Shown here in pieces: positions 1 to 64,000 of a stretch of 64,000 nucleotides of DNA (position 1 is its first letter; the number at the start of each line of letters is the position of its first letter). A program made the translations under genes and the position numbers. The notes under the pieces were generated by a model. The model saw nothing but the letters and a program-made list of their open reading frames with translations, did not search any database and was not told where the DNA came from. The DNA is from a virus. Its lineage: Duplodnaviria; Heunggongvirae; Uroviricota; Caudoviricetes. The stretch is taken from the IMG/VR virus record IMGVR_UViG_3300023184_000047, positions 34,057 through 98,056 of that record; one strand, 5' to 3'.

Positions 1-249
1 AGTTCGTATATTGGATCTTATAATTGTAGTAGTGAATATGAAATTACTATAAAAGATTTAGCTGAATTAATAGCAGAAATCTTAGAGTTTAAAGGTAATA
101 TTGTATATAATACGGATAAACCTGAAGGGCATCCAAGAAAAGGATTTTCTTGTGATAAATTAAAAAAAACCGGGTGGGGAGCATCAACTTCATTAAAAGA
201 AGGTATTCAATTAGCCTATAAATGGTATAAACAAACTTTAACTCAATAA
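1..249 (+). CDS. fcl: GDP-L-fucose synthase (GDP-4-keto-6-deoxymannose epimerase/reductase), C-terminal fragment
   Basis: Frame-1 translation ...NTDKPEGHPRKGFSCDKLKKTGWGASTSLKEGIQLAYKWYKQ* resembles the Fcl C-terminus (KPDGTPRKLLDV..LHQLGW...YQWF). It lies immediately upstream of gmd. Confidence 0.55.
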   Translation, partial: SSYIGSYNCSSEYEITIKDLAELIAEILEFKGNIVYNTDKPEGHPRKGFSCDKLKKTGWGASTSLKEGIQLAYKWYKQTLTQ

Positions 250-250
250 T

Positions 251-1126
251 ATGATAACATATACATTATCTACCTTTAACACATTAAACTACTTAAAACT
301 TGCAATTCATTCAGCTAGAGAAAATGGTTATTATAAAGACGCTCCATTTATTATACATGCTGAAAATTGTACTGATGGTACTGATGAATGGTTAGAAGAA
401 AATAAAGAAAGATATAATTTAGAAGTCTATATTGAAAAAAATGAAACCCCTCGAGGAATAGGTGGAGGAATGAATTTTTGCGCTAGTAAAGTTAAAACCA
501 AATACATTGGGTTTCTATCCTCGGACTTTTATATGTCTCGAAATTGGGATAAAGAATTAGTAGAATTGTGTGAAAATAACCCTCAAGATAAACTATGGAC
601 CTTTTGTTATAGAGTAGAACCAGATATTTTTAATGATCCACATAGCAGACCCGGAGTTATTAAAGTATCAGAAGATACTTTTGGAGAATATTATCATAAC
701 TTTAAAGCTGATTTGTTTGAAGAATGGGCTGATGAATTTACCACATTAAATGATATCCAATACAATCTACCTCAGGGAGTAAGTGGTGTGATCAAAAAAG
801 AAGATTGGGACTATATAGGAGGTAATGATGATAGATTTGCTCCAATGTATTGGGAAGATGCTGATATATTTACTAGGATGTTAAATGAAGGTTTTAAATT
901 TATTACAACAAGTAAAACATTATTATATCATTTTGCCTCCAGAACTAGCAGATTCCCAGATGATAATTTAAAACAAAGACCAGCTCATTTAGCCGAGTAT
1001 GAGCAAAGAAGTTTACGTAGATTTATAGAAAAGTATGGGAAATTACCACAACATGGTCCTTTAGGAGAATATTATCCTATGCCTATTGTAGATGGTTCAC
1101 CAAATAGAATAAACCAAAATAACTAA
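251..1126 (+). CDS. putative glycosyltransferase (hypothetical)
   Basis: 291-aa ORF between fcl and gmd. Only weak GT-A-like N-terminal features; context-based call. Confidence 0.3.
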   Translation: MITYTLSTFNTLNYLKLAIHSARENGYYKDAPFIIHAENCTDGTDEWLEENKERYNLEVYIEKNETPRGIGGGMNFCASKVKTKYIGFLSSDFYMSRNWDKELVELCENNPQDKLWTFCYRVEPDIFNDPHSRPGVIKVSEDTFGEYYHNFKADLFEEWADEFTTLNDIQYNLPQGVSGVIKKEDWDYIGGNDDRFAPMYWEDADIFTRMLNEGFKFITTSKTLLYHFASRTSRFPDDNLKQRPAHLAEYEQRSLRRFIEKYGKLPQHGPLGEYYPMPIVDGSPNRINQNN

Positions 1127-1127
1127 T

Positions 1128-2096
1128 ATGAGTAAAACAGCATTAATAACCGGGATAAACGGAATGGATGGAAGTCACTTAGCAGATTTCCTATTAGAAA
1201 AAGGATATATTGTTTACGGTTTGGAGAGACGCAGCTCAGGTGAAACTAGAGCAAATATTCTTCACCTTCAAGATAGAATAAAATTCATCAAAGGAGACTT
1301 AACAGACCAAAATTCATTGCTTCGAGCTCTTAAAGAATCTCAGCCAGATGAAGTATATAACTTAGCTGCTCAATCCTTTGTAGGTGAAAGTTGGAATACA
1401 CCTGAACAAACTAGTGATGTAACAGGATTAGGAGTACTTAGGATGCTAGAAGCCATTCGTGAATACGGCTCAGATAAAATCAAATTTTATCAAGCATCAT
1501 CTTCAGAAATGTTTGGACGTATGGTTGAAAACCCAGCAAATGAAAACACCCCATTTTATCCTCGTTCACCTTATGGTGTTGCTAAATTATATGGACATTG
1601 GATAACCAAAAACTACAGAGAATCTTATAATATGTTTGCCTGCTCAGGTATATTATTTAACCATGAATCCGAAAGACGTGGTTTGGAATTTGTAACTAGA
1701 AAAATAACTAATGGTGTAGCTAAAATACATTTAGAATTAGCAGATCACATTTCATTAGGTAATTTAGATGCTCAACGTGACTGGGGATATGCTCCTGATT
1801 ATGTTGAAGCAATGTGGTTAATGTTACAGCAAGATACTCCTGATGACTATGTTATTGCTACTAATTGTACTTATTCTATTAAAGATTTCTTAGATGAAGC
1901 CTTTATAGCAATTGGGATTGCAGATTGGGAACCATATGTTAAAATAGATCCCAAATTTATCCGCCCAGCTGAAGTTGATATTCTTAGGGGAAATTGTACA
2001 AAAGCAGAACAAAATTTAAGATGGGCACCCAAAACTAGTTTTAAAGAAATGGTACACTTAATGGTACAAAATGATATAAAATTATTAAGTAAATGA
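1128..2096 (+). CDS. gmd: GDP-mannose 4,6-dehydratase
   Basis: N-terminus ALITGINGMDGSHLADFLLEKGYIVYGLERRSS matches the GMD Rossmann motif [25 protein letters not shown].RRSS. Short-chain dehydrogenase YxxxK present (YGVAKLYGHW). Length 322 aa. Confidence 0.85.
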   Translation: MSKTALITGINGMDGSHLADFLLEKGYIVYGLERRSSGETRANILHLQDRIKFIKGDLTDQNSLLRALKESQPDEVYNLAAQSFVGESWNTPEQTSDVTGLGVLRMLEAIREYGSDKIKFYQASSSEMFGRMVENPANENTPFYPRSPYGVAKLYGHWITKNYRESYNMFACSGILFNHESERRGLEFVTRKITNGVAKIHLELADHISLGNLDAQRDWGYAPDYVEAMWLMLQQDTPDDYVIATNCTYSIKDFLDEAFIAIGIADWEPYVKIDPKFIRPAEVDILRGNCTKAEQNLRWAPKTSFKEMVHLMVQNDIKLLSK

Positions 2097-3145
2097 TATC
2101 ACTAATAATACCTGTTACAACATCTAATTTAAACTATACAAATAATATAGTTCGTAATATTAGAGATTTATACCCTAATGAAGAAGAAGTTGAAATTATT
2201 CTAGAAACTAACGATAATGTCAGTTTGGGAATTAATTACAATAACGCTGTTGCTCGTGCTAAAGGTGAAAAAATAATATTATTACATAACGATATGGTTT
2301 TATCTAAAGGTTTTATAGAAACCATGGATAAACATATAAGTAAACGCACAATAACGACGTATACTCGCATAGAACCTCCCATTTACCCAGATATATATCC
2401 TGGTAAAGTTATTAAAGATTGTGGCTCGGACTTAGGTACATTTGATGAAAACCTATTTAATCAAATTCAATTAGAAGAAAGTTTAATCGATGGGGGTTCT
2501 CAATTATTCTTTGGATGTTATAAAGAAGATTATATTGGGATTGATGGGTATACATTTAAAAAATTTTGTGAAGATGATGATCTTCACTTAAGATATCAAC
2601 TAGCCGGATTCGAACATAAAGTAAGTTCAGCTTATGTTTATCATTTTGTAAGCAAAACATCACGTGTAGGAGACTATAATCATATAGAAAAAAATTCAAA
2701 TCGTGATTTTATTCGTAAATGGGGTTCAAGAAAACCATCTGTAAAATATAATATTGCTTATGTTGTTAAAAATTGTCAATTACCTGTTTTAGATACCTTT
2801 GAATTATTTTGTGATAGAATATATGTAAATGAACGATTATCTATTGGTAGATTGTGGGATTACGTTGAATTAGAACAGGAAAATACTTCATTTGATCTAT
2901 CAAAGAGAGTATATACTATAGAACATAATGATCCAATACTAGAAAACGATATTGTAGTTGAATTTGATTATCTAAAATTTTCTCCTGAAGCTTGGGAAAT
3001 ATTACAACAATTACCTAATATAATTAAAGAAAATGGTGAAGTAGGTACATTTGAGTTGGATATATTTACAATTACTATTAATTCACTGCCTGAATACCAA
3101 AACGATTTAATATTTATATCAAAACAACATAATGAAACCAGTTAG
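2093..3145 (+). CDS. family-2-like glycosyltransferase
   Basis: N-terminal IIPVTTSN...EIILETNDN...ILLHNDMVL pattern is typical of a GT-A fold. Start overlaps the gmd stop (ATGA). Ends with TAG. Confidence 0.45.
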   Translation: MISLIIPVTTSNLNYTNNIVRNIRDLYPNEEEVEIILETNDNVSLGINYNNAVARAKGEKIILLHNDMVLSKGFIETMDKHISKRTITTYTRIEPPIYPDIYPGKVIKDCGSDLGTFDENLFNQIQLEESLIDGGSQLFFGCYKEDYIGIDGYTFKKFCEDDDLHLRYQLAGFEHKVSSAYVYHFVSKTSRVGDYNHIEKNSNRDFIRKWGSRKPSVKYNIAYVVKNCQLPVLDTFELFCDRIYVNERLSIGRLWDYVELEQENTSFDLSKRVYTIEHNDPILENDIVVEFDYLKFSPEAWEILQQLPNIIKENGEVGTFELDIFTITINSLPEYQNDLIFISKQHNETS

Positions 3146-3542
3146 TATATTAGAAGAATTACAATTATTTCTTGAAGCTGAAGGAGCAGCCGACATCACA
3201 CCAGAAGATGCTGCTATAGAATCAGATATGGAAAATCCTAAAACACCTAAATTAAAATTAGATGTAAACCCAAACCCAACTAAAAAAGGTATTAAAGTAC
3301 AATTTATATTACCTAGAGGGTATTCTACAAACCAAAAAGAAGATTTAACTCAAAAATTAAAAACTAAATTAAATGCTGGATTAGCTCCTCATATGTTAAG
3401 TGTAGATGTTGATTTAGATGTTCCTTATGAAAATGTAATTGGATTTTTAATTAGACTAAGCAATATCAAAATGCTAGTTAAATCTGCTCTAGAAGGCGGA
3501 ACAACATCTCCAAATACAGGAGAAAACATACCTCAAGTATAA
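3132..3542 (+). CDS. hypothetical protein
   Basis: ORF co-oriented with neighbours; overlapping start typical of operon packing. Confidence 0.4.
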   Translation: MKPVSILEELQLFLEAEGAADITPEDAAIESDMENPKTPKLKLDVNPNPTKKGIKVQFILPRGYSTNQKEDLTQKLKTKLNAGLAPHMLSVDVDLDVPYENVIGFLIRLSNIKMLVKSALEGGTTSPNTGENIPQV

Positions 3543-3558
3543 TATAAATAAATCAGTT

Positions 3559-3987
3559 ATGGAAGAACAAGACCCACTCAAAAACCTCCAGGCCCAGATG
3601 AAAAAATTAATTGGGACTGAGAGTACTGTTAAGCGTCGTAAAAAAACTAAAGAAGAGGCACAACATGAGATGTTTTTAACTACTATATCGTTATTAGAAC
3701 ATATCCTCAATCGAGGTATAATGTTAGAAAGCGATTATGGTTTTAATACTATTAAATATGATGAACCTTTTTACCAAATTATTGATAGCTTAATATACCT
3801 GCACTTTGATGAAGATGCAGCTGATTTAATCATGTTTTATCTGTATGAGCGAATAAATCCTGATGGAACGCTAAATCCTATTATTGATATAACAGGAGCG
3901 GAAGTTTCTTTGGAGGACGCAGAAGACCTTTGGATATTGGTACAACAAATAACAGAAGAAAACAAAAAACCTGATGCCAGCAGCTAA
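3559..3987 (+). CDS. hypothetical protein
   Basis: ORF, co-oriented, tight spacing. Confidence 0.4.
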   Translation: MEEQDPLKNLQAQMKKLIGTESTVKRRKKTKEEAQHEMFLTTISLLEHILNRGIMLESDYGFNTIKYDEPFYQIIDSLIYLHFDEDAADLIMFYLYERINPDGTLNPIIDITGAEVSLEDAEDLWILVQQITEENKKPDASS

Positions 3988-4630
3988 ACCATTAAGCAAA
4001 GAGGATATATTGCGAGCAATGCGATTTACAAAATCAAATCGTGCGGCCGCCCGTTATTTAGGAGTATCTTACCAACATTATAAACCTTGGGCTAAACAAT
4101 ATAAAATAAATGATGGGGATATAGATACTCCAACATTGTTTGATATTCATAAAAACCAATCAGGTAAAGGTATTCCTAAATTTCTTCCTAATAAACGAAA
4201 AGATCCTAATGTTAAGGGAATAGTTGAAACAGGAACAGGGTGGGAATCGTTTACACCTGAAAAAATTAAATCAAGACTAATAGCCGAGGCATATTTAAAA
4301 GATGAATGTTATCAATGCGGGTTTAATGAACGTAGAGTAACAGATTATAAAACTCCATTATTACTTCATTTTAAAGATGGGAATAAATGTAATTATCTAT
4401 TAGAAAATTTAGATCTTCAATGTTATAATTGCTATTTTCTATATGTAGCAGATCCCTTAACACCAGATCAAGTTAGACATATTGAAGATAACACCGAAGT
4501 AAAAGCAGTAGCTTATGAATGGGATTTAACTCCTGAACAAATAGTTGCTATAAAAGAATCAGGTTTATGGGATGAAGACGATGATGATGAAGATGAGCCC
4601 GGATCTGAATTTATATCTTATATAAAGTAA
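3974..4630 (+). CDS. hypothetical protein with Cys-rich motif and poly-acidic C-terminal tail
   Basis: CYQCGF...CNYL...CYNCYF cysteine cluster. C-terminus DEDDDDEDEPGSEF. Confidence 0.4.
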   Translation: MPAAKPLSKEDILRAMRFTKSNRAAARYLGVSYQHYKPWAKQYKINDGDIDTPTLFDIHKNQSGKGIPKFLPNKRKDPNVKGIVETGTGWESFTPEKIKSRLIAEAYLKDECYQCGFNERRVTDYKTPLLLHFKDGNKCNYLLENLDLQCYNCYFLYVADPLTPDQVRHIEDNTEVKAVAYEWDLTPEQIVAIKESGLWDEDDDDEDEPGSEFISYIK

Positions 4631-4657
4631 ATATTTATAAACAACCAAATAAAGATT

Positions 4658-4870
4658 ATGAACGAAAACAAGTATTACATCGTTAAAGTTGAATTTCAGT
4701 CAATTGACGATAAAGGAAAAACAAAAAGACAAAAATTAGATTATTTAGTAGATGCTGTATCTGTAACAGAAGCAGAAGTTAAAATAACTAGATGGTTAAC
4801 AGATAATGGTGAGCGTAATTTTGAGATCAAAGCAGCAATCGCCTCACCTATTGTAGAAGTAATAGAATAA
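4658..4870 (+). CDS. hypothetical protein
   Basis: ORF, co-oriented. Confidence 0.35.
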   Translation: MNENKYYIVKVEFQSIDDKGKTKRQKLDYLVDAVSVTEAEVKITRWLTDNGERNFEIKAAIASPIVEVIE

Positions 4871-5025
4871 TGAAAGAACCAGAAATTTGCCCAAATTGTG
4901 GAGCTGTATTATCATGTGGTTGTCAAAAAAGAGTAGCTAGTGATGGTTCCTTATGTTGCGATAATTGTATTCAAATCTATGAGCAACACCTTGTAGCAAT
5001 TAAAGTAATAACAACAAATGGCTAA
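4870..5025 (+). CDS. small Zn-ribbon protein (51 aa)
   Basis: Hand-translated MKEPEICPNCGAVLSCGCQKRVASDGSLCCDNCIQIYEQ... with CxxC...CxC...CxxC. Shorter than the ORF-track cutoff. Start overlaps the upstream stop (TAATG). Confidence 0.3.
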   Translation: MKEPEICPNCGAVLSCGCQKRVASDGSLCCDNCIQIYEQHLVAIKVITTNG

Positions 5026-5404
5026 AAAACATAATATATTTACTCCTTTACTTCTCCAAGTAGATAACCCCTCAGATATTTTTAATAACTACAGATTGGA
5101 ATTATCAAAGTCAGCAGTGGAGGCCGTATTGTATTGTGTTAATAATAAATTAACTAATATTGTATTTGTTGAAATCGAAACTGTGCCTTCGTTTTCAACT
5201 TTACAATTAAGAGTTGATCAACAATCTTTCCTAGATATTTTAGATAAAAATTTAGACACTTTAGAGAAATTTGAAGAATATGAATTGTGTGCTAAGATGG
5301 TAAAATTAAAAGAAAAAATTATTAAAGATCAAGCTAAAAAACCTCGTACTCAAAGAAAAAATAGATCTATAGACGATTTAATTAAGACTATAAAAGATCT
5401 ATAA
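5018..5404 (+). CDS. hypothetical protein
   Basis: ORF, co-oriented. Confidence 0.4.
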   Translation: MAKKHNIFTPLLLQVDNPSDIFNNYRLELSKSAVEAVLYCVNNKLTNIVFVEIETVPSFSTLQLRVDQQSFLDILDKNLDTLEKFEEYELCAKMVKLKEKIIKDQAKKPRTQRKNRSIDDLIKTIKDL

Positions 5405-5478
5405 AAAGACTTGGCTGTCTAAAATAAATTTCATACATTTATATTGTTGAATTACCGTTCGTAAAAACAAATAAAATT

Positions 5479-5757
5479 ATGGAACAATTATTAGCATTTA
5501 TTTTAGGGGTAGGTACAGCTCTCATAGTATGGGGAGTTGTGGTAGCGTTTAGAACAGCAAAGCAAGTAAAATTATTACAAGTAAATATAACTGATATTCA
5601 TCAAGTTATAAATCAAAATGAAGAAATGCTCAATCGTAGAATTGATCAGGAAATTAACAGAGTAGATGAAATCTACAGAGACTGCATCAGACATACAGAC
5701 TCTAGAGTAGATAAATTAGAATTAAAGATTACAACAAAAGAAATTTTAAAAGGATAA
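5479..5757 (+). CDS. small membrane protein
   Basis: N-terminal hydrophobic helix LLAFILGVGTALIVWGVVVAF. Flanked by an 11-bp inverted repeat (aattaccgttc / gaacggtaatt). Confidence 0.4.
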   Translation: MEQLLAFILGVGTALIVWGVVVAFRTAKQVKLLQVNITDIHQVINQNEEMLNRRIDQEINRVDEIYRDCIRHTDSRVDKLELKITTKEILKG

Positions 5758-5999
5758 ATTAAATAGAACGGTAATTTAATTTTTCCATAATTTATATATA
5801 TTTATAGACATAAAATAATAAAATGCAAGCACTTCAAAACATACATCAACAACTGAGCATAGCGTCAAGAGCCATTAGTCAATGGTCGGATTCGTTATGT
5901 GGGGATGTCATTGTAGGCTTTACGTATAATAACGAACCGAAAACAACTAAAACCGGGATATGATATAATTAAATTATAACATATAAATTCTAATAAGAA

Positions 6000-6030
6000 C
6001 CCGGATCAAAAAAGATTCGGGTTTTTTTTT
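6000..6030 (+). terminator. rho-independent terminator
   Basis: cccggatc-aaaaaa-gattcggg hairpin (one G.U pair) followed by a T9 run. Confidence 0.6.
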
Positions 6031-6058
6031 AAAATAAATTTGGATACCGTAAAAAGGA

Positions 6059-6078
6059 TTCGTATATTTAAGTATAAT
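6059..6078 (+). promoter_or_regulatory. class-A conserved promoter-like motif TTCGTATATTTAAGTATAAT (drives the tRNA array)
   Basis: Same about 20-nt motif recurs at 8874, 12469, 14369, 14801, 17193, 18049, 21224, 23775, 25802 and 31012. Each sits about 15-30 nt upstream of a gene start and often just after a terminator. Confidence 0.5.
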
Positions 6079-6235
6079 AAAAAGGGGGAGTGGTAAATGG
6101 TAAAGCGCTCAAGGCATTGAGAGATGAGGTTCGAATCCTCCAAGTAGCAGGCATGTGAAAAAATATGGTATTATTGCAGGTTCGAATCCTGTCTGCCCCA
6201 CAACAAGAGTTCATTGACATATTGGATAAGATTAA

Positions 6236-6329
6236 GGAGGATTAAGCCGAAAGATTCTGGGTACCGGCAGCGCACTTGAAATGCGTCGATCATTAAAATG
6301 GTGTATGGGTTCGAATCCTATATCCTCCG
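6236..6329 (+). tRNA. tRNA-Ser(TGA), type II
   Basis: Acceptor ggaggat/atcctcc perfect. Anticodon stem gcgca/tgcgt with loop cTTGAaa. Long variable arm. T-arm atggg-TTCGAAT-cctat. Confidence 0.65.
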
Positions 6330-6335
6330 CAACAT

Positions 6336-6407
6336 TGGCTTATAGTGTAATGGTTAGCACAAAACACTTTGACTGTTTTAGTCTAGGTTCGAGTCCTAGT
6401 AAGCCAA
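6336..6407 (+). tRNA. tRNA-Gln(TTG)
   Basis: Acceptor tggctta/taagcca. D-stem gtgt/gcac. Anticodon stem aaaca/tgttt with loop cTTTGac. T-arm ctagg-TTCGAGT-cctag. Confidence 0.75.
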
Positions 6408-6416
6408 CTTTAATTT

Positions 6417-6490
6417 CTAGTAGCGAAGCCCGGTTTCATGCCTCACTTGGACTGAGGAGTACGTAGGTTCGAATCCTGCCTATTAGACCA
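6417..6490 (+). tRNA. tRNA-Pro(TGG), CCA encoded
   Basis: Anticodon stem cctca/tgagg with loop cTTGGac. T-arm gtagg-TTCGAAT-cctgc. Acceptor ctagtag/ctattag, then A and CCA. D-arm irregular. Confidence 0.5.
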
Positions 6491-6548
6491 CCACAAATAG
6501 AGCCGACGGCCGTGTAAAGGTGCCGCCTATCGTGAATTTCGGCAATAT

Positions 6549-6621
6549 TCCCTTGAAGCTCATGTGGACGGGCACTCCGCTTTTAACGGAGGGGTAGATG
6601 GTTCGAGGCCATCCGGGGGAA
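6549..6621 (+). tRNA. tRNA-Lys(TTT)
   Basis: Acceptor tcccttg/cggggga (two G.U). D-stem gctc/gggc. Anticodon stem ctccg/cggag with loop cTTTTaa. T-arm gatgg-TTCGAGG-ccatc. Confidence 0.7.
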
Positions 6622-6680
6622 CAAACACAGTTTACTTCGGCAACGTTCTGTATGGTGCACATAAAAATCGGAGCCGACCA

Positions 6681-6751
6681 GCCTCGATGGCGTAATGGAA
6701 GCGTATTTGTTTTACATGCAAATGGCAGTGGTTCGATTCCACTTCGAGGTA
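6681..6751 (+). tRNA. tRNA-Val(TAC)
   Basis: Acceptor gcctcga/tcgaggt. Anticodon stem tttgt/gcaaa with loop tTTACat. T-arm agtgg-TTCGATT-ccact. Confidence 0.7.
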
Positions 6752-6759
6752 CAAAAATT

Positions 6760-6840
6760 GGGTAGCAAAAGTCGTTCGGATACGGCAGCCAGACTGTAAA
6801 TTTGGTCCTCACGGGAGTGGTTCGAGTCCACTGCTGCCCA
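6760..6840 (+). tRNA. tRNA-Tyr(GTA), long variable arm
   Basis: Acceptor gggtagc/gctgccc. Anticodon stem ccaga/tttgg with loop cTGTAaa. Variable stem-loop tcc-tcacg-gga. T-arm agtgg-TTCGAGT-ccact. Confidence 0.6.
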
Positions 6841-6943
6841 CAAAGTGTTGACTTCAGGTTCCCAGTAGGGAAGTACACTTAAATAAAACAAGCACGGGGA
6901 AAGTGTCGACTTAAGAAACGGCAAGTACCAACGAAGGGAGTAC

Positions 6944-7016
6944 GGGTCTTTTGTATAGCTGGTGCGTACGCTAGTCTGAAGAACTAGAGGAGCAGGTTCG
7001 ATTCCTGTAGGACCCA
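6944..7016 (+). tRNA. tRNA-Phe(GAA)
   Basis: Acceptor gggtctt/aggaccc. Anticodon stem ctagt/actag with loop cTGAAga. T-arm gcagg-TTCGATT-cctgt. Confidence 0.75.
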
Positions 7017-7029
7017 CTGTATTAACCTT

Positions 7030-7101
7030 GGACTTGTAGCTCAGAGGAAGAGCGTTTGCCTGTTAAGCAAAGGGTCGGGATTTCGAAATTCCCCAAGTCC
7101 G
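7030..7101 (+). tRNA. tRNA-Asn(GTT)
   Basis: Acceptor ggacttg/caagtcc perfect. D-arm tagctcagaggaagagc. Anticodon loop cTGTTaa. Confidence 0.75.
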
Positions 7102-7110
7102 CAATAAATT

Positions 7111-7182
7111 GCTCCTATAGTAGAATGGTTAGCACACATCTCTGATAAGGATGAAATGGAGGTTCAATTCCTTCTAGGAGTA
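7111..7182 (+). tRNA. tRNA-Ile(GAT)
   Basis: Acceptor gctccta/taggagt. Anticodon stem catct/ggatg with loop cTGATaa. T-arm ggagg-TTCAATT-ccttc. Confidence 0.65.
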
Positions 7183-7240
7183 CAAAGTAGAATAAGCTAG
7201 TGTTGGGCCTACAGGAATGATATCTTCCACAACACTCTTT

Positions 7241-7327
7241 GGAGAATAGTCTAATATTGGTTCGTAGTGGCATCCTGCTAAGATGTTCCTGGTAAAACAG
7301 GTGAGAGTTCGATTCTCTTGTTCTCCG
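7241..7327 (+). tRNA. tRNA-Ser(GCT), type II
   Basis: Acceptor ggagaat/gttctcc. Anticodon stem gcatc/gatgt with loop cTGCTaa. Variable arm cctg-gtaaaa-cagg. T-arm gagag-TTCGATT-ctctt. Length 87 nt. Confidence 0.7.
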
Positions 7328-7463
7328 CAAAAAAACCTCCTCACCGTCCTCACAACGCATCTAAGGAATGCAGGAGATGAAAGTACGAACGGGGCACTAG
7401 TGGTAGGACACTTGATCAAAAAATCTATAGTACAACGATAGGGTAAGAGGTTCCCTATCAACT

Positions 7464-7532
7464 ACCGAGTGAGCTTGGGATCAAGGATGGCTCATATCCG
7501 CCCTTAGGTTGGTTCGAATCCAACACTCGGTA
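7464..7532 (+). tRNA. tRNA-Met(CAT) copy 1 (Met, fMet or Ile-lysidine type)
   Basis: Acceptor accgagt/actcggt perfect. Anticodon loop cTCATat. T-arm gttgg-TTCGAAT-ccaac. Compressed D-arm, 69 nt. Confidence 0.5.
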
Positions 7533-7603
7533 CAAAATTAGAAAATGAAGATTAAACCAAACTCATGCCGGATGAGCTTCTTATTGGTTGTCTAATTTTA
7601 CAT

Positions 7604-7677
7604 GGTGATTGTAGCTGAATTGGTAAAGCGTCTGATTGTGGTTCAGGAGATTGTGGGTTCGAGTCCCATCTTTCACA
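7604..7677 (+). tRNA. tRNA-His(GTG) with extra 5' G(-1)
   Basis: Anticodon stem tctga/tcagg with loop tTGTGgt. T-arm gtggg-TTCGAGT-cccat. A G precedes the acceptor, as in His tRNAs. Acceptor gtgattg/ctttcac has two T.T mismatches. Confidence 0.5.
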
Positions 7678-7684
7678 CAAACAC

Positions 7685-7763
7685 ATCCCTGTGGTGAAAT
7701 GGTAAACACGTTTGGTTTAAGCCCAAATGCCTAGGCTTGCTGGTTCGACTCCAGTCAGGGATA
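7685..7763 (+). tRNA. tRNA-Leu(TAA), type II
   Basis: Acceptor atccctg/cagggat perfect. Anticodon stem tttgg/ccaaa with loop tTTAAgc. Variable arm about 11 nt. T-arm gctgg-TTCGACT-ccagt. Confidence 0.7.
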
Positions 7764-7768
7764 CAATT

Positions 7769-7840
7769 GGTCTTATAGTTTAATTGGAAAAACTTATCGC
7801 TACGAACGATAGAACAAAGGTTCGATCCCTTTTAAGACCT
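7769..7840 (+). tRNA. tRNA-Arg(ACG)
   Basis: Acceptor ggtctta/taagacc perfect. D-stem gttt/aaac. Anticodon stem tatcg/cgata with loop cTACGaa. T-arm aaagg-TTCGATC-ccttt. Confidence 0.8.
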
Positions 7841-7845
7841 CAACT

Positions 7846-7917
7846 GCCCTATTAGTTAAACGGATATAACAAATCTCTTCTAAAGATTAATTCTAGGTTC
7901 GATTCCTGGATGGGGTA
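7846..7917 (+). tRNA. tRNA-Arg(TCT)
   Basis: Acceptor gccctat/atggggt. D-stem gtta/taac. Anticodon stem aatct/agatt with loop cTTCTaa. T-arm ctagg-TTCGATT-cctgg. Confidence 0.75.
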
Positions 7918-8015
7918 CAAAAAAATCGTATACCAAAGTTTCCCGTTTAGGATGCAGCTTTAGAGTATTAAGGTGAATAGGCCATTCACAGTAGGTTTAG
8001 CGATATCCTGCAAAT

Positions 8016-8086
8016 GCGTCAGTGGTGCAATGGTAGCATACCGGTCTCCAAAACCGACGATGAGGGTTCGACTCCCTCCTGGCGTG
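8016..8086 (+). tRNA. tRNA-Trp(CCA)
   Basis: Acceptor gcgtcag/ctggcgt. D-stem gtgc/gcat. Anticodon loop cTCCAaa. T-arm gaggg-TTCGACT-ccctc. Confidence 0.65.
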
Positions 8087-8338
8087 CTAAATTATTAATT
8101 ATGAAAAAGAAATTCGATATGCATTAAGTTTATTAACTTAAAATGCATAAAAATGAGAATCAAAAACTATACCAACAAAGAGTATAAGTTAGAAAAAAGA
8201 AAAGAGTATTCAGAATGGGATACCTGGTTTGAAGACTATTGGAGTAAAAAATCCAATATATGGGCCTTCAAGTATAGAGAATACCGTACCTGGAAGTACA
8301 ACAGAAAAACACAATACAAACCTTTAAAATAAGTTATC

Positions 8339-8845
8339 ATGAGTAAGTACCAAAAAACACTGGTAATCGATTCAAGCTTTATGGCAAGAAGCATTATCTC
8401 TACCGAAAGAGCTTTCGTGATTTCGTATAAGGGCAATGCAGAAATAATAGCTGAACACCCAGAAACATTTGGATTAGTAAATCCTAATCTAGAAATTTTT
8501 AAACCTTCAATCATTAGGGTTTACAAATACGTAAAACAAAACATTCAAAAAGTTCCTCTAACAAGAGAAAATGTTTATCGAAGAGATAATTACGAATGTG
8601 TTTATTGTGGATCAAGCCACTTGAAGTCACTAACACTTGATCATGTCATTCCACAATCAAAAGGTGGACAAAATGCTTGGGATAATTTAGTAACAGCATG
8701 TAGAAGATGTAATCATGAAAAAGCAGATTTAACTCTTGAGGAATATGGTAAAGAAATAGTAGAACCAAAAAGACCTCACTATTTTATGCTTATGAAGCAG
8801 TTAACACACATTCCAGTAGAATGGGAAAAGTTTTTACTTTTTTAG
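8339..8845 (+). CDS. HNH homing endonuclease inserted in the tRNA array
   Basis: CVYCGSSHLKSLTLDHVIPQSKGGQNAWDNLVTACRRCNHEK is the canonical HNH/ββα-Me motif with a Cys4 zinc site. A 59-aa ORF sits just upstream (8152..8331). Confidence 0.8.
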   Translation: MSKYQKTLVIDSSFMARSIISTERAFVISYKGNAEIIAEHPETFGLVNPNLEIFKPSIIRVYKYVKQNIQKVPLTRENVYRRDNYECVYCGSSHLKSLTLDHVIPQSKGGQNAWDNLVTACRRCNHEKADLTLEEYGKEIVEPKRPHYFMLMKQLTHIPVEWEKFLLF

Positions 8846-8873
8846 TAAAAAAGTTTGGATATTAAAAAATAAG

Positions 8874-8893
8874 TTCGTATATTTAAGTATAAT
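8874..8893 (+). promoter_or_regulatory. class-A promoter-like motif (second tRNA sub-cluster)
   Basis: aagTTCGTATATTTAAGTATAATtaaag. Confidence 0.45.
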
Positions 8894-9062
8894 TAAAGAG
8901 ATACAAAAATCGGAATTGACCGAGGCATGTGATTAACAGTATTGTACTGACTCGCTTAAGCCCTAAGAGCACTTTAATTTTAAATATAAATCATCTACTA
9001 CATAACACGGCGCCAAATTAATTGTGACATGTACTGTCTGGAAGGTCAGGCTAGGTGAATAG

Positions 9063-9132
9063 GGGCAGGATGGTTATGGAGACCGGCGGGATTGCAAACT
9101 CCGCAGAGTAAGTTCGATTCTTACCTTGCCCT
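9063..9132 (+). tRNA. tRNA-Cys(GCA)-like
   Basis: Acceptor gggcagg/cttgccc. T-arm gtaag-TTCGATT-cttac perfect. Anticodon loop tTGCAaa on a 4-bp stem. D-arm weak. Confidence 0.45.
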
Positions 9133-9227
9133 CTTTTAAGGTTCGACCCTCTACCAAATGTGTTACACCCACAGATGGATACCGAGAGGGAGCTACCGAC
9201 TGATAAGTGACCGCACATGCGGTAAAT

Positions 9228-9340
9228 GGCAAGGTGGCGGAATGGTAAACGCACTGAATAGTTAAACAGAGTGGATAAGTCGCATTATAGTTGAAATACA
9301 CATAAGACCCACGTGCAGGTTCAATTCCTGTCCTTGGCCA
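9228..9340 (+). pseudogene. aberrant 113-nt tRNA-like gene (tRNA with about 40-nt insertion, or pseudo-tRNA)
   Basis: Clean 5' half ggcaagg-tg-gcgg-aatggtaaa-cgc. T-arm gcagg-TTCAATT-cctgt. Acceptor partner ccttggc (6 of 7 paired). No canonical 5-7-5 anticodon arm in the 62 nt between them. Confidence 0.3.
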
Positions 9341-9352
9341 CAAAAATAAATT

Positions 9353-9426
9353 GCTCCGGTGCTGGAACTGGTATACAGGGCGGTCTTAGAAACCGTTTAT
9401 TGAGGGTTCGAATCCCTCCTGGAGTA
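9353..9426 (+). tRNA. tRNA-Leu(TAG) with short variable arm (atypical for Leu)
   Basis: Acceptor gctccgg/ctggagt. Anticodon stem gcggt/accgt with loop cTTAGaa. Variable region only 5 nt. T-arm gaggg-TTCGAAT-ccctc. Confidence 0.55.
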
Positions 9427-9431
9427 CAAAA

Positions 9432-9498
9432 TTACAGTTAGCTTATAGTAAAGCAGCAGGGGCTAACCTGCAGAACGGATACGAAAACCGGCTGTAAT
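9432..9498 (+). tRNA. tRNA-like with CUA (amber-reading) anticodon and degenerate T-arm; possible suppressor or pseudo-tRNA
   Basis: Acceptor ttacagt/gctgtaa (6 bp plus one G.U). D-stem gctt/aagc perfect. Anticodon stem gcagg/cctgc perfect with loop ggCTAac. T-region cgg-atacgaaaa-ccg is non-canonical. Length 67 nt. Confidence 0.35.
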
Positions 9499-9503
9499 TA
9501 AAT

Positions 9504-9576
9504 GCTTCCTTAGCTCAATTGGCAGAGCACTTGTTTTGTAAACAAGAGGTTATCGGATCGTGGCCGGTAGGAAGCT
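9504..9576 (+). tRNA. tRNA-Thr(TGT) with non-canonical T-loop
   Basis: Acceptor gcttcct/aggaagc perfect. D-stem gctc/gagc perfect. Anticodon stem cttgt/acaag perfect with loop tTTGTaa. T-arm atcgg-ATCGTGG-ccggt lacks TTC. Confidence 0.65.
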
Positions 9577-9627
9577 CAAATGGTCTGAGGGAGTCCTTTA
9601 AGGAATAAATAGCCTGTCCCTCTCTAT

Positions 9628-9701
9628 GCAATTATAGTGTTCAACGGCTAGCACGTGGGCCTTCCAAGTCTGAAGTTTCGGTTCGAATCCGAATAATTGC
9701 T
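9628..9701 (+). tRNA. tRNA-Gly(TCC)
   Basis: Acceptor gcaatta/taattgc perfect. D-stem gtgt/gcac. Anticodon loop cTTCCaa (stem with three G.U). T-arm ttcgg-TTCGAAT-ccgaa perfect. Confidence 0.7.
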
Positions 9702-9752
9702 CAAGGGTGTGTGGGAACCCAAGAATATGTGATGAACATATACCCACAATCT

Positions 9753-9824
9753 GCTGCGTTAGTGAAGGGGTTAACACGTATCACTTTCTATGATAAGGCA
9801 CGGGTTCGAATCCCGTACGCAGTA
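9753..9824 (+). tRNA. tRNA-Glu(TTC)
   Basis: Acceptor gctgcgt/acgcagt. Anticodon stem tatca/tgata with loop cTTTCta. T-arm acggg-TTCGAAT-cccgt. Confidence 0.75.
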
Positions 9825-9830
9825 CAATAA

Positions 9831-9902
9831 GGGGCTATAGTGAAATTGGCATCACGATAGATTTGCATTCTGTTATTCCGGGTTCGAATCCCGGTAGCTC
9901 CA
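9831..9902 (+). tRNA. tRNA-Ala(TGC)
   Basis: Acceptor ggggcta/tagctcc (G3.U70 present). D-stem gtga/tcac. Anticodon loop tTTGCat. T-arm ccggg-TTCGAAT-cccgg. Confidence 0.75.
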
Positions 9903-10010
9903 CAAAATTAGGAAGTAAAGACTGAGCAGGACACCGTAAAATGATTCGCAACATTAGAGCTGTTTCTTTTTTTAATATGTGAAAGCGAGATATTAAAACC
10001 TAATTTTTTT

Positions 10011-10082
10011 GGTCTATTCGTTCAACGGCTAGGATACTACCCTGTCACGGTAGGGATGAGAGTTCGATTCTCTCATAGACCG
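10011..10082 (+). tRNA. tRNA-Asp(GTC)
   Basis: Acceptor ggtctat/atagacc perfect. Anticodon stem ctacc/ggtag with loop cTGTCac. T-arm gagag-TTCGATT-ctctc. Confidence 0.75.
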
Positions 10083-10091
10083 CTAATAAAT

Positions 10092-10164
10092 TGCGTTAAA
10101 GTGTAAAGGTTGCATCCTGGTCTCATAAGCCAGGGGGGTGGTTCGAGTCCACGTTACGCTACCA
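10092..10164 (+). tRNA. tRNA-Met(CAT) copy 2, CCA encoded, unpaired 1:72
   Basis: Anticodon stem ctggt/gccag with loop cTCATaa. T-arm ggtgg-TTCGAGT-ccacg. 3' end ...ttacgct-A-CCA. Position 1 (T) does not pair with position 72 (T). Confidence 0.5.
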
Positions 10165-10236
10165 GGCCTTGTAGCTCAAAGGAGGAGCAGTTCGCTCATA
10201 ACGAAAAGGTTGGGATATCATAATTCCCCAAGGCCA
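10165..10236 (+). tRNA. tRNA-Met/Ile(CAT) copy 3 with non-canonical T-loop
   Basis: Acceptor ggccttg/caaggcc perfect. D-stem gctc/gagc. Anticodon loop cTCATaa. T-region ggga-TATCATAAT-tccc lacks TTC. Directly abuts the previous tRNA. Confidence 0.55.
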
Positions 10237-10300
10237 CTAAATTTTATCCATTATGAGGTCAATTCCTTCGTCTCCAATGTAGGTTAGCTATTGCTAACTT

Positions 10301-10534
10301 ATGACTCAGAAATTGAGAATTTGGAGAGTAGTCCCTACCAGTAAGACTGGTGTTCAGGCTCCCACGTTTTTTGTTGAAACAACAGAGAATGGTAGAGAAG
10401 AAGCAGTAGCATCTGCAAACCGCCAAGCAAGACAAAGGTCAGGTTTGGGTAAGTTTAACAATTGGAATTTCGAATTAACCAAAATGAATGTCCGAGTTGA
10501 CAGACATGGAAAGTATATTCGTCATCACCAATAA
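10301..10534 (+). CDS. hypothetical small basic protein
   Basis: 77-aa ORF after the tRNA array. A hairpin (gttagc-tatt-gctaac) sits just before the ATG. Confidence 0.3.
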   Translation: MTQKLRIWRVVPTSKTGVQAPTFFVETTENGREEAVASANRQARQRSGLGKFNNWNFELTKMNVRVDRHGKYIRHHQ

Positions 10535-10603
10535 AAAGTATTTGAAGAAAGGTTTGGATATCTGGATCTTTCTTCGTATATTAAATAAAAAGAAATAAAA
10601 GTT

Positions 10604-10972
10604 ATGGAAAAAGAATTTATTCCTTACGAACAATCACTTGCTTTAAAAGAATTAGGATTTGATGAACCTTGTTTTGCTTTTTATGATGAAAGTTTATACT
10701 TTCCAAATAATAAAAATCAATATGGAACATTTTGTAATCAGCCACTAGATGCACCATCTTGTTCAGCACCACTTTACCAACAAGCATTTAGATGGTTTAG
10801 AGAGAAGTATAAACTAAGTGGTTTGATTGAGATTGGCACACAAGAATATTCTTTTTTTATTTTTAATGAAAGTGAGGATAGTAGAGAAGTGAGTAGTAAT
10901 ATTAATGGTTCTTACGAAGAAGCAGAACTTGAATGTCTTAAAAAATTAATAGAAATAGTAAAAAATAAATAA
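10604..10972 (+). CDS. hypothetical protein
   Basis: ORF, co-oriented. Confidence 0.4.
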   Translation: MEKEFIPYEQSLALKELGFDEPCFAFYDESLYFPNNKNQYGTFCNQPLDAPSCSAPLYQQAFRWFREKYKLSGLIEIGTQEYSFFIFNESEDSREVSSNINGSYEEAELECLKKLIEIVKNK

Positions 10973-10986
10973 TAAAAATCATAGTT

Positions 10987-11898
10987 ATGAAAAATTCATT
11001 AGCATCAAAAGGGTTATCAATGTCTCAAGCAGCTTCAATCTCTAACCTTTGTAACCAAAGAGCAAAAGAGATTTCTAGCCAATTAGACAACATCAACAAT
11101 GTGTCTAAAAAATTAACAATTGGTTCAGAGATTTATACTGAAACTCAAGGGAACCCAATCCCAGAAAACGTAGTACAGTTATTACAAGCAAAAGCAAGAT
11201 TATCTGCTACTCAAGCATTCTTGATGGAGAACATCAAAGCAAAAGATGAACTGATTAACAAAATCAAATACGAAGGATTCAAATATGATGTTGAAGCTCC
11301 AGTACGTCCTGCAGTAATCTCAGAAACACTTCCAACAGAAGTGGATGAGGATTTTGGTTGGGGTACTCTAACTGCAGCCGAATACAACGAATACTTAGAA
11401 GCAGAGGCTTATGCTTCACATATTGGTCAGTTTATTCATAAAAGAGGAACTTTAGACCGTTTAAGAGCAGAACTTCCTACCATTAAAACTTTAGAGTTTA
11501 TGGAAATTGAAGTAGGAAAGAAAACTCCACTTAAAGTAACCATTCACCACACACCTGAGCAATTGCTTGCAATTCATGAAGAATTAGCAGCACTTCATAG
11601 AGGGTATGAGCAAAAAGTGAATTATTTCAAATCAAAAGCAAAGAATACAGTTACTTCTGAGAATGCTAGAGTTCAGAAAGAGAGAGGTGAGATTCAAGCA
11701 AGAGTGAATGCACAAAACTTAGAATTAGCAAATGAGTATAAGTTGGCTTATGATAAGTGGTTAGCAGATCAACGTAAAGCTCAACACGAGTTTGAGGAAA
11801 AACGTCAAGCAAGAATCCAAGAAGCTGTCAATTTAAAAATTAACGTAGCAGAAAGATTCCAGGACGTAGTGGATGAGTTCTTAAATCAATTAAAATAA
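10987..11898 (+). CDS. hypothetical protein (coiled-coil rich)
   Basis: 303-aa ORF. C-terminal half rich in heptad-like charged repeats. Confidence 0.45.
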   Translation: MKNSLASKGLSMSQAASISNLCNQRAKEISSQLDNINNVSKKLTIGSEIYTETQGNPIPENVVQLLQAKARLSATQAFLMENIKAKDELINKIKYEGFKYDVEAPVRPAVISETLPTEVDEDFGWGTLTAAEYNEYLEAEAYASHIGQFIHKRGTLDRLRAELPTIKTLEFMEIEVGKKTPLKVTIHHTPEQLLAIHEELAALHRGYEQKVNYFKSKAKNTVTSENARVQKERGEIQARVNAQNLELANEYKLAYDKWLADQRKAQHEFEEKRQARIQEAVNLKINVAERFQDVVDEFLNQLK

Positions 11899-11899
11899 T

Positions 11900-12094
11900 A
11901 TGAAAATATTAGTTGAGTCTGAGGAACTAAAACAAGAAATACTCGAACAGAGCCAATATATTCATGATTTTTTAATTGATAAGGATGATATTAAAAATCT
12001 AGGTAAGAACTGGATAGTAGGACTAGATTCAGATAAAGCAGGAATATTGATGCATTTGTATATTAATCCTGATCTAATAGAAGTAATAAAATAA
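11900..12094 (+). CDS. hypothetical protein
   Basis: ORF, co-oriented. Confidence 0.35.
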   Translation: MKILVESEELKQEILEQSQYIHDFLIDKDDIKNLGKNWIVGLDSDKAGILMHLYINPDLIEVIK

Positions 12095-12099
12095 TTTGG

Positions 12100-12425
12100 T
12101 ACCAAAGGGCTAAGCACAAGCCGATGCCCTAAGGTTTTATGCTGGGATAGTGGAGTCTTAAATTATAGATACATATAAAAATGACTTTTAATCATTCTAT
12201 GAGACACTTAAATGGCCCCGTGCCATTTAGACAGACACGCTTCCTTACAAACTTTAAAAACTGAGATAGAACTCAACAGCTAGACATGTTACTCCTACTG
12301 GGAGAATAAAAGTGGCTAGCAACTTTGAGACTTAGGTTTTGTCCTTGCCTTTGTGGTAAGGAAGGTCCTTGACCTTGATTTTGCATTTGACCTAGTCTAT
12401 ATGCTTTACATCCCAGCAACAATTT
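12100..12425 (+). ncRNA. candidate structured non-coding RNA (unclassified)
   Basis: About 325-nt ORF-free stretch with locally higher GC. Long-range complement tatgctgggat (12138) with atcccagca (12410). Local hairpins aaatggc-cccgt-gccattt and ccttgcc-tttgt-ggtaagg. Followed by a terminator-like palindrome and a class-A promoter. Confidence 0.25.
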
Positions 12426-12468
12426 TTTTAAAAATAATTACAAAAAGGCTTGCTTACGTAAGTCTTTT

Positions 12469-12489
12469 TTCGTATATTTAAGTATAAAT
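12469..12489 (+). promoter_or_regulatory. class-A promoter-like motif
   Basis: tttttTTCGTATATTTAAGTATAAATttaaaa about 17 nt upstream of the ATG at 12506. Confidence 0.45.
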
Positions 12490-12505
12490 TTAAAACAAAA
12501 AGGTT

Positions 12506-12889
12506 ATGGAAAATTTAATTAAAATTGCAAAGTACGAAAAAACTGAACAAGGGTTTAATCATATTGGGTATGATGAGTATAGAATTACATACGGTAAAGC
12601 TCAAAAGGTTCATCAACTTAGAATCATAGTAAATGGTCAATACACTGAGCATAAAATAAATTTGATTGATGGTTGTAGTGGCTATAAACATGCTCTTCTA
12701 TCTGCAATTAGCGATTATAAAAATTGTCGTTTAAAAAATTACCCAAATCAGAGTGTAAAGAAAACAATAAAACTTGATGTGTTGCAACAAATTTATAGTA
12801 AAAACATTATTGCTAATGTAAAAAACTATTTATTGACAATAAACAAAGAAGAAAAAAGAGATACATTAACAAAATTTGAATTAATATAA
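12506..12889 (+). CDS. hypothetical protein
   Basis: ORF, co-oriented. Confidence 0.4.
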   Translation: MENLIKIAKYEKTEQGFNHIGYDEYRITYGKAQKVHQLRIIVNGQYTEHKINLIDGCSGYKHALLSAISDYKNCRLKNYPNQSVKKTIKLDVLQQIYSKNIIANVKNYLLTINKEEKRDTLTKFELI

Positions 12890-12897
12890 CTAAGGTT

Positions 12898-13548
12898 ATG
12901 AAACTAGTATTAGAAAAAGGACAGCAATTGTTCTTTACATCAGACACACATTACTCACACTCAAACATTTGTAGTGCTACTACAAACTGGTCAGTGAATG
13001 ATGGATATGCTCGTAAGTTTGATTCATTGGAAGATATGAACAACACTCTAGTGAATAACATTAACAACGTGGTTGGTGAAGATGATATCTTAATTCACTT
13101 AGGTGACTGGTCATTTGGAGGATTTGATAAGATTGAAGAATTTAGAAGTCAAATCAACTGTAAAAACATTCACTTAGTACTTGGAAACCACGATCATCAT
13201 ATTGAAAGAAACAAGGAAGATGTTCAAAAACTATTCTCCTCAGTACAACAATACTTGAGATTAGAAGTAAGAAGACCAATCAATAAAGCAACAACTGAGA
13301 AGTTTATTTTCGTGTGTATGCACTATCCAATTGCTTCTCATCACGATATGAATCAAGGTGTAATTCACTTGCATGGTCACGTTCATTTACCGTATCATCT
13401 ACGATTGGCAGAGGGTAAAGCAATGGATGTTGGAGTAGATGGAAATGAATTGGAGCCAATTTCAATGGACCAGGTATTAGGTATTATGGAAATGCAACCA
13501 ATTAAAAAATTAACCTTACCAAAGGACCACCATGAGCGTAGAATATAA
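12898..13548 (+). CDS. calcineurin-like metallophosphoesterase (candidate RNA-end healing phosphatase)
   Basis: Ordered motifs SDTHYSH, LGDWSFGG, LGNHDHH, MHYP and HGHVH match the DxH...GDxxD...GNH[DE]...H...GH signature. Confidence 0.7.
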   Translation: MKLVLEKGQQLFFTSDTHYSHSNICSATTNWSVNDGYARKFDSLEDMNNTLVNNINNVVGEDDILIHLGDWSFGGFDKIEEFRSQINCKNIHLVLGNHDHHIERNKEDVQKLFSSVQQYLRLEVRRPINKATTEKFIFVCMHYPIASHHDMNQGVIHLHGHVHLPYHLRLAEGKAMDVGVDGNELEPISMDQVLGIMEMQPIKKLTLPKDHHERRI

Positions 13549-13680
13549 ATAATTTAAGGTTTTTCATAAAAAGTTGATATTTATATGTATAGCGTCGGAC
13601 CTATATCATATCGAAAAAAATCAATGTAAAGCTTATGGCAAGTAGAGAGTCCGACCTCGAAAGCCTAAGCTTTTTTTATT

Positions 13681-14361
13681 ATGAAAAAGTGTAGTAAATG
13701 TAAGGAGATAAAGTCCTTAAGTGAATTTTATAAAGACAAACATAAGGTAGATGGAATAACTTCTAACTGTAAGATCTGTGTTAAGCAAGGAAGTAGTTTA
13801 TACTATAACCAAAATAAGGAAACAGTTATAGAAAGAACCTCAAAGTACGGTAAGGAGTACATGAAAGCTTATAGAGTACAGAATGTAGAGTATTTCCAAA
13901 ACTATCGTAAATCATACAGAGAATCTAATCCTGACTATCAGAAACAGTACCATCAACAGTACTATGCAGAAAATAAAGAATCTCTAAATGAATATCAAAA
14001 AGAATGGAACAAAATAAATATTCACAGCACTAAATGGAGAAGCCTTCTATCTGAAACAGTAAAAAGATTAGGACAGAGAAAAGAAAGTAGTACATCAAAC
14101 CTACTAAAATACTCAGCCTTAGAATTAAAAGAACATCTAGATTCTTTAGGAATGATTTGGGATTATCATCAAATTGATCACAAAGTACCTGTTACTTGGT
14201 TTAAGGAAGATACACCTCCTCATATTGTAAATGATCTAAGAAACCTACAACCACTCTCTCCCGAAGAAAATCAAATTAAAGGAAACAGATTTAGTAGTAA
14301 CATTTCTGAAGATTATTTAGAATTAATTAAACCTTTTCTTAAAAATAATTTGGAAATATAA
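13681..14361 (+). CDS. HNH-family endonuclease with N-terminal Cys-rich region
   Basis: IDHKVPVTWF...NLQPLSPEENQIKGN is HNH-like. N-terminal CSKC...CKIC. Confidence 0.5.
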   Translation: MKKCSKCKEIKSLSEFYKDKHKVDGITSNCKICVKQGSSLYYNQNKETVIERTSKYGKEYMKAYRVQNVEYFQNYRKSYRESNPDYQKQYHQQYYAENKESLNEYQKEWNKINIHSTKWRSLLSETVKRLGQRKESSTSNLLKYSALELKEHLDSLGMIWDYHQIDHKVPVTWFKEDTPPHIVNDLRNLQPLSPEENQIKGNRFSSNISEDYLELIKPFLKNNLEI

Positions 14362-14368
14362 AAAATAG

Positions 14369-14389
14369 TTCGTATATTTAAGTATAAAT
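14369..14389 (+). promoter_or_regulatory. class-A promoter-like motif
   Basis: TTTGgaaatataaaaaatagTTCGTATATTTAAGTATAAAT: a TTTG lies about 20 nt upstream of the TAtaTTTA element. Confidence 0.45.
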
Positions 14390-14403
14390 TTAAAATAAAA
14401 GTT

Positions 14404-14787
14404 ATGAAGGAATTATTCCTACTTCGTGGATTACCTGGAGCAGGTAAATCAACATTGGCAAAGTCAATTGGAGGTTTCCATATTGAAGCAGATATGTTCT
14501 TTATGGAGGGAGATGAGTATAAATTTGAACCAGACCAATTAAGAGAAGCTCATGCTTGGTGTCGAAATGCAGTAAGTGTTTGGATGGTAAATAATACTGA
14601 AAAAATAGTAGTATCAAATACTTTTACTATGGAATTTGAAATGCAACCATACTTTGATCTAGCAAAAGAATACGGATACAGAGTATATTCTTTGATTGTA
14701 GAGAATAGACATAGAGGAGTAAATGAGCATGGAGTACCAGAAGAAAAATTAGTACAAATGAAAAATAGATTTGAAATTTGCTTGTAG
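14404..14787 (+). CDS. P-loop polynucleotide 5'-kinase-like protein (Pnk kinase-domain homologue)
   Basis: Walker A LRGLPGAGKSTLAKS. Downstream VVSNTF...LAKEYGYRV...NRHRG...VPEEKLVQM parallels the T4 Pnk kinase domain (ISDTNL...AKEYGWKV...RG.KAVP..VL). Ends with TAG. Confidence 0.6.
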   Translation: MKELFLLRGLPGAGKSTLAKSIGGFHIEADMFFMEGDEYKFEPDQLREAHAWCRNAVSVWMVNNTEKIVVSNTFTMEFEMQPYFDLAKEYGYRVYSLIVENRHRGVNEHGVPEEKLVQMKNRFEICL

Positions 14788-14835
14788 AATCAAAATAAAT
14801 TTCGTATATTTAGGTATAAATTTAAAACAAAGGTT

Positions 14836-15357
14836 ATGAAAGAAACATTTGAACAATACTTACAAAGACTAAAAGACAGACGTACAGAAGACGATTACAA
14901 GTACACTGATGAGGATTTTGAAAAGTATAAAGACTATATCTCAGATTGTTGTAAAAATGGAATGAGTGTTTACAAATGTCTTGAGTTGATGTATTTTGCT
15001 GAAAGAGATATGGATGATCAATTATTCAATAGAGAACCTAAACAAGAAACAGAGGTAAGTGATTTTATTAATAAACTAATGTACCGAATTAAAGTACTAA
15101 GAACTGGTATAGAAAATGCTTTAGTTTTAAATGATATTAATGAAGTAAAAAAAATTTTATCCAAGTCCTTAGAGGATGTACCAACAACCTCAGATGGAAA
15201 ATGGCAAAAAGAACAAGACAATACTGCAAATGAGATACTAGAATACATTTTACTAAATGATGATGGTGTTGGAATTGCATTAGGATACAATTCAAGAGAA
15301 ATGATAGAACAGTACTTTAAAACAATAAATTATGAAATCAATCAAAATAGGAAATAA
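14836..15357 (+). CDS. hypothetical protein
   Basis: ORF, preceded by the class-A motif at 14801. Confidence 0.4.
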   Translation: MKETFEQYLQRLKDRRTEDDYKYTDEDFEKYKDYISDCCKNGMSVYKCLELMYFAERDMDDQLFNREPKQETEVSDFINKLMYRIKVLRTGIENALVLNDINEVKKILSKSLEDVPTTSDGKWQKEQDNTANEILEYILLNDDGVGIALGYNSREMIEQYFKTINYEINQNRK

Positions 15358-15616
15358 TACATACGTACATGTTTTTCTTCATAAAATCCAAGTATCATTA
15401 GAAGAGGCAGTTGTTTCAAATGAAACCTGGGGATTTTTAGATTATGAAGAACAGGCAAATAGCTATATTGATGCTTTGGAAGGTCATGAATGTGTAGCAT
15501 TTTTAGAAGAATTACACAAAGTATGTGCTCAAAGAATTGTACAGCACTGGGAGGAATACGCTCCTAGCCAATTAAAAGAAAAACGTAATAAACAATATTT
15601 AAAGTTTAAAAAATAA
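15332..15616 (+). CDS. hypothetical protein
   Basis: ORF, co-oriented. Confidence 0.35.
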   Translation: MKSIKIGNNTYVHVFLHKIQVSLEEAVVSNETWGFLDYEEQANSYIDALEGHECVAFLEELHKVCAQRIVQHWEEYAPSQLKEKRNKQYLKFKK

Positions 15617-15620
15617 GAAA

Positions 15621-15767
15621 ATGGAAAAGTGTCCTAACTGCGATATAGAATTAGAATGGACAGGAGTATCTGACTGCTACTCAGGGGATGTACTAATGAC
15701 AGTTATATGCAAGTACTGTCCAGAATGTTTATACGTAACAGATGAATCTGTAAGACTATCTAAATAA
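15621..15767 (+). CDS. small Zn-ribbon protein (48 aa)
   Basis: Hand-translated MEKCPNCDIELEW...CKYCPEC with two CxxC pairs. Below the ORF-track size cutoff. Confidence 0.3.
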   Translation: MEKCPNCDIELEWTGVSDCYSGDVLMTVICKYCPECLYVTDESVRLSK

Positions 15768-15778
15768 AAAAGAAGAAA

Positions 15779-15997
15779 ATGTCAAATAAGGTAAAATTTA
15801 TCGGCAATGGAGATGAAATTTTTAAAGATGAAATTCATTATACATCACCGGTTGGAAGCGATTACACTTTATGTGGTCTAACACTTGATGGGGATTTTAT
15901 GACTTGTGGTCAATATGAAAAAACAAATAAAAATGTAAATTGTGAAAACTGTCAAGAAATTGTTGATTTTGCAAAAACTGTTAAAAAAACTTGGTAA
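15779..15997 (+). CDS. hypothetical Cys-containing small protein
   Basis: 72-aa ORF with C..C...CENC. Confidence 0.35.
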   Translation: MSNKVKFIGNGDEIFKDEIHYTSPVGSDYTLCGLTLDGDFMTCGQYEKTNKNVNCENCQEIVDFAKTVKKTW

Positions 15998-16021
15998 TTA
16001 AGGAATTTAAAAAAGAAGAAA

Positions 16022-17155
16022 ATGGAAAATAATAATAGTGTTTGCTTTATAGCAAAAATCAACGAAGTAAGAGCAATCGAAGGTGCTGATAACATCGAAC
16101 AAGCAGTTATCGGAGGATGGAATACGATTGTAAAAAAAGGAACACATCAAGCCGGACAACTAGTAATAGTTGCAACTACTGATGCAGTTATCCCTTTAGA
16201 ACTTTCTGACAAGTTCGGTGTAACCTCTTACCTAAGAAAAGGACAAAGAGTTAGAACAGTAAAACTAAGAGGAGTTTATTCTGAATGCTTAGTAATACCA
16301 ATTACTCCAGGACATGAGATTAACTACTCAGAGGGTCAAGACATGATGGGAAAACTTGGTATCGTAAAATACGAACCACCAGTTAAACAAATTCAACTTG
16401 CTTCAGGTAGAAAGATTAAATGGAGAGACAATCAAAACTTCCATATCTATTACAAATTCCCAAACCTTAAAAACGTTGATGGAATGTTTACAGAACAAGA
16501 TACAGTTCAAATCACTAGAAAGATTCACGGAACAAATGCAAGATATGGTATTGTAAAGAAAGGACAATTAACATTCTGGGATAAAGTAAAAAAATTCTTT
16601 AGAATTGCTGATGCTTGGATTGATTATGAATACATTTATGGATCTCATAACTGTGAAAAAGGAAGTGACTCTCAAGGATTTTATTCAACTGATGTTTGGA
16701 GAACAACTGAAGAAAAGTATGGTATCAAACAAAGGCTTTGGAATTATGTGAAACATATGCAAACTCCTGAAACAATCGGAGAAGGAATAATTCTTTACGG
16801 AGAAATTTACGGAGCTGGTATTCAAAAGAACTATGAATATGGTTTAGAAGATATTAAGTTTACAGGATTCGATTTAAAAATAAATGGAGAGTACGTATCT
16901 ACACGTAGAGCAGAGTTCTTAATAGAGGCTGAATGTGAATTAGGACTCCCTCACGTAGAAGTTCTTTACGAAGGACTATGGAATCAAGAAGTTCAAGATA
17001 GCTTTGTATTCAAAAACTTCATTGAAGGAACAAAAGTACCACATGAAGGAATTGTAATCAAACACATCTCAGGTGAAAGAAAGAAAGTAGCAAAGGTAAT
17101 CAATCCAGACTATTTAATCTACGGAGAGAAGAATGATGTAGGAGATTCACATTAA
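16022..17155 (+). CDS. ATP-dependent RNA ligase (Rnl2/DraRnl-like nucleotidyltransferase with N-terminal extension)
   Basis: Motif I KIHGTN (same hexapeptide as the T4 Rnl2 active-site lysine motif). Motif III ILYGEIYG. Motif IV EGIVIK. Motif V KKVAK. About 160-aa N-terminal domain precedes motif I, as in DraRnl-type ligases. Confidence 0.7.
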   Translation: MENNNSVCFIAKINEVRAIEGADNIEQAVIGGWNTIVKKGTHQAGQLVIVATTDAVIPLELSDKFGVTSYLRKGQRVRTVKLRGVYSECLVIPITPGHEINYSEGQDMMGKLGIVKYEPPVKQIQLASGRKIKWRDNQNFHIYYKFPNLKNVDGMFTEQDTVQITRKIHGTNARYGIVKKGQLTFWDKVKKFFRIADAWIDYEYIYGSHNCEKGSDSQGFYSTDVWRTTEEKYGIKQRLWNYVKHMQTPETIGEGIILYGEIYGAGIQKNYEYGLEDIKFTGFDLKINGEYVSTRRAEFLIEAECELGLPHVEVLYEGLWNQEVQDSFVFKNFIEGTKVPHEGIVIKHISGERKKVAKVINPDYLIYGEKNDVGDSH

Positions 17156-17170
17156 AAATAATTGATAAAA

Positions 17171-17196
17171 GGCTTGCTTCGGCAAGCTTTTTTTCG
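17171..17196 (+). terminator. rho-independent terminator
   Basis: ggcttgc-TTCG-gcaagc hairpin plus T7, immediately followed by a class-A motif at 17193. Confidence 0.7.
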
Positions 17197-17227
17197 TATA
17201 TTTAAGTATTATTAAAAACAAAAAGTT

Positions 17228-17422
17228 ATGATACATTTACCATGGGTACTATTTCTAATTGGGAATATAGGATACCAATTATATGTTTATGATCCTGCAT
17301 TCTGGTTCAGGCAAACAAATGATAAAGTCAATGATGATTTCATTATGGTAATGTCTGTCTTTTTATCTTTCATTGGACTTATATCATCGGCAGTGATATA
17401 CAGTAGTATATTAATTAATTAA
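17228..17422 (+). CDS. small membrane protein
   Basis: Two hydrophobic segments. Confidence 0.4.
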   Translation: MIHLPWVLFLIGNIGYQLYVYDPAFWFRQTNDKVNDDFIMVMSVFLSFIGLISSAVIYSSILIN

Positions 17423-17427
17423 AGGTT

Positions 17428-17865
17428 ATGAAAAACAACAACAAAGTAAATGTATTTAGAATTCATCATAAGGATAATATTGAAATAGGACCTTATAGAT
17501 ACTGTAGGGAAACTAAAGATAGAGAATTATGGGAAGTTTTAATAAAAAAAGAACCTTGGTTTAGAGAAAGAAGACACTTAAAAGATAAAATAAATGACAG
17601 GAAGGTAAATAAGTTTGGTATTGCAAGTTACACATTACAAAGACCTGGAGCATATGAAGATCCATTATTAAGGACAAATATACAAAAGACACAAGGGAGA
17701 GGAATTTTATTTTTTGCTTTTCGAGATATGGATCAACTATTTAACTGGTTTGATGATAAAGAAGAATTAAATTTTTTAGAAAGTAAAAATTTTAGAGTAT
17801 CAAAATTAAAAGTAAATAAAAAAGATCTTTTAGAAGGAGATAAACAAGTAATTATTTTACAATAA
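17428..17865 (+). CDS. hypothetical protein
   Basis: ORF, co-oriented. Confidence 0.4.
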   Translation: MKNNNKVNVFRIHHKDNIEIGPYRYCRETKDRELWEVLIKKEPWFRERRHLKDKINDRKVNKFGIASYTLQRPGAYEDPLLRTNIQKTQGRGILFFAFRDMDQLFNWFDDKEELNFLESKNFRVSKLKVNKKDLLEGDKQVIILQ

Positions 17866-18088
17866 AAGTTATGAGAGGAAAAAGAGTTTACTGTGAAGAT
17901 ATATCACCCACTCTAAAATCAATTAGAACGTCTAAGAAACACGGAAAAATAGTGGAGATAAACGGTCTACAGTATGAGTATGTGGGAGATGATATGTTAT
18001 TTTGTTTAAAAACTTTTCGCATAAAAAAGTTGGTTACTTAAAATATTCTTCGTATATTTAGGTATATTAATAATAAAAAATAAAGGTT

Positions 18089-18649
18089 ATGTTTTACAAA
18101 TTCAATCAAGATACTCTTGAATTCCAAAGAGTAAAACCATCCACTTACGTAAAAGGAGGATTATTAATTTTAGTAGTTGCTACTATTGTAGGATTTAGTT
18201 CTTCACCAAGACCTACATTAAAAAATTTAACACCAGAAGAAAAAATAATTGTTGTTAGAGAGTATAATGGATTTACACAAAAAGCTTTGATTGAAAAGAT
18301 CAAATCACTTAATTTTAAATTCCCATACATCATTCTTGCTCAATCAATCCAAGAGACAGGAAATTATAATTCAACTATCTTTCGTGAGAACTCAAACTTA
18401 TTCGGAATGAAGGAAGCAACTATTAGAACCAATCTAGCAAAGGGTACTAATAGAGGACATGCCTATTACGATACTTGGCAAGATTCACTTATCGACTATG
18501 CTCTATACTCAGCAACTTATCTTTCTGATATAAAAACGGAAGGAGAGTATTTTGAATACTTAAGACAGAATTATGCTGAAGATCCAACGTATGTTATTAG
18601 GTTAAAAGCATTGATTAAAAACAATAATTTAAAAGCTAAATTTAATTAG
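18089..18649 (+). CDS. endolysin, glucosaminidase (FlgJ-type) family, with N-terminal signal-anchor
   Basis: ILAQSIQETGNYNSTIFRENSNLFGMK...YYDTWQDSLIDYALY matches the glucosaminidase-domain core (AQAALESGWG...NNLFGIK...DY). N-terminal TM helix GLLILVVATIVGF. Preceded by the class-A motif at 18049. Confidence 0.65.
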   Translation: MFYKFNQDTLEFQRVKPSTYVKGGLLILVVATIVGFSSSPRPTLKNLTPEEKIIVVREYNGFTQKALIEKIKSLNFKFPYIILAQSIQETGNYNSTIFRENSNLFGMKEATIRTNLAKGTNRGHAYYDTWQDSLIDYALYSATYLSDIKTEGEYFEYLRQNYAEDPTYVIRLKALIKNNNLKAKFN

Positions 18650-18651
18650 TT

Positions 18652-19314
18652 ATGGCAACATTAGAATCACAATATAATAAATTCTTATTCTCAAATCCAA
18701 AATCAGGCTTATCATTTAATGAATGGAAAGTATGGCATGGTAGTCAAATCAAACAAGCTCTAATCGATATGATGAAATCAGATGAAGAGTTAGGCTTATA
18801 TGATGATACAGAGATTAACAGGATAGAATTAGTATGTAAAGATTGTAGTGATTCATTAGAAGACTGTACTTGTATTAAAAGCACTATTGACTTTCCTAAA
18901 CAAGAAATTAAATTGGAAGAAGTATTCAATGATGATAAAAAAGAGAATATTAAAAAGTTTATTGATGAAATACAGAATCCATCTGAACCAAATCAAGCAC
19001 TTAAAGATGCATTTGAGAAGTATTCAGAGTATTTAGAGGATTTTGAAAATAAAAATACTTATGAACATGGATTTAAAGATGGTGCTAAATGGCAACAAGA
19101 GCAGTACACTATAGAAGAACAGCATGTTGGACATACTATTGATGAACTTGATAAAGAATATATTAAAGGATTTAATGAAGGTTCAGCTTGGCAACAAGAA
19201 AGAAGTTATAGTGAGGAAGAAGTAATAGTATTTGGAGAGTTTATATTTAAACATAGTCTATTAACGCACGCAAAAGGAGTTAAAAATTTATTTGAACAAT
19301 TTAAAAAGAAATAA
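18652..19314 (+). CDS. hypothetical protein
   Basis: ORF, co-oriented. Confidence 0.4.
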   Translation: MATLESQYNKFLFSNPKSGLSFNEWKVWHGSQIKQALIDMMKSDEELGLYDDTEINRIELVCKDCSDSLEDCTCIKSTIDFPKQEIKLEEVFNDDKKENIKKFIDEIQNPSEPNQALKDAFEKYSEYLEDFENKNTYEHGFKDGAKWQQEQYTIEEQHVGHTIDELDKEYIKGFNEGSAWQQERSYSEEEVIVFGEFIFKHSLLTHAKGVKNLFEQFKKK

Positions 19315-19315
19315 G

Positions 19316-19546
19316 ATGACAGCAGTAGAATGGTTATATAAAAACTTATTAGAAAATCCAATATCAAATCAAGATATAGAGTATAACGAAGCAGTATTTC
19401 ATAATGCTAAAGAAATGGAAAAGCAACAAGGCTATAGTGAGGAAGATGTAAAAAATGCATTCCTTGATGGTTGGCAATTAAGGGATGGAGATTTACCATT
19501 TCCTAAAGCAAAGAAAAAATGGTATGAACAATTTAAAAACAAATAA
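19316..19546 (+). CDS. small paralogous protein, MTAVEWLYKNLLENPISNQDIEY family, copy 1
   Basis: Start moved to the internal ATG (MTAVEW) that follows the conserved junction AAATAAGATG. Ends ...KAKKKWYEQFKNK. Confidence 0.45.
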   Translation: MTAVEWLYKNLLENPISNQDIEYNEAVFHNAKEMEKQQGYSEEDVKNAFLDGWQLRDGDLPFPKAKKKWYEQFKNK

Positions 19547-19550
19547 GATT

Positions 19551-19820
19551 ATGAAAATATTAGAAGAATTAAGTCACAACATTTTTTATAAAATGGGTGA
19601 TTATAGTCAATTAGTAATTGATTTAGTAGAAGAAGTAGAAGACGCTATAACCTACGATGAAGGTATAGATACTTTAAAATCTATAAACTACAATATTATT
19701 AATGTGTTGGAGGTTATAAATATCAATCGTATTGCGGACATAAAAGCTTTAGAATTATTATCTAAATTCATAAATGAAATGGTAGAAAATCAACCACAAT
19801 TAGAATTTAAAAACAAATAA
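19551..19820 (+). CDS. hypothetical small protein
   Basis: ORF-track start at 19485 is an out-of-frame extension over the upstream gene's tail. Real start likely ATGAAAATATTAG after the conserved junction. Confidence 0.4.
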   Translation: MKILEELSHNIFYKMGDYSQLVIDLVEEVEDAITYDEGIDTLKSINYNIINVLEVININRIADIKALELLSKFINEMVENQPQLEFKNK

Positions 19821-19823
19821 GAT

Positions 19824-20063
19824 ATGACAGCAGTAGAATGGTTATTTCAAGAATTAGATAATTATTATCAAATGAAAGGTAACGTCATTAAAAAAGAAAT
19901 TTTAAAACAAGCTAAAGAAATGGAAAAGCATCAACAAGGTTATAGTGAGGAAGAAGTTGAAGAGTTAATATACAACGTATGTGGTACAGTAGCAAGACTA
20001 CAAGGAATTGTGTTAAATGGCAATCACATAAATACTGCTTATAAACAACATAAAAAGAAATAA
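19824..20063 (+). CDS. small paralogous protein, MTAVEWL family, copy 2
   Basis: MTAVEWLFQELDNYYQ...; shares the N-terminus and KEMEKHQQGYSEEEV with copies 1 and 3. Confidence 0.45.
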   Translation: MTAVEWLFQELDNYYQMKGNVIKKEILKQAKEMEKHQQGYSEEEVEELIYNVCGTVARLQGIVLNGNHINTAYKQHKKK

Positions 20064-20064
20064 G

Positions 20065-20271
20065 ATGACAGCAGTAGAATGGTTATACAAAAATTTATTA
20101 GAAAATCCAATATCAAATCAAGATATAGAGTATAATGAAGCAGTATTTCATAATGCTAAAGAAATGGAAAAGCAACAGATTGTAGATGTTTTTGTGGATA
20201 GCAGAATTTTATCTGTAACTAATAATATTAATAGTGGGGAACAATACTACAACGAAACATTTAACAAATAA
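20065..20271 (+). CDS. small paralogous protein, MTAVEWL family, copy 3
   Basis: The first 38 residues are identical to copy 1. Confidence 0.45.
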   Translation: MTAVEWLYKNLLENPISNQDIEYNEAVFHNAKEMEKQQIVDVFVDSRILSVTNNINSGEQYYNETFNK

Positions 20272-20274
20272 GAT

Positions 20275-20583
20275 ATGAAATATCAATTTAGACCTTATGC
20301 AAAAATGCAACCTACTATAGTAACATTAACAGGTAAAGTTTATGAAAAAGGAGAACATCCTTTATACACAGAATATAAAATTATTGAGGTTGTTGATCAA
20401 GAAGGTGAAATACATTATGCTTTTGAAGATGAACTTACTTCAGATGAAGTAAAAGAACAAGAAAGAAGTTATACTGAAGAAGATGTAAAAAATGCTTTCC
20501 TTGATGGTTGGCAATTAAGAGATGGAGATTTACCATTTCCTAAAGCAAAGAAAAAATGGTTTAATGAATTTAAAAAGAAATAA
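20275..20583 (+). CDS. small protein sharing the C-terminal module with copy 1
   Basis: C-terminus EEDVKNAFLDGWQLRDGDLPFPKAKKKWFNEFKKK parallels 19316..19546. Confidence 0.45.
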   Translation: MKYQFRPYAKMQPTIVTLTGKVYEKGEHPLYTEYKIIEVVDQEGEIHYAFEDELTSDEVKEQERSYTEEDVKNAFLDGWQLRDGDLPFPKAKKKWFNEFKKK

Positions 20584-20584
20584 G

Positions 20585-21202
20585 ATGGAAGACTTTTTTG
20601 AAGAATTACAAAACAGACCAAGACCAAATATATTCAGAAGAATATATCTTTGGTGGAAATTTGATGGAAAGCATTACCCCACCTACCTCAAACAAGGAAT
20701 AAAAAACCTATGGTATTGGTTTCCAATTATTTGGAAAGATAGAAATTGGGATGATCACTACATCTTTGAAGTCCTTAAACATAAACTTAAAGCTCAAGCC
20801 AAATACATTGGTGATAGAGATTTTCATACACGAGCACAACTTGATGCCAAGAGAATGAGACTTTGTGTTAAGCTAATTGAAAAAGTTCAAGATGAATCCT
20901 ATCAAATGGAGTATATGGATTATGCAAAAGATAGAGTTTGGTTCACAGATTGCGAAGATAGACCAGGATCTTCTCTTTATAATTCAGAAGAGGTATGGGA
21001 AAAGTATGATGACTTCTTTAAAAAGTACCCTCTTGTTTATAAAAGAGTAATGAAAGGAGAAGGACCATTTACTTTAGACGGTAGAGATGAAGCTGATATA
21101 AAAAGAATTGTAGCAATGAATATTGCCCATGTAAATCAAGAAAGAGTACATAAACTTCTATTTAAAATTTTAGAAGAAAATATTAGAGGATGGTGGGATT
21201 AA
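20585..21202 (+). CDS. hypothetical protein
   Basis: Start set to MEDFFEEL after the conserved junction. ORF-track start 20522 is an out-of-frame upstream extension. Confidence 0.4.
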   Translation: MEDFFEELQNRPRPNIFRRIYLWWKFDGKHYPTYLKQGIKNLWYWFPIIWKDRNWDDHYIFEVLKHKLKAQAKYIGDRDFHTRAQLDAKRMRLCVKLIEKVQDESYQMEYMDYAKDRVWFTDCEDRPGSSLYNSEEVWEKYDDFFKKYPLVYKRVMKGEGPFTLDGRDEADIKRIVAMNIAHVNQERVHKLLFKILEENIRGWWD

Positions 21203-21223
21203 ATTTGGTAAATTAAAATAAAT

Positions 21224-21243
21224 TTCGTATATTTAGATATAAA
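21224..21243 (+). promoter_or_regulatory. class-A promoter-like motif (variant)
   Basis: aaaTTTCGTATATTTAGATATAAAAcaaaag. Confidence 0.4.
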
Positions 21244-21253
21244 ACAAAAGACA

Positions 21254-21616
21254 ATGAAAAAAATATTAATATTATGCTTATGCTTAGCGTTTTTCAATGC
21301 TAATGCTCAAAAGATTACTAAAAAATTTTTAGTAGGTACATGGACATCAGAAACTATTGAAATGGTATTTTCGATAGAGAATAAAAAAGATTTTAAGATC
21401 GAGTGCTATTCTACCTTGACTGGAAGTCATGTAAAAGTTCTAGCTTATCAGTTTGATAAAGGAAGTTTCTATTTAGAGACTTTATACGAACCAAATGATT
21501 GGACTGCACTTGCTAAATTTTTTCTAATTGATGAAAATACTATAGTAGGAGATTATGTATGCGATGCTCCTGGACAGGTGATATATAAAAGAGTTCTTGA
21601 TACTGATAAAAAGTAA
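21254..21616 (+). CDS. secreted or periplasmic small protein
   Basis: Signal peptide MKKILILCLCLAFFNANAQ. Confidence 0.45.
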   Translation: MKKILILCLCLAFFNANAQKITKKFLVGTWTSETIEMVFSIENKKDFKIECYSTLTGSHVKVLAYQFDKGSFYLETLYEPNDWTALAKFFLIDENTIVGDYVCDAPGQVIYKRVLDTDKK

Positions 21617-21621
21617 ATGAA

Positions 21622-22056
21622 ATGAAAAAAAGAATATACTTAGACGATATAAGAACACCTGTATCACCAAACAATGAATGGGTGGAAGGAATACCAGATT
21701 GGACTGTTGTTCGTTCTTATGATGAGTTTGTAGCCAAAGTAACTGAGATTGGACTAGAAAATATTGAATTAATATCATTAGATCACGACTTAGGACCTTC
21801 AGCAATGGCTGAATGGCATTCAAACGTATATCATAATTATGAACTGAATTATGATAATATTCAGGAAAAAACTGGAATGGATTGTACTAAATGGTTAGTT
21901 GAACAATGGCTGGATGGAGCTCCTGTTGTTGATGTTGTAATACATTCTGCAAATGCAGTTGGTAGTGCAAACATGATGGGGTACATAAACAACTACAGAC
22001 ACATTCATAGATTACCTCAGAATTGTGTAAGAGTACAAATAGAACATACAGTATAG
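21622..22056 (+). CDS. hypothetical protein
   Basis: ORF, co-oriented. Confidence 0.4.
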   Translation: MKKRIYLDDIRTPVSPNNEWVEGIPDWTVVRSYDEFVAKVTEIGLENIELISLDHDLGPSAMAEWHSNVYHNYELNYDNIQEKTGMDCTKWLVEQWLDGAPVVDVVIHSANAVGSANMMGYINNYRHIHRLPQNCVRVQIEHTV

Positions 22057-22061
22057 ATTAT

Positions 22062-22352
22062 ATGAAGATTAAAAAATATTTACAAAAAGGAGATAAGGTT
22101 TTAGTATGGTCTTTACAGTCTTTCTCATCAGGAGGATTCTTAAAAGGTGAACCAGCTTTTTTAAGACAATCACAATCTGGAGATAGTGTTATTGTTTGTG
22201 TTACTAGAAATTTTAAAGGACAGTACCTAATTGATAATAGTTATGAGGTTTATAGAGAACAAGTAAAAAAAGTTAAAAGTAAACATTGGGATGCCTCTAA
22301 AGATTTAAAAAAATTAAGAAAAGAGATTATAAAAAATCAAGCAATCCTCTGA
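22062..22352 (+). CDS. hypothetical protein
   Basis: Start moved to the ATG after the upstream stop. ORF-track start at 22023 overlaps the previous gene. Confidence 0.35.
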   Translation: MKIKKYLQKGDKVLVWSLQSFSSGGFLKGEPAFLRQSQSGDSVIVCVTRNFKGQYLIDNSYEVYREQVKKVKSKHWDASKDLKKLRKEIIKNQAIL

Positions 22353-22359
22353 TAAGATT

Positions 22360-22578
22360 ATGACACTAAAAGAAAAGTTTTCTCCTCACGTAAAATATTG
22401 GGATTGTTATAATGATGAGCCATTAAAATATGACCATAATAATAAATGTGTTAAAATAGCAGATGAATTTGCTATTGGATTTGCAGATTGGTTTCATGCA
22501 AATTGTTATGAAGATAAAATAGGATATTACACAGCATCAGAATTATTAGAAACATATAAAAAAGAAAAAGGATTATGA
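22360..22578 (+). CDS. small paralogous protein (ADEFAIGFADWF family) copy 1
   Basis: MTLKEKFSP...KIADEFAIGFADWFH...ELLETYKKEKGL. Confidence 0.45.
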   Translation: MTLKEKFSPHVKYWDCYNDEPLKYDHNNKCVKIADEFAIGFADWFHANCYEDKIGYYTASELLETYKKEKGL

Positions 22579-22814
22579 CATTAATAGAAAAATTTTTACC
22601 TAAAATGTACTGCTATATGGGTAGTGGAATGTTAACTGATTCCTATGATGAAAAAGTAGCTGAAGATAATGCTAAAGAATGCGAACAAATAGCAGATGAA
22701 TTTGCTATTGAATTTGCAGATTGGATTAGAGTTTGTAAACTAAAAGGCAGACCTTATAATTTTGAAAATATAAAAGAACTATTAGAAATTTATAAAGACG
22801 AAAAAGACTTATGA
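22575..22814 (+). CDS. small paralogous protein (ADEFAIEFADWI family) copy 2
   Basis: MTLIEKFLP...QIADEFAIEFADWI...ELLEIYKDEKDL. The next gene also starts MTLKNK. Confidence 0.45.
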   Translation: MTLIEKFLPKMYCYMGSGMLTDSYDEKVAEDNAKECEQIADEFAIEFADWIRVCKLKGRPYNFENIKELLEIYKDEKDL

Positions 22815-23413
22815 CACTAAAAAATAAAATAAAATACTTTATAAAAGATTTAGATTTTCTAAGAGCATATAACTCTCCATTTAAACCACCAAAATTAAAA
22901 TGGTATTGCGGGAAAGTTGCTTTAGGTGTACCTCATTTCTTTCCTAGAAAATGGGTAAAAGCAACTCCAGAAAGAGCTCATCAAGCTACTTTGGATTGCA
23001 TAAAAAGCACTGAAGAGTTTAATAAACGTAATCCTAAATATACTCGTAGTATAAGGCCTTATGATGAAATATTTGCAAATAAAATGAATTGCTCATATGC
23101 TGTTCCTAAAAAAATAGGATTTGATTTTGTACCATTAGGATGGAAAACTAAATGGGATTCATACAGACATGAATGGAATCCAATGATTAGTTTTGTATTC
23201 TTTAAATGGCAAATAGCTGTTAAATTCATTCCAGAACATGATATGCATTACTGGGAGTCTTGGTTGTATTATACAAGAGAAACAAAAGGCACTACAGCAG
23301 AAAGAGTAGCTCAATGTAGAAAAGAAGCACCACAGACTTGGACAAGACATAGTGGTGATAAAAAAGAAACAACAGATTATTACAATTTAATTTTAAAAAA
23401 GAAATGGCTATGA
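22811..23413 (+). CDS. hypothetical protein
   Basis: 200-aa ORF, Trp and Tyr rich. Confidence 0.4.
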   Translation: MTLKNKIKYFIKDLDFLRAYNSPFKPPKLKWYCGKVALGVPHFFPRKWVKATPERAHQATLDCIKSTEEFNKRNPKYTRSIRPYDEIFANKMNCSYAVPKKIGFDFVPLGWKTKWDSYRHEWNPMISFVFFKWQIAVKFIPEHDMHYWESWLYYTRETKGTTAERVAQCRKEAPQTWTRHSGDKKETTDYYNLILKKKWL

Positions 23414-23772
23414 TAGGAGGAGCACAACCAAAAGTATTATTATCTCAAGCAGAGGATGGTACTTTACATTTAGATCAAATGTTTGAACAAATTTACGGTA
23501 AACAACAAGAACATAAATACAAATTAGTAAGAGAAAGAGACGGCCTAACAAAAACATCTGTAGATGTGAAATGGTTAGAGTTTGGTGAAGATGGAAGATA
23601 TAAAGCAGACTTTCCACAAGTAGCAGTTGGAAGAAGTTTACTTATGTCTCCATTTGGTCCTTCATTCACTTGGCAAACAACACCAGTAACTGAAATAGTA
23701 GAACAAAGAGAAGATTATATAAAATTTAATACTGAAAATTCTTCTTACGAATTATTTGTCTTATCAAAATAA
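23404..23772 (+). CDS. hypothetical protein
   Basis: ORF, co-oriented. Confidence 0.4.
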   Translation: MAMIGGAQPKVLLSQAEDGTLHLDQMFEQIYGKQQEHKYKLVRERDGLTKTSVDVKWLEFGEDGRYKADFPQVAVGRSLLMSPFGPSFTWQTTPVTEIVEQREDYIKFNTENSSYELFVLSK

Positions 23773-23809
23773 ATTTCGTATATTTAAGTATAAATAAAAA
23801 GATAAAGTT

Positions 23810-24526
23810 ATGAGACAATTCAAACTAATAAAAGAATACCCAGCATCTCCTAAATTAGGATTTATAGTACTTGAAAGACACTGTGGGATGTATCATAATA
23901 TAGAGACAGGAAATATGTATGGTTCTCAAATGATTGAAAGTCATCCTGAATACTGGGAAGAAGTAGTTGAGAAGGATTATGAAATCCTAATATCAAGAGT
24001 AGTACCACAAGAAATACTTTCAGTAAAACGTCTCTCAGATGGAGAAGTATTTACAGTAGGTGATGAATTCAAAGCTACTATCGGAAGTAGAGATGTTATT
24101 AGAACTATTCAGAGAATAAAAGTTGAAGGAGATATAATAACTATTCATCACGAAAATGGAGATCTTTCTAATCAAAAACACTTTGGTATTTTTCATACTA
24201 TTAAGAAAGTAAAACAACCAATCTTTCTAACACACGATGGAAAGAATATTTATGAAGGAGATAAAGTATGGTACGTAAATAAAGAGAATTTTTACTACGA
24301 TTATATCTTACCATCCTACGATTATATCTTACCATCCCCAGGAATTAAATTCTGTTCTGATATAAATGCATATTTTCTAACAAGAGAAGATGCAGAAGAT
24401 TATATTAAAAGAAACAGACCACGACTGTCAATTGAAGACTGTTTTAAAATTCTTCAAAATCAGTTTCTATATTCAGTAGGGTTTGAAGAATCAATTGAAG
24501 AATATATAAGAAAAAATAATAAATGA
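23810..24526 (+). CDS. hypothetical protein containing a 7-aa tandem duplication
   Basis: A 21-nt unit is directly duplicated at about 24296..24337, giving YDYILPS-YDYILPS. Preceded by the class-A motif at 23775. Confidence 0.4.
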   Translation: MRQFKLIKEYPASPKLGFIVLERHCGMYHNIETGNMYGSQMIESHPEYWEEVVEKDYEILISRVVPQEILSVKRLSDGEVFTVGDEFKATIGSRDVIRTIQRIKVEGDIITIHHENGDLSNQKHFGIFHTIKKVKQPIFLTHDGKNIYEGDKVWYVNKENFYYDYILPSYDYILPSPGIKFCSDINAYFLTREDAEDYIKRNRPRLSIEDCFKILQNQFLYSVGFEESIEEYIRKNNK

Positions 24527-25230
24527 AAACAAGAATAACAGTAATCTCAGATACACATACAAAACATGGATTGATTCCCCTTACAGATTTACCTGGAGGG
24601 GATTTACTAATCCATGCCGGAGACATAATGAATTCAGGATATAATAAAAATGATATCTTAGACTTCTGTACTTGGTTTCATTCACTTGAGCAATATGATA
24701 AAAAAATATTCATAGCAGGTAATCATGATCGTATGTTTGAGAATCATCCTGAAGGAGTAGAGGAGCTATTAAATATATACTTGGATATTGACTATCTTCA
24801 AGATGAAGCATATGATTTATATGACATGGATACTGATGCAAGTACAAAGATTTATGGTTCACCTTGGCAACCGGAATTCTATTCTTGGGCATTCAATCTT
24901 CCTAAAAATGGAATTGAGTTAGCTGCAAAGTGGGAAGCAATTCCTGACAACACAGACATTCTTATTACTCATGGTCCTGCATTTGGTACTTTGGATACAG
25001 TAGCAGGTCGTCCTTGGGATAATTTAGGATGTGAGTTACTAGCACAAAGAATTGAAGTTATTAAACCAAAAATTCATGTATGTGGTCATATCCATAGTGG
25101 TAGAGGCTATGTGTTTAAAAATGGTACACATTTCTTTAATGCAGCAGTATTGGATGAGCAGTACGAGTACACTCAAAAGCCAATGACCTTTGATTGGGAT
25201 AAAGAAAAAAATACAATTGAGTTTATCTAA
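24523..25230 (+). CDS. calcineurin-like metallophosphoesterase (second copy)
   Basis: ISDTHTKHG, IHAGDIMNSG, IAGNHD, ITHGP and CGHIH motifs. Confidence 0.65.
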   Translation: MKTRITVISDTHTKHGLIPLTDLPGGDLLIHAGDIMNSGYNKNDILDFCTWFHSLEQYDKKIFIAGNHDRMFENHPEGVEELLNIYLDIDYLQDEAYDLYDMDTDASTKIYGSPWQPEFYSWAFNLPKNGIELAAKWEAIPDNTDILITHGPAFGTLDTVAGRPWDNLGCELLAQRIEVIKPKIHVCGHIHSGRGYVFKNGTHFFNAAVLDEQYEYTQKPMTFDWDKEKNTIEFI

Positions 25231-25248
25231 TATTTATTGTAAAACAAT

Positions 25249-25770
25249 ATGAGTAAGATGTCAACTTTAATGATTCCTCTTTTAAAGGAAATTCTAATGA
25301 AAGAAGTTGGGGAAGCAAATATTCTCCCACTTCCTTTTACTAGGGCTTTTAAAAATAGGTATAAAGCTTTAGTAGATATTGGAGACTATACTGAGACTAT
25401 TACTGTAGATTTTGAAGATTTACATGATCTGAGTGTATCGGATGCTGAAAGACAATACTACCTGCCTAATTTTTTAGTAGATCTTCCTAGAACTTATAAT
25501 GTAGGGTACGATGTTGGAGGAAGTACAACACAGTTACAGAAAGCTGATATAAAAACTTTATTAACCATACTATCAACTGTAACTGCAATTGTAAAAGATT
25601 TTATAGCATCTGAAGATCCAAATGCACTTTATACAGAAGCTACAGAGAAACAGGAAGGAAAGATTCAAAAATCCAATCTATACAAAGCATACATTCTTCA
25701 GCAACTAAAAACAATTCCAGGATATCAAGCTGAATCTAGGAGAGAAGGAGAATTAATTTTTAAAAAATAA
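25249..25770 (+). CDS. hypothetical protein
   Basis: ORF, co-oriented. Confidence 0.4.
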   Translation: MSKMSTLMIPLLKEILMKEVGEANILPLPFTRAFKNRYKALVDIGDYTETITVDFEDLHDLSVSDAERQYYLPNFLVDLPRTYNVGYDVGGSTTQLQKADIKTLLTILSTVTAIVKDFIASEDPNALYTEATEKQEGKIQKSNLYKAYILQQLKTIPGYQAESRREGELIFKK

Positions 25771-25779
25771 TTAACAAAA

Positions 25780-25805
25780 AGCTTGCTTCGGTGAGCTTTT
25801 TTTCG
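25780..25805 (+). terminator. rho-independent terminator
   Basis: agcttgc-TTCG-gtgagct hairpin plus T8, directly followed by a class-A motif at 25802. Confidence 0.55.
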
Positions 25806-25836
25806 TATATTTAAGTATAAATCAAAAATAAAAGTT

Positions 25837-26181
25837 ATGTTTTCAAAATTATTCAAATACAAACCAACCGAGCAAGAACAACAATTTATAGATATTGTTA
25901 CAAAACTCTTAGAACATCCTAAAACATCTTTAAGGATGACACCGCTTACAGATAAGTATTTTCTTATCAATGAGCAGAAACATTATTATATTTTACTTCA
26001 GAATAGCGGAATTCAGTTAACAAATACTAAATTCTCTTTTTGTAAATCAATTCATCCAAAAGCATATGATATGGTTATAAAAAATATTCATGCACATATA
26101 GAAGTAAACAGACAGATTCTAGAGGATAAACTGTTTAAGAACGAAACAACTATGCTGGATACAGTATTAAATAATTTATAA
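25837..26181 (+). CDS. hypothetical protein
   Basis: ORF, co-oriented. Confidence 0.4.
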   Translation: MFSKLFKYKPTEQEQQFIDIVTKLLEHPKTSLRMTPLTDKYFLINEQKHYYILLQNSGIQLTNTKFSFCKSIHPKAYDMVIKNIHAHIEVNRQILEDKLFKNETTMLDTVLNNL

Positions 26182-26182
26182 A

Positions 26183-26413
26183 ATGGGGCAAATAATAAAC
26201 GAATACCTAGCATCAGCCGTTGTAAATGGTAATGAAATTAGATTAGTAACAAGAGATAGTAGATACTTTATTCATTGGGGTGAAGAAGGTATGATAAAAG
26301 CAGTACAGGAATTACTGACAGTAGAAGGAAATCCCGCAAAAGAACCGGAAGCCATCAGACAATTCTTAGAAGCAACAGAAGCAGCACAATATTTAAAATT
26401 TCATGAACAATAA
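26183..26413 (+). CDS. hypothetical protein
   Basis: ORF. Confidence 0.35.
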   Translation: MGQIINEYLASAVVNGNEIRLVTRDSRYFIHWGEEGMIKAVQELLTVEGNPAKEPEAIRQFLEATEAAQYLKFHEQ

Positions 26414-26625
26414 TGGCATCACTAACAGACAACAAGTACGATGTATACAATTGGATTACTAAAGTAATTGATTCTTGTAATAATTACCATCACTTCAGAG
26501 CTGCGGGTAACCTTATAACAAACTTTGATAAGGCATATGATGATTGGCAATTGACAGGAAAGTTAAGAGGTTATTCAAGTGACAAGTACTATACTACAAA
26601 AGATAAACAATTACTAAAAGGATAA
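26413..26625 (+). CDS. hypothetical protein
   Basis: ORF. Confidence 0.35.
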   Translation: MASLTDNKYDVYNWITKVIDSCNNYHHFRAAGNLITNFDKAYDDWQLTGKLRGYSSDKYYTTKDKQLLKG

Positions 26626-26847
26626 ATTATGAAAAAGGATTACACAAAAGCAATTATATGGACTACATTATGTGTTATTACAGTAATGATTTGGTCTTTA
26701 ATTTATTATTTATTTAATTATTAATCATGGAAAAAGAAAAAAAAGTAAAAGAACAAAAACCATTTTGGGAATTAGGATTAAACCCTATAACTATGTGGGA
26801 ACCAGTTAGAGATAATTATCTAGATACTCAAAACAAAACCAAAAAAT

Positions 26848-27072
26848 ATGTCCAAAATTCAGAAGATTGATATGAATGATACGATAAAAGACTTATTTGA
26901 TCTGAAAAATAGACAAATAAACAAACTACAAGAAGACTTGCATCAAGCTCAAAATCAAATAACTCAATTAGAGACTTATATATTTGAGCTATGTGATAAA
27001 GAATGTCCTAGTAGTTATAAGGATGTGATTAAAAAGGAAGTATTTAAACATTTAAAAATATACAATGGATAG
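26848..27072 (+). CDS. hypothetical protein
   Basis: ORF. Confidence 0.35.
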   Translation: MSKIQKIDMNDTIKDLFDLKNRQINKLQEDLHQAQNQITQLETYIFELCDKECPSSYKDVIKKEVFKHLKIYNG

Positions 27073-27274
27073 TATAGTAAGAAGTGTTATAGATAAATTC
27101 ATAAACAGAGCTGAATTTGGAAAGAAAAAATATGGTACTGATTTAGATCGTACTGATTTAGATTTGGAAGCATATTTAGAACATGCTTTAGAGGAACATA
27201 TGGATGCTATTCTGTATTTAACCAAAGCATTAAAATTAGAAAGAGAAAAAAAAGAGCAAGAAAAGCTTGGTTAA
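27065..27274 (+). CDS. hypothetical protein
   Basis: ORF. Confidence 0.35.
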   Translation: MDSIVRSVIDKFINRAEFGKKKYGTDLDRTDLDLEAYLEHALEEHMDAILYLTKALKLEREKKEQEKLG

Positions 27275-27284
27275 TGGATTCTTC

Positions 27285-27311
27285 CATCGTAATTTTATAG
27301 CATAATTTAAA
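27285..27311 (+). promoter_or_regulatory. class-B conserved promoter-like motif TCGTAATTTTATAGCATAATTTAAAA
   Basis: ggattcttccaTCGTAATTTTATAGCATAATTTAAAA is nearly identical over about 36 nt to 35741..35778. Related copies at 5431, 29105, 37030, 37631, 38055, 38973, 39281, 39654, 40579 and 40891. Confidence 0.45.
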
Positions 27312-27323
27312 ACATTAAAGGTT

Positions 27324-28115
27324 ATGAAAATCACAAATCAAAGAATTCCCATGGTACTTCCAGAAGTACAGGCAGTTTGCCCAAGTGCGTTCACAACAAC
27401 TGTAGCGCCTCATTTATCATCAAATTATACTCACATTCCTACTTCACAGGTAGTAATGGATATGATTGAATTAGGTTGGACACCGGTTAGTGCCCAAGAA
27501 GTCAGATCCCGTAAATCAGCAGGATTTCAAAAACACATCATTCGATTCCAAAATCAAAACATTACCATTAATGGTGCTAATGATGATAACGTGTTTCCTG
27601 AATTACTGTTAACTAATTCACACGATGGTAAAAATGCATTTCATTTACGAGTAGGATTATATAGAACAGTATGTTCTAATGGTCTAGTAGTTGCGGATGC
27701 TGAATTTAGTAATGTAGCAATTCGTCACTCGGGTTATACATTTGAAGAATTACGTGCTCAAGTATTGGCAATGATTGAAACATTACCTAACTTAGTAAAC
27801 AAAATCAATACATTTAGAGACATTTCATTGTCAGATGAGCAACAAATCGAATTTGCTTTAAGAGCTGCTCAATTAAGATGGAAAAGTCAAGACGTAACAA
27901 TAAATCCAGATGATCTATTATTAGCAGAGCGCAATTTAGATATGGGTTCAGATTTATGGGCTGTATTTAATAGAGTACAAGAGAAGTTAGTAAACGGTGG
28001 TATCAACTATAACAATGGTAGAAAAACACGTAAAGTACGAGCTTTAAGAAACTTCACCGCAGATATGCATTTCAATGGTGAATTATGGGAACTAGCAGAA
28101 GAATATATTAACTAA
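27324..28115 (+). CDS. hypothetical protein
   Basis: 263-aa ORF. Confidence 0.45.
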   Translation: MKITNQRIPMVLPEVQAVCPSAFTTTVAPHLSSNYTHIPTSQVVMDMIELGWTPVSAQEVRSRKSAGFQKHIIRFQNQNITINGANDDNVFPELLLTNSHDGKNAFHLRVGLYRTVCSNGLVVADAEFSNVAIRHSGYTFEELRAQVLAMIETLPNLVNKINTFRDISLSDEQQIEFALRAAQLRWKSQDVTINPDDLLLAERNLDMGSDLWAVFNRVQEKLVNGGINYNNGRKTRKVRALRNFTADMHFNGELWELAEEYIN

Positions 28116-28128
28116 AATAAAAATAAAC

Positions 28129-28377
28129 ATGGATATTTACGATCAATTATTAGAGATTCATTTGCAATTAGAGCATGATGAAATGTGGTTAACTGTTATT
28201 GAAGGTTACTTCGAAGAACATGAAGTAGACAATATGGATGACCTTGTAGACAAATTAGCTGAAGCTGAAATTGAAGGCACAGTTTATACTTTAATTAATG
28301 AAGGTGAAGACCTATTATCATTAAAGGATGCTGATGAATTGTGGTCTAATGATGATGACAGTTATGATGATTATTAA
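28129..28377 (+). CDS. small highly acidic protein (candidate DNA-mimic or anti-restriction protein)
   Basis: 82 aa, more than 35% Asp+Glu. C-terminus SNDDDSYDDY. Confidence 0.45.
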   Translation: MDIYDQLLEIHLQLEHDEMWLTVIEGYFEEHEVDNMDDLVDKLAEAEIEGTVYTLINEGEDLLSLKDADELWSNDDDSYDDY

Positions 28378-28395
28378 ATAATTAAGTAAAACATT

Positions 28396-28465
28396 AGCCA
28401 ATTGGTGTACTGGCGTACGCACCCGATCGTAAGGGCAAGGGTTGGTTCGATTCCAACATTGGCTT
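28396..28465 (+). tRNA. orphan tRNA-like gene with irregular anticodon arm
   Basis: Acceptor agccaat/attggct perfect. D-stem gtgt/acgc. T-arm gttgg-TTCGATT-ccaac perfect. Anticodon region ccc-gatcgtaa-ggg gives a 3-bp stem with an 8-nt loop; identity unclear (CGT or TCG). Confidence 0.4.
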
Positions 28466-28484
28466 CAAATAAAAACAATAAGTT

Positions 28485-29081
28485 ATGGCATTTATAAGAA
28501 AAGCAGCATTTAATTATGTAGAGTTAAAAGGGTTGCAACGTTATGTAAAAGATACTAAAGGCTTTATAGCTGGAGGGTGTTTTAAAGATCTATTTCAAGG
28601 TAAAAAAACTCGAGATGTTGATGTGTTCTTTGAAAACGAAGAAGATTATAACAACGCTGTAGAACTTTACAAAACTAAATCTAACTTCAAAGAGATATAT
28701 TCGAATGATAACTGTACTGGGTATAGGGATATTAAACGAAATATAGGAGTTGAACTAATCAAATCCATATTTGGAACCCCAGAAACAGTAATATCTCAAT
28801 TTGATTTTACAATAGTAAAAGCTGCCTATTTCAACCCACCGTCGGAAGAACAAGATATTCAATTCATATACCATTCTGATTTCTTTGAGCATTTAATGCT
28901 TAAGCGACTTGTTATAGATGATGGTATGCCTAAAGCTGTAGCAACATTAAATAGAACGTGGAAGTATGCTAAGTATGGGTTTGGGTTATGTAGAGAAAGT
29001 AAAATTAAATTAACCAATGAGGTTATAGAAAAAGGTGTAGTTGAAGATATTAATGGAGATTTATACTTTGGGTTTGATTAA
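28485..29081 (+). CDS. hypothetical protein
   Basis: 198-aa ORF. Confidence 0.45.
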   Translation: MAFIRKAAFNYVELKGLQRYVKDTKGFIAGGCFKDLFQGKKTRDVDVFFENEEDYNNAVELYKTKSNFKEIYSNDNCTGYRDIKRNIGVELIKSIFGTPETVISQFDFTIVKAAYFNPPSEEQDIQFIYHSDFFEHLMLKRLVIDDGMPKAVATLNRTWKYAKYGFGLCRESKIKLTNEVIEKGVVEDINGDLYFGFD

Positions 29082-29139
29082 TTTGGCTACTCGAATTCCC
29101 TTTCATACATTTATACAATAATTTAAAACAATAAAGGTT

Positions 29140-29442
29140 ATGGATAAACAAATCAAATCAGCAGCATATACACTTATATTCCTGTTAATATATTATTGGG
29201 CATCAAAAGGTATAGTCAAGTTGCTATTCAAAACAGATAATGAATATAGATTTGATGGTCGAGTCAAATTTATTAATTATTCTCTTGTACTATTTTCATT
29301 GTTCTACATTATAGGAATATATCACATAGTAGGACCATATCATACAGAAAGCTTTTATAAATACTTTGTAATACTCAATTTTATTTATTTAGCTGTAGGT
29401 AATTTATTTAATTCATTAATAATAAATAACTTTAAAAATTAA
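29140..29442 (+). CDS. membrane protein
   Basis: Three hydrophobic helices. Class-B-like motif upstream (29105). Confidence 0.45.
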   Translation: MDKQIKSAAYTLIFLLIYYWASKGIVKLLFKTDNEYRFDGRVKFINYSLVLFSLFYIIGIYHIVGPYHTESFYKYFVILNFIYLAVGNLFNSLIINNFKN

Positions 29443-29446
29443 TATC

Positions 29447-29725
29447 ATGATGAAACGTATCCAAATTGAATCAACATTAGCTAAAATAGCAAATGTAGTG
29501 TTTGAAACTAAAGATTTCAAATTAGCACAACAGACAGCAATTGATCATTTAACTGAAAGTAGTATTAAAGAATCTGATAAGTTAAAGATGATTAATGAAA
29601 TCTCTAAAGCTAAAAATCTACAACGTTTACAAACGTATTGTGCTAATGCTTTATTAAAGTATGAAGGGTTAGGTATAAGTAAACCACAACCAAACAAAAC
29701 AGAATCAGATGATAACGAAATATAA
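29447..29725 (+). CDS. hypothetical protein
   Basis: ORF. Confidence 0.35.
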   Translation: MMKRIQIESTLAKIANVVFETKDFKLAQQTAIDHLTESSIKESDKLKMINEISKAKNLQRLQTYCANALLKYEGLGISKPQPNKTESDDNEI

Positions 29726-29862
29726 AACTTTAGAAAAAGCTGTTTCCCATCAGTTAGATGAAGAAGTAGAACAACATCTTCAAGCAGGTTGGAAACTACA
29801 TGGTAATCAATATTACAATGGGTTCCGTTATATACAAGTAGTAATTTTATAAAAAATAAAAA

Positions 29863-30159
29863 ATGGAAAAATTAGTTTTGATTTTACTATTAGGTTTAGG
29901 AATGGCTTCATGCACAAATACTCCTACCGAGGTAAAGAATCCCAAAGAAGTAACAACAGTGGAGCTTCAGCAATTGGCAAGCATTGATTCAACTACTTAT
30001 AAGGTAGTTGAAAAGGATGATACAGTGTACGTAATGTCTATTAAGGACAATACGGTGGTAAAGAAAATAAATAATGATAGTGGAATTCGAGATACACTAG
30101 TTATAATAATACTAGTACTGTTTATAATAATATGGTTAATTATAATATTTAAAGACTAA
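29863..30159 (+). CDS. putative lipoprotein with C-terminal TM anchor
   Basis: N-terminal LLLGLGMASC lipobox-like. C-terminal LVIIILVLFIIIWLIIIF. Confidence 0.45.
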   Translation: MEKLVLILLLGLGMASCTNTPTEVKNPKEVTTVELQQLASIDSTTYKVVEKDDTVYVMSIKDNTVVKKINNDSGIRDTLVIIILVLFIIIWLIIIFKD

Positions 30160-30163
30160 TAAG

Positions 30164-30367
30164 ATGGAAAAATTAGGATTAGTATTAGGAGCATTTGGGT
30201 TAATATTATTGACAGCAATAATTATGGCTTGGCCAACACAACTACTTTGGAACTACTCACTTGTAGGAGCTGTAAATGGAATTAATTCAATTGGATTTTG
30301 GCAAGCATTAGGAATTAATTTCTTGTTTGGAATATTATTTAAAAATTCAAGTTCAAATAGTAAGTAA
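30164..30367 (+). CDS. small membrane protein
   Basis: Two TM helices. Confidence 0.4.
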   Translation: MEKLGLVLGAFGLILLTAIIMAWPTQLLWNYSLVGAVNGINSIGFWQALGINFLFGILFKNSSSNSK

Positions 30368-30368
30368 G

Positions 30369-30647
30369 ATGAAGACAACAACAATTTTAAAGACAATTGG
30401 ATTTTTTATAGGATGGTTATTATCCTTCCAATTGATAGGTGTGGGGACACATTTAATGAGTCAACCAAGTAACATATCATTCACATTTGGAATGCTAGTT
30501 ACAGTGTTAACATTTGGAACTATATTTTATTTCGCTTGGAACACAGGCGGATATATGGCTAAACTGTTAAGAGAATATACAGAGAGTAAAGAAGTTAAAC
30601 AAGAAGTAGAAGAAGAAGTTAAACAAGATAAACAAGAAGAATTATGA
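30369..30647 (+). CDS. small membrane protein
   Basis: Start moved to MKTTTILKT. TM helices, then an acidic KQEVEEEVKQDKQEEL tail. Confidence 0.4.
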   Translation: MKTTTILKTIGFFIGWLLSFQLIGVGTHLMSQPSNISFTFGMLVTVLTFGTIFYFAWNTGGYMAKLLREYTESKEVKQEVEEEVKQDKQEEL

Positions 30648-31003
30648 TATTGTTAATAGTTTTGCTAATAATAGCATTAATTATATTCTCAATAGTAATA
30701 GGAGTATTTTTAATGGAGAATGACGGTATAGTGAATGATCAACTTATAACAGAGTATTTAGATAATATAGGGAGTAATTTTTCAATTTATCATTCTGAAT
30801 ATAATCATAGTTTAAATCCTAACTACCCAGCGAAGGTGAGAAGAACCATTTATAAATCTCCTCAAGTAATTAGATTAGTTTTCCCATATTATATAGAGTA
30901 TGTAGGAGCAATTCCAACCTGGAGTAAATCAAAACCTAGGCTTGACGCAATGTTTGGTACAGGAGTAAAGACTGATTGGAGGAGAGAAAAGTTAGGTTTG
31001 TAG
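30644..31003 (+). CDS. membrane protein
   Basis: N-terminal TM segment ILLIVLLIIALIIFSIVIGVFL. Confidence 0.4.
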   Translation: MILLIVLLIIALIIFSIVIGVFLMENDGIVNDQLITEYLDNIGSNFSIYHSEYNHSLNPNYPAKVRRTIYKSPQVIRLVFPYYIEYVGAIPTWSKSKPRLDAMFGTGVKTDWRREKLGL

Positions 31004-31011
31004 AAATAAAT

Positions 31012-31031
31012 TTCGTATATTTAAGTATTAT
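31012..31031 (+). promoter_or_regulatory. class-A promoter-like motif
   Basis: aaaTTTCGTATATTTAAGTATTATTaattt. Confidence 0.45.
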
Positions 31032-31051
31032 TAATTTAAAATAAAAGATTT

Positions 31052-31543
31052 ATGAATTACACAGAATTATTTTATTGGCTCACAGTAGCCGATAATGCAA
31101 GAGTTATGTTTAAAGTAGGGTTAATTATCTTTACAGGTGTGGTAGTTATTTCAACAGCAGTTAATTTTGTCTGTAGAGGTAATGGTGAGGATGAAGCAGC
31201 AGTGCAGGCTAGGAAATGGATGTGGTGGTCTTATCCGTTTGCATTTTTATTCTGGAGTTTATTTATATTTACTCCAAGTAAGAAAGATGCATTACTAATT
31301 GTAGCAGGAGGACAGACAATGAATTTCTTAACAACAGATAAAAGTGCTAAACAAATTCCGCATGAATTATCTACATTTATTGTGACAGAATTAAAAAATA
31401 TGGCATCTGAAGCTAAAGTTGATTTGAATATTAAGGATCAAAAAGAAAAAATATTAGACGAAGCAAAAAATATGTCAGCTAAAGAGTTGATGGACAAAAT
31501 GAAGGTGGACACTACCTTCGCAAAAATAGTGTTAGACAAATAA
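31052..31543 (+). CDS. membrane protein
   Basis: Two or three N-terminal TM helices. Confidence 0.4.
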   Translation: MNYTELFYWLTVADNARVMFKVGLIIFTGVVVISTAVNFVCRGNGEDEAAVQARKWMWWSYPFAFLFWSLFIFTPSKKDALLIVAGGQTMNFLTTDKSAKQIPHELSTFIVTELKNMASEAKVDLNIKDQKEKILDEAKNMSAKELMDKMKVDTTFAKIVLDK

Positions 31544-31579
31544 AAATAAACAATTAAATTAATTTAAACAAAAGTAGTT

Positions 31580-32437
31580 ATGAACAGAATTTTAGTAGGA
31601 TTAGCATTAGTATTGTTAACATTAGGATTAGCAGGATCATGTAAAATTGCCGATTCGGCAGAAGTAGCATTAGTAGTAGATCAAATTGGAACCAATAAAG
31701 GAGTTCCCAACATTGAAATGGCAAGTGGATTTATTTTCTATTTCCCACCAACACAGGATGTATTTATGTATCCAACATCAGTACAACATAAGGTGTGGAC
31801 AGCATCAATAGATGAAGATTCACCAACAGATGAACATATTGATGTAACATCAGCGGATGGAGCCACATTTGGGTTAGATGTATCTATTAATTTACAGTTA
31901 CAAAGAGCAAGAGCAGCTGAGTTATTTATTAAGTATAGAGTTGATATGGAAGATCTAATTAATTCAAGAGTAAGAACAATAGTTAGAAAAGAATTATTAG
32001 ACAATGCAGTTAGTTTCGCTTCAGATAGTTTATTACAACATAGAAACATATATGAAGGTAATGTAACAAAATCTTTAACAGCTTCTTTAGAGAAGGAAGG
32101 ATTTACATTAAATAACATTGCAATACTTAAAATGCAATTACCAGCCTCATATAAAGCAGCCATTGAAAGAAAGATTGCAGTATTACAAGAAACAGCAACC
32201 ATTATCTCTCAAACAAAGCAAGCTGAACAAACAGCATTGAAGAAAGTAGCATTAGCTAAAGGTAATTTTGAAGCAGCACAATATGATGCTAAAACAAAAG
32301 AAATCTTATCTCAGCCTAAGTTATTAGAACTGTATAGAGCAGAGACAGAGAGAATAAGAGCTACAAATGGTACATCAGAGTATGGATCTAATAACGTATT
32401 CGGTTCAGCATCCGGAATATTATTAAATAGAAACTAG
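31580..32437 (+). CDS. SPFH/band-7 (stomatin/prohibitin/HflC-like) domain membrane protein
   Basis: N-terminal anchor, then the segment YKAAIERKIAVLQETATIISQTKQAEQTALKKVALAKGNFEAAQYDAKTKEILSQ that is typical of the SPFH coiled-coil region. Confidence 0.45.
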   Translation: MNRILVGLALVLLTLGLAGSCKIADSAEVALVVDQIGTNKGVPNIEMASGFIFYFPPTQDVFMYPTSVQHKVWTASIDEDSPTDEHIDVTSADGATFGLDVSINLQLQRARAAELFIKYRVDMEDLINSRVRTIVRKELLDNAVSFASDSLLQHRNIYEGNVTKSLTASLEKEGFTLNNIAILKMQLPASYKAAIERKIAVLQETATIISQTKQAEQTALKKVALAKGNFEAAQYDAKTKEILSQPKLLELYRAETERIRATNGTSEYGSNNVFGSASGILLNRN

Positions 32438-32457
32438 AAATAAAATATTTGATTGAA

Positions 32458-32482
32458 GGCTTGCTAACGCGAGCCTTTTTTC
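32458..32482 (+). terminator. rho-independent terminator
   Basis: ggcttgc-taac-gcgagcc hairpin plus T6. Confidence 0.55.
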
Positions 32483-32505
32483 ATATCTTTATAAAAAAGT
32501 TAAAT

Positions 32506-32709
32506 ATGGCAGGATTATTTGATATGATGGATGATGCTATCGCACACGAATTAGGAGTTGATCTTTATACTTACATTAAGATAATAGATCATAAATGTAC
32601 TGACGAAGAAGCAAACTTTATTATTCTAACTATTATGGAGGAAGATGTTGATAATTTAGAAAAAGCAAAACAAATTTTTAATAAGTATTTAGATGAACAA
32701 CCTAGATAA
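32506..32709 (+). CDS. hypothetical small acidic protein
   Basis: Start set at MAGLFDMMDD. Stop overlaps the thyA start. Confidence 0.35.
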   Translation: MAGLFDMMDDAIAHELGVDLYTYIKIIDHKCTDEEANFIILTIMEEDVDNLEKAKQIFNKYLDEQPR

Positions 32710-33766
32710 ACAATACACAGACCTTCTTCAAGACATTCTTGACAACGGAACCCCTAAATCTGACCGTACTGGAACTGGTACAATCTCAGTATTCGGAAGA
32801 CAAATACGTCACAATATGAAAGATGGTTTTCCTTTACTTACAACTAAGAAAATGCCATTTAAAACAATCGTAACAGAACTACTTTGGTTCTTACGAGGTG
32901 ATACCAACATTAAGTATTTAGTTGATAATAATTGTCATATTTGGGATGGTGATGCTTATAAGAATTATGTAAATAAAACAAATGAAGATATTTTTAAATC
33001 TGATATAACCCTACCACCTTCTTATTATCCAATAGATAAAGATAAATTCATTAACAAAATCAAAACAGATGATGAGTTTGCTAAGAAGTGGGGTGAGTTA
33101 GGTCCAATTTATGGTAAGCAATGGAGAAAATGGGATATAAAACCTACTATAAATTCAGAAACAGGTGAATTCTTACTTGGGAATATGTGGGTAGACCAAA
33201 TCCAAAACCTAATCAACGACCTTAAAACAAATCCAGACTCAAGACGATTGATGGTAAATGCTTGGAATGTTGGAGAATTAGACCAAATGGTTCTTCCACC
33301 TTGTCATTATGGATTTCAAGTTTATACAAGAGAGTTGAGCGTAGTAGAACGTATGGAATATTATGGTAAACATTATATGAAAGATAACCAGGCAAAATCG
33401 TATGATGAATTACTTAAAGTTGATTACGACAAGTTAAACATTCCAACCAGAGCAATCTCTTTAATGTGGAATCAACGTTCAGTAGATACATTTTTGGGTT
33501 TACCATTCAACATTGCTTCTTATGGATTATTACTAATGATGTTAGCTGATGAAGTTAATATGGTTCCTGACCAATTGATTGGTAGCTTAGGAGATGTTCA
33601 TTTATATTCAAATCATATTGAACAAGCCAAAGAGCAAATCGAAAGAGAAGGATTTGATTTACCAAAAGTTCATGTTAGGGATGGAATGTATTGTTCCTCA
33701 ATACAAGATATCTTACTACTGGATTATCAATCACATCCAGCAATTAAAGCACCATTAAGTAATTAA
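32693..33766 (+). CDS. thyA: thymidylate synthase (ThyA) with about 40-aa internal insertion
   Basis: DRTGTGTISVFG, FPLLTTKK and LLWFLRGDTN motifs. Catalytic LPPCHYGFQVY. SVDTFLGLPFNIASYGLLLMMLA. An extra segment VVERMEYYGKHYMKDNQAKSYDELLKVDYDKLNIPTRAI lies between the conserved blocks. Confidence 0.85.
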   Translation: MNNLDKQYTDLLQDILDNGTPKSDRTGTGTISVFGRQIRHNMKDGFPLLTTKKMPFKTIVTELLWFLRGDTNIKYLVDNNCHIWDGDAYKNYVNKTNEDIFKSDITLPPSYYPIDKDKFINKIKTDDEFAKKWGELGPIYGKQWRKWDIKPTINSETGEFLLGNMWVDQIQNLINDLKTNPDSRRLMVNAWNVGELDQMVLPPCHYGFQVYTRELSVVERMEYYGKHYMKDNQAKSYDELLKVDYDKLNIPTRAISLMWNQRSVDTFLGLPFNIASYGLLLMMLADEVNMVPDQLIGSLGDVHLYSNHIEQAKEQIEREGFDLPKVHVRDGMYCSSIQDILLLDYQSHPAIKAPLSN

Positions 33767-33767
33767 T

Positions 33768-34106
33768 ATGAATTTTATAACAGGATTGCTATATGGAATA
33801 CTAGCACAGATATTTACCTTCATACAATTACAAGGACAGTTTAGATGGGAGTGGGCAAAGTCTCATCCATTCATGATGTCTCTTATGGGTGTTCCTATTT
33901 CACTTTTATATTTAGGATCAGTAAAACATTTAGTATCACATTTTGAAGGTCAGCTTTGGCCTTCACGTCTATTGGGATTTGCTATAGGGGCAATAGTATT
34001 TACCATAATGTCTTGGATGTGGTTCAGAGAGCCTTTATCTTTAAAAACTTTAATCTGCCTAGCATTAGCACTTTGTATAATGGGTATACAGCTTTTTATG
34101 AAATGA
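33768..34106 (+). CDS. membrane protein
   Basis: Four predicted TM helices. Confidence 0.45.
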   Translation: MNFITGLLYGILAQIFTFIQLQGQFRWEWAKSHPFMMSLMGVPISLLYLGSVKHLVSHFEGQLWPSRLLGFAIGAIVFTIMSWMWFREPLSLKTLICLALALCIMGIQLFMK

Positions 34107-34414
34107 TGAACAAAGAAGAGAGGTTACAGGTATTAAAAGATGCTCATCAAAAATATGTTGATTGGTGGATGCCAATAGATGTTGCAGCAGGATCTATTAT
34201 GGGAGCTATGTGTCGTCATAGGTTCTATGAATCTCTCCTAACTTATGAAGGAGGATGGGGAGGAGTAGAGGGTCAACGAATTGACAATTGGTGGAACGGG
34301 TGGTTAGGCGAGTACATTTCAATTGCAGATAAGACTAAAATGAAACAATTTATATTGAAATTGGTAATAGAACACTATAAAGGAATAGTAGATTTAAACA
34401 AAAAAGATGAGTAA
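34103..34414 (+). CDS. hypothetical protein
   Basis: Start moved to the in-frame ATG that overlaps the upstream stop (ATGATGA). The ORF-track start at 33956 would overlap the membrane protein gene. Confidence 0.4.
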   Translation: MMNKEERLQVLKDAHQKYVDWWMPIDVAAGSIMGAMCRHRFYESLLTYEGGWGGVEGQRIDNWWNGWLGEYISIADKTKMKQFILKLVIEHYKGIVDLNKKDE

Positions 34415-34883
34415 ACTAGAAACATGTCATCACTGCGGTGAACAAAAAGAGAATTGCTATCACGGATACTTAGCAATGTGTATTCCTATTCCTGAAGCAG
34501 AAGAAAAAATTGAGAAGTGGAATTTGATTGATGCTTATAAGAATTATAAAAAGGCTTTTAATGAAGGGAAGGTTGGCGGTTTATCACCAATGATGAAAGG
34601 AGTACCTGACAGGATTATTCCAGAAGAACTTTTTATAGAAATGATTAAAAATTGTAATGAACTAGGTTCAGAAGAGTTCTCAAAAAAATGGTTTACTAGA
34701 ACTTGGTGGAAGAATTTAGAAAGAGAAGATCTTACTGAAGAAGAAATGAAAGAACTAGATGACTTAACAACATATGATCAATTACTAAACACAGTTGGAC
34801 GAGGAGTACAATGTGATGATTGTGGAAGAAAAGAATCAGAACTCTATAGAAAATACTATCCGGAACAATATAAGTCCGAATAA
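34407..34883 (+). CDS. hypothetical protein
   Basis: ORF. Confidence 0.4.
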   Translation: MSKLETCHHCGEQKENCYHGYLAMCIPIPEAEEKIEKWNLIDAYKNYKKAFNEGKVGGLSPMMKGVPDRIIPEELFIEMIKNCNELGSEEFSKKWFTRTWWKNLEREDLTEEEMKELDDLTTYDQLLNTVGRGVQCDDCGRKESELYRKYYPEQYKSE

Positions 34884-35121
34884 AATATAAATAAAGCATA
34901 CCATACACAACACCAATACAAACATACGTATATATGAGAAAGTTATATTACAAACTAGTTCAATTCATAGGTTATACAATTGAAATTATTGATACCATAG
35001 ATTCTACAACGTGGGAGACTACTAAACGGACTCACATTGTGGTATACAAGTATTATGGTAGGTTTAAACACGATAATAGTGTTAAAATGAGAATGATTTG
35101 GAAATATAAAATAAGATAGAT

Positions 35122-35499
35122 ATGAAAATAGCAGTAATAGCACATGATGGTAAGAAAGCAGATATGGTAGCTTTCATAATGAAAAGACTAGATTTCTTTA
35201 GTAGGGTAGAAATAATTGCTACAGGTACTACAGGAAAACATATTGAACATGCCGGACTAAAAGTACAATGCTTAAAGTCAGGACCATTAGGAGGTGATGC
35301 ACAAATTGCCTCTATGATAGCAGATGGAGAGGTTAATGGTGTTATATTCTTCATTGACCCTTTAGATGTTCTACCACACCAAGTAGATGTAAATATGTTA
35401 CTTAGAATTTGTAATGTATATAACACTCCATTAGCAACCAATTACAAGACAGCAATATATGTCATAAATGGATTAGAAACTAAATTGAATAAAAAATGA
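35122..35499 (+). CDS. mgsA: methylglyoxal synthase-like protein
   Basis: AVIAHDGKK...ATGTTGKHI...SGPLGGDAQIASMI...VIFFIDPLDVLPHQVDV...NTPLATN aligns block-for-block with E. coli MgsA (ALVAHD.K, ATGTTG, SGPMGGDQQ, FFWDPL..PHDPDV, NIPVATN). Length 125 aa. Confidence 0.75.
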   Translation: MKIAVIAHDGKKADMVAFIMKRLDFFSRVEIIATGTTGKHIEHAGLKVQCLKSGPLGGDAQIASMIADGEVNGVIFFIDPLDVLPHQVDVNMLLRICNVYNTPLATNYKTAIYVINGLETKLNKK

Positions 35500-35729
35500 C
35501 AGTAGCACAATTAATAGAAGCTCTAAGTAAGATAGAAGACCAAGAGGCATGGGTAATGGTAAAAGGGTATGAAGGAGGATATGATGATGTAATGACTATA
35601 AATCCAACACCTATAGAGATAGCCTTAGATGTAAATAAAGAATGGTACTTTGGTAACCATGAAAGAGCAGAAATGTTGATATATGACGACAGGAAAGACT
35701 ATCAAATAGTAAAAGCAATTATACTTTAG
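35496..35729 (+). CDS. hypothetical protein
   Basis: ORF. Confidence 0.35.
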   Translation: MTVAQLIEALSKIEDQEAWVMVKGYEGGYDDVMTINPTPIEIALDVNKEWYFGNHERAEMLIYDDRKDYQIVKAIIL

Positions 35730-35749
35730 GTTGGTTTATAGGATTATCA

Positions 35750-35778
35750 TTCGTAATTTTATAGCATAATTTAAAAAA
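35750..35778 (+). promoter_or_regulatory. class-B promoter-like motif
   Basis: ggattatcatTCGTAATTTTATAGCATAATTTAAAAaataaaaaGTTATG. Confidence 0.45.
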
Positions 35779-35787
35779 TAAAAAGTT

Positions 35788-36015
35788 ATGTCAGATGTAA
35801 TCAAAATTAATAAATGTTATGAGGTAGTTGATAACTGGGGAAATACAGAACAGTACAAAGATGCTAAGTTATATAAGTTACTAATTACTCCGGAAGATTG
35901 GTCAGATGACCAAACATTCATCTCAGACGAAGGAAGTTATGATATTGATGATTTAATAGGTAAAAAAGTTCAAGTAGGTACTTTTATTTTTACAGTTCAA
36001 GAAGAAAATAATTAA
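35788..36015 (+). CDS. hypothetical protein
   Basis: ORF. Confidence 0.4.
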   Translation: MSDVIKINKCYEVVDNWGNTEQYKDAKLYKLLITPEDWSDDQTFISDEGSYDIDDLIGKKVQVGTFIFTVQEENN

Positions 36016-36051
36016 TAAAAATTTTGAACAATTCAATAAATAAAACAAGAA

Positions 36052-36294
36052 ATGAATACTCAGACAAATAAACGGGCGATAGAAACAATAGGGTATAAGG
36101 GTAAGACATATGAAATAGATGTTCCGATGAGAGACCTATGTGAAGCACCACACCAAGACAATAAATGGCAACGTGAGCAAATAGAATTCGCTATACAACA
36201 ACAGGACTGGAATACGGTGAATAATAGAATAATAAACGGATTGAGGTTTATGTGGATGTGGGAGTTAGATGAGAATGGGAATAGAATAGAATAG
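36052..36294 (+). CDS. hypothetical protein
   Basis: ORF. Confidence 0.4.
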   Translation: MNTQTNKRAIETIGYKGKTYEIDVPMRDLCEAPHQDNKWQREQIEFAIQQQDWNTVNNRIINGLRFMWMWELDENGNRIE

Positions 36295-37080
36295 GGTTTT
36301 TTTGTAAGCAACCAACATTATTAAATGTTTTTTTGTTTAACGCATTGTTTTTTTTTGTTGCACAACACCATGTATAATTGGAGTTCATTGAAATTATCGC
36401 GTATTTTTGCGCAATAAACGCGGTTTTTTTTGTTGCTCAAGCAAAGTAGTAACGGTTGTAGAACAAGACGCAAGTATATTAAACGGTATGTGTAGTATTG
36501 TTTTTTTTGTAGCAAATACGCTATAGTATGTGACATGATGTGAGGTAATGGGTATTGTCGTTTGTTGTGTAGGGGAAAAGATCCGCCCCGCCCCGTCCCG
36601 TCTCCTTGAAAACCTAAACGTATATACAACAAAACATAACGTTACGATAGAGCTTCTCGATGGTTGGTATGCGTTTTTGTTATGATTTGACTCCTTTCAC
36701 CCGCGGAAGTCTTGTTTTTGTTGCGTTTCGATAGAGCTTCTCGATGGTTATTGATTTTTTCGATAGAGAAATTTGGTTACTGCAACTTTTTTTTGTACAT
36801 TATAAAAACTTAAAAAATATTTTATGCCTATTATCGTACTGTTTCCCGTTTATGGATTGCTTTTTGGAATACATTATGTCTCACCCGACATAGATGAAAA
36901 TTTTGATGTTGACGACGACGTCCATATGCTTCAAGTCGCACTGGGGTTTTTTGGTTTATCCATTATGTGGTAATTGTTTTTTTTGTTCATAACTTTTTTT
37001 GTTAAAAATTTGGTTACGTTATTTTTGTGTCGTAATTTTATAGCAGAGTTAAAAAATAATTAATTAACATTAAATTTAAA
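36295..37080. promoter_or_regulatory. about 0.8-kb repeat-rich non-coding region (candidate replication origin or regulatory hub)
   Basis: At least 12 copies of G/C-TTTTTTT(T)GT-NNC. Direct repeats of TTCGATAGAGCTTCTCGATGGTT at 36636 and 36727, with a partial third at 36758. GC box CCGCCCCGCCCCGTCCCGTCTCC at about 36583. Only a 49-aa ORF (36824..36973). Ends with a class-B motif. Confidence 0.4.
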
Positions 37081-37084
37081 GGTT

Positions 37085-37408
37085 ATGACACGTAATGAAA
37101 TCATTGCACAAGTAAAAGAAATGGGTATTAAAACAGAACGCCCAGCACATCAAATGAAAACAGAGGCGCTACAAGCACTCTTAACCCCACAAACAGAGGT
37201 TTCTAAAGCCCGTGGACGAAAAATTAATTTGGGTAGTGCCCGTCAAGCTAGATTAGCTGCTCAAGCAGCTCGTGCTCTAGAAGGACCGATTAAGAAAGGT
37301 CGTCGTCCAAATGTTACAAGCGCTCGTCAACAAAGACTAGCTGCTATTGAAGCACGTAAAGCGAATGGTGAAATCATTAAACGAGGAAGACCAGCTCTAG
37401 CAATCTAG
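37085..37408 (+). CDS. small basic DNA-binding protein with AT-hook-like GRP motifs
   Basis: KARGRKINLGSARQARLAA...KKGRRPNVTSARQQRLAA...KRGRPA has repeated RGR and GRP cores in a duplicated about 30-aa unit. Ends with TAG. Confidence 0.4.
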   Translation: MTRNEIIAQVKEMGIKTERPAHQMKTEALQALLTPQTEVSKARGRKINLGSARQARLAAQAARALEGPIKKGRRPNVTSARQQRLAAIEARKANGEIIKRGRPALAI

Positions 37409-37433
37409 GCCCCATGAGCCCCAGAAAGAAATT

Positions 37434-37463
37434 GACCCGACAGAAATGTCGGGTCTTTTTTTT
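37434..37463 (+). terminator. rho-independent terminator
   Basis: gacccgaca-gaaa-tgtcgggtc (9 bp) plus T9. Confidence 0.75.
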
Positions 37464-37689
37464 GTCGTACATAATATTTTTGTTCACAAATATTCATAAG
37501 TAATTTCTGTCTTACTAGGATACATCAGATATTTTTCGTACCTTTACCCCAATTTTAAGATTGAAAAAAAAACACATACCAAAACAAGACGAAAATGAAT
37601 TAAAAAAGACTTGGTTGATAGGAATAAGGGTCGTAATTTTATGCCTGAGTTAAAAACAACAATTAACAATTAAATTTTAAATTAAGGTT

Positions 37690-38007
37690 ATGAAAAAACA
37701 AGACGTATTAAACCGTGTATTGAATTCTGAGAGTTCTATTTTTAGCAAAGACGACGTTGTTCGTTTGATTGAGTCTCTGGACGAGACAAAAAACATTACC
37801 GTAACAGATATTGGAGCGGCTCTAGATGCTGCGATGGATGTTCTTACCCGCATGGGAGATGATTTGCTAGATGTTAGCACGGCTGAGTTTGATTTGAATG
37901 GAAATGAAATTCAATTAGTAGCTGTAGACGTAGATTTGGATTGCATTAGAGAACAAATGGAAGATAAATTGATGCCGTTAGGCGAAGCCGATCCAAATAT
38001 TAATTAA
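37690..38007 (+). CDS. small acidic protein
   Basis: 105 aa, Asp and Glu rich. Class-B motif upstream at 37631. Confidence 0.4.
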   Translation: MKKQDVLNRVLNSESSIFSKDDVVRLIESLDETKNITVTDIGAALDAAMDVLTRMGDDLLDVSTAEFDLNGNEIQLVAVDVDLDCIREQMEDKLMPLGEADPNIN

Positions 38008-38011
38008 AATT

Positions 38012-38034
38012 AAAGCGCTTTGGCGCTTTTTTTG
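38012..38034 (+). terminator. rho-independent terminator (conserved AAAGCGCTTyGGCGCTTTTTTTG)
   Basis: agcgc-tttg-gcgct plus T7. Same sequence recurs at 38292 and 39228. Confidence 0.7.
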
Positions 38035-38097
38035 TTTGGGCGAGATATGTTTTGTATCTTTATAGCAGATTTTAAAACAACAATTAAAAATTAAATT

Positions 38098-38289
38098 ATG
38101 GAAACAATTAATGAAATTAGAAGTTATTTTTCTACCAATTATGGTTATGTAGATCTGGACCAGTTACCAGATAGTTTTATTCTAGAGTTTATGTCTAGAG
38201 ATTATTTAGGGAGGTTATCATTTGAGGTAAAAATGGATTGCCTTTATGATTATATTTTGTCACAAGATTTATGTGACGTAGAAGAATAA
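38098..38289 (+). CDS. hypothetical small protein
   Basis: ORF bracketed by a class-B motif and the terminator. Confidence 0.4.
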   Translation: METINEIRSYFSTNYGYVDLDQLPDSFILEFMSRDYLGRLSFEVKMDCLYDYILSQDLCDVEE

Positions 38290-38291
38290 AT

Positions 38292-38340
38292 AAAGCGCTT
38301 CGGCGCTTTTTTTGTCCCAACGTGGTTGGGACTTTTTTTT
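38292..38340 (+). terminator. tandem terminators
   Basis: agcgc-ttcg-gcgct plus T7, then cccaac-gtgg-ttggg plus T9. Confidence 0.7.
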
Positions 38341-38376
38341 GTCGTACATTTATGCCCTAATTTTAAATTAAATAAA

Positions 38377-38937
38377 ATGAAAACATTAGTTATACACCCT
38401 CAAGACAGATCAACTGACTTCCTCCGCCCGATCTATGCCGACCTAGACGACGTTACTCTAGTGACTGAAGGTTGGTCCCAGAACCAGATCCGGGAGGCTA
38501 TCCAGACCCACGATCAGGTGATGATGATGGGCCACGGGAGCCCAAGCGGATTATTTGCCGTGGGGCAGTTCCCTACTAATAACCCTTACTCCAGTCATGT
38601 AATTGGAGCTAGCATGGTGTGGGAGTTGAGCCAGAAGGACAATAATATTTTTATCTGGTGTAATGCCGACCAGTTTGTTAACAGACATGGGCTCAAGGGT
38701 TTCTACAGCGGGATGTTTGTCTCGGAGGTGGGTGAGGCTTTTTATTGCGGTGTCAAGACATTTGATCAAGCCTCAGTAGACGAATCGAACGACACTTTTG
38801 CCCGTCAGTTAGGGGAGTGCCTTGGGGCCACGCGCGCGCCAGAGGAGATATTTGACCATATAAGAGGTCAGTATGGCCTACTAGCCGAAACAAACGCGAT
38901 TGTAGAATATAATCATCAACGTCTTTATTTAAAATAA
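38377..38937 (+). CDS. hypothetical protein with atypically GC-rich coding sequence
   Basis: Start set at MKTLVIHPQDRS. Codons are visibly GC-richer (for example ccgggaggctatccagacccacgatcaggtg) than the rest of the window. Confidence 0.45.
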   Translation: MKTLVIHPQDRSTDFLRPIYADLDDVTLVTEGWSQNQIREAIQTHDQVMMMGHGSPSGLFAVGQFPTNNPYSSHVIGASMVWELSQKDNNIFIWCNADQFVNRHGLKGFYSGMFVSEVGEAFYCGVKTFDQASVDESNDTFARQLGECLGATRAPEEIFDHIRGQYGLLAETNAIVEYNHQRLYLK

Positions 38938-39011
38938 TTGTAATTTTATTTTGTTACGTTATAATTTGTTATTATCTTTATATCAAAGTTAAACATTTAA
39001 AAATTAAAGTT

Positions 39012-39224
39012 ATGGTAAAAATCGAAAATTTTATTAACGAAAACTTAAACGAGTTTAATCAGTTAGAAAACAGCGAAGTTAAAGAGTACAACACAAACGA
39101 AATCGATAAAGATATTGTCGACTATTTAAAAGATAGTTTTAGACAAAGATACGATTATAAAGATATTTGTGTTTATTACGTAGAAGATTATAGTCAAGTG
39201 TGGGTCGAAAATATGGCTTCATAA
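39012..39224 (+). CDS. hypothetical small protein
   Basis: ORF with a class-B motif at 38973 and a terminator at 39228. Confidence 0.4.
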   Translation: MVKIENFINENLNEFNQLENSEVKEYNTNEIDKDIVDYLKDSFRQRYDYKDICVYYVEDYSQVWVENMAS

Positions 39225-39227
39225 ATT

Positions 39228-39249
39228 AAAGCGCTTCGGCGCTTTTTTT
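39228..39249 (+). terminator. rho-independent terminator (third copy of the conserved sequence)
   Basis: aaagcgcttcggcgctttttttg. Confidence 0.7.
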
Positions 39250-39317
39250 GTCTTTATTTGGTTACCCGAATTTTTATTCATACATTTATATCAAAGTTAA
39301 ACATTTAAAATTAAATC

Positions 39318-39620
39318 ATGAGTGAAAATCAAACCCCAGACAGAGACGAAAATGTATTAGAAGATTGTTTGTTTCAATTAACAGTAAAAGATGGTGTAAC
39401 GGCCCTTAAAGTAGAAGGTACATTAGGAAGTGTCTCAGAAGCGCTAGCCAATGCTGCCGTACAAAGTCCTCAACTGGAGGAGGTACTTAAAATGGTTACT
39501 TACATGTTGTTCCAACACCATATGTCCCAACAAGAAGACCCATTATCAGATGAAGATGAAGTGTCAGTTGAGGCTAGTGAGGTATTAAAAGATTTATTTG
39601 GTAAAATGGGTCAAGCTTAA
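39318..39620 (+). CDS. small acidic protein
   Basis: 100 aa, Glu and Asp rich. Class-B motif at 39281. Confidence 0.4.
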   Translation: MSENQTPDRDENVLEDCLFQLTVKDGVTALKVEGTLGSVSEALANAAVQSPQLEEVLKMVTYMLFQHHMSQQEDPLSDEDEVSVEASEVLKDLFGKMGQA

Positions 39621-39692
39621 TTAAATAGATTTGGTGGAGCGAAAGTTCCACCGTATCTTTATCTTAAAGTTCAACAGTTAATAAATTAAATT

Positions 39693-40085
39693 ATGTCAAC
39701 AAGATCACATATTGGAATACTTAAGGAAGATAAAACGGTTTTTTTTGTGTACTGTCATTTTGATGGTTACCCTACAGGCGTAGGTAGAATATTAAGAGAA
39801 TACTATGATAGACCTGAGCGTGTAATTAAATTACTTTCTTTGGGTAACATAAGTTCATTATCTAAAACAATTGAATCTACATTTTTTTATGGACGCGATG
39901 GTGGAGAGCCAAACCAAGAACAAATACAGGAGACCTACGATGAGTTCCTCCCAAGCGTTGGTTTTGAGGACTCAGGAATAGACTACAAATACTTATTTGA
40001 TGAATACACTGAAGAGTGGTCTTGTTACAACAGACAAGGCGACCTAGTTGAAATACCTACTGATGATCTAGACATAATCAGGTAG
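39693..40085 (+). CDS. hypothetical protein
   Basis: ORF. Confidence 0.4.
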   Translation: MSTRSHIGILKEDKTVFFVYCHFDGYPTGVGRILREYYDRPERVIKLLSLGNISSLSKTIESTFFYGRDGGEPNQEQIQETYDEFLPSVGFEDSGIDYKYLFDEYTEEWSCYNRQGDLVEIPTDDLDIIR

Positions 40086-40155
40086 TTATGCTTTAATTTT
40101 TTAATGTTGTTTGGATCGGCTTATCAGAAATGGTAAGCCGTTTCTATTTATTACC

Positions 40156-40365
40156 ATGAGACGTAAGGCATTTATAGTGTTTTTGATCATATGGATCGCG
40201 GAGAACCTGTCTATCCCATTCTGGGTGGTTGGGCATGTCCATCTTACAATGAACATCTATGAGGACATTTATGAGCTAATTGCCTCATTTGGGATGAACA
40301 TTATAGTGGCTCTGGGATTCTGGTTGGGGTGGAAGAACCATTTAAAGGAAATAAATAACAAGTAA
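40156..40365 (+). CDS. small membrane protein
   Basis: Start set at MRRKAFIVFLIIWI. Two TM helices. Confidence 0.35.
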   Translation: MRRKAFIVFLIIWIAENLSIPFWVVGHVHLTMNIYEDIYELIASFGMNIIVALGFWLGWKNHLKEINNK

Positions 40366-40620
40366 ACTAAATAATACCATGAGTGAAAGAAGACAAGCAA
40401 TTACATTAGTGTGGAACGAATTTATCAGGACATTTATGCCTAAACTGGACAAGCTAGACACACCGGCTGAGAGGGTAGTGTGTGCTCGTCTCCTGAAAGC
40501 AGCCCTCGAAGACTATATCGAACGAAACGATAAGTAATATTTTTTTTATGTAATATATTTGGTTATATAAATTATATTTCGTAATTTTATATCAAAGTTA
40601 AACATTAAAAAACAAACATT

Positions 40621-40788
40621 ATGTCAACATTAAAATTTTCAGATGGAGAAGAATTCGATTTAAGCGGAATATTAAGAATGGAAGAACGAGCAGATGGATG
40701 GTACGTATTAGGGAACAATAGAATGATTCCCGTAGCGGATGAGGAAGATGCTTTATTAACAATTGAGAAACTAACTTCACTTAGATAG
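40621..40788 (+). CDS. hypothetical small protein (55 aa)
   Basis: Hand-read MSTLKFSDGEEFDLSGILRMEERADGWYVLGNNRMIPVADEEDALLTIEKLTSLR, preceded by a class-B motif at 40579. Confidence 0.3.
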   Translation: MSTLKFSDGEEFDLSGILRMEERADGWYVLGNNRMIPVADEEDALLTIEKLTSLR

Positions 40789-41102
40789 TTTTATTTTATT
40801 TTAACACCCTTGAGCCTCATTTTCAATTATGGATTTGAGGCTCATTTATATAAAAACATTTTATATTTGATTTGGTTTATAGATTTATTATTCGTAATTT
40901 TATATCAAAGTTAAATAACAAACCCAATTAAACCAAATATAAAAAATGAATACAATAATACAAATAATAGAGCAAGATGGTTTCTACTGGTTCGAATATA
41001 ATACCAGAACAATAACCCTAATCAGTTTCTCATTGAGCGACTTAATAAAACGTATAGTACAATTAAACCCAACGTTAAACTAACACACGTACGTTAAATA
41101 CT

Positions 41103-41400
41103 AAACAAACAACAACAACTAACATGAGGCGGCCAAAAGGTCGCCTTCATTAATTTAAACACATGTATGCGCGCGTGCGACAAAAAGAATAGCGGGAACG
41201 GGCCTGCGACAAAAACTCTGGTCGGAGTCCCGGGTCTGGAAAAAAAAGAAGGGGGGTCGATCCGCTAGCGCGGCGCGCGCGGGGCGACGGCGAAATGGCC
41301 CCACGGTAATTGCGGTCCATCGACGGCGCGCGGTTGGTGCGCCCGAAGGCCCCGTATCTACAGATAAACGACAAAACCCCGGCCCCGCGCCTCATATATA
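41103..41400. other. about 300-bp GC-rich island (roughly 65% GC) flanked by an 8-bp inverted repeat
   Basis: Intergenic. Starts cATGAGGCGgcc and ends ggccccgCGCCTCATat. Inside are GC blocks separated by A-runs (tgcgacaaaaa twice, ggaaaaaaaag). Abrupt composition switch relative to flanks. Confidence 0.5.
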
Positions 41401-41596
41401 CAAATATACCGCAAAATTATGTTTAATTTTGACTCCCACAAAATCATTATAGCCCATTTCACCACAAAATCCGAGGGAGTAAACTCCTTCTTTTTACAAA
41501 TTTCTTTTCAAAACCAAAACGTATATACGAGAACGTGGATTATAAAAAGATTATTCGTATATTCAATACGTTATTATCGTATTAAAGTATTTAAAG

Positions 41597-42079
41597 ATGA
41601 TGAAAGACAAATTTAAACGTATATCAATAGAGGAGGCTCAAGAGCACTATTATCTAAAACCAGAAGGAATATCTTGTACTATCGCTAATGCATACACGTT
41701 AATGCCTGTTGAGGAACAAGATGGTTGGGAGGAAGTTCACTATTGGATTAAGAAAATATCGTTTAATGCTAAATTAGCTATTGATGAAGGGTATATCTAT
41801 ATTTTAGAGAATAAGAATCAACCGGGTATTTGTAAAATTGGATATACGGATCGTACGCCTCAAGAGCGAGTTAGGGAAATAAATGGTGCTACAGGTGTAA
41901 TTGTTCCGTGGTATATATCGAATGCTTTTCCGTGTAAATCACCTTTAGCTATAGAGCGTTTAGTTCATAGCGCTTTAAGTGATTATTGGGTGAATAAAGA
42001 AGGGTTCGCCGTTACTTTACCTCTCGCCGAACGTACTGTACTTAGTATTATTGTTGAAAATAGCGCAGGTATAGCGTAA
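41597..42079 (+). CDS. T5orf172 / GIY-YIG-like domain protein
   Basis: YIYILENKNQPGICKIGYTDRTPQERVREINGATGV matches the T5orf172-type GIY-YIG core (vYil.n....KIGiT....Rl.eln). Confidence 0.5.
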   Translation: MMKDKFKRISIEEAQEHYYLKPEGISCTIANAYTLMPVEEQDGWEEVHYWIKKISFNAKLAIDEGYIYILENKNQPGICKIGYTDRTPQERVREINGATGVIVPWYISNAFPCKSPLAIERLVHSALSDYWVNKEGFAVTLPLAERTVLSIIVENSAGIA

Positions 42080-42136
42080 ATTTTACCCGGTCTCACACAT
42101 TTATATTATTCCAGTATATTTATTATAAAATCAATT

Positions 42137-42412
42137 ATGGCAGAATATCTATTACAAGACAAAGATAAAGCAGCATTTATTAATCGTATGAATAAGGTTT
42201 TATCTCAAATCGGATCTGGATTTGGAGTAGATCAAAGTAGCTTTGTTGACGTACCTGAGACTGAAGATGATGATAAATGTATATTCATAGCAGGAAGTGA
42301 TGTTGAGGAAAAGGTTCTTGACTCACTAATTGATAAAAAGGCGTTTACATATAAGGTAAAGAAAATTGATGTAAATGAAATATTGAGAGAAATTAAACAA
42401 CAACTTAAATAA
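42137..42412 (+). CDS. hypothetical protein
   Basis: ORF. Confidence 0.4.
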   Translation: MAEYLLQDKDKAAFINRMNKVLSQIGSGFGVDQSSFVDVPETEDDDKCIFIAGSDVEEKVLDSLIDKKAFTYKVKKIDVNEILREIKQQLK

Positions 42413-42423
42413 CAATAAATAAA

Positions 42424-42882
42424 ATGAACGACTTTAATTTAAAAAAGTTCTTAACAGAGAACAAATTGACTCGCAATTCTAGATTATTGAATGAAAATCA
42501 AACTTCTGATTTTTTAAATCAACATAAGAATGAGATTATTGATGCCATAGGAGCTAATGTTTCTTGGATAACTCCTAAAGATATAAGTAATGCTAAAAAA
42601 TATTATTTTTTTAATGAAGACACCCCCGGAATTACCACTTGGTATGCTCTTACATTAAATGATGATACAATGCCTGATTTTAGGGGTTATACTGATCCTA
42701 GATATTTAGGGGGTTTTGCTGATATTTACTTAGCTCCAAATGAAGATGATTTTATTAGACAATTTAAACACGATTTTGACATACCTGAAGATGAAGAATT
42801 ACCTGAGGATGATGAGATCCCAACAATTGATTCTATTGATGTAGCAGGAAAAACTTTATATTATTCTAATGTAGTAATGTAA
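42424..42882 (+). CDS. hypothetical protein
   Basis: ORF. Confidence 0.4.
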   Translation: MNDFNLKKFLTENKLTRNSRLLNENQTSDFLNQHKNEIIDAIGANVSWITPKDISNAKKYYFFNEDTPGITTWYALTLNDDTMPDFRGYTDPRYLGGFADIYLAPNEDDFIRQFKHDFDIPEDEELPEDDEIPTIDSIDVAGKTLYYSNVVM

Positions 42883-42935
42883 GAATAATTATAATAGAAA
42901 ATAAAGTTCCTCCCTTTGCGTAGTCCGCATTGGCT

Positions 42936-42964
42936 GACCCGCCCTTAAAAAGGCGGGTTTCTTT
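42936..42964 (+). terminator. rho-independent terminator
   Basis: acccgccc-ttaaaaa-ggcgggt plus a T-rich tail. Confidence 0.6.
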
Positions 42965-43091
42965 ATGTTTCCGCATACTTGTATATATGTATGTATTGAT
43001 GATGTGATTGGAGCGCCTGCTTGAAGATAATTCGGAGGAGACTTGGCTGCCCCAACCCCATTTCGTATGTTGAATCAAAACTAGAAAAATT

Positions 43092-43277
43092 ATGAAATAC
43101 AAAGAACAAGCCCTTAGAAAAATTGAAAAAATCGACCATAAAGTTGCTGCTTTAGAGAGCACTATTAGTCGTAGTGAAGACATGAGCGTTATTGCTAATG
43201 CATTTAGAGAAATGAGAGAAGCAGTATCTAGCCTAAGAGATACTATCTCTATCGAAAACGATGAAATGAATTATTAA
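43092..43277 (+). CDS. hypothetical small coiled-coil protein
   Basis: ORF. Confidence 0.35.
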   Translation: MKYKEQALRKIEKIDHKVAALESTISRSEDMSVIANAFREMREAVSSLRDTISIENDEMNY

Positions 43278-43280
43278 TTT

Positions 43281-43562
43281 ATGATTACCTTTATTGTTAT
43301 ATTAATCCTCTTAGTAGGTGTATTAGGTTATACTTCCTATAATTTATTTAAAAAAGTAGAGAAACTAGAGAAAATGGTTGATGGTCAAGACCAATATATT
43401 AAACAATTTTCTGATACTGTTGATTTTACTAATAAAAGATTGGGGGAAATTGATGACAAAGGGACATTTCAATCTGATGATGAGATAGGATGGTTTTTTG
43501 AAAGTATAAAAACCCTTCAAAATGAATTAAATGACTTCAACCTTAATGGAATTAGAAAATAA
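43281..43562 (+). CDS. small membrane-anchored protein
   Basis: N-terminal TM helix ITFIVILILLVGVLGY. Confidence 0.4.
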   Translation: MITFIVILILLVGVLGYTSYNLFKKVEKLEKMVDGQDQYIKQFSDTVDFTNKRLGEIDDKGTFQSDDEIGWFFESIKTLQNELNDFNLNGIRK

Positions 43563-44301
43563 AACCCTAGTTATTGAATTAACCAAATCTGGTCAACCTC
43601 GTAAACGTAAACCTAAAACATCCAATACTTACTTTACTGAAGATACTCAGAATGCTATTATAGAATATGTAGCCTCACAGAATCAGGATTTTAGAGATAA
43701 AATATATCGTGAACGGATAGAATATGGGTTTTTTAAATTGACTCAAAATATTATTCATACGTTTAAATTTTATTATACTGATGGTGAATCTGTAGAAGAT
43801 GTACAACAGGAAGTAATTGCTTTTTTACTTGAAAAATTAAAATTATATAAGCCTGAGAAAGGTAAAGCGTATTCGTATTTTGGAACTATAGCTAAACGTT
43901 ATTTAATTCTTAAGAATAAGAAAAATTATCAAAAGCTTCAAGACAAAGGTGATTTGATTGAGGTAGATGAGGATAAAACTATTAGAGAAGAAATCATAAA
44001 TGATTATTACGGTAAAGATTATAGCGTAAGTGAGTTTATGAGTTTGTATATCAAATATGTTGATAAGAATTTGAGTAAATTGTTCCCTAAAGACATTGAT
44101 GCTCAAACAGCAAACGCTATTGTTGAATTGTTTCGTAAGTGTGAGTCGTTAGATATATTTAATAAGAAGGCACTTTACATATATATTCGTGAGATAGTTG
44201 ATGTTGATACACCTCAAATTACTAAAATTATTAAGAAACTAAAAATCACGTACGTTGAATTATATAATCAATATTATTCTAGTGGATATATACGGGTATA
44301 A
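43531..44301 (+). CDS. hypothetical protein, possible sigma-factor-like late transcription regulator
   Basis: Segment QQEVIAFLLEKLKLYKPEKGKAYSYFGTIAKRYLI is weakly reminiscent of sigma region 2. Lies immediately upstream of the structural module. Confidence 0.25.
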   Translation: MTSTLMELENKTLVIELTKSGQPRKRKPKTSNTYFTEDTQNAIIEYVASQNQDFRDKIYRERIEYGFFKLTQNIIHTFKFYYTDGESVEDVQQEVIAFLLEKLKLYKPEKGKAYSYFGTIAKRYLILKNKKNYQKLQDKGDLIEVDEDKTIREEIINDYYGKDYSVSEFMSLYIKYVDKNLSKLFPKDIDAQTANAIVELFRKCESLDIFNKKALYIYIREIVDVDTPQITKIIKKLKITYVELYNQYYSSGYIRV

Positions 44302-44338
44302 AGTTTTATAACTTTTATATTTATAACCAAAAATAATT

Positions 44339-44695
44339 ATGGATTTTGATCAAGTAATGTGGGGTAATAAGAAATTTTCTGATTTGCTCAAAGACATTTA
44401 TAATAACTCAAAGGAAAAGGAAAAGCAAATTAAAGAACTGATTGAGACATTAAAACCATTGGTTACTAATTCTCAATCGGCTCTTATGATTGTTCCTTTA
44501 ATTGCCGAGCATCTTAACATAAGTGTCAAAAATGACGACCAATTAATTAAATTGGCCAGTATAGTACAACGTGCTATGAATACTTCTTCCTCAGATGAAG
44601 CGGCCCATATGATTTTAAGTGAAGCAGAAAAACAACAATTATTCTCAGCTGTAAGTGAAATCGGAGGTACTATTAACGGATCTAAAGCAGAATAA
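44339..44695 (+). CDS. hypothetical protein
   Basis: ORF. Confidence 0.4.
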   Translation: MDFDQVMWGNKKFSDLLKDIYNNSKEKEKQIKELIETLKPLVTNSQSALMIVPLIAEHLNISVKNDDQLIKLASIVQRAMNTSSSDEAAHMILSEAEKQQLFSAVSEIGGTINGSKAE

Positions 44696-44697
44696 CT

Positions 44698-45897
44698 ATG
44701 AGAATAAGAGATGGTTTATCTCCTATCACTGCTAATATAGGAAATAATAATTACCAAGTTCCTCAAGGGTATAAAGTTGGTAAGGTTTATGCTGTGATGT
44801 TAAGTCCATCTAGTGTTCCTAAAAAAATATGGGAACAAAATGGTAGTTGGAGTGGTATTGGTACTATTATTTATCAAGAATATAGAGAAGATACTGAGAT
44901 CCCCTTGGTAGATTTAACTGATGAGTTTTTAAATACACTTCCTACTGCCCTTCCCTTATATCCTAGTCAAAAATATTTTCCTTTACCTGGTGAAATAGTA
45001 TTATTGATGGATTTACCATCGGCACCATCTCCTGTAACTGATAAGACTAATGAGACATACTATTTAAGTCCTATTAATGCTTGGAATAGTCCTCAATTTA
45101 ATGGATTGTTTATAGAAGAAGATAAAAATATACTTTATAATTCATTTATTGAAGATGGAAATTTTAGAGGTTTACAAACATTTGAAGGAGATTATTTACT
45201 AGAAGGCAGATTTGGAAATTCAGTTCGTTTTGGAAGTACTAATAAATCAGGGAATGAAGATTTATCTCCATGGTCTACTAATCCTGTTGAATTACAGAGT
45301 AACCCCATTATTCTTCTCTCTAACCAGCATAACTATAAACTTCCTGGCTCAGAATTAAATGTTGAGAATATTAATTTAGATGGTTCATCTATTTACTTAA
45401 CCTCAAACCAGTCAATACCTTTAAATATTGGTAATGTTGTTTTAAGTAGTATTACTAGTCCTACTAACTTAGCTGATTATACTAAACCACAAGTTGTTAT
45501 AAATGCTGATAGAACTGTAATTTCTTCTAAATCTGATGAGATATTGATGTTTGGTAAAACAGGTATTGAATTGTATTCTCAAGGTCCTGTCTATTTACAA
45601 AGCGCTAATGTTGGGTTAACAATGCAAGATAATCAAATATATTTAGGCCCATATAATAATAATACATCAAGTCCCCAACCTTTGATTTTAGGAACTCAAC
45701 TTCAAGAATGGCTTAATGATTTAACAGTAGCTCTAAGTAATTTTGCTAGTGTTTTAGGTCCAACATTTTCTCAACCAGAAGGAACTTTACTTGAATCCGT
45801 TAATTCAGCTGCTAGTGCTCTTCAAGATTCCGTAGCTAAATTAAATGAAAAATTAATGAATGAAAGTCTAATATCTAAAGTAACATATACAATATAA
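44698..45897 (+). CDS. virion structural protein (baseplate or tail associated)
   Basis: 399-aa, Ser/Asn/Thr-rich ORF at the head of a tightly packed module with abutting stop and start codons. Confidence 0.45.
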   Translation: MRIRDGLSPITANIGNNNYQVPQGYKVGKVYAVMLSPSSVPKKIWEQNGSWSGIGTIIYQEYREDTEIPLVDLTDEFLNTLPTALPLYPSQKYFPLPGEIVLLMDLPSAPSPVTDKTNETYYLSPINAWNSPQFNGLFIEEDKNILYNSFIEDGNFRGLQTFEGDYLLEGRFGNSVRFGSTNKSGNEDLSPWSTNPVELQSNPIILLSNQHNYKLPGSELNVENINLDGSSIYLTSNQSIPLNIGNVVLSSITSPTNLADYTKPQVVINADRTVISSKSDEILMFGKTGIELYSQGPVYLQSANVGLTMQDNQIYLGPYNNNTSSPQPLILGTQLQEWLNDLTVALSNFASVLGPTFSQPEGTLLESVNSAASALQDSVAKLNEKLMNESLISKVTYTI

Positions 45898-47210
45898 TGG
45901 CCGAAACCACTACTAAAGATAAGATAAAAGCAGCTAAAAAAGCGTTAGATGAAGTTAAAAAAATTAAAGAAGATGCTCAAACACAGTATGCTAAAACTGA
46001 GGCTTCATATAATAAAGCTAAAGCTACTGTTTTATCTGTTCAATCATTAGCGGCCGGTGCTGTTGATGGTGCTACGGGAGCTATTAGTAGTCTTGCTACT
46101 ACGGTTACCGCTGCTGGTATTACCGGGGATAATAATATTAGTTCTTTGTCATCTGAAGAAAGAGCTAAGACAGTACAGAAATATAAAGATGAGGCTAAAA
46201 AATTAGAAAGAAAAGCTCAACAAGAATTAGAAAAAGCTCAAAAAGCTTTAGAAGGTGCTAAAAAACGTATTATTGTTATACAAGAACAACTTAATGTTTT
46301 ATTTACTAAACGAACATTAAAGGAAAAAGCAACAGCTAATAAAGCACTTTCTAAATCAAAAATAAAAACAGCTAATAAAAAAATAAAATCAAATAAAGCT
46401 AAATTAAAAGCTGGATTAAAAAAAGTAATTAAAGCATCAGGACCTATAGCTATTGTATTTACTTTTAGCCGAATATTGAACTCTTACGTCACCCGATTAT
46501 CTAACACAGTAGCTCAGTTAAGTACATTAGTAGATAAAACTAATGAAATAATACAAGCAGCTACAACTAAAACAGATATTCAAAAAGCAAAAGTAACACG
46601 AAATGCTGCTTTAGCTACTTTAAAAGCTGCTGAGAGTCAGGTGAATGGGTTTAAAAGAATTCTTAGGACTATGAGTAGAGTAGTTAGAACAATTACTTTA
46701 TTAATAAACATAGCAGCTGCCTTACCTACATCGCCTTACCAAATATCTCCCCTTGCAGTAAAAGCTACTCGATTAATAGCTAAATTTAATCCTGTATTAT
46801 TATCTGTAAGTATTTTGTTGCAAGTATCTCAAGCTACATTAGATAGTTTTATCTCTACTATTGCCTATGAACGTTCTAGATTACTTCCTTTAAATAATGT
46901 TTTAGAACAAGCTGATATCAAGGATTTAACCCCAGAGGAAGTACGTAATTTGTTGGTTACAAGTAATGAAGGGCTAGGACCTGTATTTGGAGAAGATGGT
47001 AATTTAGTTATATATAATGGATTTACTTTTTCTATTGTAGAAGAAGATGATCCTAAATTTATTGTTGCAGGAAATAAACGTAGATATGCTGTTGCCTTAG
47101 ATAGAAGTGGATTTGTAGTATTACAATCTACTCCATCATTTACATTAGATCCTAATGTACTTATTGAAGAATTAAAATTAGAAATTAATAAACGAAATCT
47201 TGAAGCTTAA
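45897..47210 (+). CDS. virion structural protein with coiled-coil N-terminal half and hydrophobic core
   Basis: Lys and Ala-rich heptads (KAAKKALDEVKKIKEDAQ...) followed by a hydrophobic stretch. Confidence 0.4.
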   Translation: MAETTTKDKIKAAKKALDEVKKIKEDAQTQYAKTEASYNKAKATVLSVQSLAAGAVDGATGAISSLATTVTAAGITGDNNISSLSSEERAKTVQKYKDEAKKLERKAQQELEKAQKALEGAKKRIIVIQEQLNVLFTKRTLKEKATANKALSKSKIKTANKKIKSNKAKLKAGLKKVIKASGPIAIVFTFSRILNSYVTRLSNTVAQLSTLVDKTNEIIQAATTKTDIQKAKVTRNAALATLKAAESQVNGFKRILRTMSRVVRTITLLINIAAALPTSPYQISPLAVKATRLIAKFNPVLLSVSILLQVSQATLDSFISTIAYERSRLLPLNNVLEQADIKDLTPEEVRNLLVTSNEGLGPVFGEDGNLVIYNGFTFSIVEEDDPKFIVAGNKRRYAVALDRSGFVVLQSTPSFTLDPNVLIEELKLEINKRNLEA

Positions 47211-47221
47211 TATTTATAGAC

Positions 47222-47596
47222 ATGAAAACAAATGAATTAAAAACCCTTATTAAAGAAGCCGTAAGAGAAGTTCTTAAGGAAGAATTAGCAGAATTAGGTA
47301 AACAAAAAATTAATGAATCCTTATCAATAGGATCTCCTTATCATCAACCTAAATCTAACTCAAATCCTGAGGCTTGGCCTACTATGAACTTTAACTCTAG
47401 TAACATTAATCCGGCTGTTAGTAAAGAAACATTACGACAAACCCTAATGGGTCAAATGGGTATTGAAGCTCCCCCAGCAGCTCCTCCTACAACATTTGCT
47501 GAAAAACAAAGTGTATATTCGGATCTATTGGCGCAAGTAGCAAGCGATATGAGAAATAACCCAGCTGAAATAAATAATTTTAGAAGTATTCAATAA
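47222..47596 (+). CDS. hypothetical structural-module protein
   Basis: ORF. Confidence 0.4.
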   Translation: MKTNELKTLIKEAVREVLKEELAELGKQKINESLSIGSPYHQPKSNSNPEAWPTMNFNSSNINPAVSKETLRQTLMGQMGIEAPPAAPPTTFAEKQSVYSDLLAQVASDMRNNPAEINNFRSIQ

Positions 47597-48006
47597 TGGC
47601 TTATATAAGAAGTAATAGAGTTGATCCGAGAGATTTTCAAATTAATACTGCTATAGGAGTTGCTTTGCCTTTTAATGCTCCTGGGGTTTTTAACAGTGTG
47701 TATTCTACTCAAGATCAAATCAAATACAATCTTATAAATTTAGTATTAACATCTAAAGGGGAAAGAGTTGAAAATCCTAATTTTGGTACAATTTTAAAAC
47801 AACAATTATTTGAACCTATTTCTGAACAAACAATTCCTCTTATTAGAAGTAGTATAACTAATGCTGTTGCTCAATACTTACCTGAAATTGCTATAGATGC
47901 TATTGATATAGTACCTTATGCTGATGAGAATACGTTAGTAGTAACGATAAAATATAGGATTTTACTTTCTGCTCAACCTGATAGTGTAATAATTAACTTA
48001 GTATAA
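47596..48006 (+). CDS. baseplate wedge protein, gp25/GPW-like
   Basis: 136 aa. Motif INLVLTSKGERVENPNFG is characteristic of gp25/GPW lysozyme-like baseplate proteins. Followed by the J-like gene. Confidence 0.55.
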   Translation: MAYIRSNRVDPRDFQINTAIGVALPFNAPGVFNSVYSTQDQIKYNLINLVLTSKGERVENPNFGTILKQQLFEPISEQTIPLIRSSITNAVAQYLPEIAIDAIDIVPYADENTLVVTIKYRILLSAQPDSVIINLV

Positions 48007-49817
48007 TGACTCAAAATAAAAACATATCTTATCTAAATAAGAATTTTCTTCAATATAAAGCATCTCTTATTGAGTTTGCTAAAAATTATTTTCCAAACAC
48101 GTACACTGACTTCTCAGAAGCTTCACCTGGTACGATGTTTATTGAAATGTCTTCATATGTTGGAGATGTTTTGTCATTCTATACAGATACTCAAATACAA
48201 GAAAATTTTGTATTAACGGCTAAGGAAAAAGAAAATTTATTAAATATGGCATATTCTTTAGGATATCGTCCTAAATCGTCATATGCCTCTGTTACTACTG
48301 TTGATTTTTATCAAAGAGTTCCTATATTGAATGGTGCCCCTAATCTAGATTATGCATTAATAATCCCAGAAAATACTCAGTTACAATCTAATTCAACTCA
48401 AACTAACTTTTTAACTATTAAAAAGGTTGATTTTACAGACACTGGTTCTGTAAGTATTAGCTTGTATGATGGTAATAATTACTTATTTAAAAAATCAGTA
48501 CCAGCTATTTCAGCTACTCTACAAAGCACTGATTTTAGTTTTGGGGCCCCAATAAAATTCAACTCAGTTGAAATAAATGATCCTAATTTCCTTCAAATAC
48601 TTCAAGTTACAGGAAGTGATAGTAGTCAGTGGTATGAAGTACCTTATTTAGCTCAATCTAATGTTATAAATAAAACTACCAATACTGGCCCTTCGGCTAA
48701 TCAAGTACCTTATCTTTTAAGTTATTTAGAAACTCCTGATAGGTTTGTATCTAGAATTAGAACAGATGATGTGATAGAATTACAATTTGGTTCTGGTATG
48801 TATGTAAATACACCAGATAATGTAATTATACCTACGCCCGATAATATTCAATTAGGTCTAGTACCATCTGTTGATACTTCTGATTTGGTTAATGACTATA
48901 ATCAAGCAGCTGTATTTTACACAAAACAATATGGTACAGTACCTTCAAATATAACTTTAAATGTTCAATATCTTTCAGGTGGAGGAGTTGGTGCTAATGT
49001 ATCTGCTAATGACATTACTATAATTGCTTCTAATGCTGGTATAAATGCTAGTAACCCAGCATATACTAATGCTTCTTTAGCGACTTTACTGGTGAATAAC
49101 GCGATACCTGCTACAGGTGGTAGAGGTGGCGATACAGTAGAAGAAATACGTTTAAACACGCTAAATGCATTTTCAGCACAATTGAGATCGGTAACTAAAG
49201 ATGATTATATGAATCGTGCTTTAAGTATGCCCTCAGATTTTGGTACCATAGCTAAAGTATATGTTGAACAAGCTACTGCATTATCTGTAAATACAGGTAA
49301 TGATCCTTTGATTGATAATAACCCATTAGCATTATCTATGTATGTGTTAGCCTATAATGATAGTAAAAAATTGGTTAACGCAACTACTGATTTAAAAACC
49401 AATTTAAAAGGGTATTTAGAACCATTTAGAATGGTTACAGATGCTATTATTATTAAGGATGCTTATTACATTAATCTAGGTTTAAGTTTTGATATAACAA
49501 TTATACCAGGATTAAGTAATAATCAAATATTAACAGATTGTATAGCTGCTCTTACTAATTATTTTAATATAGATAAATGGCAGATTAATCAACCTATTAT
49601 ACTTTCTGATGTTAATTCTATTTTATTACAAATAAAAGGGGTACAATCAGTAGTAAAAATTGGGTTTACAAATAAATCAGGAGGTAATTATTCTCCATAT
49701 AGTTATGATGTTGATGGTGCTTTTAGAAGTGGAATTTTATATCCTTCTTTAGACCCGGCGGTATTTGAAATAAGATACCCTGATTTAGATATACAAGGTA
49801 GAGTTGTAACTTTTTAA
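48006..49817 (+). CDS. baseplate J-like / gp6-like protein
   Basis: 603-aa ORF immediately after the gp25-like gene, which is the canonical W-J order. Confidence 0.4.
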   Translation: MTQNKNISYLNKNFLQYKASLIEFAKNYFPNTYTDFSEASPGTMFIEMSSYVGDVLSFYTDTQIQENFVLTAKEKENLLNMAYSLGYRPKSSYASVTTVDFYQRVPILNGAPNLDYALIIPENTQLQSNSTQTNFLTIKKVDFTDTGSVSISLYDGNNYLFKKSVPAISATLQSTDFSFGAPIKFNSVEINDPNFLQILQVTGSDSSQWYEVPYLAQSNVINKTTNTGPSANQVPYLLSYLETPDRFVSRIRTDDVIELQFGSGMYVNTPDNVIIPTPDNIQLGLVPSVDTSDLVNDYNQAAVFYTKQYGTVPSNITLNVQYLSGGGVGANVSANDITIIASNAGINASNPAYTNASLATLLVNNAIPATGGRGGDTVEEIRLNTLNAFSAQLRSVTKDDYMNRALSMPSDFGTIAKVYVEQATALSVNTGNDPLIDNNPLALSMYVLAYNDSKKLVNATTDLKTNLKGYLEPFRMVTDAIIIKDAYYINLGLSFDITIIPGLSNNQILTDCIAALTNYFNIDKWQINQPIILSDVNSILLQIKGVQSVVKIGFTNKSGGNYSPYSYDVDGAFRSGILYPSLDPAVFEIRYPDLDIQGRVVTF

Positions 49818-49850
49818 TAACTCTATATTTATAGTAAATAAATAATATAA

Positions 49851-50987
49851 ATGGCCATTTATAAAATCTTTCCCGAAAAGGATACAACTATTTACTCTGA
49901 ATTTCCCGATATCAATACGGGATTAGATTCTATATTAGAGATAAAAAATGTTAATTCTACTTTATCTAGTAATGCTCAAGTAGCTAGAACATTAATTCAA
50001 TTTCCCTCTGATAAGATGTTAGAGGTTTCTGATTTAATTTACAATACAAATACCTTACCTGTTGAGGGGCCTGTGCCTCCTTCATCTATTATTGGGATGT
50101 ATAGTGCTTCTTTAAAGTTATTTTTAGCAGATGCTACTAATCTTCCTGATGATTATACTTTATATTGTTATGCTACTTCACAATCATGGCAAGCAGGTAC
50201 AGGAAAATATTTATATGATCCTGCTTATACACAAGATTGTAATTGGTATAATAGAAATAATAGTGAAGCATGGCCTACTTCTAGTTTCTTTACTGATACT
50301 ACAGCCTCATTTAATTCAGATACCCCTGGAGGTGGTGTTTGGTGGACTACATATTTGGGGTCTCAATCGTTTGTAATAAACACTACTAAAGATACCAATA
50401 TTAATGTTACATATATTGTAGAAACATTTAATACCCCTGGTTTTTTAGAGAATAATGGATTTATATTAAAATTTAATGATCAATATGAATTTAATACTTC
50501 ATCATCTTATTCATTAAAATTCTTTTCTAAAGATACTCACACGATATATCTTCCACAACTTGAATTTGGTTGGGATGATAGTGTATATATTACTGGGTCT
50601 TTAACTGTATTAGATGATCAAAACATAGCGGTTACATTAGGTAATAATGCAGGTTTTTATAGCGTAAACGATGTATGCCAATTCAGAGTAAATGCACGGC
50701 CTATTTATCCTCCAAGACAATTTACTACAGTATCTGTATTTACTTTAAATAGTGCTTTACCTTCATCTTCTTATTATGCTATCCAAGATTTAGACACAGA
50801 AGAATATGTTGTGAATTTTAGTGAAGAACATACCAAAATAAGTTGTGATACCGCAGGGAACTTTTTTACGTTGTATACAGCTGGATTCCAGCCTGAGAGA
50901 TATTACAAAGTATTAATTAAATCTGCATTTAGTAATGGCTCATCTATTATATATGATAACGATTATATTTTTAAAATAAACAAATAA
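49851..50987 (+). CDS. virion structural protein
   Basis: 378-aa ORF in the structural module. Confidence 0.4.
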   Translation: MAIYKIFPEKDTTIYSEFPDINTGLDSILEIKNVNSTLSSNAQVARTLIQFPSDKMLEVSDLIYNTNTLPVEGPVPPSSIIGMYSASLKLFLADATNLPDDYTLYCYATSQSWQAGTGKYLYDPAYTQDCNWYNRNNSEAWPTSSFFTDTTASFNSDTPGGGVWWTTYLGSQSFVINTTKDTNINVTYIVETFNTPGFLENNGFILKFNDQYEFNTSSSYSLKFFSKDTHTIYLPQLEFGWDDSVYITGSLTVLDDQNIAVTLGNNAGFYSVNDVCQFRVNARPIYPPRQFTTVSVFTLNSALPSSSYYAIQDLDTEEYVVNFSEEHTKISCDTAGNFFTLYTAGFQPERYYKVLIKSAFSNGSSIIYDNDYIFKINK

Positions 50988-51337
50988 TGTCAGAAATAAT
51001 TCCTGTTCAAAATTTAATTTATAATAAAGGCACATTTACTAAAGTTATTAATACTCAATTTAGTGAATTAACCTCACCTCCTCCTATCATTCCTGAGACT
51101 ACAGTAGAGGCTTTTTTTGAGTTATATGATGAATTATTTTCTATTATACCTACTGAAGGTGATATAAATTCACATAGAGCTATTTTATTAAGAGAAGCTG
51201 AATATTTGAATGTACAATTATCAGATGATGTAGAGGTACAGGCCTTATTACAAGAAATTACAGATTTAAGACAGCAATTGTTAGAAGCTGAGGTAAATGC
51301 TACTACAGATTTAGCTCAAAATAATTTAAACGTATAA
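50987..51337 (+). CDS. hypothetical structural-module protein
   Basis: ORF. Confidence 0.35.
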   Translation: MSEIIPVQNLIYNKGTFTKVINTQFSELTSPPPIIPETTVEAFFELYDELFSIIPTEGDINSHRAILLREAEYLNVQLSDDVEVQALLQEITDLRQQLLEAEVNATTDLAQNNLNV

Positions 51338-51355
51338 TAAAACAAATAACTGTTA

Positions 51356-54300
51356 ATGACAGATAACATAAAAATAGTAGGACAAGTTCTAGATACAAGC
51401 CGAGTAAATCGTTACGATATACAGGATGAACAATTACTTCTTCCTATTGTACAACAAGAAACATTTGGAAAACTAGAAGACTATGTTGAATATTTTGTAT
51501 TTGATTTAGGCGGAAACGTATTAAATTCAGATTATAACTATACTTCATATAAATTACCTTCAAATTACGGTTATTCCCAAAGTTATCTTCCTACTTTAGA
51601 AATAGATCCTATTCAAGATATTGAAAATTTAGGATACGAATCTGGTGAAGTTACTTCTAGATACAATTTCTTTAGAAAAGTATCTGGAGAACCTTTTAGT
51701 ACTCAACTTTTTATATCTCAAATATCATCAGATAGAACCGAATTAAAAATAGGTTCCACTGAGTTAAATGATATTACTTTGATAGATATTGCTAGTAATT
51801 TTGCTGACAGGCAATTAGCTGTTCCTTATTATTACTATGTTATACTTAATTTTGGTAATAATAATCAAGTAGTAGCTGTTAATATATTAAGTGAAGTAAA
51901 TGCTAATGGGGACGCGAGTTTATTATTGAAACTTTACGAACCACTTCCTGCTAATATTTCTTTAAAAGATACATTTTGGATTGTAGAAGAGATAATTAAT
52001 CCTTATATTTATGACCTTAGTTTAAATAAATTAATTACTCCTTTACCTCAACCATATTTAAAGGGACCTAACTTTGGCATTGATTTAGAGTTTAAAAATG
52101 TAGTACCTACCCAATATAGCAATTTAACTCAATTAGTTACTTCATTTACTGGGTCTTCATACCAAGCTACTTTAAATTCACTTACTAATCAAGAAGTAAA
52201 TATAAATATAGATTACAGTTTACTTAATGATTTTGTTCATTACAGCTCTGCTGAAAATAGGGTGAATAATTTTATCTATAAGATTGGAGAAATTGAAGGA
52301 TACCAATATGAAATAAAAACATTTTCTCCATTAACAGCAAGTAATGCATCTTTAATAAATCAAGTAAATAAAGCAAGTTCAAGTTTAAACGCTACTATTG
52401 CTGGATTTGATGGGTTTGAGTCGTACTTATACTATACTTCTAGTTCATTAACCTCTTCTATAGTACAATATAATTTAGAAACGGGTTCATATTTAGCATA
52501 CAACATTGCACCTTATCCTAAATCTAATAGTACTAAACCATATGTTTTATATACTTCATCATCTACTACTGTTACAAATTGGTATAATGATACTATTGAA
52601 GTAGCTACTGCTTATGATATAGAAAATAAAGACATATTAATTAATACTATACCCTCCTACATAACGGAAGACCCAGATAATTATTTACCATATATTGTAT
52701 TTGTTAATATGATAGGTCAATATTTTGATAATATTTGGGTTTATATTGATAAAATAACAGATGTATGGGATAATAATAATAATATAAACGAAGGTATATC
52801 TCAAGATTTAGTATACGATTGGTTAAGATCATTTGGAATGAAGTTATATAATTCCCAAGGTGATCAAAACGTATTAAACTATAATGTAGGTGGATTTAGT
52901 GGTAGTGTTGATTTTAATGGTAATTATTCACCATCAAGTAGTTTTTTAAATAATATCCCTAGAAAAGAATTAGTACTAGATACTTATAAAAGACTTTATC
53001 ACAATTTACCTTACTTATTTAAAGGAAAAGGTGCTCATGGTGGTTTACAAGGATTAATTACACTATTTGGTATTACGGGTTCAATTCTTCCTATTAAAGA
53101 ATACGGTGGTACAAATGACTACCAAGACTTAACAGGATATTCTTTAGATAAAATATCATTAGGTTCAAATAATCTTACAGGAAGTATATTATCTCCTATA
53201 AAACGATTTGAAACACCTACAACATCATCTAGAGAAGTTAGAAGTCAAGATCTACATTTTATTGATGTATCTTTTTCTCCTCAGACCCAGATTGATAGTG
53301 AAGTATCAGCTTCTATTACAGCTGTAAATCCTAACTGGGTTATTGACAATTATATTGGTTACCCAGAGGCACTTTATTTAGATACATATCCTTCATTATC
53401 TTATCAACGAGATTATTGGTTTGGACAGACATTTACACACCCAAATGCTGGATTTGATTATGGTGGTTTTATTAGATTAATACAATTTTTTGACAATTCA
53501 TTGTTTAAAATGGTTAAAGATTTTACTCCGGCTAGAGGGAATACCTGGACTGGAGTATCTATCAAATCACCAGTATTAGAAAGACCTAAAGTACCTGAGG
53601 CCCGACCTGTATTTACTAACTTTCCTGATTTAGAAGGGGAAGTTACAGGGGCTGCTCTTATCCCAGTATATGATCCTTATTACTTTAAATTAGCAGGAGA
53701 TAGAGAACCTTATTATACAGGTAATATTACTGGTTCATTTATTGATACTTATGCTTATTTTGAAGAAACTAATAGGAACCCATATTTAGTAAATAATACA
53801 GTTGGGTATGTACCACCAGGATTTGTTAGTGGCAATACTGATTTTATTTTAGATTATACTGCACCAGCATATGAAAATTTCTTTGTTAATTCTGATTTTA
53901 ATGCATTACAAAATAATGAATTTGTAAGTTTAACTTCTCAATATAGAAAGAAATTGGTTCCTATATTATCCACAGATTCTTTAGGAAGAGTGTTTACATC
54001 ATATTCAACAACAGCATCGGTTCAACTTCAAGATTCATACTTAAGTGATACAGCATATGTTAATTCAAGATATAATGGTGTTCAACTTTATGGAAGATTT
54101 ATTAATACTTGGGTAACTGGAGATAATTCATATGGACAAACCCCAGTAATTAATCTTAATACTAAAAAAATTGCGTTATTTACAGAAGTAGTAAAAAGTA
54201 TATTACCTTACAAGTCAGATGTTAAACTAAAATATCTAGTTGATGGGTCAGGTAGTTTTACCGAATTGAATCAAAGAAATAGAAATTGGCATGAAGTACA

Positions 54301-55978
54301 AAATACTTTTAAAGCAGGATTATTTTCAAATATCTCATTATTTAACTCACAACAATATTCAAATCAGGCTCCAACAAATGGTAATAAAGTTATATATGAA
54401 AGCGGATATTCTTATTTCCCTACTTTCTATTCTTTTGGTTCTGAATCAATGAATTGGACTAGCGAGTCATTATTTAATTTAATAGCTGGGGGGAATGCTG
54501 CTCTTATAGATAGATTTTTTACTGTATATCCATCAGGAGGATTTTTAATCCCAGGTGGGACAAACTCTACAACACAATATGTTTCTTCAAGTTACTTAGG
54601 AACAGGAAAGAAACATGAAGTATGGAATATGTTTAATTTAACAGGTTCTAATACCAACTATGGTTTATTTTTTAGTACGGGATCAAGTCCAGGAAATGGT
54701 AATATTTTAACTTCTTCATATTACACTTTATCAGCTGAGGGGAATTACAATATAACGTACAATTTTACTATACGAACAGAAGGAGTATTAGATTCCCAAT
54801 TTACAGCTAGTATGCAAATGTGGAAAAGTAGCTCAGCAGGTATAAGTAGTTTTGATACTAATACTCAAACAGCTTTAATGCGAAATAATTATTATAATGG
54901 ATATTTAATTAACTTTGCTGAGGCCGTAGTTTATTCGCGCCTTCCTAATCAAGATAAGACTCTTAATGTTAGTTATACATTATACACTTACGATGGAGTT
55001 AATAATTCCGTACCTATAAGCTCACAAGTTATAACAACTACAACTAATGTGTATAGAGCTTATCGAGTAACAATACCTGCACTTTCTCAGGGTGCTAATA
55101 ATCCTGATTTTGGAAATGAGGGAAATAATGGAGTTGTACCTGGTGGGGTTACACAAATTAATCCAGATCAAGATGTAGTTCTAGGTACAGTATGGGTAAG
55201 ATCTCCATTAAACCCGAATCTTGCTACTACTCTTAAATACGAACTTATATCTCCTCCATATTCTGGTCCACAACCAGTAGATTTAACATTTAATAGGAAC
55301 TTTGTGATAAATGTTGATAATGCAGACTATTCAATAAATGATAAAATAGGATTTAGATTATTTATAGAATCTAATGCTGGTATAGTAACATCGTCTGTTT
55401 TAACAACTAATGATAGTATATTACAAGCTATTCCTTCTAATAACTCTTTATTAGTTACTACATCGTCAATATGTGTAGATCAAGCAGCTAATTCATTTTA
55501 TTTATCTACACAATTATCTCCATTTTTTAGTAATAATTATATATTTAATCCTTTAGATACAGTAATATCTTCATCATATGCTGATTTGTACTTAGAATAT
55601 GGTAACATTCAATACCCATTTGCTATACAAGAAAATGATAAAATTATTGTTCAAGTAGTAGATGAAAACGGTCCATTTTTAGAATATACTGTTAATAATG
55701 TTATTTATGCGGGTAACGGAAGTGTTTATATAAGCACTAAAGAAGATATTAGTGGTTATTTTGGAGATCTTTGTAATAAGTATTATAAAATTGTTTTTTT
55801 AAAACGTGTAAATGATGAAACTAATTTAATAGTAAATCTAGTTAAACCTGCTGGGAAAACATCTTATGGGTTTACTATACCTGAAAATATAGCTTCAAGT
55901 GTTTTAAATAATATAGATGCTATAACATATAATACTAAACAACAATTAATAGATGCAGGAATTACTTTAACCCAATAA
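51356..55978 (+). CDS. large (1540 aa) tail fibre or baseplate protein
   Basis: Single uninterrupted ORF, Asn/Ser/Thr/Tyr rich, typical of fibre or baseplate wedge proteins. Confidence 0.5.
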   Translation: MTDNIKIVGQVLDTSRVNRYDIQDEQLLLPIVQQETFGKLEDYVEYFVFDLGGNVLNSDYNYTSYKLPSNYGYSQSYLPTLEIDPIQDIENLGYESGEVTSRYNFFRKVSGEPFSTQLFISQISSDRTELKIGSTELNDITLIDIASNFADRQLAVPYYYYVILNFGNNNQVVAVNILSEVNANGDASLLLKLYEPLPANISLKDTFWIVEEIINPYIYDLSLNKLITPLPQPYLKGPNFGIDLEFKNVVPTQYSNLTQLVTSFTGSSYQATLNSLTNQEVNINIDYSLLNDFVHYSSAENRVNNFIYKIGEIEGYQYEIKTFSPLTASNASLINQVNKASSSLNATIAGFDGFESYLYYTSSSLTSSIVQYNLETGSYLAYNIAPYPKSNSTKPYVLYTSSSTTVTNWYNDTIEVATAYDIENKDILINTIPSYITEDPDNYLPYIVFVNMIGQYFDNIWVYIDKITDVWDNNNNINEGISQDLVYDWLRSFGMKLYNSQGDQNVLNYNVGGFSGSVDFNGNYSPSSSFLNNIPRKELVLDTYKRLYHNLPYLFKGKGAHGGLQGLITLFGITGSILPIKEYGGTNDYQDLTGYSLDKISLGSNNLTGSILSPIKRFETPTTSSREVRSQDLHFIDVSFSPQTQIDSEVSASITAVNPNWVIDNYIGYPEALYLDTYPSLSYQRDYWFGQTFTHPNAGFDYGGFIRLIQFFDNSLFKMVKDFTPARGNTWTGVSIKSPVLERPKVPEARPVFTNFPDLEGEVTGAALIPVYDPYYFKLAGDREPYYTGNITGSFIDTYAYFEETNRNPYLVNNTVGYVPPGFVSGNTDFILDYTAPAYENFFVNSDFNALQNNEFVSLTSQYRKKLVPILSTDSLGRVFTSYSTTASVQLQDSYLSDTAYVNSRYNGVQLYGRFINTWVTGDNSYGQTPVINLNTKKIALFTEVVKSILPYKSDVKLKYLVDGSGSFTELNQRNRNWHEVQNTFKAGLFSNISLFNSQQYSNQAPTNGNKVIYESGYSYFPTFYSFGSESMNWTSESLFNLIAGGNAALIDRFFTVYPSGGFLIPGGTNSTTQYVSSSYLGTGKKHEVWNMFNLTGSNTNYGLFFSTGSSPGNGNILTSSYYTLSAEGNYNITYNFTIRTEGVLDSQFTASMQMWKSSSAGISSFDTNTQTALMRNNYYNGYLINFAEAVVYSRLPNQDKTLNVSYTLYTYDGVNNSVPISSQVITTTTNVYRAYRVTIPALSQGANNPDFGNEGNNGVVPGGVTQINPDQDVVLGTVWVRSPLNPNLATTLKYELISPPYSGPQPVDLTFNRNFVINVDNADYSINDKIGFRLFIESNAGIVTSSVLTTNDSILQAIPSNNSLLVTTSSICVDQAANSFYLSTQLSPFFSNNYIFNPLDTVISSSYADLYLEYGNIQYPFAIQENDKIIVQVVDENGPFLEYTVNNVIYAGNGSVYISTKEDISGYFGDLCNKYYKIVFLKRVNDETNLIVNLVKPAGKTSYGFTIPENIASSVLNNIDAITYNTKQQLIDAGITLTQ

Positions 55979-56024
55979 AAAACATAAAATACAAATATTT
56001 ATAAACAAAATAATTAATTAATAA

Positions 56025-56687
56025 ATGGCTATATTAAATAACAATACTGTAACAATTGATGCAGTTTTAACAGCTAAAGGTAGAGAATTACTAGCTAGAA
56101 ACGATGGTTCGTTCAGAATTACACAATTTTCTTTGGCAGACGACGAAGTAGATTATACATTATATAATCCAGCGCAGCCATCCGGTTCTGCATTTTATGG
56201 ACAAGCAATTGAAGCTATGCCTGTAATGGAAGCATTTCCAGATGATACGCAAATTATGATTTATAAATTAGTAACACTACCTAGAGGTACAGCTAAATTA
56301 CCTGTAATTAATGTTGGATACAACAGTATTTCATTAACACAAGGATCTACTTTAACAATTACTCCTCAAACATTAAATTATTTAGGAGCTACTAGTACAT
56401 TTGAAGCTAATGGATATGCTGTTACTATTGCTGATGTTAGATATTTATCTACATTCTCATCAACGGGTGTTCCTGGTTCCGAGACTACTCCAACAGGTGT
56501 TACCTCAACAGTAGGTTCACAATTAAGCCAAACTATTATTGGTACTTCGTTTACATTAACTGGTACTACTATTAATACATTATTTGGTTCTAATGCAAAT
56601 CAGATTACAACTACTTTAACAGTGTTAGGTAGAGATTCAGGAGCTAGAATAACTATTCCATTAACAATTACAAAATCAAATTCATAA
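56025..56687 (+). CDS. virion structural protein
   Basis: ORF. Confidence 0.4.
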   Translation: MAILNNNTVTIDAVLTAKGRELLARNDGSFRITQFSLADDEVDYTLYNPAQPSGSAFYGQAIEAMPVMEAFPDDTQIMIYKLVTLPRGTAKLPVINVGYNSISLTQGSTLTITPQTLNYLGATSTFEANGYAVTIADVRYLSTFSSTGVPGSETTPTGVTSTVGSQLSQTIIGTSFTLTGTTINTLFGSNANQITTTLTVLGRDSGARITIPLTITKSNS

Positions 56688-56693
56688 TAATAT

Positions 56694-57716
56694 ATGTCAT
56701 TCGTAAGATATAATCCCGACGATTCAGTAGTAAGTACAGAAACAGTAGTAAGACCAATGTGGAGTGGCGACACTAATACCTTAACTACTTTTTATACTTC
56801 TAGTGTAATTACTAGTTCATTCTATATAAACGTATATGCTAACTACCCAGGAGCATTAAATGTTACTACAGAATCAGTTCAAATGGCCATTCAATATGGA
56901 AACAAATATGGTAGCGGTTCAGCATATATCAATTCAGCTGTAACTACTGTATTACCTGATGGTTCATCTTTAACTCCTTCTAGAGTTGTTTATGGGCAAT
57001 ACAGAACATTATTATTAGGGACTGAAAGTGGGAGTTTTAGTTTTGGGAATGATAATCCAAATGGTGTTTATATTATAAATGTTGCTAGAAATAGGTATAA
57101 AGAACATCTTCAACCTGGTTCTATGACATTAAAACTAAAAAATGGTGCCGCTGAAGTTGTTTTAACAGATAATAGTCAAATCACTTCTACTACTAATTAT
57201 ACAACAGCTGGTACTTTATATTATACTTTAATTTCAGGTAGTGCAGGGGCTGCTGCTACCGCTGCTGTTTCTGCCTCTATTTATGGTTATATGTACCCAG
57301 ATAGTGATATCATTATCTTAAATCCTACAGCTTTAAGTAAATCAGTATCTGAGGGGGGGATAGCATTTGCACCAGCTGTAAGTGCTCCAGGTACAAATAA
57401 CAATATACAACAAGGTTTTTATCAAATAATGTCAGCTAGTGCTAATTTTTCTCTACAATCAGCTGAGAATGTATCTGCTCATTATTTCTTTACAAGAGTA
57501 AAAAATCAAGATTTTAATTATACTACTAATCCTTCTATTATAGATGCTAATGGTAATTTAATTTATACTACACTAATTAATAATCCTCAAACATTTATTA
57601 CTACTGTTGGTTTATATAATGATAATAATGAATTATTAGCCGTAGCTAAATTAAGTAGACCTCTAGTGAAAGACTTTACTAAAGAAGCCCTTATAAAAGT
57701 AAAATTAGACTATTAA
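56694..57716 (+). CDS. virion structural protein with conserved C-terminal TTVGLYNDNNELLAVAKL domain
   Basis: C-terminal about 45 aa are paralogous to the C-terminus of 62029..62376. Confidence 0.4.
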   Translation: MSFVRYNPDDSVVSTETVVRPMWSGDTNTLTTFYTSSVITSSFYINVYANYPGALNVTTESVQMAIQYGNKYGSGSAYINSAVTTVLPDGSSLTPSRVVYGQYRTLLLGTESGSFSFGNDNPNGVYIINVARNRYKEHLQPGSMTLKLKNGAAEVVLTDNSQITSTTNYTTAGTLYYTLISGSAGAAATAAVSASIYGYMYPDSDIIILNPTALSKSVSEGGIAFAPAVSAPGTNNNIQQGFYQIMSASANFSLQSAENVSAHYFFTRVKNQDFNYTTNPSIIDANGNLIYTTLINNPQTFITTVGLYNDNNELLAVAKLSRPLVKDFTKEALIKVKLDY

Positions 57717-57737
57717 TCTAAATAATAATGTTACTAC

Positions 57738-58973
57738 ATGGGATCATTCAAACAGTTAAAATCATCGGATGTTATAACAGTACCTATTATTGCCAATAAA
57801 ACTTGGAATTTTAACTATTGCCCTCTTCCCTATGATGATCCTTATATCTCAGTATATAATGGAACAAATTATACTAATTCTTTTAACCCGGGGAATGAGC
57901 CTATAACTAATACACATTATGATAGGCTTACTTATAGACAAATTAACCAATTATTTTATCATAGATACTCAGGAAGTTTAAATACAGCATCTTTAGCTTC
58001 TTCTATCCATTATTTATCGGCTAGTAGTCAACATCCGTCTGCTTCGTTTTTTAACTTTAATAATGACCCTGCTTTTATTTCATATTTTCCTACAGGAGCT
58101 AATGAAACTATTAGAGTAATTCAAATATCTCCTAATGCATATGGTAATAAGGTTTTACCGTATTCATTTCAAATGTCGTCATCAAATTATAATTTTTACG
58201 ATGATGGTAAAGGAAATGTTTATGATAATTTATATTATCCCTCACCTATCCATGTTGGAAATATATTTTATTCTGAAGGTACAGTTGTAATTACAAATCA
58301 AGAATACCAGAATGCTTTTGTTTTACCGGCGGTTGCTTATGATGATGTTTATGATATAGTAAGAAGTGACTACCCAAATCCAGCTACATTCTCATTCTAC
58401 CCATTAACAAATGATGATTTAAGAGGAAATACATTAGTAAATAATTCAATTCAAATATTTGGGGGTAATGTTAGTTTTTTTAAAACAGGTTCAAACAACT
58501 CAGTATCATTATCTTTTTCAGGTTTAGGTGTAGGAACATATCAAACATTTTATTCATTTTTTACTACAGGCTCTTATTGTGCTCCTTTAATGAGTGGTAC
58601 GGGTAGTATTACTGTTAATGTAACGGACCCAGAATGTGAATTTGAAATTGGGATTTACATTCCACCTCCATATCCACCATCATTATCTGTTACACCATCA
58701 TTAACACCAACCAATACGGTTACACCAACAAAAACACCAACTCCATCACCAACTAGAACGGTTACGCCAAGTGTAACGCCAAGTAGAACACCAACAAAAA
58801 CACCAACACCAAGTGTAACTCCATCGTTTTCACCAACTAGAACAGTTACACCGAGTATAACACCGAGTATAACACCGTCTATTACTCCAAGTACTATGAA
58901 TTCAAAACAGTTTCAAAATGAAGATTACTTTGAGTTCCAAAATGGAGATTTTTATCAATTTCAATTTCAATAA
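57738..58973 (+). CDS. fibre-like protein with Pro/Thr-rich linker
   Basis: Linker TPTKTPTPSPTRTVTPSVTPSRTPTKTPTPSVTPSFSPTRTVTPSITPSITPSITPS near the C-terminus. Confidence 0.4.
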   Translation: MGSFKQLKSSDVITVPIIANKTWNFNYCPLPYDDPYISVYNGTNYTNSFNPGNEPITNTHYDRLTYRQINQLFYHRYSGSLNTASLASSIHYLSASSQHPSASFFNFNNDPAFISYFPTGANETIRVIQISPNAYGNKVLPYSFQMSSSNYNFYDDGKGNVYDNLYYPSPIHVGNIFYSEGTVVITNQEYQNAFVLPAVAYDDVYDIVRSDYPNPATFSFYPLTNDDLRGNTLVNNSIQIFGGNVSFFKTGSNNSVSLSFSGLGVGTYQTFYSFFTTGSYCAPLMSGTGSITVNVTDPECEFEIGIYIPPPYPPSLSVTPSLTPTNTVTPTKTPTPSPTRTVTPSVTPSRTPTKTPTPSVTPSFSPTRTVTPSITPSITPSITPSTMNSKQFQNEDYFEFQNGDFYQFQFQ

Positions 58974-58984
58974 ATTAAAATAAA

Positions 58985-60913
58985 ATGAACGCTAAATTAA
59001 CAAGTATTTCAAGTAGCTTTCCATATAGTGGAAGTTTAATACATATAGTAAATCCTAATAACACCGCACAAGATCCGTCAGGTTCATCTTTTAAAACATC
59101 TTTATTGTTAGTAGAAAATTCTTTTCTAACAGCAAGTAGTAATACTGAGGTTATTTTTAATAGTGGTAGTAGATTTAAAAGTACAGGATCATTTACTTTT
59201 AATTATCAAAATCAAAGTTTACTGCAAGGACTTGCAGTTACAGCAAGCGGATTATATTCACACGCTCAAGGATTTAATACAATAGCATCAGGAAACTATT
59301 CACATACTGAAGGATGGCTAACAACAGCATCAGGTTCTTATTCACATGCTGAAGGACGCCAAACAGTAGCATCAGGATTTGCTTCACATGCTGAAGGATT
59401 AAGCACAATAGCATCAGGATCTTATTCACATGCAGAAGGATATAATACTTTAGCAAGAGGATCTTATTCACATGCTGAAGGTTCCGAAACTGTAGTAATT
59501 GGTACTTTTTCACATGCAGAAGGAAGTGGTTCAATATCATCAGGACTTGCTTCACATGCTGAAGGATTTGGAACAAATGCACTAGGAGCTTATTCACATG
59601 CTGAAGGGTCTAACACAATAGCATCAGGATCTTATTCCCATGCTGAAGGATACTTTGCAACAGCATCAGGATCATATTCACACGCAGAAGGATTATTCTC
59701 AACTGCATCAGGTGATTATTCACATGCAGAAGGAGCTAGTACACAAGCAATAGGAGTAGCTTCACATGCAGAAGGTGGAGCAACAGTAGCATCCGGAGAA
59801 GGATCACATGCAGAAGGAGATACTACAACAGCAACAGGAAACTACTCACATGCAGAAGGAATAACCACACTAGCATCAGGAGAATCTTCACATGCCGAAG
59901 GAGATACAGCAGTTGCATCAGGATACGGTTCACATGCTGAAGGAGTTAATACAACAGCAACAGGATATGCTTCACATGCAGAAGGATACTATACATTAGC
60001 ATCAGGATATGCTTCACATGCTGAAGGATCTGAAACTATAGCATCAGGAATATACTCACATGCAGAAGGATACGCCTTTCAAGGTAGTGAAACCGATCAA
60101 TTTACAAAGGCAACAGGATATGGAGCACATGCTGAAGGTCAAGGTACTTGGGCAAAAGGAGCTGGATCACACGCAGAGGGTACTTCTACAGATAATGGAA
60201 TAGATACAGACTATGTACTAATAGCATCAGGTTCTTATTCACATGCTGAAGGAGCAAGTACAATATCTGAAGGAATATTTTCACATGCTGAAGGATTCCT
60301 TACAAGAACAATAGGTATTGCTTCACATGCAGAAGGATACACTACTATAGCATCCGGAACTTATTCACATGCAGAAGGAGATGGAACTACAGCATCAGGA
60401 TATGCTTCACATGCTGAAGGAATACGAGTAAGAGCATTAGGATCAGGTTCACATGCTGAAGGATCTGGTGCAATAGCATCAGGAAACTTTTCACATGCTG
60501 AAGGTTCCGAAACTACAGCAATTGGTACTTATTCACATACTGAAGGATATGGTACATTAGCATCAGGACTTGCTTCACATGCTGAAGGATTTAATACAGT
60601 AGCATCCGGCTCATATCAACACGTACAAGGTCAATACAACATATCATCATCAGCACAATCTGCTTTTATAGTAGGTAACGGTACAGGAAATGGTAGTAGA
60701 TCAAATTTAATCTTTGCATCAGGTTCTCAAGTACAGATAACAGGTTCGTTAATGGTAAATGATATATTAACACTTACTCCAAGAACAACCACACCAGCAG
60801 GAGCAACAACCGGTAGTATAATAATGTCAGGAAGCTCAGGAGCAAATATAAACCTATATGTTTATACAGGAGCAGGAGCAGCTAATGGATGGGCAAAAAT
60901 AACAGCAGTATAA
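58985..60913 (+). CDS. fibre or adhesin-like protein with about 32 tandem 13-residue YSHAEG repeats
   Basis: Residues about 95-540 are 13-14-aa units of the form x-A-S-G-x-Y/A-S-H-A-E-G-x-x-T (39-nt DNA period). Resembles beta-helix or hep_Hag/YadA-head-like repeats. Confidence 0.5.
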   Translation: MNAKLTSISSSFPYSGSLIHIVNPNNTAQDPSGSSFKTSLLLVENSFLTASSNTEVIFNSGSRFKSTGSFTFNYQNQSLLQGLAVTASGLYSHAQGFNTIASGNYSHTEGWLTTASGSYSHAEGRQTVASGFASHAEGLSTIASGSYSHAEGYNTLARGSYSHAEGSETVVIGTFSHAEGSGSISSGLASHAEGFGTNALGAYSHAEGSNTIASGSYSHAEGYFATASGSYSHAEGLFSTASGDYSHAEGASTQAIGVASHAEGGATVASGEGSHAEGDTTTATGNYSHAEGITTLASGESSHAEGDTAVASGYGSHAEGVNTTATGYASHAEGYYTLASGYASHAEGSETIASGIYSHAEGYAFQGSETDQFTKATGYGAHAEGQGTWAKGAGSHAEGTSTDNGIDTDYVLIASGSYSHAEGASTISEGIFSHAEGFLTRTIGIASHAEGYTTIASGTYSHAEGDGTTASGYASHAEGIRVRALGSGSHAEGSGAIASGNFSHAEGSETTAIGTYSHTEGYGTLASGLASHAEGFNTVASGSYQHVQGQYNISSSAQSAFIVGNGTGNGSRSNLIFASGSQVQITGSLMVNDILTLTPRTTTPAGATTGSIIMSGSSGANINLYVYTGAGAANGWAKITAV

Positions 60914-60929
60914 AAGTAAATTAAACAAT

Positions 60930-61250
60930 ATGACAACAACTTGGCAAATTATTGATTTAAAAAGTCAAATAGCAGACGGATTAGTTACTAAAATAACATA
61001 CAAATGTAAAGTTAAATTAGAAAATGATAGTAATCAAACAATAGGAGAAATAACTGTAACAGGAGATCCAACATTACCAAATTTTATACCTTTTTCTGAT
61101 TTAACAGAAGAAACAGTTATAGAATGGGTGAAATCATCTTTAGGAGAAGAGCAAGTAACAACTATTGAAACTAAACTACAAAACAGAGTATCTGCTCGTA
61201 AAGCAGCAAGAGAAGCTGAAACAGAACAAAACGGTCTTCCTTGGATCTAA
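60930..61250 (+). CDS. hypothetical structural-module protein
   Basis: ORF. Confidence 0.4.
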   Translation: MTTTWQIIDLKSQIADGLVTKITYKCKVKLENDSNQTIGEITVTGDPTLPNFIPFSDLTEETVIEWVKSSLGEEQVTTIETKLQNRVSARKAAREAETEQNGLPWI

Positions 61251-61275
61251 TAAACAAAGTAATTAAAAATAAAAT

Positions 61276-62013
61276 ATGCCAACATACGTAGTATTATACA
61301 CTCAAGGAAATTCCAATGGCCCCTTTGATATTTATCTCTCAGGAAGTTCTGGTTTAACATTATATGCTTCTAACATACCTAAATATGAATTAGTTAATGG
61401 ATATGTAGTGACATTTTCTGATGGGATACCTTCATCATCTATAGATGTATTTGATGTAGCTTATGGTTGCTTTACTGATCAAAATGTCCCATTTCCTTCA
61501 GTATCACCATCTATTACTCCTTCAATTTCTATAACTCCAACAAGAACACCATCAATAACTGTATCGCCTTCTAGAACACCATCAGTAACAAGAACACCAT
61601 CCGTTACTCCTAGTGTAACCCCACCACCTTCAATAACACCAACATCTACTCCGAGTGTAACACCATCTAAATCTATTGGAACTTCATTAACTCCAACTCC
61701 AACACCAACTATATCTTTAACACCATCACCTAGTCCTATACCTGTTTATAGCAATTTTGGAATAACAGAGGGACAATCATCCGCTTATTTAGCTTGTTAT
61801 GAATTTAATCAAAACGGATTTAGTGGGGGTGAATGTTATACTACAAGTCCTCCTGCCATTGGAGTAACAGTATTTAACAGTGGTTATGTACCAATAACAG
61901 GAGGTAATTATTGGCATGCTATTGGAAATTGGGCAAGTAATTCTCCTACTGCCTATCGAATTAACGATAGTGGAGTAATAACAGATACTGCTTATCCTCT
62001 TTGTATTTTATAA
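61276..62013 (+). CDS. fibre-associated protein with Pro/Thr/Ser-rich linker
   Basis: Central SVSPSITPSISITPTRTPSITVSPSRTPSVTRTPSVTPSVTPPPSITPTSTPSVTPS linker, paralogous to that in 57738..58973. Confidence 0.4.
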   Translation: MPTYVVLYTQGNSNGPFDIYLSGSSGLTLYASNIPKYELVNGYVVTFSDGIPSSSIDVFDVAYGCFTDQNVPFPSVSPSITPSISITPTRTPSITVSPSRTPSVTRTPSVTPSVTPPPSITPTSTPSVTPSKSIGTSLTPTPTPTISLTPSPSPIPVYSNFGITEGQSSAYLACYEFNQNGFSGGECYTTSPPAIGVTVFNSGYVPITGGNYWHAIGNWASNSPTAYRINDSGVITDTAYPLCIL

Positions 62014-62028
62014 AAAAATTTATTTAAC

Positions 62029-62376
62029 ATGCCATTTTCACCACCACCAAGTTTTAATATAACCTTTCAGAACGAAGTAACTATTTATCAACAAAATGTG
62101 ATTTGTCATGTTAAGGATAATGAATTTAATCTTTCATACAATCCAACATTGTTAAAAAACAACTTACAATCAGGAAGTAATTTTATGTCTCAATCATTAA
62201 ATACTCCTTTACCTCAAGTTAAAGATTTTGCAACAGCATCATATTTTGAACCTTATGTTACAACTATAGGTTTATACAATGAAGATAATACCCTATTAGC
62301 AGTAGCTAAATTAGGACAACCATTACCACTATCACAAAATACAGACATGACGTTTGTAATTAGATACGATAAATAA
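62029..62376 (+). CDS. small structural protein sharing the C-terminal TTIGLYNEDNTLLAVAKL domain
   Basis: See 56694..57716. Confidence 0.4.
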   Translation: MPFSPPPSFNITFQNEVTIYQQNVICHVKDNEFNLSYNPTLLKNNLQSGSNFMSQSLNTPLPQVKDFATASYFEPYVTTIGLYNEDNTLLAVAKLGQPLPLSQNTDMTFVIRYDK

Positions 62377-62390
62377 AAAAATAAATTGTT

Positions 62391-62819
62391 ATGAATAAAT
62401 GGATATGCGGGGAAGAATTTAACCCCGAAGACTACACAGGTTTTGTTTACAAAATTACAAACCTTACAAATGGAAAATTCTATATTGGGAAGAAATCATT
62501 CTTCCATAATACTAATGTTAAATTAGGTAAAAAAGAATTAGCCGCACTACCCACAGCTCGTGGTAAAAAACCCTCAACCAAATTAGTTATTAAAGAAAGT
62601 AACTGGGAAGAATATTGGGGTTCAAATAAAGAATTACTACAAGACGTTAAAGAATTGGGACCAGAACACTTTGAATGCCTTATCTTACGTTTATGTAAAA
62701 CTAAAAAACAACTTACCTACTTTGAAGTACATTACCAATGTACCAGCGATTGCTTATTAGGCGCTAATTCATACAATGACAATATATTAGCCAAGTTCTT
62801 CCGTCGAGATTTTACTTAA
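62391..62819 (+). CDS. GIY-YIG family endonuclease
   Basis: GFVYKITNLTNGKFYIGKK is the canonical GIY-(10-11)-YIG motif. 142 aa. Confidence 0.5.
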   Translation: MNKWICGEEFNPEDYTGFVYKITNLTNGKFYIGKKSFFHNTNVKLGKKELAALPTARGKKPSTKLVIKESNWEEYWGSNKELLQDVKELGPEHFECLILRLCKTKKQLTYFEVHYQCTSDCLLGANSYNDNILAKFFRRDFT

Positions 62820-62883
62820 TATCGCTTGGATCCCTCAGAGATTTTTATTAACTTAACCCTACAGGTTTGATAAAAAAGTAAAA

Positions 62884-63843
62884 ATGGAGATAAAAGAAGA
62901 GGGAATAAGGGAGAAAATGTTACTAACGTTGATAGAATCGGTATTAGGAAAGGGGCGGTCTACTGCTCGTAACAACGCCGCATTTAACTGTCCGTTTTGC
63001 CACCATTCTAAACCGAAGCTAGAACTACAAATACGCACTAATGATAAAAAGGAAAACCCTTGGCATTGTTGGTCGTGTGATGAAAAGGGTAAAACCGTGT
63101 CTTCATTGTTTAAAAAATTAAAGGCACCACAACATAAAATTCAAGACCTATATTCATTAATTAAACCGGGTACTAAACAAGAAACGGTTGTTAATGCACT
63201 CTCTTTACCTAAGGAATTTATTCCTCTTTCTTGCGCTAGTCAAATAGATAACATTTCGGCTATTGAAGCAAAACACGCAATTAAATTTTTAAAGCAACGT
63301 GGTATCACGGAGAATGATATTTTAAAATATAACATTGGGTTTTGCGCTAACGGCAATTTTGCCCATCGTGTTGTAGTTCCCTCTTATGATGAACATGGAA
63401 ACCTAAATTATTTTAGCACTCGAACATATCGTAAAGATGAACCACAAAAATATAAAAATCCACCTGCTGGGAGGAATATTATAGGTTGGGAATATTATAT
63501 AAATTGGAATGTTCCACTTATTTTAGTTGAAGGTATATTTGACGCTTTAACTATTAAACGTAATGTAATTCCTTTATTTGGTAAATCAATCTCAGAAGAA
63601 CTAATGAAAAAGATTGTTGGTTCTCAAGTGCAAAAGGTATATATTGCCCTAGATAATGATGCTTTAAAAGACGCAATTAAACATTGTGAAAAATTATTGT
63701 CATATGGTAAAGAAGTATACTTAGTAGAATTGGACGGCAAGGACGCTAATGAAATCGGTTTCACCCATTTCTTAGACATACTTGAACAAACCCAGCCTCT
63801 TACATTCTCGACATTAATCAGTAAAAAAATAGAATTAATATGA
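62884..63843 (+). CDS. DNA primase (Zn-ribbon plus Toprim)
   Basis: N-terminal CPFCHHSKPKLEL...WHCWSCDEKG Cys4 zinc ribbon. ILVEGIFDALTI is a Toprim glutamate motif. D-x-D at ALDNDA. Confidence 0.6.
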   Translation: MEIKEEGIREKMLLTLIESVLGKGRSTARNNAAFNCPFCHHSKPKLELQIRTNDKKENPWHCWSCDEKGKTVSSLFKKLKAPQHKIQDLYSLIKPGTKQETVVNALSLPKEFIPLSCASQIDNISAIEAKHAIKFLKQRGITENDILKYNIGFCANGNFAHRVVVPSYDEHGNLNYFSTRTYRKDEPQKYKNPPAGRNIIGWEYYINWNVPLILVEGIFDALTIKRNVIPLFGKSISEELMKKIVGSQVQKVYIALDNDALKDAIKHCEKLLSYGKEVYLVELDGKDANEIGFTHFLDILEQTQPLTFSTLISKKIELI

Positions 63844-64000
63844 TAGACAAAAATGCAAATGTTATCAAGGATCCTAAGATCAAACGTATTGTAGAATACA
63901 GTGCTGATAACAAACAAATTAACGTTTTAGATCAGCGTTTTTACAGACGTGATGGAAAATACTACCCTTCTGTATCCAGCATCCTTAATTACTTTCCTAA
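63840..64000 (+). CDS. hypothetical protein, N-terminal fragment (runs off window)
   Basis: ATG overlaps the primase stop (TATGA). MIDKNANVIKDPKIKRIVEYSADNKQINVLDQRFYRRDGKYYPSVSSILNYFP... Confidence 0.35.
   Translation, partial: MIDKNANVIKDPKIKRIVEYSADNKQINVLDQRFYRRDGKYYPSVSSILNYFP

Follow-up and report, generated by a model that had tools for sequence, protein, structure and literature searches.

Genomic context of a phage mgsA gene

The window (the whole 64,000-nt stretch of DNA analysed here) belongs to a large phage in which nearly all ORFs lie on one strand, and it carries at least 22 arrayed tRNA genes; tRNAs were also the sole match in an Rfam search of the window. Phage genes recognised in the window encode a baseplate wedge protein, a DNA primase, an RNA ligase and a gp25-like baseplate protein. 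Among them lies mgsA, a 125-aa ORF running from ATG to TGA exactly at the coordinates listed in Table 1, with the tRNA array, the RNA ligase gene and thyA upstream, and the genes for the gp25-like, baseplate wedge and primase proteins downstream. The best cultured relative is the myophage Flavobacterium phage immuto, which shares 42-45% amino acid identity with the window on baseplate and primase proteins and lacks mgsA. Furthermore, an identical MgsA protein in an identical gene order was found on independent contigs from other samples, and the mgsA of the window is therefore not an assembly chimera. The composition of the gene (GC 0.328, GC3 0.19) is close to the means of the ORFs in the window (0.322 and 0.216, respectively). 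These observations confirm the phage setting of mgsA, a host-type metabolic gene flanked on either side by viral genes, as expected of an auxiliary metabolic gene (AMG).

Table 1. Features of the mgsA region (coordinates are those of the window; residue numbers in the form H8 refer to phage MgsA)
Feature	Position	Strand	Basis
Terminator-like hairpin 5' of thyA (10-bp stem, then a T-run); putative start boundary of the thyA-mgsA block	32455..32478	+	Hairpin scan
thyA, thymidylate synthase, 357 aa; opens the putative transcription block with mgsA	32693..33766	+	Pfam PF00303, E=5e-95
61-aa ORF directly 5' of mgsA	34934..35119	+	ORF; conserved in L001 and L003 (cluster 77)
mgsA, short-form methylglyoxal synthase, 125 aa, EC 4.2.3.3 by homology	35122..35499	+	ORF, Pfam/NCBIfam profiles, PDB matches, AF2 model
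H8-D9, aligned with E. coli His19-Asp20; active site, with Asp20 taking part in the allosteric relay too	35143..35148	+	Alignment to 1B93
ATGTTG motif; T34/T36/T37 equivalent to E. coli Thr45/47/48, phosphoryl binding	35218..35235	+	Alignment
SGPLGGD motif; S53/G54 equivalent to Ser65/Gly66, D59 (35296-35298) to the catalytic base Asp71	35278..35298	+	Alignment
FFIDPL...PHQVD active-site strand and loop; D79/P80/H86/D89 equivalent to Asp91/Pro92/His98/Asp101	35347..35388	+	Alignment
77-aa ORF, start overlapping the mgsA stop (ATGA)	35496..35729	+	ORF call
Terminator-like hairpin downstream of the thyA-mgsA block (last ORF ends at 36294)	36407..36423	+	Hairpin scan

The thyA gene is located 1.4 kb upstream of mgsA, and both lie within one putative block bounded by terminator-like hairpins, which are more frequent in the region than expected (13 observed versus 2.8 expected). 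Judging from this simple hairpin scan, thyA and mgsA may be co-transcribed. A scan for sigma-70 promoters was uninformative, with 13 sites versus 31 expected by chance; Bacteroidota promoters differ from the sigma-70 consensus. Proximity to thyA links mgsA to nucleotide synthesis, an association that is only partial: of the 47 distinct viral loci, 13 have a thyA homologue no more than 10 kb from mgsA.

The 77-aa ORF is found just downstream of mgsA in loci L001 to L007 except L005, with one small ORF in between in L003, and its dS values relative to L002, L006 and L007 are similar to those of mgsA. We considered whether this translationally coupled ORF could encode a dedicated partner or regulator of MgsA and rejected this idea, given that the ORF is absent from context groups B-D, has homologues without mgsA in L170-L172, and had no match in Pfam or PHROG.

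The gene encodes a short-form methylglyoxal synthase

A preliminary description of this DNA had proposed, from the letters of the sequence, that the ORF encodes a stand-alone homologue of bacterial MgsA. Profile, PDB, fold, residue and context evidence all support this proposal. The protein matched the Pfam MGS family PF02142 (E=5e-14; 52.5 bits versus a cut-off of 24.1) and the NCBIfam equivalog NF003559 (158.1 bits, cut-off 84), whereas TIGR00160 was passed marginally (147.1 bits versus 146.9). The sequence also matched 11 methylglyoxal synthases in the PDB, with E-values of 5e-33 to 2e-24. The motifs named in the preliminary description were all located: HD at residues 8-9, ATGTTG at 33-38, SGPLGGD at 53-59 and FFIDPL at 76-81. 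An AF2 monomer model (pLDDT 86, pTM 0.81) superposed on the MGS crystal structures 1WO8, 6F2C and 8U2V with a TM-score of about 0.8, and in a fold search with this model the best 26 PDB matches were all stand-alone methylglyoxal synthases (TM 0.76-0.81).

The superfamily fold PF02142 is shared with the allosteric domain of carbamoyl-phosphate synthetase (CPS) and the IMP cyclohydrolase domain of PurH. Unlike phage MgsA, these MGS-like domains lack the MGS catalytic constellation and are embedded in large multi-domain proteins. An assignment to either of them was ruled out, as they were matched in the fold search with E-values of only about 1e-4 to 1e-2 and 14-20% identity; it is also countered by the stand-alone nature of the 125-aa ORF and by the catalytic residues being in place. 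That is, the concern raised at the outset, that the best similarity might be to a domain of a multi-domain enzyme, was not borne out: single-domain synthases are the best matches, and the 125 residues consist of a single MGS domain, with no second domain in the Pfam search. Taken together, the sequence makes it very probable that the gene product is a catalytically competent short-form methylglyoxal synthase, converting dihydroxyacetone phosphate (DHAP) into methylglyoxal and Pi; the protein would presumably be active as an enzyme and form hexamers.

Among the solved enzymes, those of Thermus thermophilus (1WO8), Thermus sp. GH5 (2X8W/2XW6), B. subtilis (6F2C) and B. burgdorferi (8U2V) resemble phage MgsA in consisting of a single MGS domain of about 125-135 aa. 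They are 47-50% identical to it, with TM-scores of about 0.8 and identical catalytic and phosphoryl-binding residues. The E. coli enzyme, which is the biochemical reference (1B93/1EGH/1IK4), shares 41% identity over 116 residues. The closest cellular relatives are the enzymes of Flavobacteriales and other Bacteroidota (L087/L088, Flavobacterium glycines L142 and Elizabethkingia 6PHE), with 54-65% identity. Like the phage copy, these are of the short form and their genes are similarly low in GC.

Active site and allosteric relays

Residue equivalences were derived from an alignment to the verified E. coli 1B93 sequence. Conservation of the catalytic Asp and His positions, singled out in the preliminary description as a point to check, proved complete in the window copy: no catalytic residue is lost. 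The residues corresponding to E. coli H19, D20, K23, T45, T47, T48, S65, G66, D71, D91, P92, H98 and D101 are all present in the window copy, and each viral copy has all of those that it spans. The phosphoryl-binding set is thus present, K12 (E. coli Lys23) joining the threonine, serine and glycine residues of Table 1. The H8-D9 pair is retained in all 79 viral copies covering the site (the 80th is truncated) and in 80 of 80 cellular copies, and S53, G54 and D59 are invariant in 160 of the 160 homologues examined. Among close relatives, D9N was nevertheless found in five distinct sequences, and D9V and D79Y once each. In a Thermus enzyme, the change corresponding to D9N reduced kcat about 800-fold (PMC4133812).

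Two positions set the enzymes of the crown viral clade apart. Phage MgsA has I78 and Q87 in the FFIDPL...PHQVD region, where cellular enzymes have Arg and Glu or Asp (E. coli positions 90 and 99). Of 81 viral copies, 77 carry this coupled change, which flanks the catalytic residues D79 and H86; no cellular copy does. Compared with the short-form bacterial enzymes, FFRDPL has Ile in place of Arg and PHEPDV reads PHQVDV, changes that are common to the crown viral clade only. The cellular Bacteroidota copies retain Arg/(Glu or Asp), and differ from the viral clade at about nine clade-diagnostic columns. Judging from its position, the substitution in the crown clade could alter regulation, in either direction.

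As for the known allosteric routes, the C-terminus of phage MgsA ends about 15 residues short of that of the E. coli enzyme. The tail carrying Arg150 is missing, so that the inter-subunit salt bridge between Asp20 and Arg150 cannot form. This salt bridge gives rise to strong Pi cooperativity, with a Hill coefficient of 3.4 in E. coli versus 1.5 in the tail-less Thermus enzyme (PMC4133812). Absence of the tail was rejected as a phage adaptation, since Thermus and cellular Bacteroidota enzymes are equally short. The other solved short-form enzymes also lack the Arg150 helix. The second relay, E. coli P92/R107/V111, is read as P80/R95/V99 in phage MgsA; as this relay is intact, responsiveness to Pi may plausibly be kept.

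Origin, spread and selection of the viral clade

In IMG/VR, 164 viral stretches were confirmed by a scan to encode relatives of MgsA, in at least four genomic contexts; in context group D, for instance, the copies adjoin the genes for a T4-type major head protein and a prohead protease. Copies about 80% identical were found on phage-like contigs of 167-270 kb. In phylogenies the viral copies group into one clade, whose crown has 92% bootstrap support and which adjoins genuine Flavobacteriales genes; the uncultured Flavobacteriales L087 and L088 group with this clade (79% bootstrap). For L088, the genomic surroundings are genuinely cellular. No cellular genome of the GTDB species set exceeded 65% identity to phage MgsA, while viral and metagenome copies reached 66-99%. 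A lineage of the L087/L088 type is the probable donor of viral mgsA, and the phages carrying the clade appear to infect Flavobacteriales. As one part of our best explanation, we tentatively propose that phages acquired the gene at an early time from a host of the Flavobacteriales type, and that it was retained in a broad group of large myophages.

The median dN/dS of viral mgsA is 0.136 over 715 pairs, and dS is saturated between subclades. This combination of purifying selection and saturated dS indicates that mgsA has long been functional in phages. At the level of DNA, moreover, mgsA forms an island of similarity in phages that have otherwise diverged, among which it moves as a small cassette.

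These data bear on two readings in which mgsA would have no enzymatic role in the phage. According to the first, it would be an artefact or a passenger, i.e. a host fragment, an assembly chimera or a recent functionless capture. Matches in public phage data could nourish such a suspicion, because the MgsA matches in INPHARED are unannotated fragments, some of them likely host contamination, and at least one 'MAG' contig (L081) is perhaps misbinned. However, the identical gene and phage context on independent contigs from several samples, the phage-like composition of mgsA, the phage genes on both of its flanks, and the monophyletic viral clade with saturated dS and a dN/dS of 0.14 effectively refute this reading, to which we give next to no credence. 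According to the second, the MGS fold would have been turned into a non-catalytic binding or regulatory protein, e.g. for sequestration of DHAP or phosphate, or for contact with a host regulator as in B. subtilis MgsA-Crh. The relatives with D9N, D9V or D79Y, expected to be crippled in catalysis, and the distinctive surface or loop changes of the crown clade would fit such a function. It is very unlikely for the window copy, though, as this copy and all IMG/VR copies keep every catalytic residue covered, which is hard to explain without selection for catalysis, and dN/dS is low over the whole protein.

PHROGs contains no MgsA family, the single match being to phrog_17253 of unknown function (E=0.0028), and a fold search of BFVD returned no viral MGS at E<=0.001. 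A tblastn search of INPHARED gave 22 matches, all with less than 50% identity and all in unannotated records, of which many span only a few kb (contigs named 'Listeria phage LM' or 'Bacteriophage sp.'). These sequences fall outside the present clade, and a part of them probably derives from host DNA; they were not used as evidence for cultured phages with MgsA. The best 'cellular' match, L081 (65% identity, a Flavobacteriales MAG), carries homologues of two genes of the window phage; it may be misbinned and was for this reason left out as a cellular reference.

Possible roles in the infected cell

Most well-understood phage metabolic genes boost beneficial host pathways such as photosynthesis, nucleotide synthesis and phosphate uptake, whereas mgsA unavoidably yields a toxic electrophile. 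Nonetheless, this toxic-product enzyme has long been kept intact in widespread large phages, apparently of Flavobacteriales, which are important degraders of organic matter. The neighbourhood was surveyed for accompanying genes. Among the Pfam-labelled genes of the window and of the 10-kb flanks on either side of mgsA in four related long contigs, no glyoxalase or other gene for methylglyoxal detoxification was seen, so that the toxic methylglyoxal would be left to the host. No Pho-regulon gene (phoH, pstS, phoA) was recognisable among the same labelled genes, and hence there is no genomic link to phosphate stress. In the neighbourhoods examined, no lactate dehydrogenase, aldo-keto reductase or other central-carbon AMG was seen near mgsA.

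The preliminary description had suggested that the gene may rewire glycolytic overflow, relieve phosphate stress or help to kill the host; on indirect evidence, we rank relief of phosphate shortage first and killing of the host second. The most likely reading, offered with some reserve, is that MgsA would act as a phosphate-gated valve from DHAP to methylglyoxal and Pi during phage DNA synthesis. Methylglyoxal production is thought to be important under phosphate limitation because the phosphate of DHAP is released, and E. coli MgsA is inhibited by 0.3-0.5 mM Pi (PMC11850910; PMC4133812). mgsA would possibly be co-transcribed with the thymidylate synthase gene in the replication phase, when phage DNA synthesis would drain free phosphate and triose phosphates would accumulate behind the phosphate-requiring GAPDH step. 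MgsA could then open a methylglyoxal bypass, returning Pi to the pool, easing sugar-phosphate stress and keeping upper glycolysis running. Since MgsA enzymes are inhibited by Pi, such a valve would be self-limiting; methylglyoxal would be dealt with by the detoxification systems of the host during the short time left to the cell. The Pi gating, the timing of expression and the benefit to the phage are what we infer here; because Flavobacterium genomes carry their own mgsA (L142, L147), any advantage of an additional copy on the phage is argued by analogy to other AMGs.

Such a role would have a parallel in marine cyanophages, whose phosphate-stress AMGs (pstS, phoA, phoH) serve to take up or scavenge phosphate from the surroundings. 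The logic would be the same, namely a host-derived gene that secures phosphate for DNA synthesis in phosphorus-poor water. Unlike the cyanophage genes, MgsA would recycle intracellular phosphate at the cost of a toxic by-product, and no pho-type gene was found beside it. If the valve is real, it would give phages a new internal means of dealing with scarce phosphorus, and carbon flow in infected cells would be altered, from DHAP to methylglyoxal and D-lactate.

An intact enzyme is equally demanded by the view that methylglyoxal itself is the purpose, i.e. a metabolic weapon that arrests growth, translation or DNA replication of the host, or poisons competing phages or defence proteins. On this view, inhibition by Pi would be loosened by the clade-specific substitutions, and methylglyoxal would be made regardless of Pi. 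Methylglyoxal is indeed a strong toxic electrophile (PMC11850910), and detoxification genes were missing from all mgsA neighbourhoods that were surveyed. The coupled Ile/Gln change, confined to viral copies, could be taken in the same sense, as could movement as a small cassette between diverged phages, often seen for accessory weapon or counter-defence genes. The lack of the Arg150 relay that underlies the strong Pi cooperativity of the E. coli enzyme would fit as well, but it is not phage-specific, and the second allosteric relay is intact. Furthermore, the DNA and proteins of the phage itself would suffer damage from methylglyoxal, the D9N sub-lineage fits down-tuning better than maximal toxin output, and mgsA sits in varied places, next to nucleotide-metabolism or structural genes, with no recognisable immediate-early takeover module. 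We regard the weapon, the main rival of the valve, as unlikely on balance. Less likely still is the related proposal that MgsA of the crown clade has evolved into a tunable 'metabolic toxin' whose output of reactive electrophile is the selected trait. Its marks would be the loss of the Arg/Glu pair, the cassette-like spread and the attenuating D9N sub-lineages, and its uses may include host shut-off, interference with co-infecting phages and chemical inactivation of host defence proteins. If true, it would constitute a new kind of tool for host takeover or interference.

Alternatively, MgsA could redirect carbon flux or bypass GAPDH for reasons unrelated to phosphate. Where GAPDH limits glycolysis, as might happen when cells in illuminated, oxic surface water are under oxidative stress, draining DHAP would sustain throughput and redox balance; or the drain might reduce glycerol-3-phosphate and the synthesis of lipids. 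D-lactate or pyruvate would then be regained further down the pathway. Peroxide stress induces the mgsA pathway of Salmonella, which permits more glucose use (PMC12096831), and an intact enzyme under purifying selection would be in keeping with such a bypass. Against it, neither a downstream enzyme nor another central-carbon AMG was seen near mgsA, and the mechanism overlaps with that of the phosphate valve, which makes the two hard to separate. We consider a bypass of this kind rather improbable as the main function. The protein is small and the chemistry of its assay simple, and the natural variants (Ile/Gln versus Arg/Glu, D9N) offer ready-made experiments.

Viral mgsA in earlier catalogues

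In the searchable literature, viral mgsA appears to be present just as a line in automated AMG tables, with entries from Lake Baikal viromes (PMC8066274), brine-pool viruses (bioRxiv 2024.01.25.577265) and plastisphere viromes (PMC12397222). The same KEGG function is called on these viral scaffolds as for the window gene. Unlike the present analysis, the catalogue papers give a one-line automated annotation, without residue, phylogenetic, selection or context analysis. Two of them list the gene under 'methane' metabolism, and placement in 'methane' or 'propanoate' metabolism is uninformative about its role. Given these entries and the widespread, old phage lineage described above, the gene is less unusual than the preliminary description had implied. 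A 120-kb viral scaffold with mgsA from oligotrophic Lake Baikal accounted for up to 8.8% of the reads of a virome sample (PMC8066274), and its freshwater lake origin is compatible with the clade of the window MgsA.

A probable stand-alone methylglyoxal synthase

The preliminary description had aligned the 125-aa product of mgsA with bacterial MgsA over the HD, ATGTTG, SGPxGGD and FFxDPL blocks, and all four were located in the translated ORF, which also matched the Pfam MGS domain (E=5e-14). The protein scored 158.1 bits against the NCBIfam equivalog NF003559 (cut-off 84), passed TIGR00160 marginally (147.1 against a cut-off of 146.9), and matched 11 distinct PDB methylglyoxal synthase sequences (E 5e-33 to 2e-24). 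Alignment to E. coli MgsA (a sequence identical to PDB 1B93; 41% identity) indicated that the catalytic Asp and His positions are all kept. Like the Thermus enzyme, the window MgsA is a short form without the C-terminal helix bearing E. coli Arg150; Thermus MGS has a Hill coefficient for phosphate of 1.5 instead of 3.4 (PMC4133812). The second proposed allosteric relay named in that study, E. coli P92/R107/V111, corresponds to P80/R95/V99.

For the AlphaFold2 model (alignment of 20 clade members; pLDDT 86, pTM 0.81), the best 26 PDB fold matches were stand-alone MGS enzymes throughout (TM 0.76-0.81). The MGS-like domains of carbamoyl-phosphate synthetase and PurH ranked lower (E ~1e-4 or worse, 14-20% identity), which rules out a domain of that type. 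The earlier reading as a stand-alone homologue was thus borne out, with no catalytic residue lost and single-domain MGS as the nearest folds. On every feature testable in silico the protein belongs to the MgsA family, and its identity as a methylglyoxal synthase is very probable, as secure as sequence analysis permits.

Features of the window and correspondence of MgsA residues with the E. coli enzyme
Feature	Position	Strand	Remark
Sugar-nucleotide/glycosylation cluster	251-4630		two GT2 glycosyltransferases, GDP-mannose 4,6-dehydratase
Dense tRNA array	6237-10236		
22 tRNA genes	6249-10083		ARAGORN; most amino acids represented
HNH endonuclease ORF	8339-8845		inside tRNA array
Three further tRNA-like matches	9228-9339, 10092-10161, 10165-10236		Rfam; first unusually long
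cREC_REC (PF20274) receiver-domain protein	21622-22056		144 aa
tRNA-like gene	28396-28466		abnormal two-base anticodon 'cg', no type assigned (ARAGORN); not reported by Rfam
ORF with Gad2 (PF26128) match	28485-29081		198 aa, directly downstream of preceding
Hairpin	32455-32478		upstream end of block thyA ... mgsA ... 36294
thyA, thymidylate synthase	32693-33766		357 aa; Pfam match
mgsA	35122-35499	+	ATG-to-TGA ORF, 125 codons
HD motif	aa 8-9		H8/D9/K12 = E. coli H19/D20/K23
ATGTTG motif	aa 33-38		T34/T36/T37 = E. coli T45/T47/T48
SGPLGGD motif	aa 53-59		S53/G54 = E. coli S65/G66; D59 = E. coli D71, catalytic base
FFIDPL motif	aa 76-81		D79/P80 = E. coli D91/P92
H86, D89	aa 86, 89		E. coli H98, D101
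Hairpin	36407-36423		downstream end of block thyA ... mgsA ... 36294
ORF-poor stretches	36295-37084, 40086-41596		no + strand ORF of at least 70 aa; one short minus-strand ORF each
Hairpin cluster	37434-37455, 38012-38029, 38292-38309, 38314-38332		
ORF with T5orf172/MUG113 matches	41597-42079		160 aa
Protein with faint Sigma70_r2 match	43531-44301		256 aa

Phage setting and previous reports

The window has a GC content of 32% and carries nearly all of its 92 ORFs of at least 70 aa on the + strand. It encodes a gp25-like protein, a baseplate wedge protein, a DNA primase, a PHA02142-type RNA ligase, and GDP-mannose 4,6-dehydratase plus glycosyltransferases, and cREC_REC, Gad2, DUF932 and metallophosphatase genes also occur in the mgsA-bearing region. 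By its baseplate and primase proteins, the closest cultured phage is the Flavobacterium myophage immuto (160 kb; 42-45% amino-acid identity), followed by Microcystis phage Mel-JY01 and an uncultured 484-kb phage; no MgsA match was found in the INPHARED records of these three. An identical MgsA protein recurs in the same gene order on independent contigs of other samples (one spans 100 kb), and mgsA, with a GC of 0.328 and a GC3 of 0.19, is in line with the window averages (0.322 and 0.216); a chimeric assembly or very recent acquisition is thereby excluded. By the usual criteria, mgsA is an auxiliary metabolic gene (AMG).

Viral mgsA has been listed in three viromics papers as one-line automated calls only (PMC8066274; bioRxiv 2024.01.25.577265; PMC12397222), the latter two placing it under methane metabolism. 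The literature searched yielded no analysis of or experiment on the viral gene, no mgsA was found in annotated or clearly phage-derived INPHARED records, PHROGs has no family for MgsA, and the protein is absent from BFVD. As a canonical enzyme serving as a phage AMG, MgsA brings no new mechanism and has had some previous mention; what is new are the details: a monophyletic phage clade, a coupled Arg/Glu to Ile/Gln switch, a D9N sub-lineage and inter-phage mobility. Phage mgsA is real, widespread and, because its product is toxic, somewhat counter-intuitive.

Distribution and origin of viral MgsA

A large protein database contains 3919 relatives at E<=1e-10, the best 120 of which were 78-97% identical to the window MgsA. 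In an IMG/VR scan, 164 viral stretches were confirmed to encode a relative, and the 80 kept were 62-99% identical to the window copy; the best match in the GTDB set (one genome per species) reached 65%, the top matches all being from Bacteroidota-type lineages. Copies ~80% identical to the window's lie on contigs of 167-270 kb, in plainly phage-like neighbourhoods with T4-type RNA ligases, ClpP, T4_Y16D, DUF5872 and many family-less short ORFs.

A neighbour-joining tree of 160 homologues placed all viral copies in a single clade, in which the only "cellular" sequences were those of loci L081, L087 and L088 (bootstrap 92% for the crown viral clade, 79% for the viral copies with these three). 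L081 (NZWA01000013.1), filed as a Flavobacteriales MAG contig, carries homologues of the window phage's DUF932 and T5orf172-type genes, and its MgsA also groups within the viral clade, so that the contig is probably misbinned phage DNA. L087 and L088 come from uncultured Flavobacteriales; the 648-kb contig of L088 has T9SS, TonB-receptor and ECF-sigma genes around mgsA, which marks this copy as genuinely cellular. The simplest reading of the tree would be a single old capture from a Flavobacteriales-type host, and the hosts of the viral clade appear to be Flavobacteriales. A Bacteroidota-like MgsA (58-60% identity) is also found on two 16-kb contigs, L132 and L145, which were assigned to the betaproteobacterium Limnohabitans and may likewise be misbinned.

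Selection and clade-specific substitutions

None of the 80 aligned viral copies departs from the catalytic and phosphate-binding residues at the positions it covers, and the pairwise dN/dS has a median of 0.136 (715 usable pairs; dS between subclades is saturated). A non-catalytic role of phage MgsA is very improbable. Nine diagnostic columns distinguish viral from cellular MgsA, two of them flanking catalytic residues. At E. coli position 90, viral copies have Ile or Val in place of the Arg in FF[R]DPL; at position 99, just after the catalytic His, Gln or Ile replaces Glu/Asp. These changes are coupled: 77 of the 81 viral copies (80 loci and the window) carry both, and no cellular copy does; Arg with Asp or Glu is kept by viral loci L054, L058, L060 and L073 and by the L081/L087/L088 group. 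This looks like an ion pair swapped for neutral residues, in the loop that was modelled with the lowest confidence (residues 81-90, mean pLDDT 58).

The window MgsA carries the canonical Asp9. Among its 120 closest metagenome relatives, five distinct sequences (P0004, P0009, P0011, P0022, P0056; 87-93% identical to it) have Asn instead, and D9V (P0023), D79Y (P0018) and G38A (P0003) are singletons. The equivalent D10N change in the Thermus enzyme lowers kcat from 326 to 0.41 per second, a ~800-fold drop (PMC4133812). These variants may be attenuated or decaying copies or, for the singletons, sequencing errors.

Mobility between phages

The MgsA proteins of viral loci L002-L007 are 91-95% identical to the window's, against 24-61% for shared flanking genes. 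In blastn against the 12-kb mgsA surroundings, L005 gave a single match (35120-35502, 90% identity), and L002 matched 35118-35729 (mgsA and the next ORF) plus one short 201-nt stretch at 30164-30363. By NG86, which is rough on short AT-rich genes, dS between the window and these phages is 0.27-0.57 for mgsA, 0.56-0.71 (L002, L006, L007) or 1.5 (L003) for the adjacent 77-aa ORF, and 1.1 to saturated for other shared genes. The low mgsA dS and a blastn island limited to the mgsA region suggest that, besides strong constraint, a small mgsA module may have been recently exchanged between diverged phages.

The cREC_REC protein, with homologues in L008-L015 and L021, shows a similarly unusual conservation (73-80% between these phages, most neighbours being unrecognisable). 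Another island of high conservation or exchange is thyA, the only stretch of DNA-level similarity to immuto (86-87%; megablast, 12-kb query).

Gene neighbourhood and possible role

Viral mgsA occurs in at least four contexts: with the 77-aa ORF downstream, as in the window (A); adjoining cREC_REC, one or two genes upstream, and ClpP (B); near thyA (C); and in a head-gene neighbourhood, a T4-type major head protein (phrog_138, E=9e-67) being a few genes away and a head maturation protease (phrog_207) also nearby (D). In the window, the mgsA stop overlaps the next ORF's start (ATGA); homologues of the 77-aa ORF without mgsA rule it out as an obligate partner. Terminator-like hairpins are enriched at 32-38.5 kb (13 observed, 2.8 expected), and those bracketing the block at both ends suggest that mgsA may be co-transcribed with thyA. 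The thyA product covers the whole of its Pfam profile of 266 positions yet exceeds it by ~90 aa, and so carries insertions.

In the established view, MgsA opens a phosphate-releasing bypass from dihydroxyacetone phosphate to methylglyoxal, is important under phosphate limitation or high glycolytic flux, and is switched off by sub-millimolar inorganic phosphate (PMC11850910, PMC4133812). In oligotrophic Lake Baikal, a viral scaffold bearing mgsA was reported to rank with the most abundant (PMC8066274). For a large phage, making many copies of a genome of roughly 160 kb takes a great deal of phosphate, and its MgsA could serve as a self-limiting phosphate-release and sugar-phosphate relief valve, active during DNA synthesis. 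Based on MgsA physiology, this phosphate need, the apparent Flavobacteriales host and the reported abundance in Baikal, we tentatively prefer this role, at somewhat less than even probability. A role of methylglyoxal as the selected product in its own right, for shutting off the host or for interference, is unlikely: the cassette-like mobility, the clade-specific changes close to the active site and the lack of any detoxification gene in the window or within 10 kb either side on four related contigs would fit, but the compound is a hazard to the phage's own DNA, the second allosteric relay is intact and attenuating D9N variants exist. As neither a pho-type nor a glyoxalase gene was seen in those same regions, genomic context does not discriminate between the phosphate valve and its rivals, among them a flux or redox bypass independent of phosphate, which we rate slightly lower again.

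Other features of the window

Downstream of the thyA-mgsA block, a hairpin cluster lies between two ORF-poor stretches, with the palindrome AAAGCGC-N4-GCGCTTT repeated at 38012 and 38292 within strong terminator-like hairpins; this region gave no Rfam match. The T5orf172/MUG113 ORF, which separates the small-gene region from the structural module, has homologues (37% identity) in L003, L004 and L081; T5orf172 and MUG113 are presumably GIY-YIG-related domains typical of mobile homing endonucleases. Gad2 is presumably an anti-Gabija counter-defence family. The glycosylation cluster extends upstream on the parent contig (L167) with an epimerase/reductase, a faint DegT-like match, a methyltransferase and a hexapeptide acetyltransferase, and might alter glycans at the host surface, or else the DNA or virion of the phage itself. 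The Sigma70_r2-like protein, which heads the baseplate module, has distant homologues (26-34% identity) ~10 kb upstream of mgsA in group D phages and may be a late sigma factor common to a broad phage group.

Follow-up and report, generated by a model that had tools for sequence, protein, structure and literature searches.

A conserved T-run box array in the early small-gene module of an uncultured freshwater myovirus, a candidate transcription control region

T4-type phages contain, in their hyperplastic regions, composite terminator/promoter cassettes called PeSLs (promoter-early stem-loops) (Arbiol et al. 2010 PMC2839356; Comeau et al. 2014 PMC4122927). The promoter consensus of the Bacteroidota is TTTG / TAnnTTTG (PMC10309648), and the early terminators of ASFV are poly-T signals that function independently of a hairpin (PMC10965686). 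The transcription signals of Bacteroidota phages are almost uncharted, and a search of the literature on Flavobacterium phage promoters and terminators found nothing specific. In phage T4, Rho-dependent terminators are located between the immediate-early and delayed-early genes, and in plasmid and lambda-type origins, repeats are combined with a GC box.

Here, we compare with these systems positions 36295-37080 (the field) of a 64,000-nucleotide stretch of phage DNA (the window) and the corresponding regions of related metagenomic lineages (L numbers). With moderate confidence, we interpret the field as a conserved transcription insulation and control region. It is part of a hyper-variable early module of small genes in an uncultured freshwater myovirus that probably infects a member of the Bacteroidota.

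The T-run box, composite junctions and promoters

The T-run box has the form (G/C)T7-9GT. It was found that all 14 plus-strand runs of seven or more T in 36297-39748 have this form, compared with 0 of the 14 other plus-strand runs and 1 of 33 minus-strand runs (Fisher test, ~2.5e-8). Similarly, TTTTTTTGT is present in 15 copies in the window, versus 5.05 expected, and 14 of the 15 are on the plus strand in 36297-39748; the motif is restricted to one strand of one 3.5-kb module. The first-pass annotation had counted at least 12 boxes in the field. Such boxes do exist, well beyond chance expectation, but the count is 11, consisting of eight strict T7-9GT boxes (36297, 36328, 36348, 36424, 36501, 36787, 36977 and 36994) and three T5GT boxes (36674, 36715 and 37022), with six more strict boxes beyond the field, the last at 39748. 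In the terminators of the left-hand block the T-runs are followed by CG or AA, not GT.

A survey of the window and seven relatives yielded 82 distinct boxes, of which 59 are no more than 60 nt past a stop codon, 33 are next to a hairpin, and 38 are followed by a promoter with a high score. The -7 elements stand at discrete offsets from the boxes, in classes of 1, 4-5, 21, 31-34 and 48 nt.

Beyond the field, the box forms the T-tract of predicted terminator hairpins that are joined to promoters of the Bacteroidota type (TTTG-N20-TAnnTTTA). Five terminators combine a hairpin with a box, the first of which is a canonical intrinsic terminator on the plus strand at 37434-37465, with a 9-bp stem and ending in C-T8-GT. 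This terminator and those at 38012, 38292, 38314 and 39228 each consist of a strong, G+C-rich hairpin directly followed by a U-tract, with dG values of -15.9, -5.7, -5.7, -11.0 and -6.4 kcal/mol, respectively, and are located 17-47 nt downstream of stop codons. Such composite junctions part the genes across ~36.3-39.3 kb, and the promoter class runs on to 40.9 kb. With respect to the promoter that follows, the T-tract has three fixed placements: it is the -33 TTTG itself, it is ~10 nt upstream of a TTTGG -33 element, or it is in the spacer, abutting the -7 element. The second of these is the position of an UP element. The unit AAAGCGCTT[C/T]GGCGC-T7GT is present in three copies in the window and in four to eight copies per relative, and the ORFs around the junctions had no Pfam match and matched only PHROG families of unknown function.

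These junctions resemble the PeSLs of T4-type phages in that a stem-loop terminator, an A/T-rich tract and a host-type early promoter are combined in one short unit, here at 38012-38062, 38292-38353 and 39228-39288 and at most boxes of the relatives; in that many near-identical copies lie between small ORFs; and in that indels between close relatives are bounded by the repeated units. They differ in the promoter, which here has a -33 TTTG and a -7 TAnnTTTA element separated by 20 nt in place of the T4-type TTGACA-N17-TATAAT, and in the strict (G/C)T7-9GT tract, which is reused as a -33 element or spacer. The first five boxes in the field (36297-36510) are not PeSLs because stem-loop and promoter are both missing.

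In L001, which is 97% identical to the window, an extra 292-nt cassette is located between two terminator copies, and, conversely, a cassette at 39026-39242, between two promoter/leader copies, is extra in the window; the breakpoints of these indels lie in repeated terminator or promoter units. One cassette is found at another place in L007, where it is 88% identical in a genome that is otherwise 70-75% identical. The alignments thus indicate that recombination between repeated junctions adds and removes cassettes among relatives. The PeSL idea, that repeated regulatory junctions drive cassette shuffling, is thereby extended beyond T4-type coliphages to a different promoter grammar, and the locus is a clean, conserved example of a terminator, a -33 element and a spacer packed into one T-tract.

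The predicted phage promoters, including two in the field, match the Bacteroidota sigma-A type (-33 TTTG / -7 TAnnTTTG), and in the training promoters with an identifiable -33 TTG, the spacer is 20 nt in 18 of 19 and 19 nt in the other. The motif ATTTGGTTAC, previously noticed twice, has three copies (36771, 37008 and 39256) and is the -33 element of the host-type promoters of this phage. An E. coli-type sigma-70 scan was uninformative with respect to the host because sites were rarer than in shuffled sequences.

The first promoter predicted in the field (36772-36803, plus strand), for the gene ORF49, has TTTGGTTAC at -33, a spacer that includes C-T8-GT (36787-36796), and TACATTAT at -7. It ranks 31st in the window with a matrix score of 10.6, every lineage retains it, and its geometry, with the box against the -7 element, recurs at 38333 and in relatives. 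The second (37009-37084, plus strand), predicted to be a strong promoter with a leader for the gene of an AT-hook protein, consists of TTTGGTTAC at -33, a 20-nt spacer, TAATTTTA at -7 (37033-37040) and a TAGCAGAGTTAAA leader, with a matrix score of 29.9 (rank 9) and an identity of 0.90-0.96 among relatives. Between the two, plus-strand boxes G-T8-GT and C-T7-GT (36977-37002) are located 3 and 20 nt past the stop codon of ORF49, and the next -33 element follows 9-25 nt downstream of them; the T-run behind this stop codon is kept in all lineages, without any hairpin. It had been suggested that the field divides two promoter classes. Two classes do exist, sharing -33 TTTG / -7 TAnnTTTA and the fixed 20-nt spacer and differing downstream of the -7 box, but members of the right-hand class already lie left of the field, at 27290 and 35754.

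Gene content, orphan boxes and conservation of the field

The field had been described as ~0.8 kb of non-coding DNA and the longest ORF-poor stretch of the window. Positions 36295-36823 are non-coding, but 36824-36973 (plus strand) is coding, and a second gap, at 41084-41596, is about equally long. The coding part, ORF49, encodes a small hydrophobic membrane protein of 49 aa (MPIIVLFPVYGLLFGIHYV...ALGFFGLSIMW). Its identity by codon position is highest at the second and lowest at the third position, and distant relatives have an in-frame 6-nt indel; therefore, it is a real coding gene. ORF49 is already annotated as a gene in public contigs, and no Pfam or PHROG family was found for it. The gene that follows (37085-37408, plus strand) encodes a basic protein of 107 aa with RGRP-type AT-hook motifs (ARGRK, KKGRRP and KRGRPA), for which there was no Pfam or PHROG family and no match in a search of GenBank phage proteins. 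Relatives were found by using the AT-hook gene as an anchor; a nucleotide search of GenBank phages with 35000-39000 gave no match.

The boxes hold their positions in about 13 related lineages, at -742, -666, -590, -306 and -108 relative to the AT-hook gene in at least 10 of them and down to 58% identity, although the spacing (20-77 nt) is irregular and varies by lineage. The distant relative L008 has an AT-hook-type gene and lacks the box array.

Boxes 1-5, all on the plus strand, are orphans with respect to promoters. Box 1 (G-T7-GT, 36297-36305) begins 2 nt past the stop codon of ORF 36052-36294, has neither a hairpin (dG 0.0) nor a promoter, and in all relatives, a T-run directly follows this stop codon, the flanks being unconserved. 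Boxes 2 (G-T7-GT, 36328-36336, kept as T7-8GT(T)TAACGCATTG in the window group) and 3 (G-T9-GTTGCACAA, 36348-36358, the box at -742) also have neither hairpin nor promoter, and the same is true of box 5 (G-T8-GTAGCAAAT, 36501-36510; -2.2 kcal/mol). Boxes 1-3 and 5 are hairpin-less in every lineage. Box 4 (G-T8-GTTGCTCAA) is preceded by a weak, terminator-like hairpin, TTGCG-CAATAAA-CGCGG, the whole spanning 36407-36433; the hairpin is kept in 13 of 13 lineages, where the changes in it are one-sided and leave the pairing intact, L021 has a stronger version of it (GCGC-TAAAGT-GCGC), and T7GTTGCT is invariant in all 13 sequences. The distance from box 3 to box 4 is 76 nt and that from box 4 to box 5 is 77 nt, the latter falling to 68 nt in the L006 group. 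The orphan boxes have a common conserved extension, GT[T/A]GC[A/T]NAA.

As a test for intrinsic terminators, the 32 nt upstream of each field box were folded, and the minimum free energies of 0 to -3.1 kcal/mol were within the background (mean -2.3). The exception was the box at 36424, with -7.3 kcal/mol from a non-adjacent hairpin or, alternatively, a five-pair adjacent hairpin with two G-U pairs. A pattern scan of 36295-36770 returned a single canonical match to the host promoter consensus, the candidate TTG-N21-TATTTTTG at 36378-36409 (plus strand). This block is the best-conserved 30 nt of the field (identity 0.94); as a promoter it is weak, with a score below 6 in the phage-trained matrix and a spacer of 21 instead of 20 nt, the -33 element is mutated in L017 and L019, and the L006 group has lost the TA of its -7 box. 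The spacing of TGAAAAC...CGTATA is far too short for an ECF-sigma promoter.

The GC box that the first-pass annotation had pointed out is CCGCCCCGCCCCGTCCCGTCTCC at 36583-36605; this C-rich, G-poor sequence follows a GGGG-loop-CCCC mini-hairpin (together 36572-36605, plus strand) and is kept in 12 of 13 lineages, L021 having an equally G-poor, CA-rich tract instead. Adjacent to it on the plus strand is a 22-nt motif, TTGAAAACCTAAACGTATATAC, with the palindrome GTATATAC (36606-36627), of which a second copy is located at 41507-41528, ~4.9 kb downstream and past the last gene of the small-gene module (local alignment score 34, versus 20.0 +/- 2.4 in shuffles). The sequence AAACGTATATAC is present in exactly two copies in the window and is invariant among relatives. 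The 10-nt flank upstream of the motif differs across lineages, and within any one lineage the two sites agree in it. When 185,579 bacterial genomes were scanned for the 19-nt core, seven scattered matches resulted, a number that by a rough estimate does not exceed chance, and they gave no hint of the host. A resemblance of GTTGCTTAA to a T4 MotA box was rejected, its spacing to any -10/-7 element being unfit. Long-range complementarity between 36549-36563 and 41368-41382 scored in the shuffle range and did not covary in L002.

Pairwise identity over 36325-36640 is 0.86-0.88. In the flanking genes, it is 0.80 for four-fold sites, 0.75 for all third positions and 0.89 for the first two codon positions, and the comparison indicates that the segment is under purifying selection. 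The comparison with related phages that had been proposed as a check thus revealed a functional, repeat-bearing region tied to transcription signals, with T-run boxes, a GC box and a TTTGGTTAC element that the relatives retain.

Such conservation, together with a minus-strand open frame of 103 aa (36321-36632) and several short plus-strand ORFs, could mean that the field encodes a small protein on either strand or a non-coding RNA (an sRNA, a long leader or an antisense RNA). We regard this as highly improbable. The minus-strand frame in use switches between the window and the 97%-identical L001, and the minus strand is open in all three frames because the plus strand is rich in G+T; conservation in the field has three-base periodicity in no frame, and the plus-strand ORF 36548-36685 and the inter-box units have no codon periodicity of conservation. 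Rfam at gathering thresholds detected only tRNAs, none of them in the field, and Rfam 15 at a permissive threshold (E<=5) found nothing in the field other than one noise match (CrcZ, E = 2.8); a permissive search of a GC-rich patch near 41.2 kb found nothing. The consensus fold has only -6.65 kcal/mol over 455 columns, with the few two-sided pair changes situated in an essentially unstable fold, and the single-sequence fold z-scores are +1.34 for the plus strand (if anything, less structured than shuffles) and -0.36 for the minus strand. Neither ARAGORN nor Rfam found degenerate tRNAs in the 76-nt units, and no tandem repeats of the type III antitoxin RNA kind were found in the field.

The repeat segment and DNA-level readings

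A 23-nt repeat at 36636 and 36727, about 90 nt apart and with a partial third copy, had led to the suggestion of an iteron-type replication origin. The repeat exists, but it is CGTT[A/T]CGATAGAGCTTCTCGATGGTT, a 26-nt sequence at 36640-36665 and 36724-36749 with a distance of 84 nt, and the partial copy is present as TTTCGATAGAG at 36758-36768; T5GT boxes at 36674 and 36715 complete this plus-strand segment (36640-36768). The segment is the least conserved of the field (pairwise identity 0.68, versus 0.80 at four-fold sites), the repeats are absent from L003, and in L006, L007, L027 and L030 an ORF for a two-helix membrane protein of 64 aa takes the place of the segment; therefore, the iteron reading fails. 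The lack of conservation among relatives is the finding that the first-pass annotation had itself named as refuting, and other hallmarks of an origin are missing. Lambda ori and plasmid oriV likewise have direct repeats, T-rich tracts and a GC-rich box in one non-coding stretch, in contrast to which the field has 2.4 repeat copies that are 84 nt apart and unconserved, where iterons are at least three regular, conserved repeats of ~17-22 bp, and the field has no DnaA boxes and no nearby initiator gene. A false origin call is thus removed.

In the window, the repeat segment contains a remnant ORF of 21-24 aa (..TPFTRGSLVFVAFR) that resembles the 64-aa protein and is frameshifted in L017 and L019. 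This remnant of a gene intact in another lineage, flanked by direct repeats, the gene-less orphan promoter at 37505-37546, and the demonstrable plasticity of the module are what would be expected if the field were debris of cassette shuffling, with the orphan boxes and the 26-nt repeats being functionless scars of deleted early-gene cassettes. As an account of the whole field, this is decidedly improbable: 36325-36640 is conserved above synonymous sites, and its boxes keep their places in lineages that are as little as 58% identical. The debris interpretation fits 36640-36770 only, and for that segment, it is the one that we prefer.

A DNA-level role (a protein-binding array, an origin, a packaging site or a repeat boundary) would yield conservation equal to that observed, and the field could be a replication or genome-end element, such as an origin, a terminal-repeat boundary or a packaging site. 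The field is conserved, non-coding and devoid of structured RNA, its repeats and GC box are reminiscent of plasmid and lambda-type origins, and, in addition to the 22-nt motif with its co-varying flanks, the arrangement of a C-rich box plus TATATAC recurs ~4.9 kb downstream. In some phages, terminal repeats carry host-takeover genes, and in the genome-end version, the motif copies at 36606 and 41507 would mark both ends of a ~5-kb early module. We see only a small probability for such an element, given that the long direct repeats are unconserved, that the A+T content (67%, versus 68% in the window) provides no extra AT-rich unwinding element, and that no match to the DnaA box TTATCCACA with up to one mismatch was found in 36000-37200. 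No replication or terminase genes were found within ~10 kb of the field, the neighbors of which are a thymidylate synthase gene and small ORFs without assigned function, and the ends of 24 related contigs do not pile up there. Cumulative GC skew, which had been proposed as a check, rises smoothly and monotonically through 36 kb without inflection, although the test is weak because every gene is on one strand. Furthermore, the orientation of the boxes strictly follows that of transcription, and they reappear where genes end. The second motif site, at 41507, adjoins an even more conserved GC-rich patch, and this patch, at 41.2 kb, is a better place in the window to look for a DNA-level element.

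Possible control of early transcription

The interpretation of the field as a region of transcription control is consistent with the presence of five stacked boxes, one with a weak hairpin, behind the last stop codon of the upstream operon. The stacked T-tracts and the C-rich tract would stop or attenuate read-through from this operon, by inefficient intrinsic and/or Rho-type termination, and the downstream genes would thereby rely on their own promoters. The two predicted promoters would then restart transcription, for the 49-aa membrane protein and the AT-hook protein, and the palindromic motif may be an operator for some regulator. Efficient termination by bacterial RNA polymerase at a bare U-tract is not known, and since boxes 1-3 and 5 have no hairpin, a termination role for the orphan boxes is suggested by their position and not by their anatomy.

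The unstructured RNA, in combination with the composition of 36576-36640 (C 35%, G 11%), fits a Rho-loading tract. As at the C-rich, G-poor rut sites of Rho-dependent terminators, the RNA is unstructured and the 65-nt tract is located between the end of an operon and the next promoters; unlike rut sites, which are usually poorly conserved, the tract here is short and well conserved. Three observations are at odds with transcription control of this kind: the inter-box sequence is also conserved, which a simple stack of terminators does not need; the GT behind the T-run fits the rules of neither terminators nor promoters; and the sole canonical promoter-like site in the orphan array scores poorly in the phage-trained matrix.

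Neither the GT nor the G/C before the T-run varies across the three promoter geometries or on six unrelated hairpins, and for this reason the box seems to be a signal in itself. The orphan boxes could accordingly be a protein-binding array, in line with the loading region for a phage transcription factor that the first-pass annotation had offered as its alternative to an origin, with (G/C)T7-9GT read by a DNA- or RNA-binding factor of the host or of the phage (for example, the AT-hook protein). The five boxes would be a high-affinity loading site, and the copies at every early junction would put the whole early module under control of the factor, to be shut off, activated or terminated, in the manner of poxvirus T5NT early termination or of a spreading repressor. 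In agreement with this, the orphan boxes and their common extension are conserved in the absence of hairpin and promoter, the motif is limited to one strand of one module, and the conserved AT-hook gene is the first strongly promoted gene downstream of them. We nevertheless consider a binding array unlikely, in that the box carries little information beyond the T-run, the array is absent from L008 in spite of its AT-hook-type gene, and the spacing is irregular and lineage-variable. Whether they serve transcription control or a bound protein, the five conserved boxes, which obey the rules of neither terminators nor promoters, are a precise target in the search for a new termination mode or a new early-gene regulator.

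A bolder version, which we think quite unlikely, is that (G/C)T7-9GT is a hairpin-independent, strand-specific signal at which a phage factor, possibly the AT-hook protein, terminates or silences early transcription, with the orphan boxes as a loading or terminator array and the pair of 22-nt motifs delimiting the regulated unit. If this were true, the signal would be a counterpart in a bacterial virus of the poly-T early termination of poxviruses and ASFV. The early terminators of those viruses (T5NT or poly-T) are similarly strand-specific T-runs with a fixed next nucleotide at the ends of early genes; they are read by viral RNA polymerases and termination factors, whereas the promoters of this phage are of the host type. 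The resemblance is in strand and position: in addition to the 59 surveyed boxes that closely follow a stop codon, several boxes here are hairpin-less, including those behind the stop codons of ORF 36052-36294 and ORF49 in all lineages.

The T-run box and its genomic setting

The phage sequence in the window is AT-rich (about 31% G+C), and the + strand carries all of its credible genes. An array of 22-23 tRNAs is present at 6.2-10.2 kb, the auxiliary genes are T4-like (RNA ligase, endonuclease VII, phosphoesterases, and thymidylate synthase), and a tail/baseplate block begins beyond 41.6 kb. A nucleotide search with 35000-39000 found no match among GenBank phages, and the closest cultured relative, Flavobacterium phage vB_FspM_immuto, is distant (42% amino-acid identity in one baseplate protein); exact protein look-ups matched the window's genes to a metagenomic contig, with all of those looked up annotated as 'hypothetical'. 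Relatives were gathered by using as an anchor the 107-aa AT-hook gene (37085..37408, + strand) just downstream of the ORF-poor repeat field at 36295-37080. Most of the contigs found in this way (8 viral and 17 metagenome) come from freshwater lakes, and the field is covered by about 13 distinct lineages (L numbers below denote such contigs or lineages).

The sequence TTTTTTTGT was observed in 15 copies compared to 5 expected, 14 of the 15 being on the + strand within 36297-39748. In a census of every run of at least seven T residues in the window, on both strands, the + strand runs within 36297-39748 had G or C before them and GT after them in 14 of 14 cases, a form found in 0 of the 14 remaining + strand runs and 1 of 33 minus-strand runs. 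The box, (G/C)T7-9GT, is thus real and more sharply defined than in the first-pass annotation, although we counted 8 strict copies and three T5GT variants in the field rather than at least 12. The box at 39739, which lies within a gene and encodes Val-Phe-Phe-Val, is probably incidental. The motif ATTTGGTTAC, reported earlier at 36771 and 37008, is present at both sites and also at 39256.

Terminators fused to promoters

Canonical intrinsic terminators, located 17-47 nt past stop codons, use the box as their T-tract in the 37.4-39.3 kb interval, with hairpins of -5.7 to -15.9 kcal/mol, and across relatives T7-8GT closes all of six unrelated hairpins. The phage promoters belong to the Bacteroidota type (TTTG-N20-TAnnTTTA; Bacteroidota consensus TAnnTTTG, PMC10309648). 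A matrix trained on 20 of the phage's own promoters placed a promoter 25-45 nt ahead of almost all gene starts from 5 to 41 kb, and the spacer was 20 nt in 18 of the 19 promoters with an identifiable -33 element and 19 nt in the other.

We evaluated 82 distinct boxes, drawn from the window and seven relatives, for the distance between the box G and the TA of the -7 element that comes next, and this distance fell into discrete classes of 21, 31-34, 1 or 4-5, and 48 nt. A box in the 21-nt class supplies the -33 element with its own TTTG; one in the 31-34-nt class precedes a TTTGG -33 element by about 10 nt, in the position of an UP element; and one at 1 or 4-5 nt serves as the spacer, with G-TACATT.. 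or GTCG-TACATTTA following. Therefore, a terminator and the next promoter are fused around a single T-tract. As read from sequence, the box is shown to be both the terminator T-tract and a promoter part of an early cassette module. The left block of the genome has the same fusion with another junction, hairpin-T6-7-CG-TATATTTAAGTATA. At 6022-31016, 11 copies of hairpin terminators fused to T6-9 and then CG-TATATTTAAGTATA were observed, and the 5′ arm of the terminator hairpin often contains the -33 TTG (e.g., 17170-17210 and 25780-25820).

The cassettes are plastic. L001 (97% identical) has a 292-nt cassette between two copies of AAAGCGCTT[C/A]GGCGC-T7-8GT that is missing from the window, and the window has a cassette missing from L001 (38977-39320, comprising ORF 39012-39224 and its terminator) between 30-nt direct repeats of promoter/leader sequence. 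The latter is found elsewhere in L007 (10533-10850) at 88% identity, in a relative otherwise 70-75% identical, which is evidence for cassette exchange. Cassette gain and loss between repeated units is a property of promoter-early stem-loops (PeSLs), the composite terminator/promoter cassettes of T4-type phages (PMC2839356, PMC4122927). The module junctions have the sequence-level features of PeSLs and a matching plasticity, but they use the Bacteroidota promoter grammar and a strict, multi-purpose T7-9GT tract; by these features, they are a PeSL variant.

Past the AT-hook gene's terminator, a conserved non-coding stretch (37465-37610) contains a promoter without a gene behind it, TAGGATAC-N15-TCGTACCTTTA, with the -7 element at 37539. 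In L006 and L007, this promoter would drive the homologue of gene 38377-38937.

Composition and constraint of the field

The earlier description of the field as non-coding held for most of its length, with codon periodicity in no frame on either strand, but not for ORF49 (36824-36973), which encodes 49 aa with two hydrophobic segments and has a coding signature: conservation decreases from second to first to third codon positions, and distant relatives have an in-frame 6-nt indel. Its promoter (36772-36803) has a box as spacer, two boxes without a hairpin are immediately past its stop codon, and the strong AT-hook gene promoter (37009-37040, matrix rank 9 in the window) follows. The segment at 36640-36770 has the lowest conservation in the field (identity 0.68). 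The repeat unit described there as 23 nt long exists, with a partial third copy of 11 nt at 36758, but its true size is 26 nt (36640 and 36724, 84 nt spacing). This segment is missing from L003, and in L006, L007, L027, and L030 its place is taken by a gene for a 64-aa two-helix membrane protein, of which the window has a 24-aa remnant (..TPFTRGSLVFVAFR) that is frameshifted in L017 and L019. In our reading, a cassette probably decayed or was replaced here, and the direct repeats would be the scar left by recombination.

Constraint was evaluated as mean pairwise identity among five lineages of the window group, with three flanking genes as reference. In these genes, four-fold degenerate sites had an identity of 0.80, third positions as a whole 0.75, and first and second positions 0.89; the field gave 0.88 (36325-36520) and 0.85 (36521-36640), or 0.86 without T-runs. 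Therefore, the non-coding part left of 36640 is constrained, near the level of amino-acid-changing positions. The field is neither a known RNA family nor a structured RNA: it had no Rfam match, its consensus fold was only -6.65 kcal/mol over 455 columns, and the + strand fold was worse than 184 of 200 shuffles. The G+T-rich composition of the + strand accounts for a 103-aa minus-strand frame, for which the reading frame differs among near-identical relatives, and no tandem array was found in the field.

An iteron-type replication origin, as proposed earlier, was not borne out: the long repeats are unconserved among relatives, the A+T content of the field equals the genome average, and there are no DnaA boxes in the field and no replication genes nearby. 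GC skew has no inflection at the field, which is a weak test in a genome transcribed one way. A DNA-level role of the field, for instance as an origin or as the boundary of a terminal repeat, is improbable, and a GC-rich patch at 41150-41400 is a better candidate for a DNA-level element or a new RNA.

Orphan boxes and the role of the field

Five + strand boxes (36297, 36328, 36348, 36424, and 36501), the first of which is 2 nt past the stop codon of ORF 36052-36294, are orphans, with no promoter at the canonical offsets in any lineage. Four have no hairpin (0 to -2.2 kcal/mol compared to a background mean of -2.3), and the fourth box has a weak upstream hairpin, TTGCG-CAATAAA-CGCGG, conserved in 13 of 13 lineages. 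Orphan boxes hold positions -742, -666, and -590 relative to the AT-hook gene and have conserved extensions (GTTGCACAA, GTTGCT[C/T]AA, and GTAGCAAAT). A single candidate promoter-like site of host consensus, TTG-N21-TATTTTTG, lies in the best-conserved block (36378-36409); its score with the phage matrix is low, and some lineages have it in degraded form. By the tests applied, this array is not a PeSL, an intrinsic terminator, or an iteron set. To its right are a G-rich tract, a GGGG-loop-CCCC mini-hairpin, and a C-rich box, in that order, and the GC box described earlier was confirmed at 36583-36605. The mini-hairpin/C-rich box tract plus the next 35 nt is 35% C and 11% G; in L021, a CA-rich tract that is G-poor to the same degree stands in place of the C-rich box.

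A 22-nt motif, TTGAAAACCTAAACGTATATAC, with the palindrome GTATATAC, is located at 36606-36627, and a second copy is about 4.9 kb downstream (41507-41528), beside the GC-rich patch, which lies past all genes of the small-gene module. The two sites align with a score of 34 compared to 20.0 ± 2.4 for shuffles. In the L006 lineage, both sites have an upstream flank (CCACTT[T]C..) that differs from that of the window yet is alike between them, which suggests that either gene conversion occurred or the sites co-evolved with a single binding factor. Relatives have a third CGTATATAC site after a CA-rich tract (L003 2889, L006 3013, and L017 2684), 5-8 nt before the start codon of a small gene and about 1.6-2.5 kb upstream of the field, so the motif is also found in a leader-like position; the window counterpart at 34924-34936 is CGTATATAT, overlapping the ATG.

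The field is a real, conserved, and mostly ordinary regulatory region with one component unexplained. It is flanked by an operon end and two promoters, and it is constrained, unstructured, and C-rich/G-poor at its end. We give about an even chance that its role within the early cassette module is to insulate and restart transcription. The C-rich tract and the stacked T-tracts, of which one has a hairpin, would then reduce read-through, with termination being inefficient and of the intrinsic and/or Rho type, and the palindromic motif may be an operator common to the field and the site 4.9 kb downstream. This reading does not account for the GT being invariant in every box geometry or for the conserved sequence between orphan boxes, and it gives no way for hairpin-less boxes to act on a bacterial polymerase. 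Therefore, an alternative stays live, though we consider it unlikely, in which the box is a factor-binding site, possibly of the neighboring AT-hook protein; this is near the earlier suggestion of an enhancer-like region. A form of this alternative, in which the box would signal early termination without a hairpin, by analogy with poxviruses and ASFV, is less probable still.

The 41150-41400 patch is conserved, non-coding, and 59% G+C in a 31% G+C genome, with neither an Rfam match nor a credible ORF. Its core of about 73 nt (41259-41331), GATCCGCTAGCGC...CCCACGGTAATTGCGGTCCATCGACGG, is near-invariant, and whole-patch identity to the window is 74-91% in the same lineages. Minus-strand T5GTCGCA boxes are present in the patch at 41180-41215, and in its area a C-rich box is followed by CATATATAC (41393), with the second motif copy at 41507-41528. 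The first gene past the patch (41597-42079) matches PHROG families of unknown function and, more weakly, homing-endonuclease and endonuclease families; L006 has two additional genes here, separating this gene from the patch.

ARAGORN found a tRNA-like gene at 28396-28466, far from the main array, with an undetermined two-base anticodon; it was not reported at the Rfam gathering threshold. Short gaps before structural genes (44302-44338, 49818-49850, and 55979-56024) have in common a TATATTTATA-type motif, which precedes the ATG by about 20-25 nt, has no -33 element, and is probably the late promoter class. Within ORF 58985-60913 (642 aa), TTATTCACA is repeated every ~126 nt at 59338-60537, a periodicity that indicates predicted tandem domain repeats of about 42 aa each in a structural protein.

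Follow-up and report, generated by a model that had tools for sequence, protein, structure and literature searches.

In the P1 pac site, phased hexamer repeats flank the cut, and in lambda the R-sites of cosB lie beside cosN. The ParR-type centromere parC of plasmid R1 carries 10 direct 11-bp repeats, and exact helical phasing of half-palindromic sites is, more generally, characteristic of a dimeric protein that binds DNA cooperatively. In I-TevI, the GIY-YIG paradigm, binding and cleavage are separated by about 23–25 bp. Iteron origins, such as lambda ori within gene O and the PLE origin with RepA, classically have units of ~17–30 bp at a spacing of ~22 bp or more, and the iterons of the PLE origin are semi-palindromic repeats (PMC8263062). 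Arrays of this kind are bound and cut by Odn, a T5orf172 enzyme that needs the array for cutting, and a required spacing is noted in the discussion of the same study (PMC8263062). T5orf172 nuclease genes also mark the boundaries of recombination and exchange (PMC10448857). CapR, a repressor, is a documented domesticated DNA binder of the T5orf172 family.

The locus that we compare with these systems lies in the genome of an uncultured phage. The window, i.e., the whole stretch of 64,000 nt that was analysed, encodes a baseplate wedge protein, an RNA ligase, a thymidylate synthase and a sigma-like protein, which point to a large myovirus. All genes in the window are on the + strand, the tRNA cluster comprises 22 members, and a promoter of the Bacteroidota type, TTTGG-N19-TAnnTTTA, recurs on that strand. 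Among cultured phages, the 160-kb Flavobacterium 'immuto' phages come closest, their sigma-like protein sharing 39% identity with that of the window. A blastn search of the window against 50,697 GenBank phages returned zero nucleotide relatives, and GenBank annotation covers no member of this ~160-kb uncultured phage family. In phages related to the family, every G is swapped for a 7-deazaguanine derivative (PMC10516641).

An earlier note on this DNA had pointed to a GC-rich intergenic island, and windowed GC content bears it out. The most GC-rich 229-nt stretch of the 64 kb spans positions 41165–41393, with 64.2% GC vs. 32.2% for the window (z = 5.8); the runner-up elsewhere in the window reaches 54% and falls within a gene. 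The island sits in a 513-nt gap that separates the ORFs at 40946–41083 and 41597–42079, and 41084–41596 is indeed free of genes on the coding (+) strand. The runs of A that were said to separate the GC blocks are also there (A5, A5 and A8 at 41182–86, 41211–15 and 41240–47), while the proposed start at 41103 is ~20–60 nt too far to the left. The features that we delineated in and around the island are collected in Table 1.

Table 1. Features of the GC-rich island and its surroundings, in coordinates of the window.
Feature	Position	Strand	Sequence, basis or remark
Terminator-like hairpin of the upstream 45-aa gene	41124–41150	+	ATGAGGCGGCC-AAAA-GGTCGCCTTCAT; local hairpin 41126–41147
81-aa ORF	41150–41395	-	By-product of the GC-rich sequence, not a gene
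Lineage-variable GC-rich 5' part	41165–41258		(GC)n tract, repeated words, A8 run at 41240–47
Core phased array, six in-register 11-nt units U1–U6	41263–41325		Autocorrelation, unit consensus, alignments; U1 CGCTAGCG, U2 CGCGCGCG, U3 CGACGGCG, U4 TGGCCCCA, U5 TAATTGCG, U6 CATCGACG
Hypervariable 23–25-nt spacer	41326–41349		Short hairpin in some lineages, A-rich and non-pairing in others
Recurrent contig-end/break point	41349–41350		4 nt 5' of the conserved GTATYYNCA block
Conserved right-hand block	41350–41393		CCCCGTATCTACAGATAAACGACAAAACCCCGGCCCCGCGCCTC, starting with GTATCTACAG; alignments
Near-invariant AT-rich box	41394–41407		ATATATACAAATAT (RTATATAC); invariant in one alignment
27-nt insertion (partial duplication)	41408–41434		Window-specific; absent from the nearest relative, L034
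Conserved AT-rich downstream module	41435–41528		CACAAAATCATTATAGCCCATTT, second CCACAAAATCC, hairpin 41473–41490 with T-run, AAAACCAAAACGTATATAC
Bacteroidota-type promoter of the T5orf172 gene	41535–41565	+	-33 GTGG/TTGG at 41535–38; -7 TATATTCA at 41558–65
Gene for a 160-aa T5orf172/MUG113 (GIY-YIG-type) nuclease-family protein	41597–42079	+	Pfam PF10544, E = 1e-14

The island is not uniform. Its left edge is approached by the terminator-like hairpin of a 45-aa gene, for whose exact protein no record was found; the hairpin is kept in the close clade only and lies outside the conserved core. The GC-rich 5' part that follows is built from repeated words, with TGCGACAAAAA occurring twice (41176–86 and 41205–15) and TCTGG twice (41217–21 and 41235–39). 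Relatives of clade B are without this part, and in them a gene stops ~25 nt before the array.

The core, by contrast with the lineage-variable 5' part, consists of at least six tandem semi-palindromic 8-mers (CGMTAGCG) in an exact 11-nt period. At lag 11 the autocorrelation amounts to 0.398 vs. 0.26 (z = 20), and lag 22 gives a second peak with z = 16. The unit consensus of the family, YGMTRGCG, which takes the forms CGATAGCG and palindromic CGCTAGCG, occupies the first eight bases of each 11-nt unit. Three or four copies are clear, and the register extends from them into near-invariant units of the types YGSYCCCA-YGG, YAATWGCG-GTC and CATCGACG. U4–U6 together are nearly invariant (CCCAYGGYAATWGCGGTCCATCGACG), U5 having the form CGATAGCG in L116, and the units hold to the consensus with no covariation between them. 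Among the lineage variants, L093 has three direct copies of GATAGCG and L114 four units, while the third unit of L029 (CGCTATCG) has the opposite orientation to its first two. With a spacing of 11 bp, all sites come to lie on one side of the double helix, and the palindromic unit together with the inverted third unit of L029 are hallmarks of sites for a protein dimer on DNA. We consider it probable that the island is a cis-acting array of predicted protein-binding sites that works at the level of DNA. It resembles R1 parC in its exact 11-bp period and in short direct repeats suited to cooperative coating by a small dimeric protein, but differs from it in having fewer repeats, additional invariant boxes and a break point, in the lytic-type context of a large myovirus, and in that no ParM- or ParR-like genes accompany it.

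The array is a constant of its clade. We collected 48 IMG/VR loci using the sigma-like gene as a seed, and more distant members through the repeat pattern and through homologs of the T5orf172 protein. In all loci of the 48-member set that extend far enough upstream, a homolog of the island (71–89% identity) is found, with position and orientation unchanged; only distant relatives, whose sigma-like protein is at most 54% identical, are without one. GC-richness is retained down to ~55–60% identity of the flanking sigma-like protein. The invariant core word is found a single time in each contig, in IMG/VR only within this clade, and is also present in ~40 further metagenome contigs; distinct copies of the element number ~45 overall, plus more distant ones. 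A single match to the core in GTDB is a chance 23-mer inside a GC-rich gene. An attP site or a host-derived fragment was considered and rejected, as no integrase is present and, bar that one match, none of 185,579 species-representative genomes has the core.

To the right of the array, conserved and variable blocks alternate. The GTATYYNCAR..A.AC portion of the right-hand block is common even to distant members, and the phylogeny of this block is discordant with that of the left half of the element, i.e., the element is mosaic. The AT-rich box that adjoins it is not a recurrent word of the window and lies directly 5' of the TTTGG -33 box in L018 and L027. The AT-rich downstream module ends in a second, palindromic GTATATAC (41521–28). 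Immediately 3' of it lies the following gene's promoter, which fits the recurrent pattern of the window and is aligned in relatives. That TATATAC is the late promoter of the phage seems doubtful: with only 8 copies in the window it is too rare, and both local copies precede -33 boxes.

The gene behind this promoter encodes a T5orf172 protein with 72 homologs. Residues of the GIY-YIG catalytic type (Y68, K80-I-G-x-T84, R91, N96, E120, H124 and E135) are invariant in 38 homologs. The AF2 model of the protein (pLDDT 84) gave weak matches to the GIY-YIG folds of Slx1 and UPF0213 (E ~0.25, probability up to 0.94), and the fold search yielded no identification for its N-terminal β-rich module. In most lineages, distant ones included, the gene lies 0.2–2.3 kb downstream of the array, and its product is a candidate for binding or cutting the array. 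In this respect the locus resembles ICP1 Odn, PLE CapR and the homing endonucleases of ICP1, as the array is adjoined by the gene for a small T5orf172 protein whose catalytic-type residues are invariant. Unlike in those systems, the gene is here a conserved, syntenic and core-like one of ~160 codons whose product carries a β-rich N-terminal module, and three lineages (L002, L032 and L036) have an intact array but lack the gene next to it. Conversely, L176 has the T5orf172 gene but no array within 2.8 kb.

Contigs tend to end at one particular point of the element. Among the 38 whole metagenome contigs with the core, five from different lineages (L073, L093, L098, L100 and L112) stop 23–25 nt past TCGACG. 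Their ends fall 4 ± 1 nt ahead of the GTATYYNCA block and thus on the same homologous nucleotide ±1; against an expectation of 0.05, five coincident ends correspond to P ~2e-9, or ~2e-6 after correction. The clustering is one-sided, with contig ends within 300 nt to the right in 15 of the 38 and within 300 nt to the left in 0 of the 38, and in one scaffold an N-gap immediately follows ATATATAC. Two lineages have a 190-nt ORF insertion just to the right of the element, and the gene content between element and T5orf172 gene varies among lineages. The zone just beyond the break between 41349 and 41350 is a hotspot of contig ends, insertions and mosaicism.

What these ends represent is constrained by the other side of the break. 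No contig was found to begin there: all 11 IMG/VR contigs with the right-hand block span the break, and none of three short contigs seeded from the right on T5orf172 homologs starts at it. One locus taken at first as a contig starting at the array (L063) is merely a stored chunk of a longer contig. The assembly of L114 runs across the point where that of the related L098 stops, so spanning molecules exist. Since no contig begins at the break, it is to be seen as a preferred DNA end or as an assembly-fragile, recombinogenic point, and not as a proven terminus. The contig ends come from assemblies, not from reads, and their clustering could stem from assembly-graph complexity or from coverage effects at a GC-rich island that is possibly hypermodified, given the guanine hypermodification described in related phages (PMC10516641).

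Of the four options that the earlier note had listed for the island, a packaging or replication signal is the one best supported, by the phased array, the clustered contig ends and the analogous arrays described below. Our leading reading, held tentatively, is that the element serves as a genome-processing site, most likely a site for packaging or terminus formation of the pac/cos type, with recognition and cleavage, or of a nuclease-dependent type. A sequence-specific protein, probably with one dimer per site, would polymerise along the array, and the coated array would position nuclease activity at the break point; the cut itself would be made by the terminase or by the GIY-YIG-type T5orf172 protein, whose gene lies just downstream. 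We propose that it is this placement of a nuclease at the break by the array-bound protein that would make the element a genome-processing site, and the GC-richness of the sites is what makes them unique in a 32% GC genome. As in pac and cos, clustered short repeated sites, here putative, lie beside a defined point in a single-copy, non-coding stretch of distinct composition. The island differs from both in the sequence and number of its units, in their strict 11-bp period, in the one-sidedness of its contig ends, which are seen in assemblies, and in its neighbourhood: the 64-kb window yielded no terminase, and there is no portal gene close to the element. The linkage to the T5orf172 gene, imperfect in both directions as judged from the four lineages named above, also counts against a processing site.

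Arrays of the GMTAGCG-N4 type, with the same 11-bp phase, are also found in unrelated phages, where they occupy replication or packaging modules. In L124, such an array lies upstream of a small-terminase gene (Terminase_2), and in L155 beside a GpA terminase. On the replication side, arrays adjoin a PriCT_2/Toprim primase and a helicase (L123), separate a UvrD-type helicase from a primase-polymerase (L157), follow a RepB-primase-like protein (L137), or are embedded, as in lambda O/ori, in initiator-like HTH ORFs next to ERF (L125 and L140) or in L122 and L144. By analogy, these parallels place our element among the recognition arrays for replication or packaging, without deciding between the two, and as 11-bp GMTAGCG arrays recur in unrelated phages, a DNA-binding specificity that is widespread but unnamed may lie behind them.

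The main rival of the processing-site reading is accordingly a replication origin, in which the 8-mers would be iterons, and the ATATATACAAATAT box and the A-tracts a region of unwinding or bending; we regard it as possible but on balance unlikely. Helically phased, semi-palindromic direct repeats followed by a conserved AT-rich segment are what the island shares with iteron origins, and the settings just described for L123, L157, L137, L125/L140 and L122/L144 are replication modules. The dimensions differ, however, with 8-bp units at 11-bp spacing in place of the classical values, and neither a linked initiator gene nor a skew or other replication signal accompanies the island. No initiator, helicase or primase gene lies nearby in the window, and the initiator-like proteins of the other array-bearing phages have no homolog in it. 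Cumulative GC skew does not change at 41.3 kb, its slope shifting instead at ~45 kb, where the class of genes changes. The proposed unwinding element does not stand out in AT content from the genome around it, and an origin would leave the precise, one-sided clustering of contig ends unexplained.

A further reading, to which we give a rather low probability, assigns the array no part in genome ends and sees it as an operator or target platform of the T5orf172 protein. As an operator, it would regulate the downstream module that runs from the T5orf172 gene through the sigma-like gene to structural genes, with the T5orf172 protein as a domesticated nuclease similar to CapR; as a target, it would be recognised by a recombination-driving nuclease of the homing type. 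The frequent linkage of array and T5orf172 gene across deep divergence fits this, as do the RTATATAC boxes just 5' of -33 promoter elements and the position of the element at the head of a conserved module that contains the sigma-like gene. The presence/absence polymorphism of the T5orf172 gene and the adjacent zone of plasticity point in the same direction, and precedents are at hand in the CapR repressor, in the iteron cutter Odn and in homing endonuclease genes at exchange boundaries. Yet the array is intact and equally conserved in the three lineages without the gene, its distance to gene and promoter varies over 0.2–2.3 kb, and 6–7 phased sites with ~100 nt of invariant sequence far exceed what an operator typically needs. 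The T5orf172 gene, moreover, is conserved and core-like rather than sporadic.

To return to a genome-processing site, its most specific form would have a domesticated T5orf172 core enzyme dock on the array and cut ~24 bp away, thereby making a terminus or a start for replication or recombination. We offer this as a speculative and improbable variant. The distance of ~24 bp between the last site and the break recalls the fixed spacing between binding and cleavage in I-TevI. In that case, a large family of uncultured phages of Bacteroidota, with guanines that are perhaps all hypermodified, would have a packaging or initiation system not relying solely on its terminase. Be it a genome end and packaging site or an origin, the element would provide a mappable cis-acting landmark for an uncultured phage family of ~160 kb that is abundant in freshwater and marine samples. 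It also ties a T5orf172 nuclease gene and a mosaicism hotspot of the genome to a phased-repeat DNA site, so that a direct test of whether nucleases shape the boundaries of exchange becomes possible in a new lineage.

It is very doubtful that the island encodes a non-coding RNA, be it a protein sponge with 11-nt repeats or a pseudoknotted fold invisible to MFE methods, which would arise from + strand read-through or from a cryptic promoter on the minus strand. A GC island within an AT-rich genome is a classical signature of non-coding RNAs, the + strand offers A-rich unpaired stretches, and, as all genes are on the + strand, the island is probably read through in lineages without an upstream terminator. 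The structured RNA put forward in the earlier note is nevertheless unsupported, as there is no Rfam match, no excess folding on either strand and no covariation in hairpins. Over the island, Rfam 15 gave nothing at the gathering threshold and noise only at E ≤ 10, the best scores being 17.9 bits (cut-off 41) and 17.4 bits (cut-off 50), and ARAGORN found no tRNA or tmRNA. Resemblances to a tmRNA, an HDV-like ribozyme and riboswitches passed no test.

In folding checks on both strands of 17 homologs, the MFE z-scores of the core against dinucleotide shuffles were mostly between 0 and +2.8. For the variable 5' part, z averaged about -0.6 (+ strand) and -0.15 (minus strand). The RNAalifold consensus reached -6.2 kcal/mol. 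In the 43-sequence alignment, hairpin pairing equals that of shuffled controls, at 71.2% vs. 71.5% with shuffled partners for U2 with U3, and 79.7% vs. 77.4% for U1 with U3. The signal from RNAalifold, mutual information and an exhaustive helix search is dominated by the split into two clades, and the helices found are short (4–5 bp) or mutually exclusive, with a few canonical only on the minus strand. Two of these, at the invariant block, are canonical in all sequences on that strand only, which would speak for a minus-strand RNA, but they exclude each other and span only 4–5 bp.

Neither strand showed a consistent promoter. No TTTGG-N19-TAnnTTTA promoter precedes the island on the + strand, and the terminator-like hairpins near it are those at 41126–47 and 41473–90. 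On the minus strand, TATATTTG resembles a Bacteroidota -7 box in clade A; as a promoter (TATATTTG; TATAAT) it was rejected, being wrongly spaced and lost in clade B and in the distant members. The palindromic unit and the inverted third unit of L029 also speak for sites on DNA and against an RNA. A GC island in an AT-rich phage is thus not automatically an RNA gene.

Neither is it a protein-coding one. The earlier note had named conservation of the 81-aa minus-strand ORF in related phages as the observation that would overturn its view of the island; relatives do carry the segment, but the ORF is unconserved as a protein. Across the core, only 19 of 44 homologs keep its frame open, stops occur even in close relatives, and the clades are separated by 1-nt indels. 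By codon position, variability is lowest at the third (0.376 vs. 0.459 and 0.509), and the ORF has no Pfam match.

That the island is a MITE-like miniature mobile element or recently acquired foreign DNA, as its abrupt change in GC content and an 8-bp inverted repeat in the window had suggested, is hardly credible, since the ~45 distinct, diverged copies retain the same architecture and its GC-richness, are present in every clade member whose contig extends there, once per contig and at a fixed syntenic site and orientation, and have a core carried by no cellular genome save for the chance 23-mer in a coding region. The clade contigs revealed no extra copies, empty sites or conserved terminal inverted repeats, and no target-site duplication is visible at the flanks of the island. 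The inverted repeat itself exists, as ATGAGGCG (41124–41131) and CGCCTCAT (41388–41395), but is not meaningful as a pair of termini: at least one such 8-bp pair is present in 39% of composition-matched shuffles, and the left arm, ATGAGGCG, is the 5' side of the local terminator-like hairpin at 41126–41147. The right arm is kept only in the nearest relative, L034, and differs in six other close relatives, reading GCCCCCCGT, ACCCATCAT, GCATTTCAT or GCCCCATGT in close relatives that retain the left hairpin.

Assemblies tend to break immediately to the right of the GC-rich island, and a further sign of this is found in L160, an assembly of a clade-B relative (clade B being one side of the two-clade split among the island's homologs), where a run of N marking a scaffold gap extends from about position 2420 onward, directly 3' of GCGCGCATATATAC. 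Between the island and the T5orf172 gene, a member of a GIY-YIG-type nuclease family, we find a plasticity zone in the phage contigs L002, L003, L010, L032, L036 and L046, whose small accessory ORFs (0-7 genes, each of at most 381 aa) form sets that vary by lineage; the T5orf172 gene is itself absent from L002/L004/L039, L032 and L036. On a smaller scale, the window carries a 27-nt insertion at 41408-41434 that is absent from its otherwise near-identical nearest relative, L034, and that looks like a partial copy of the adjacent 3' CCACAAAATCATTATAG segment, with CCACAAAATC present as a direct repeat at 41436 and 41462.

Close matches to sequences found beside the island occur in other non-coding parts of the window (see the table). 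The second long non-coding region contains about 10 TTTTTTTGT(T/A/C)GC-like motifs, several of them placed 3' of hairpins, and ends at its 3' side in a C-rich tract (CCGCCCCGCCCCGTCCCGTCTCC) and TTGAAAACCTAAACGTATATAC; a near-identical match to this end, AAAACCAAAACGTATATAC, lies downstream of the island at 41510-41528. The shorter intergenic region holds, on the minus strand at 42975-42988, ATATATACAAGTAT, which differs by 1 mismatch from the invariant AT-rich box adjoining the island.

Features of the window outside the island
Feature	Position (window)	Details
Two family-2 glycosyltransferases and GDP-mannose 4,6-dehydratase	251-3145	dehydratase, Pfam E=2e-130
Second long non-coding region	36295-37084	T-rich, ~790 nt
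Intergenic region	42883-43091	209 nt, ~40% GC
Gene preceding the sigma-like gene	43281-43562	93 aa
Sigma-like gene	43531-44301	Sigma70_r2, E=7.5e-6

Similar arrays occur in other phages. In L125/L140, IMG/VR contigs of an unrelated AT-rich phage, the array, at about L125:2484-2540, comprises five GATAGCGAAAC units. It falls in the linker-coding part of an HTH initiator-like ORF that adjoins an ERF recombinase and, because three 11-nt units make 33 nt, it encodes an 11-aa peptide repeat, RNDSETIAKRW. We liken this array within a predicted initiator-like ORF to the origin-inside-gene layout of lambda O/ori. In the GC-rich IMG/VR contigs L122, L144 and L154, CTCTG-type short repeats, reminiscent in sequence of the TCTGG repeats 5' of the window's array, precede GCTAGCG/GATAGCG arrays, which overlap an ORF with the N-terminus W..IPNW..FQHY..R.P.WIK.Y and no match in Pfam.

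A Bacteroidota-type promoter, TTTGG-N~19-TAnnTTTA, recurs across 37000-41600 of the window (e.g., 5' of 39012, 39318, 40621, 40946 and 41597), often with TATCAAAGTTAAAC and a short A-rich leader on its 3' side. This recurrence indicates a probable Bacteroidota host, and that the small early genes would rely heavily on host sigma. Flavobacterium phage vB_FspM_immuto, among the closest cultured relatives of the window's phage, carries 7-(formylamino)methyl-7-deazaguanine in place of all guanines (PMC10516641); if the window's phage family modifies likewise, modified bases would be denser in the island than anywhere else in the genome.

Elsewhere in the window, 22 tRNA genes, on which Rfam and ARAGORN concur, cluster at 6237-10236 and cover most amino acids. 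At 28396-28466, ARAGORN but not Rfam calls an unusual "tRNA-???" whose anticodon is only 2 nt long. The glycosyltransferase and dehydratase genes are predicted phage-borne sugar-nucleotide genes. The start of the sigma-like gene overlaps the 3' end of the 93-aa gene by 32 nt, and this pair is kept in all relatives, immediately 5' of the baseplate module.
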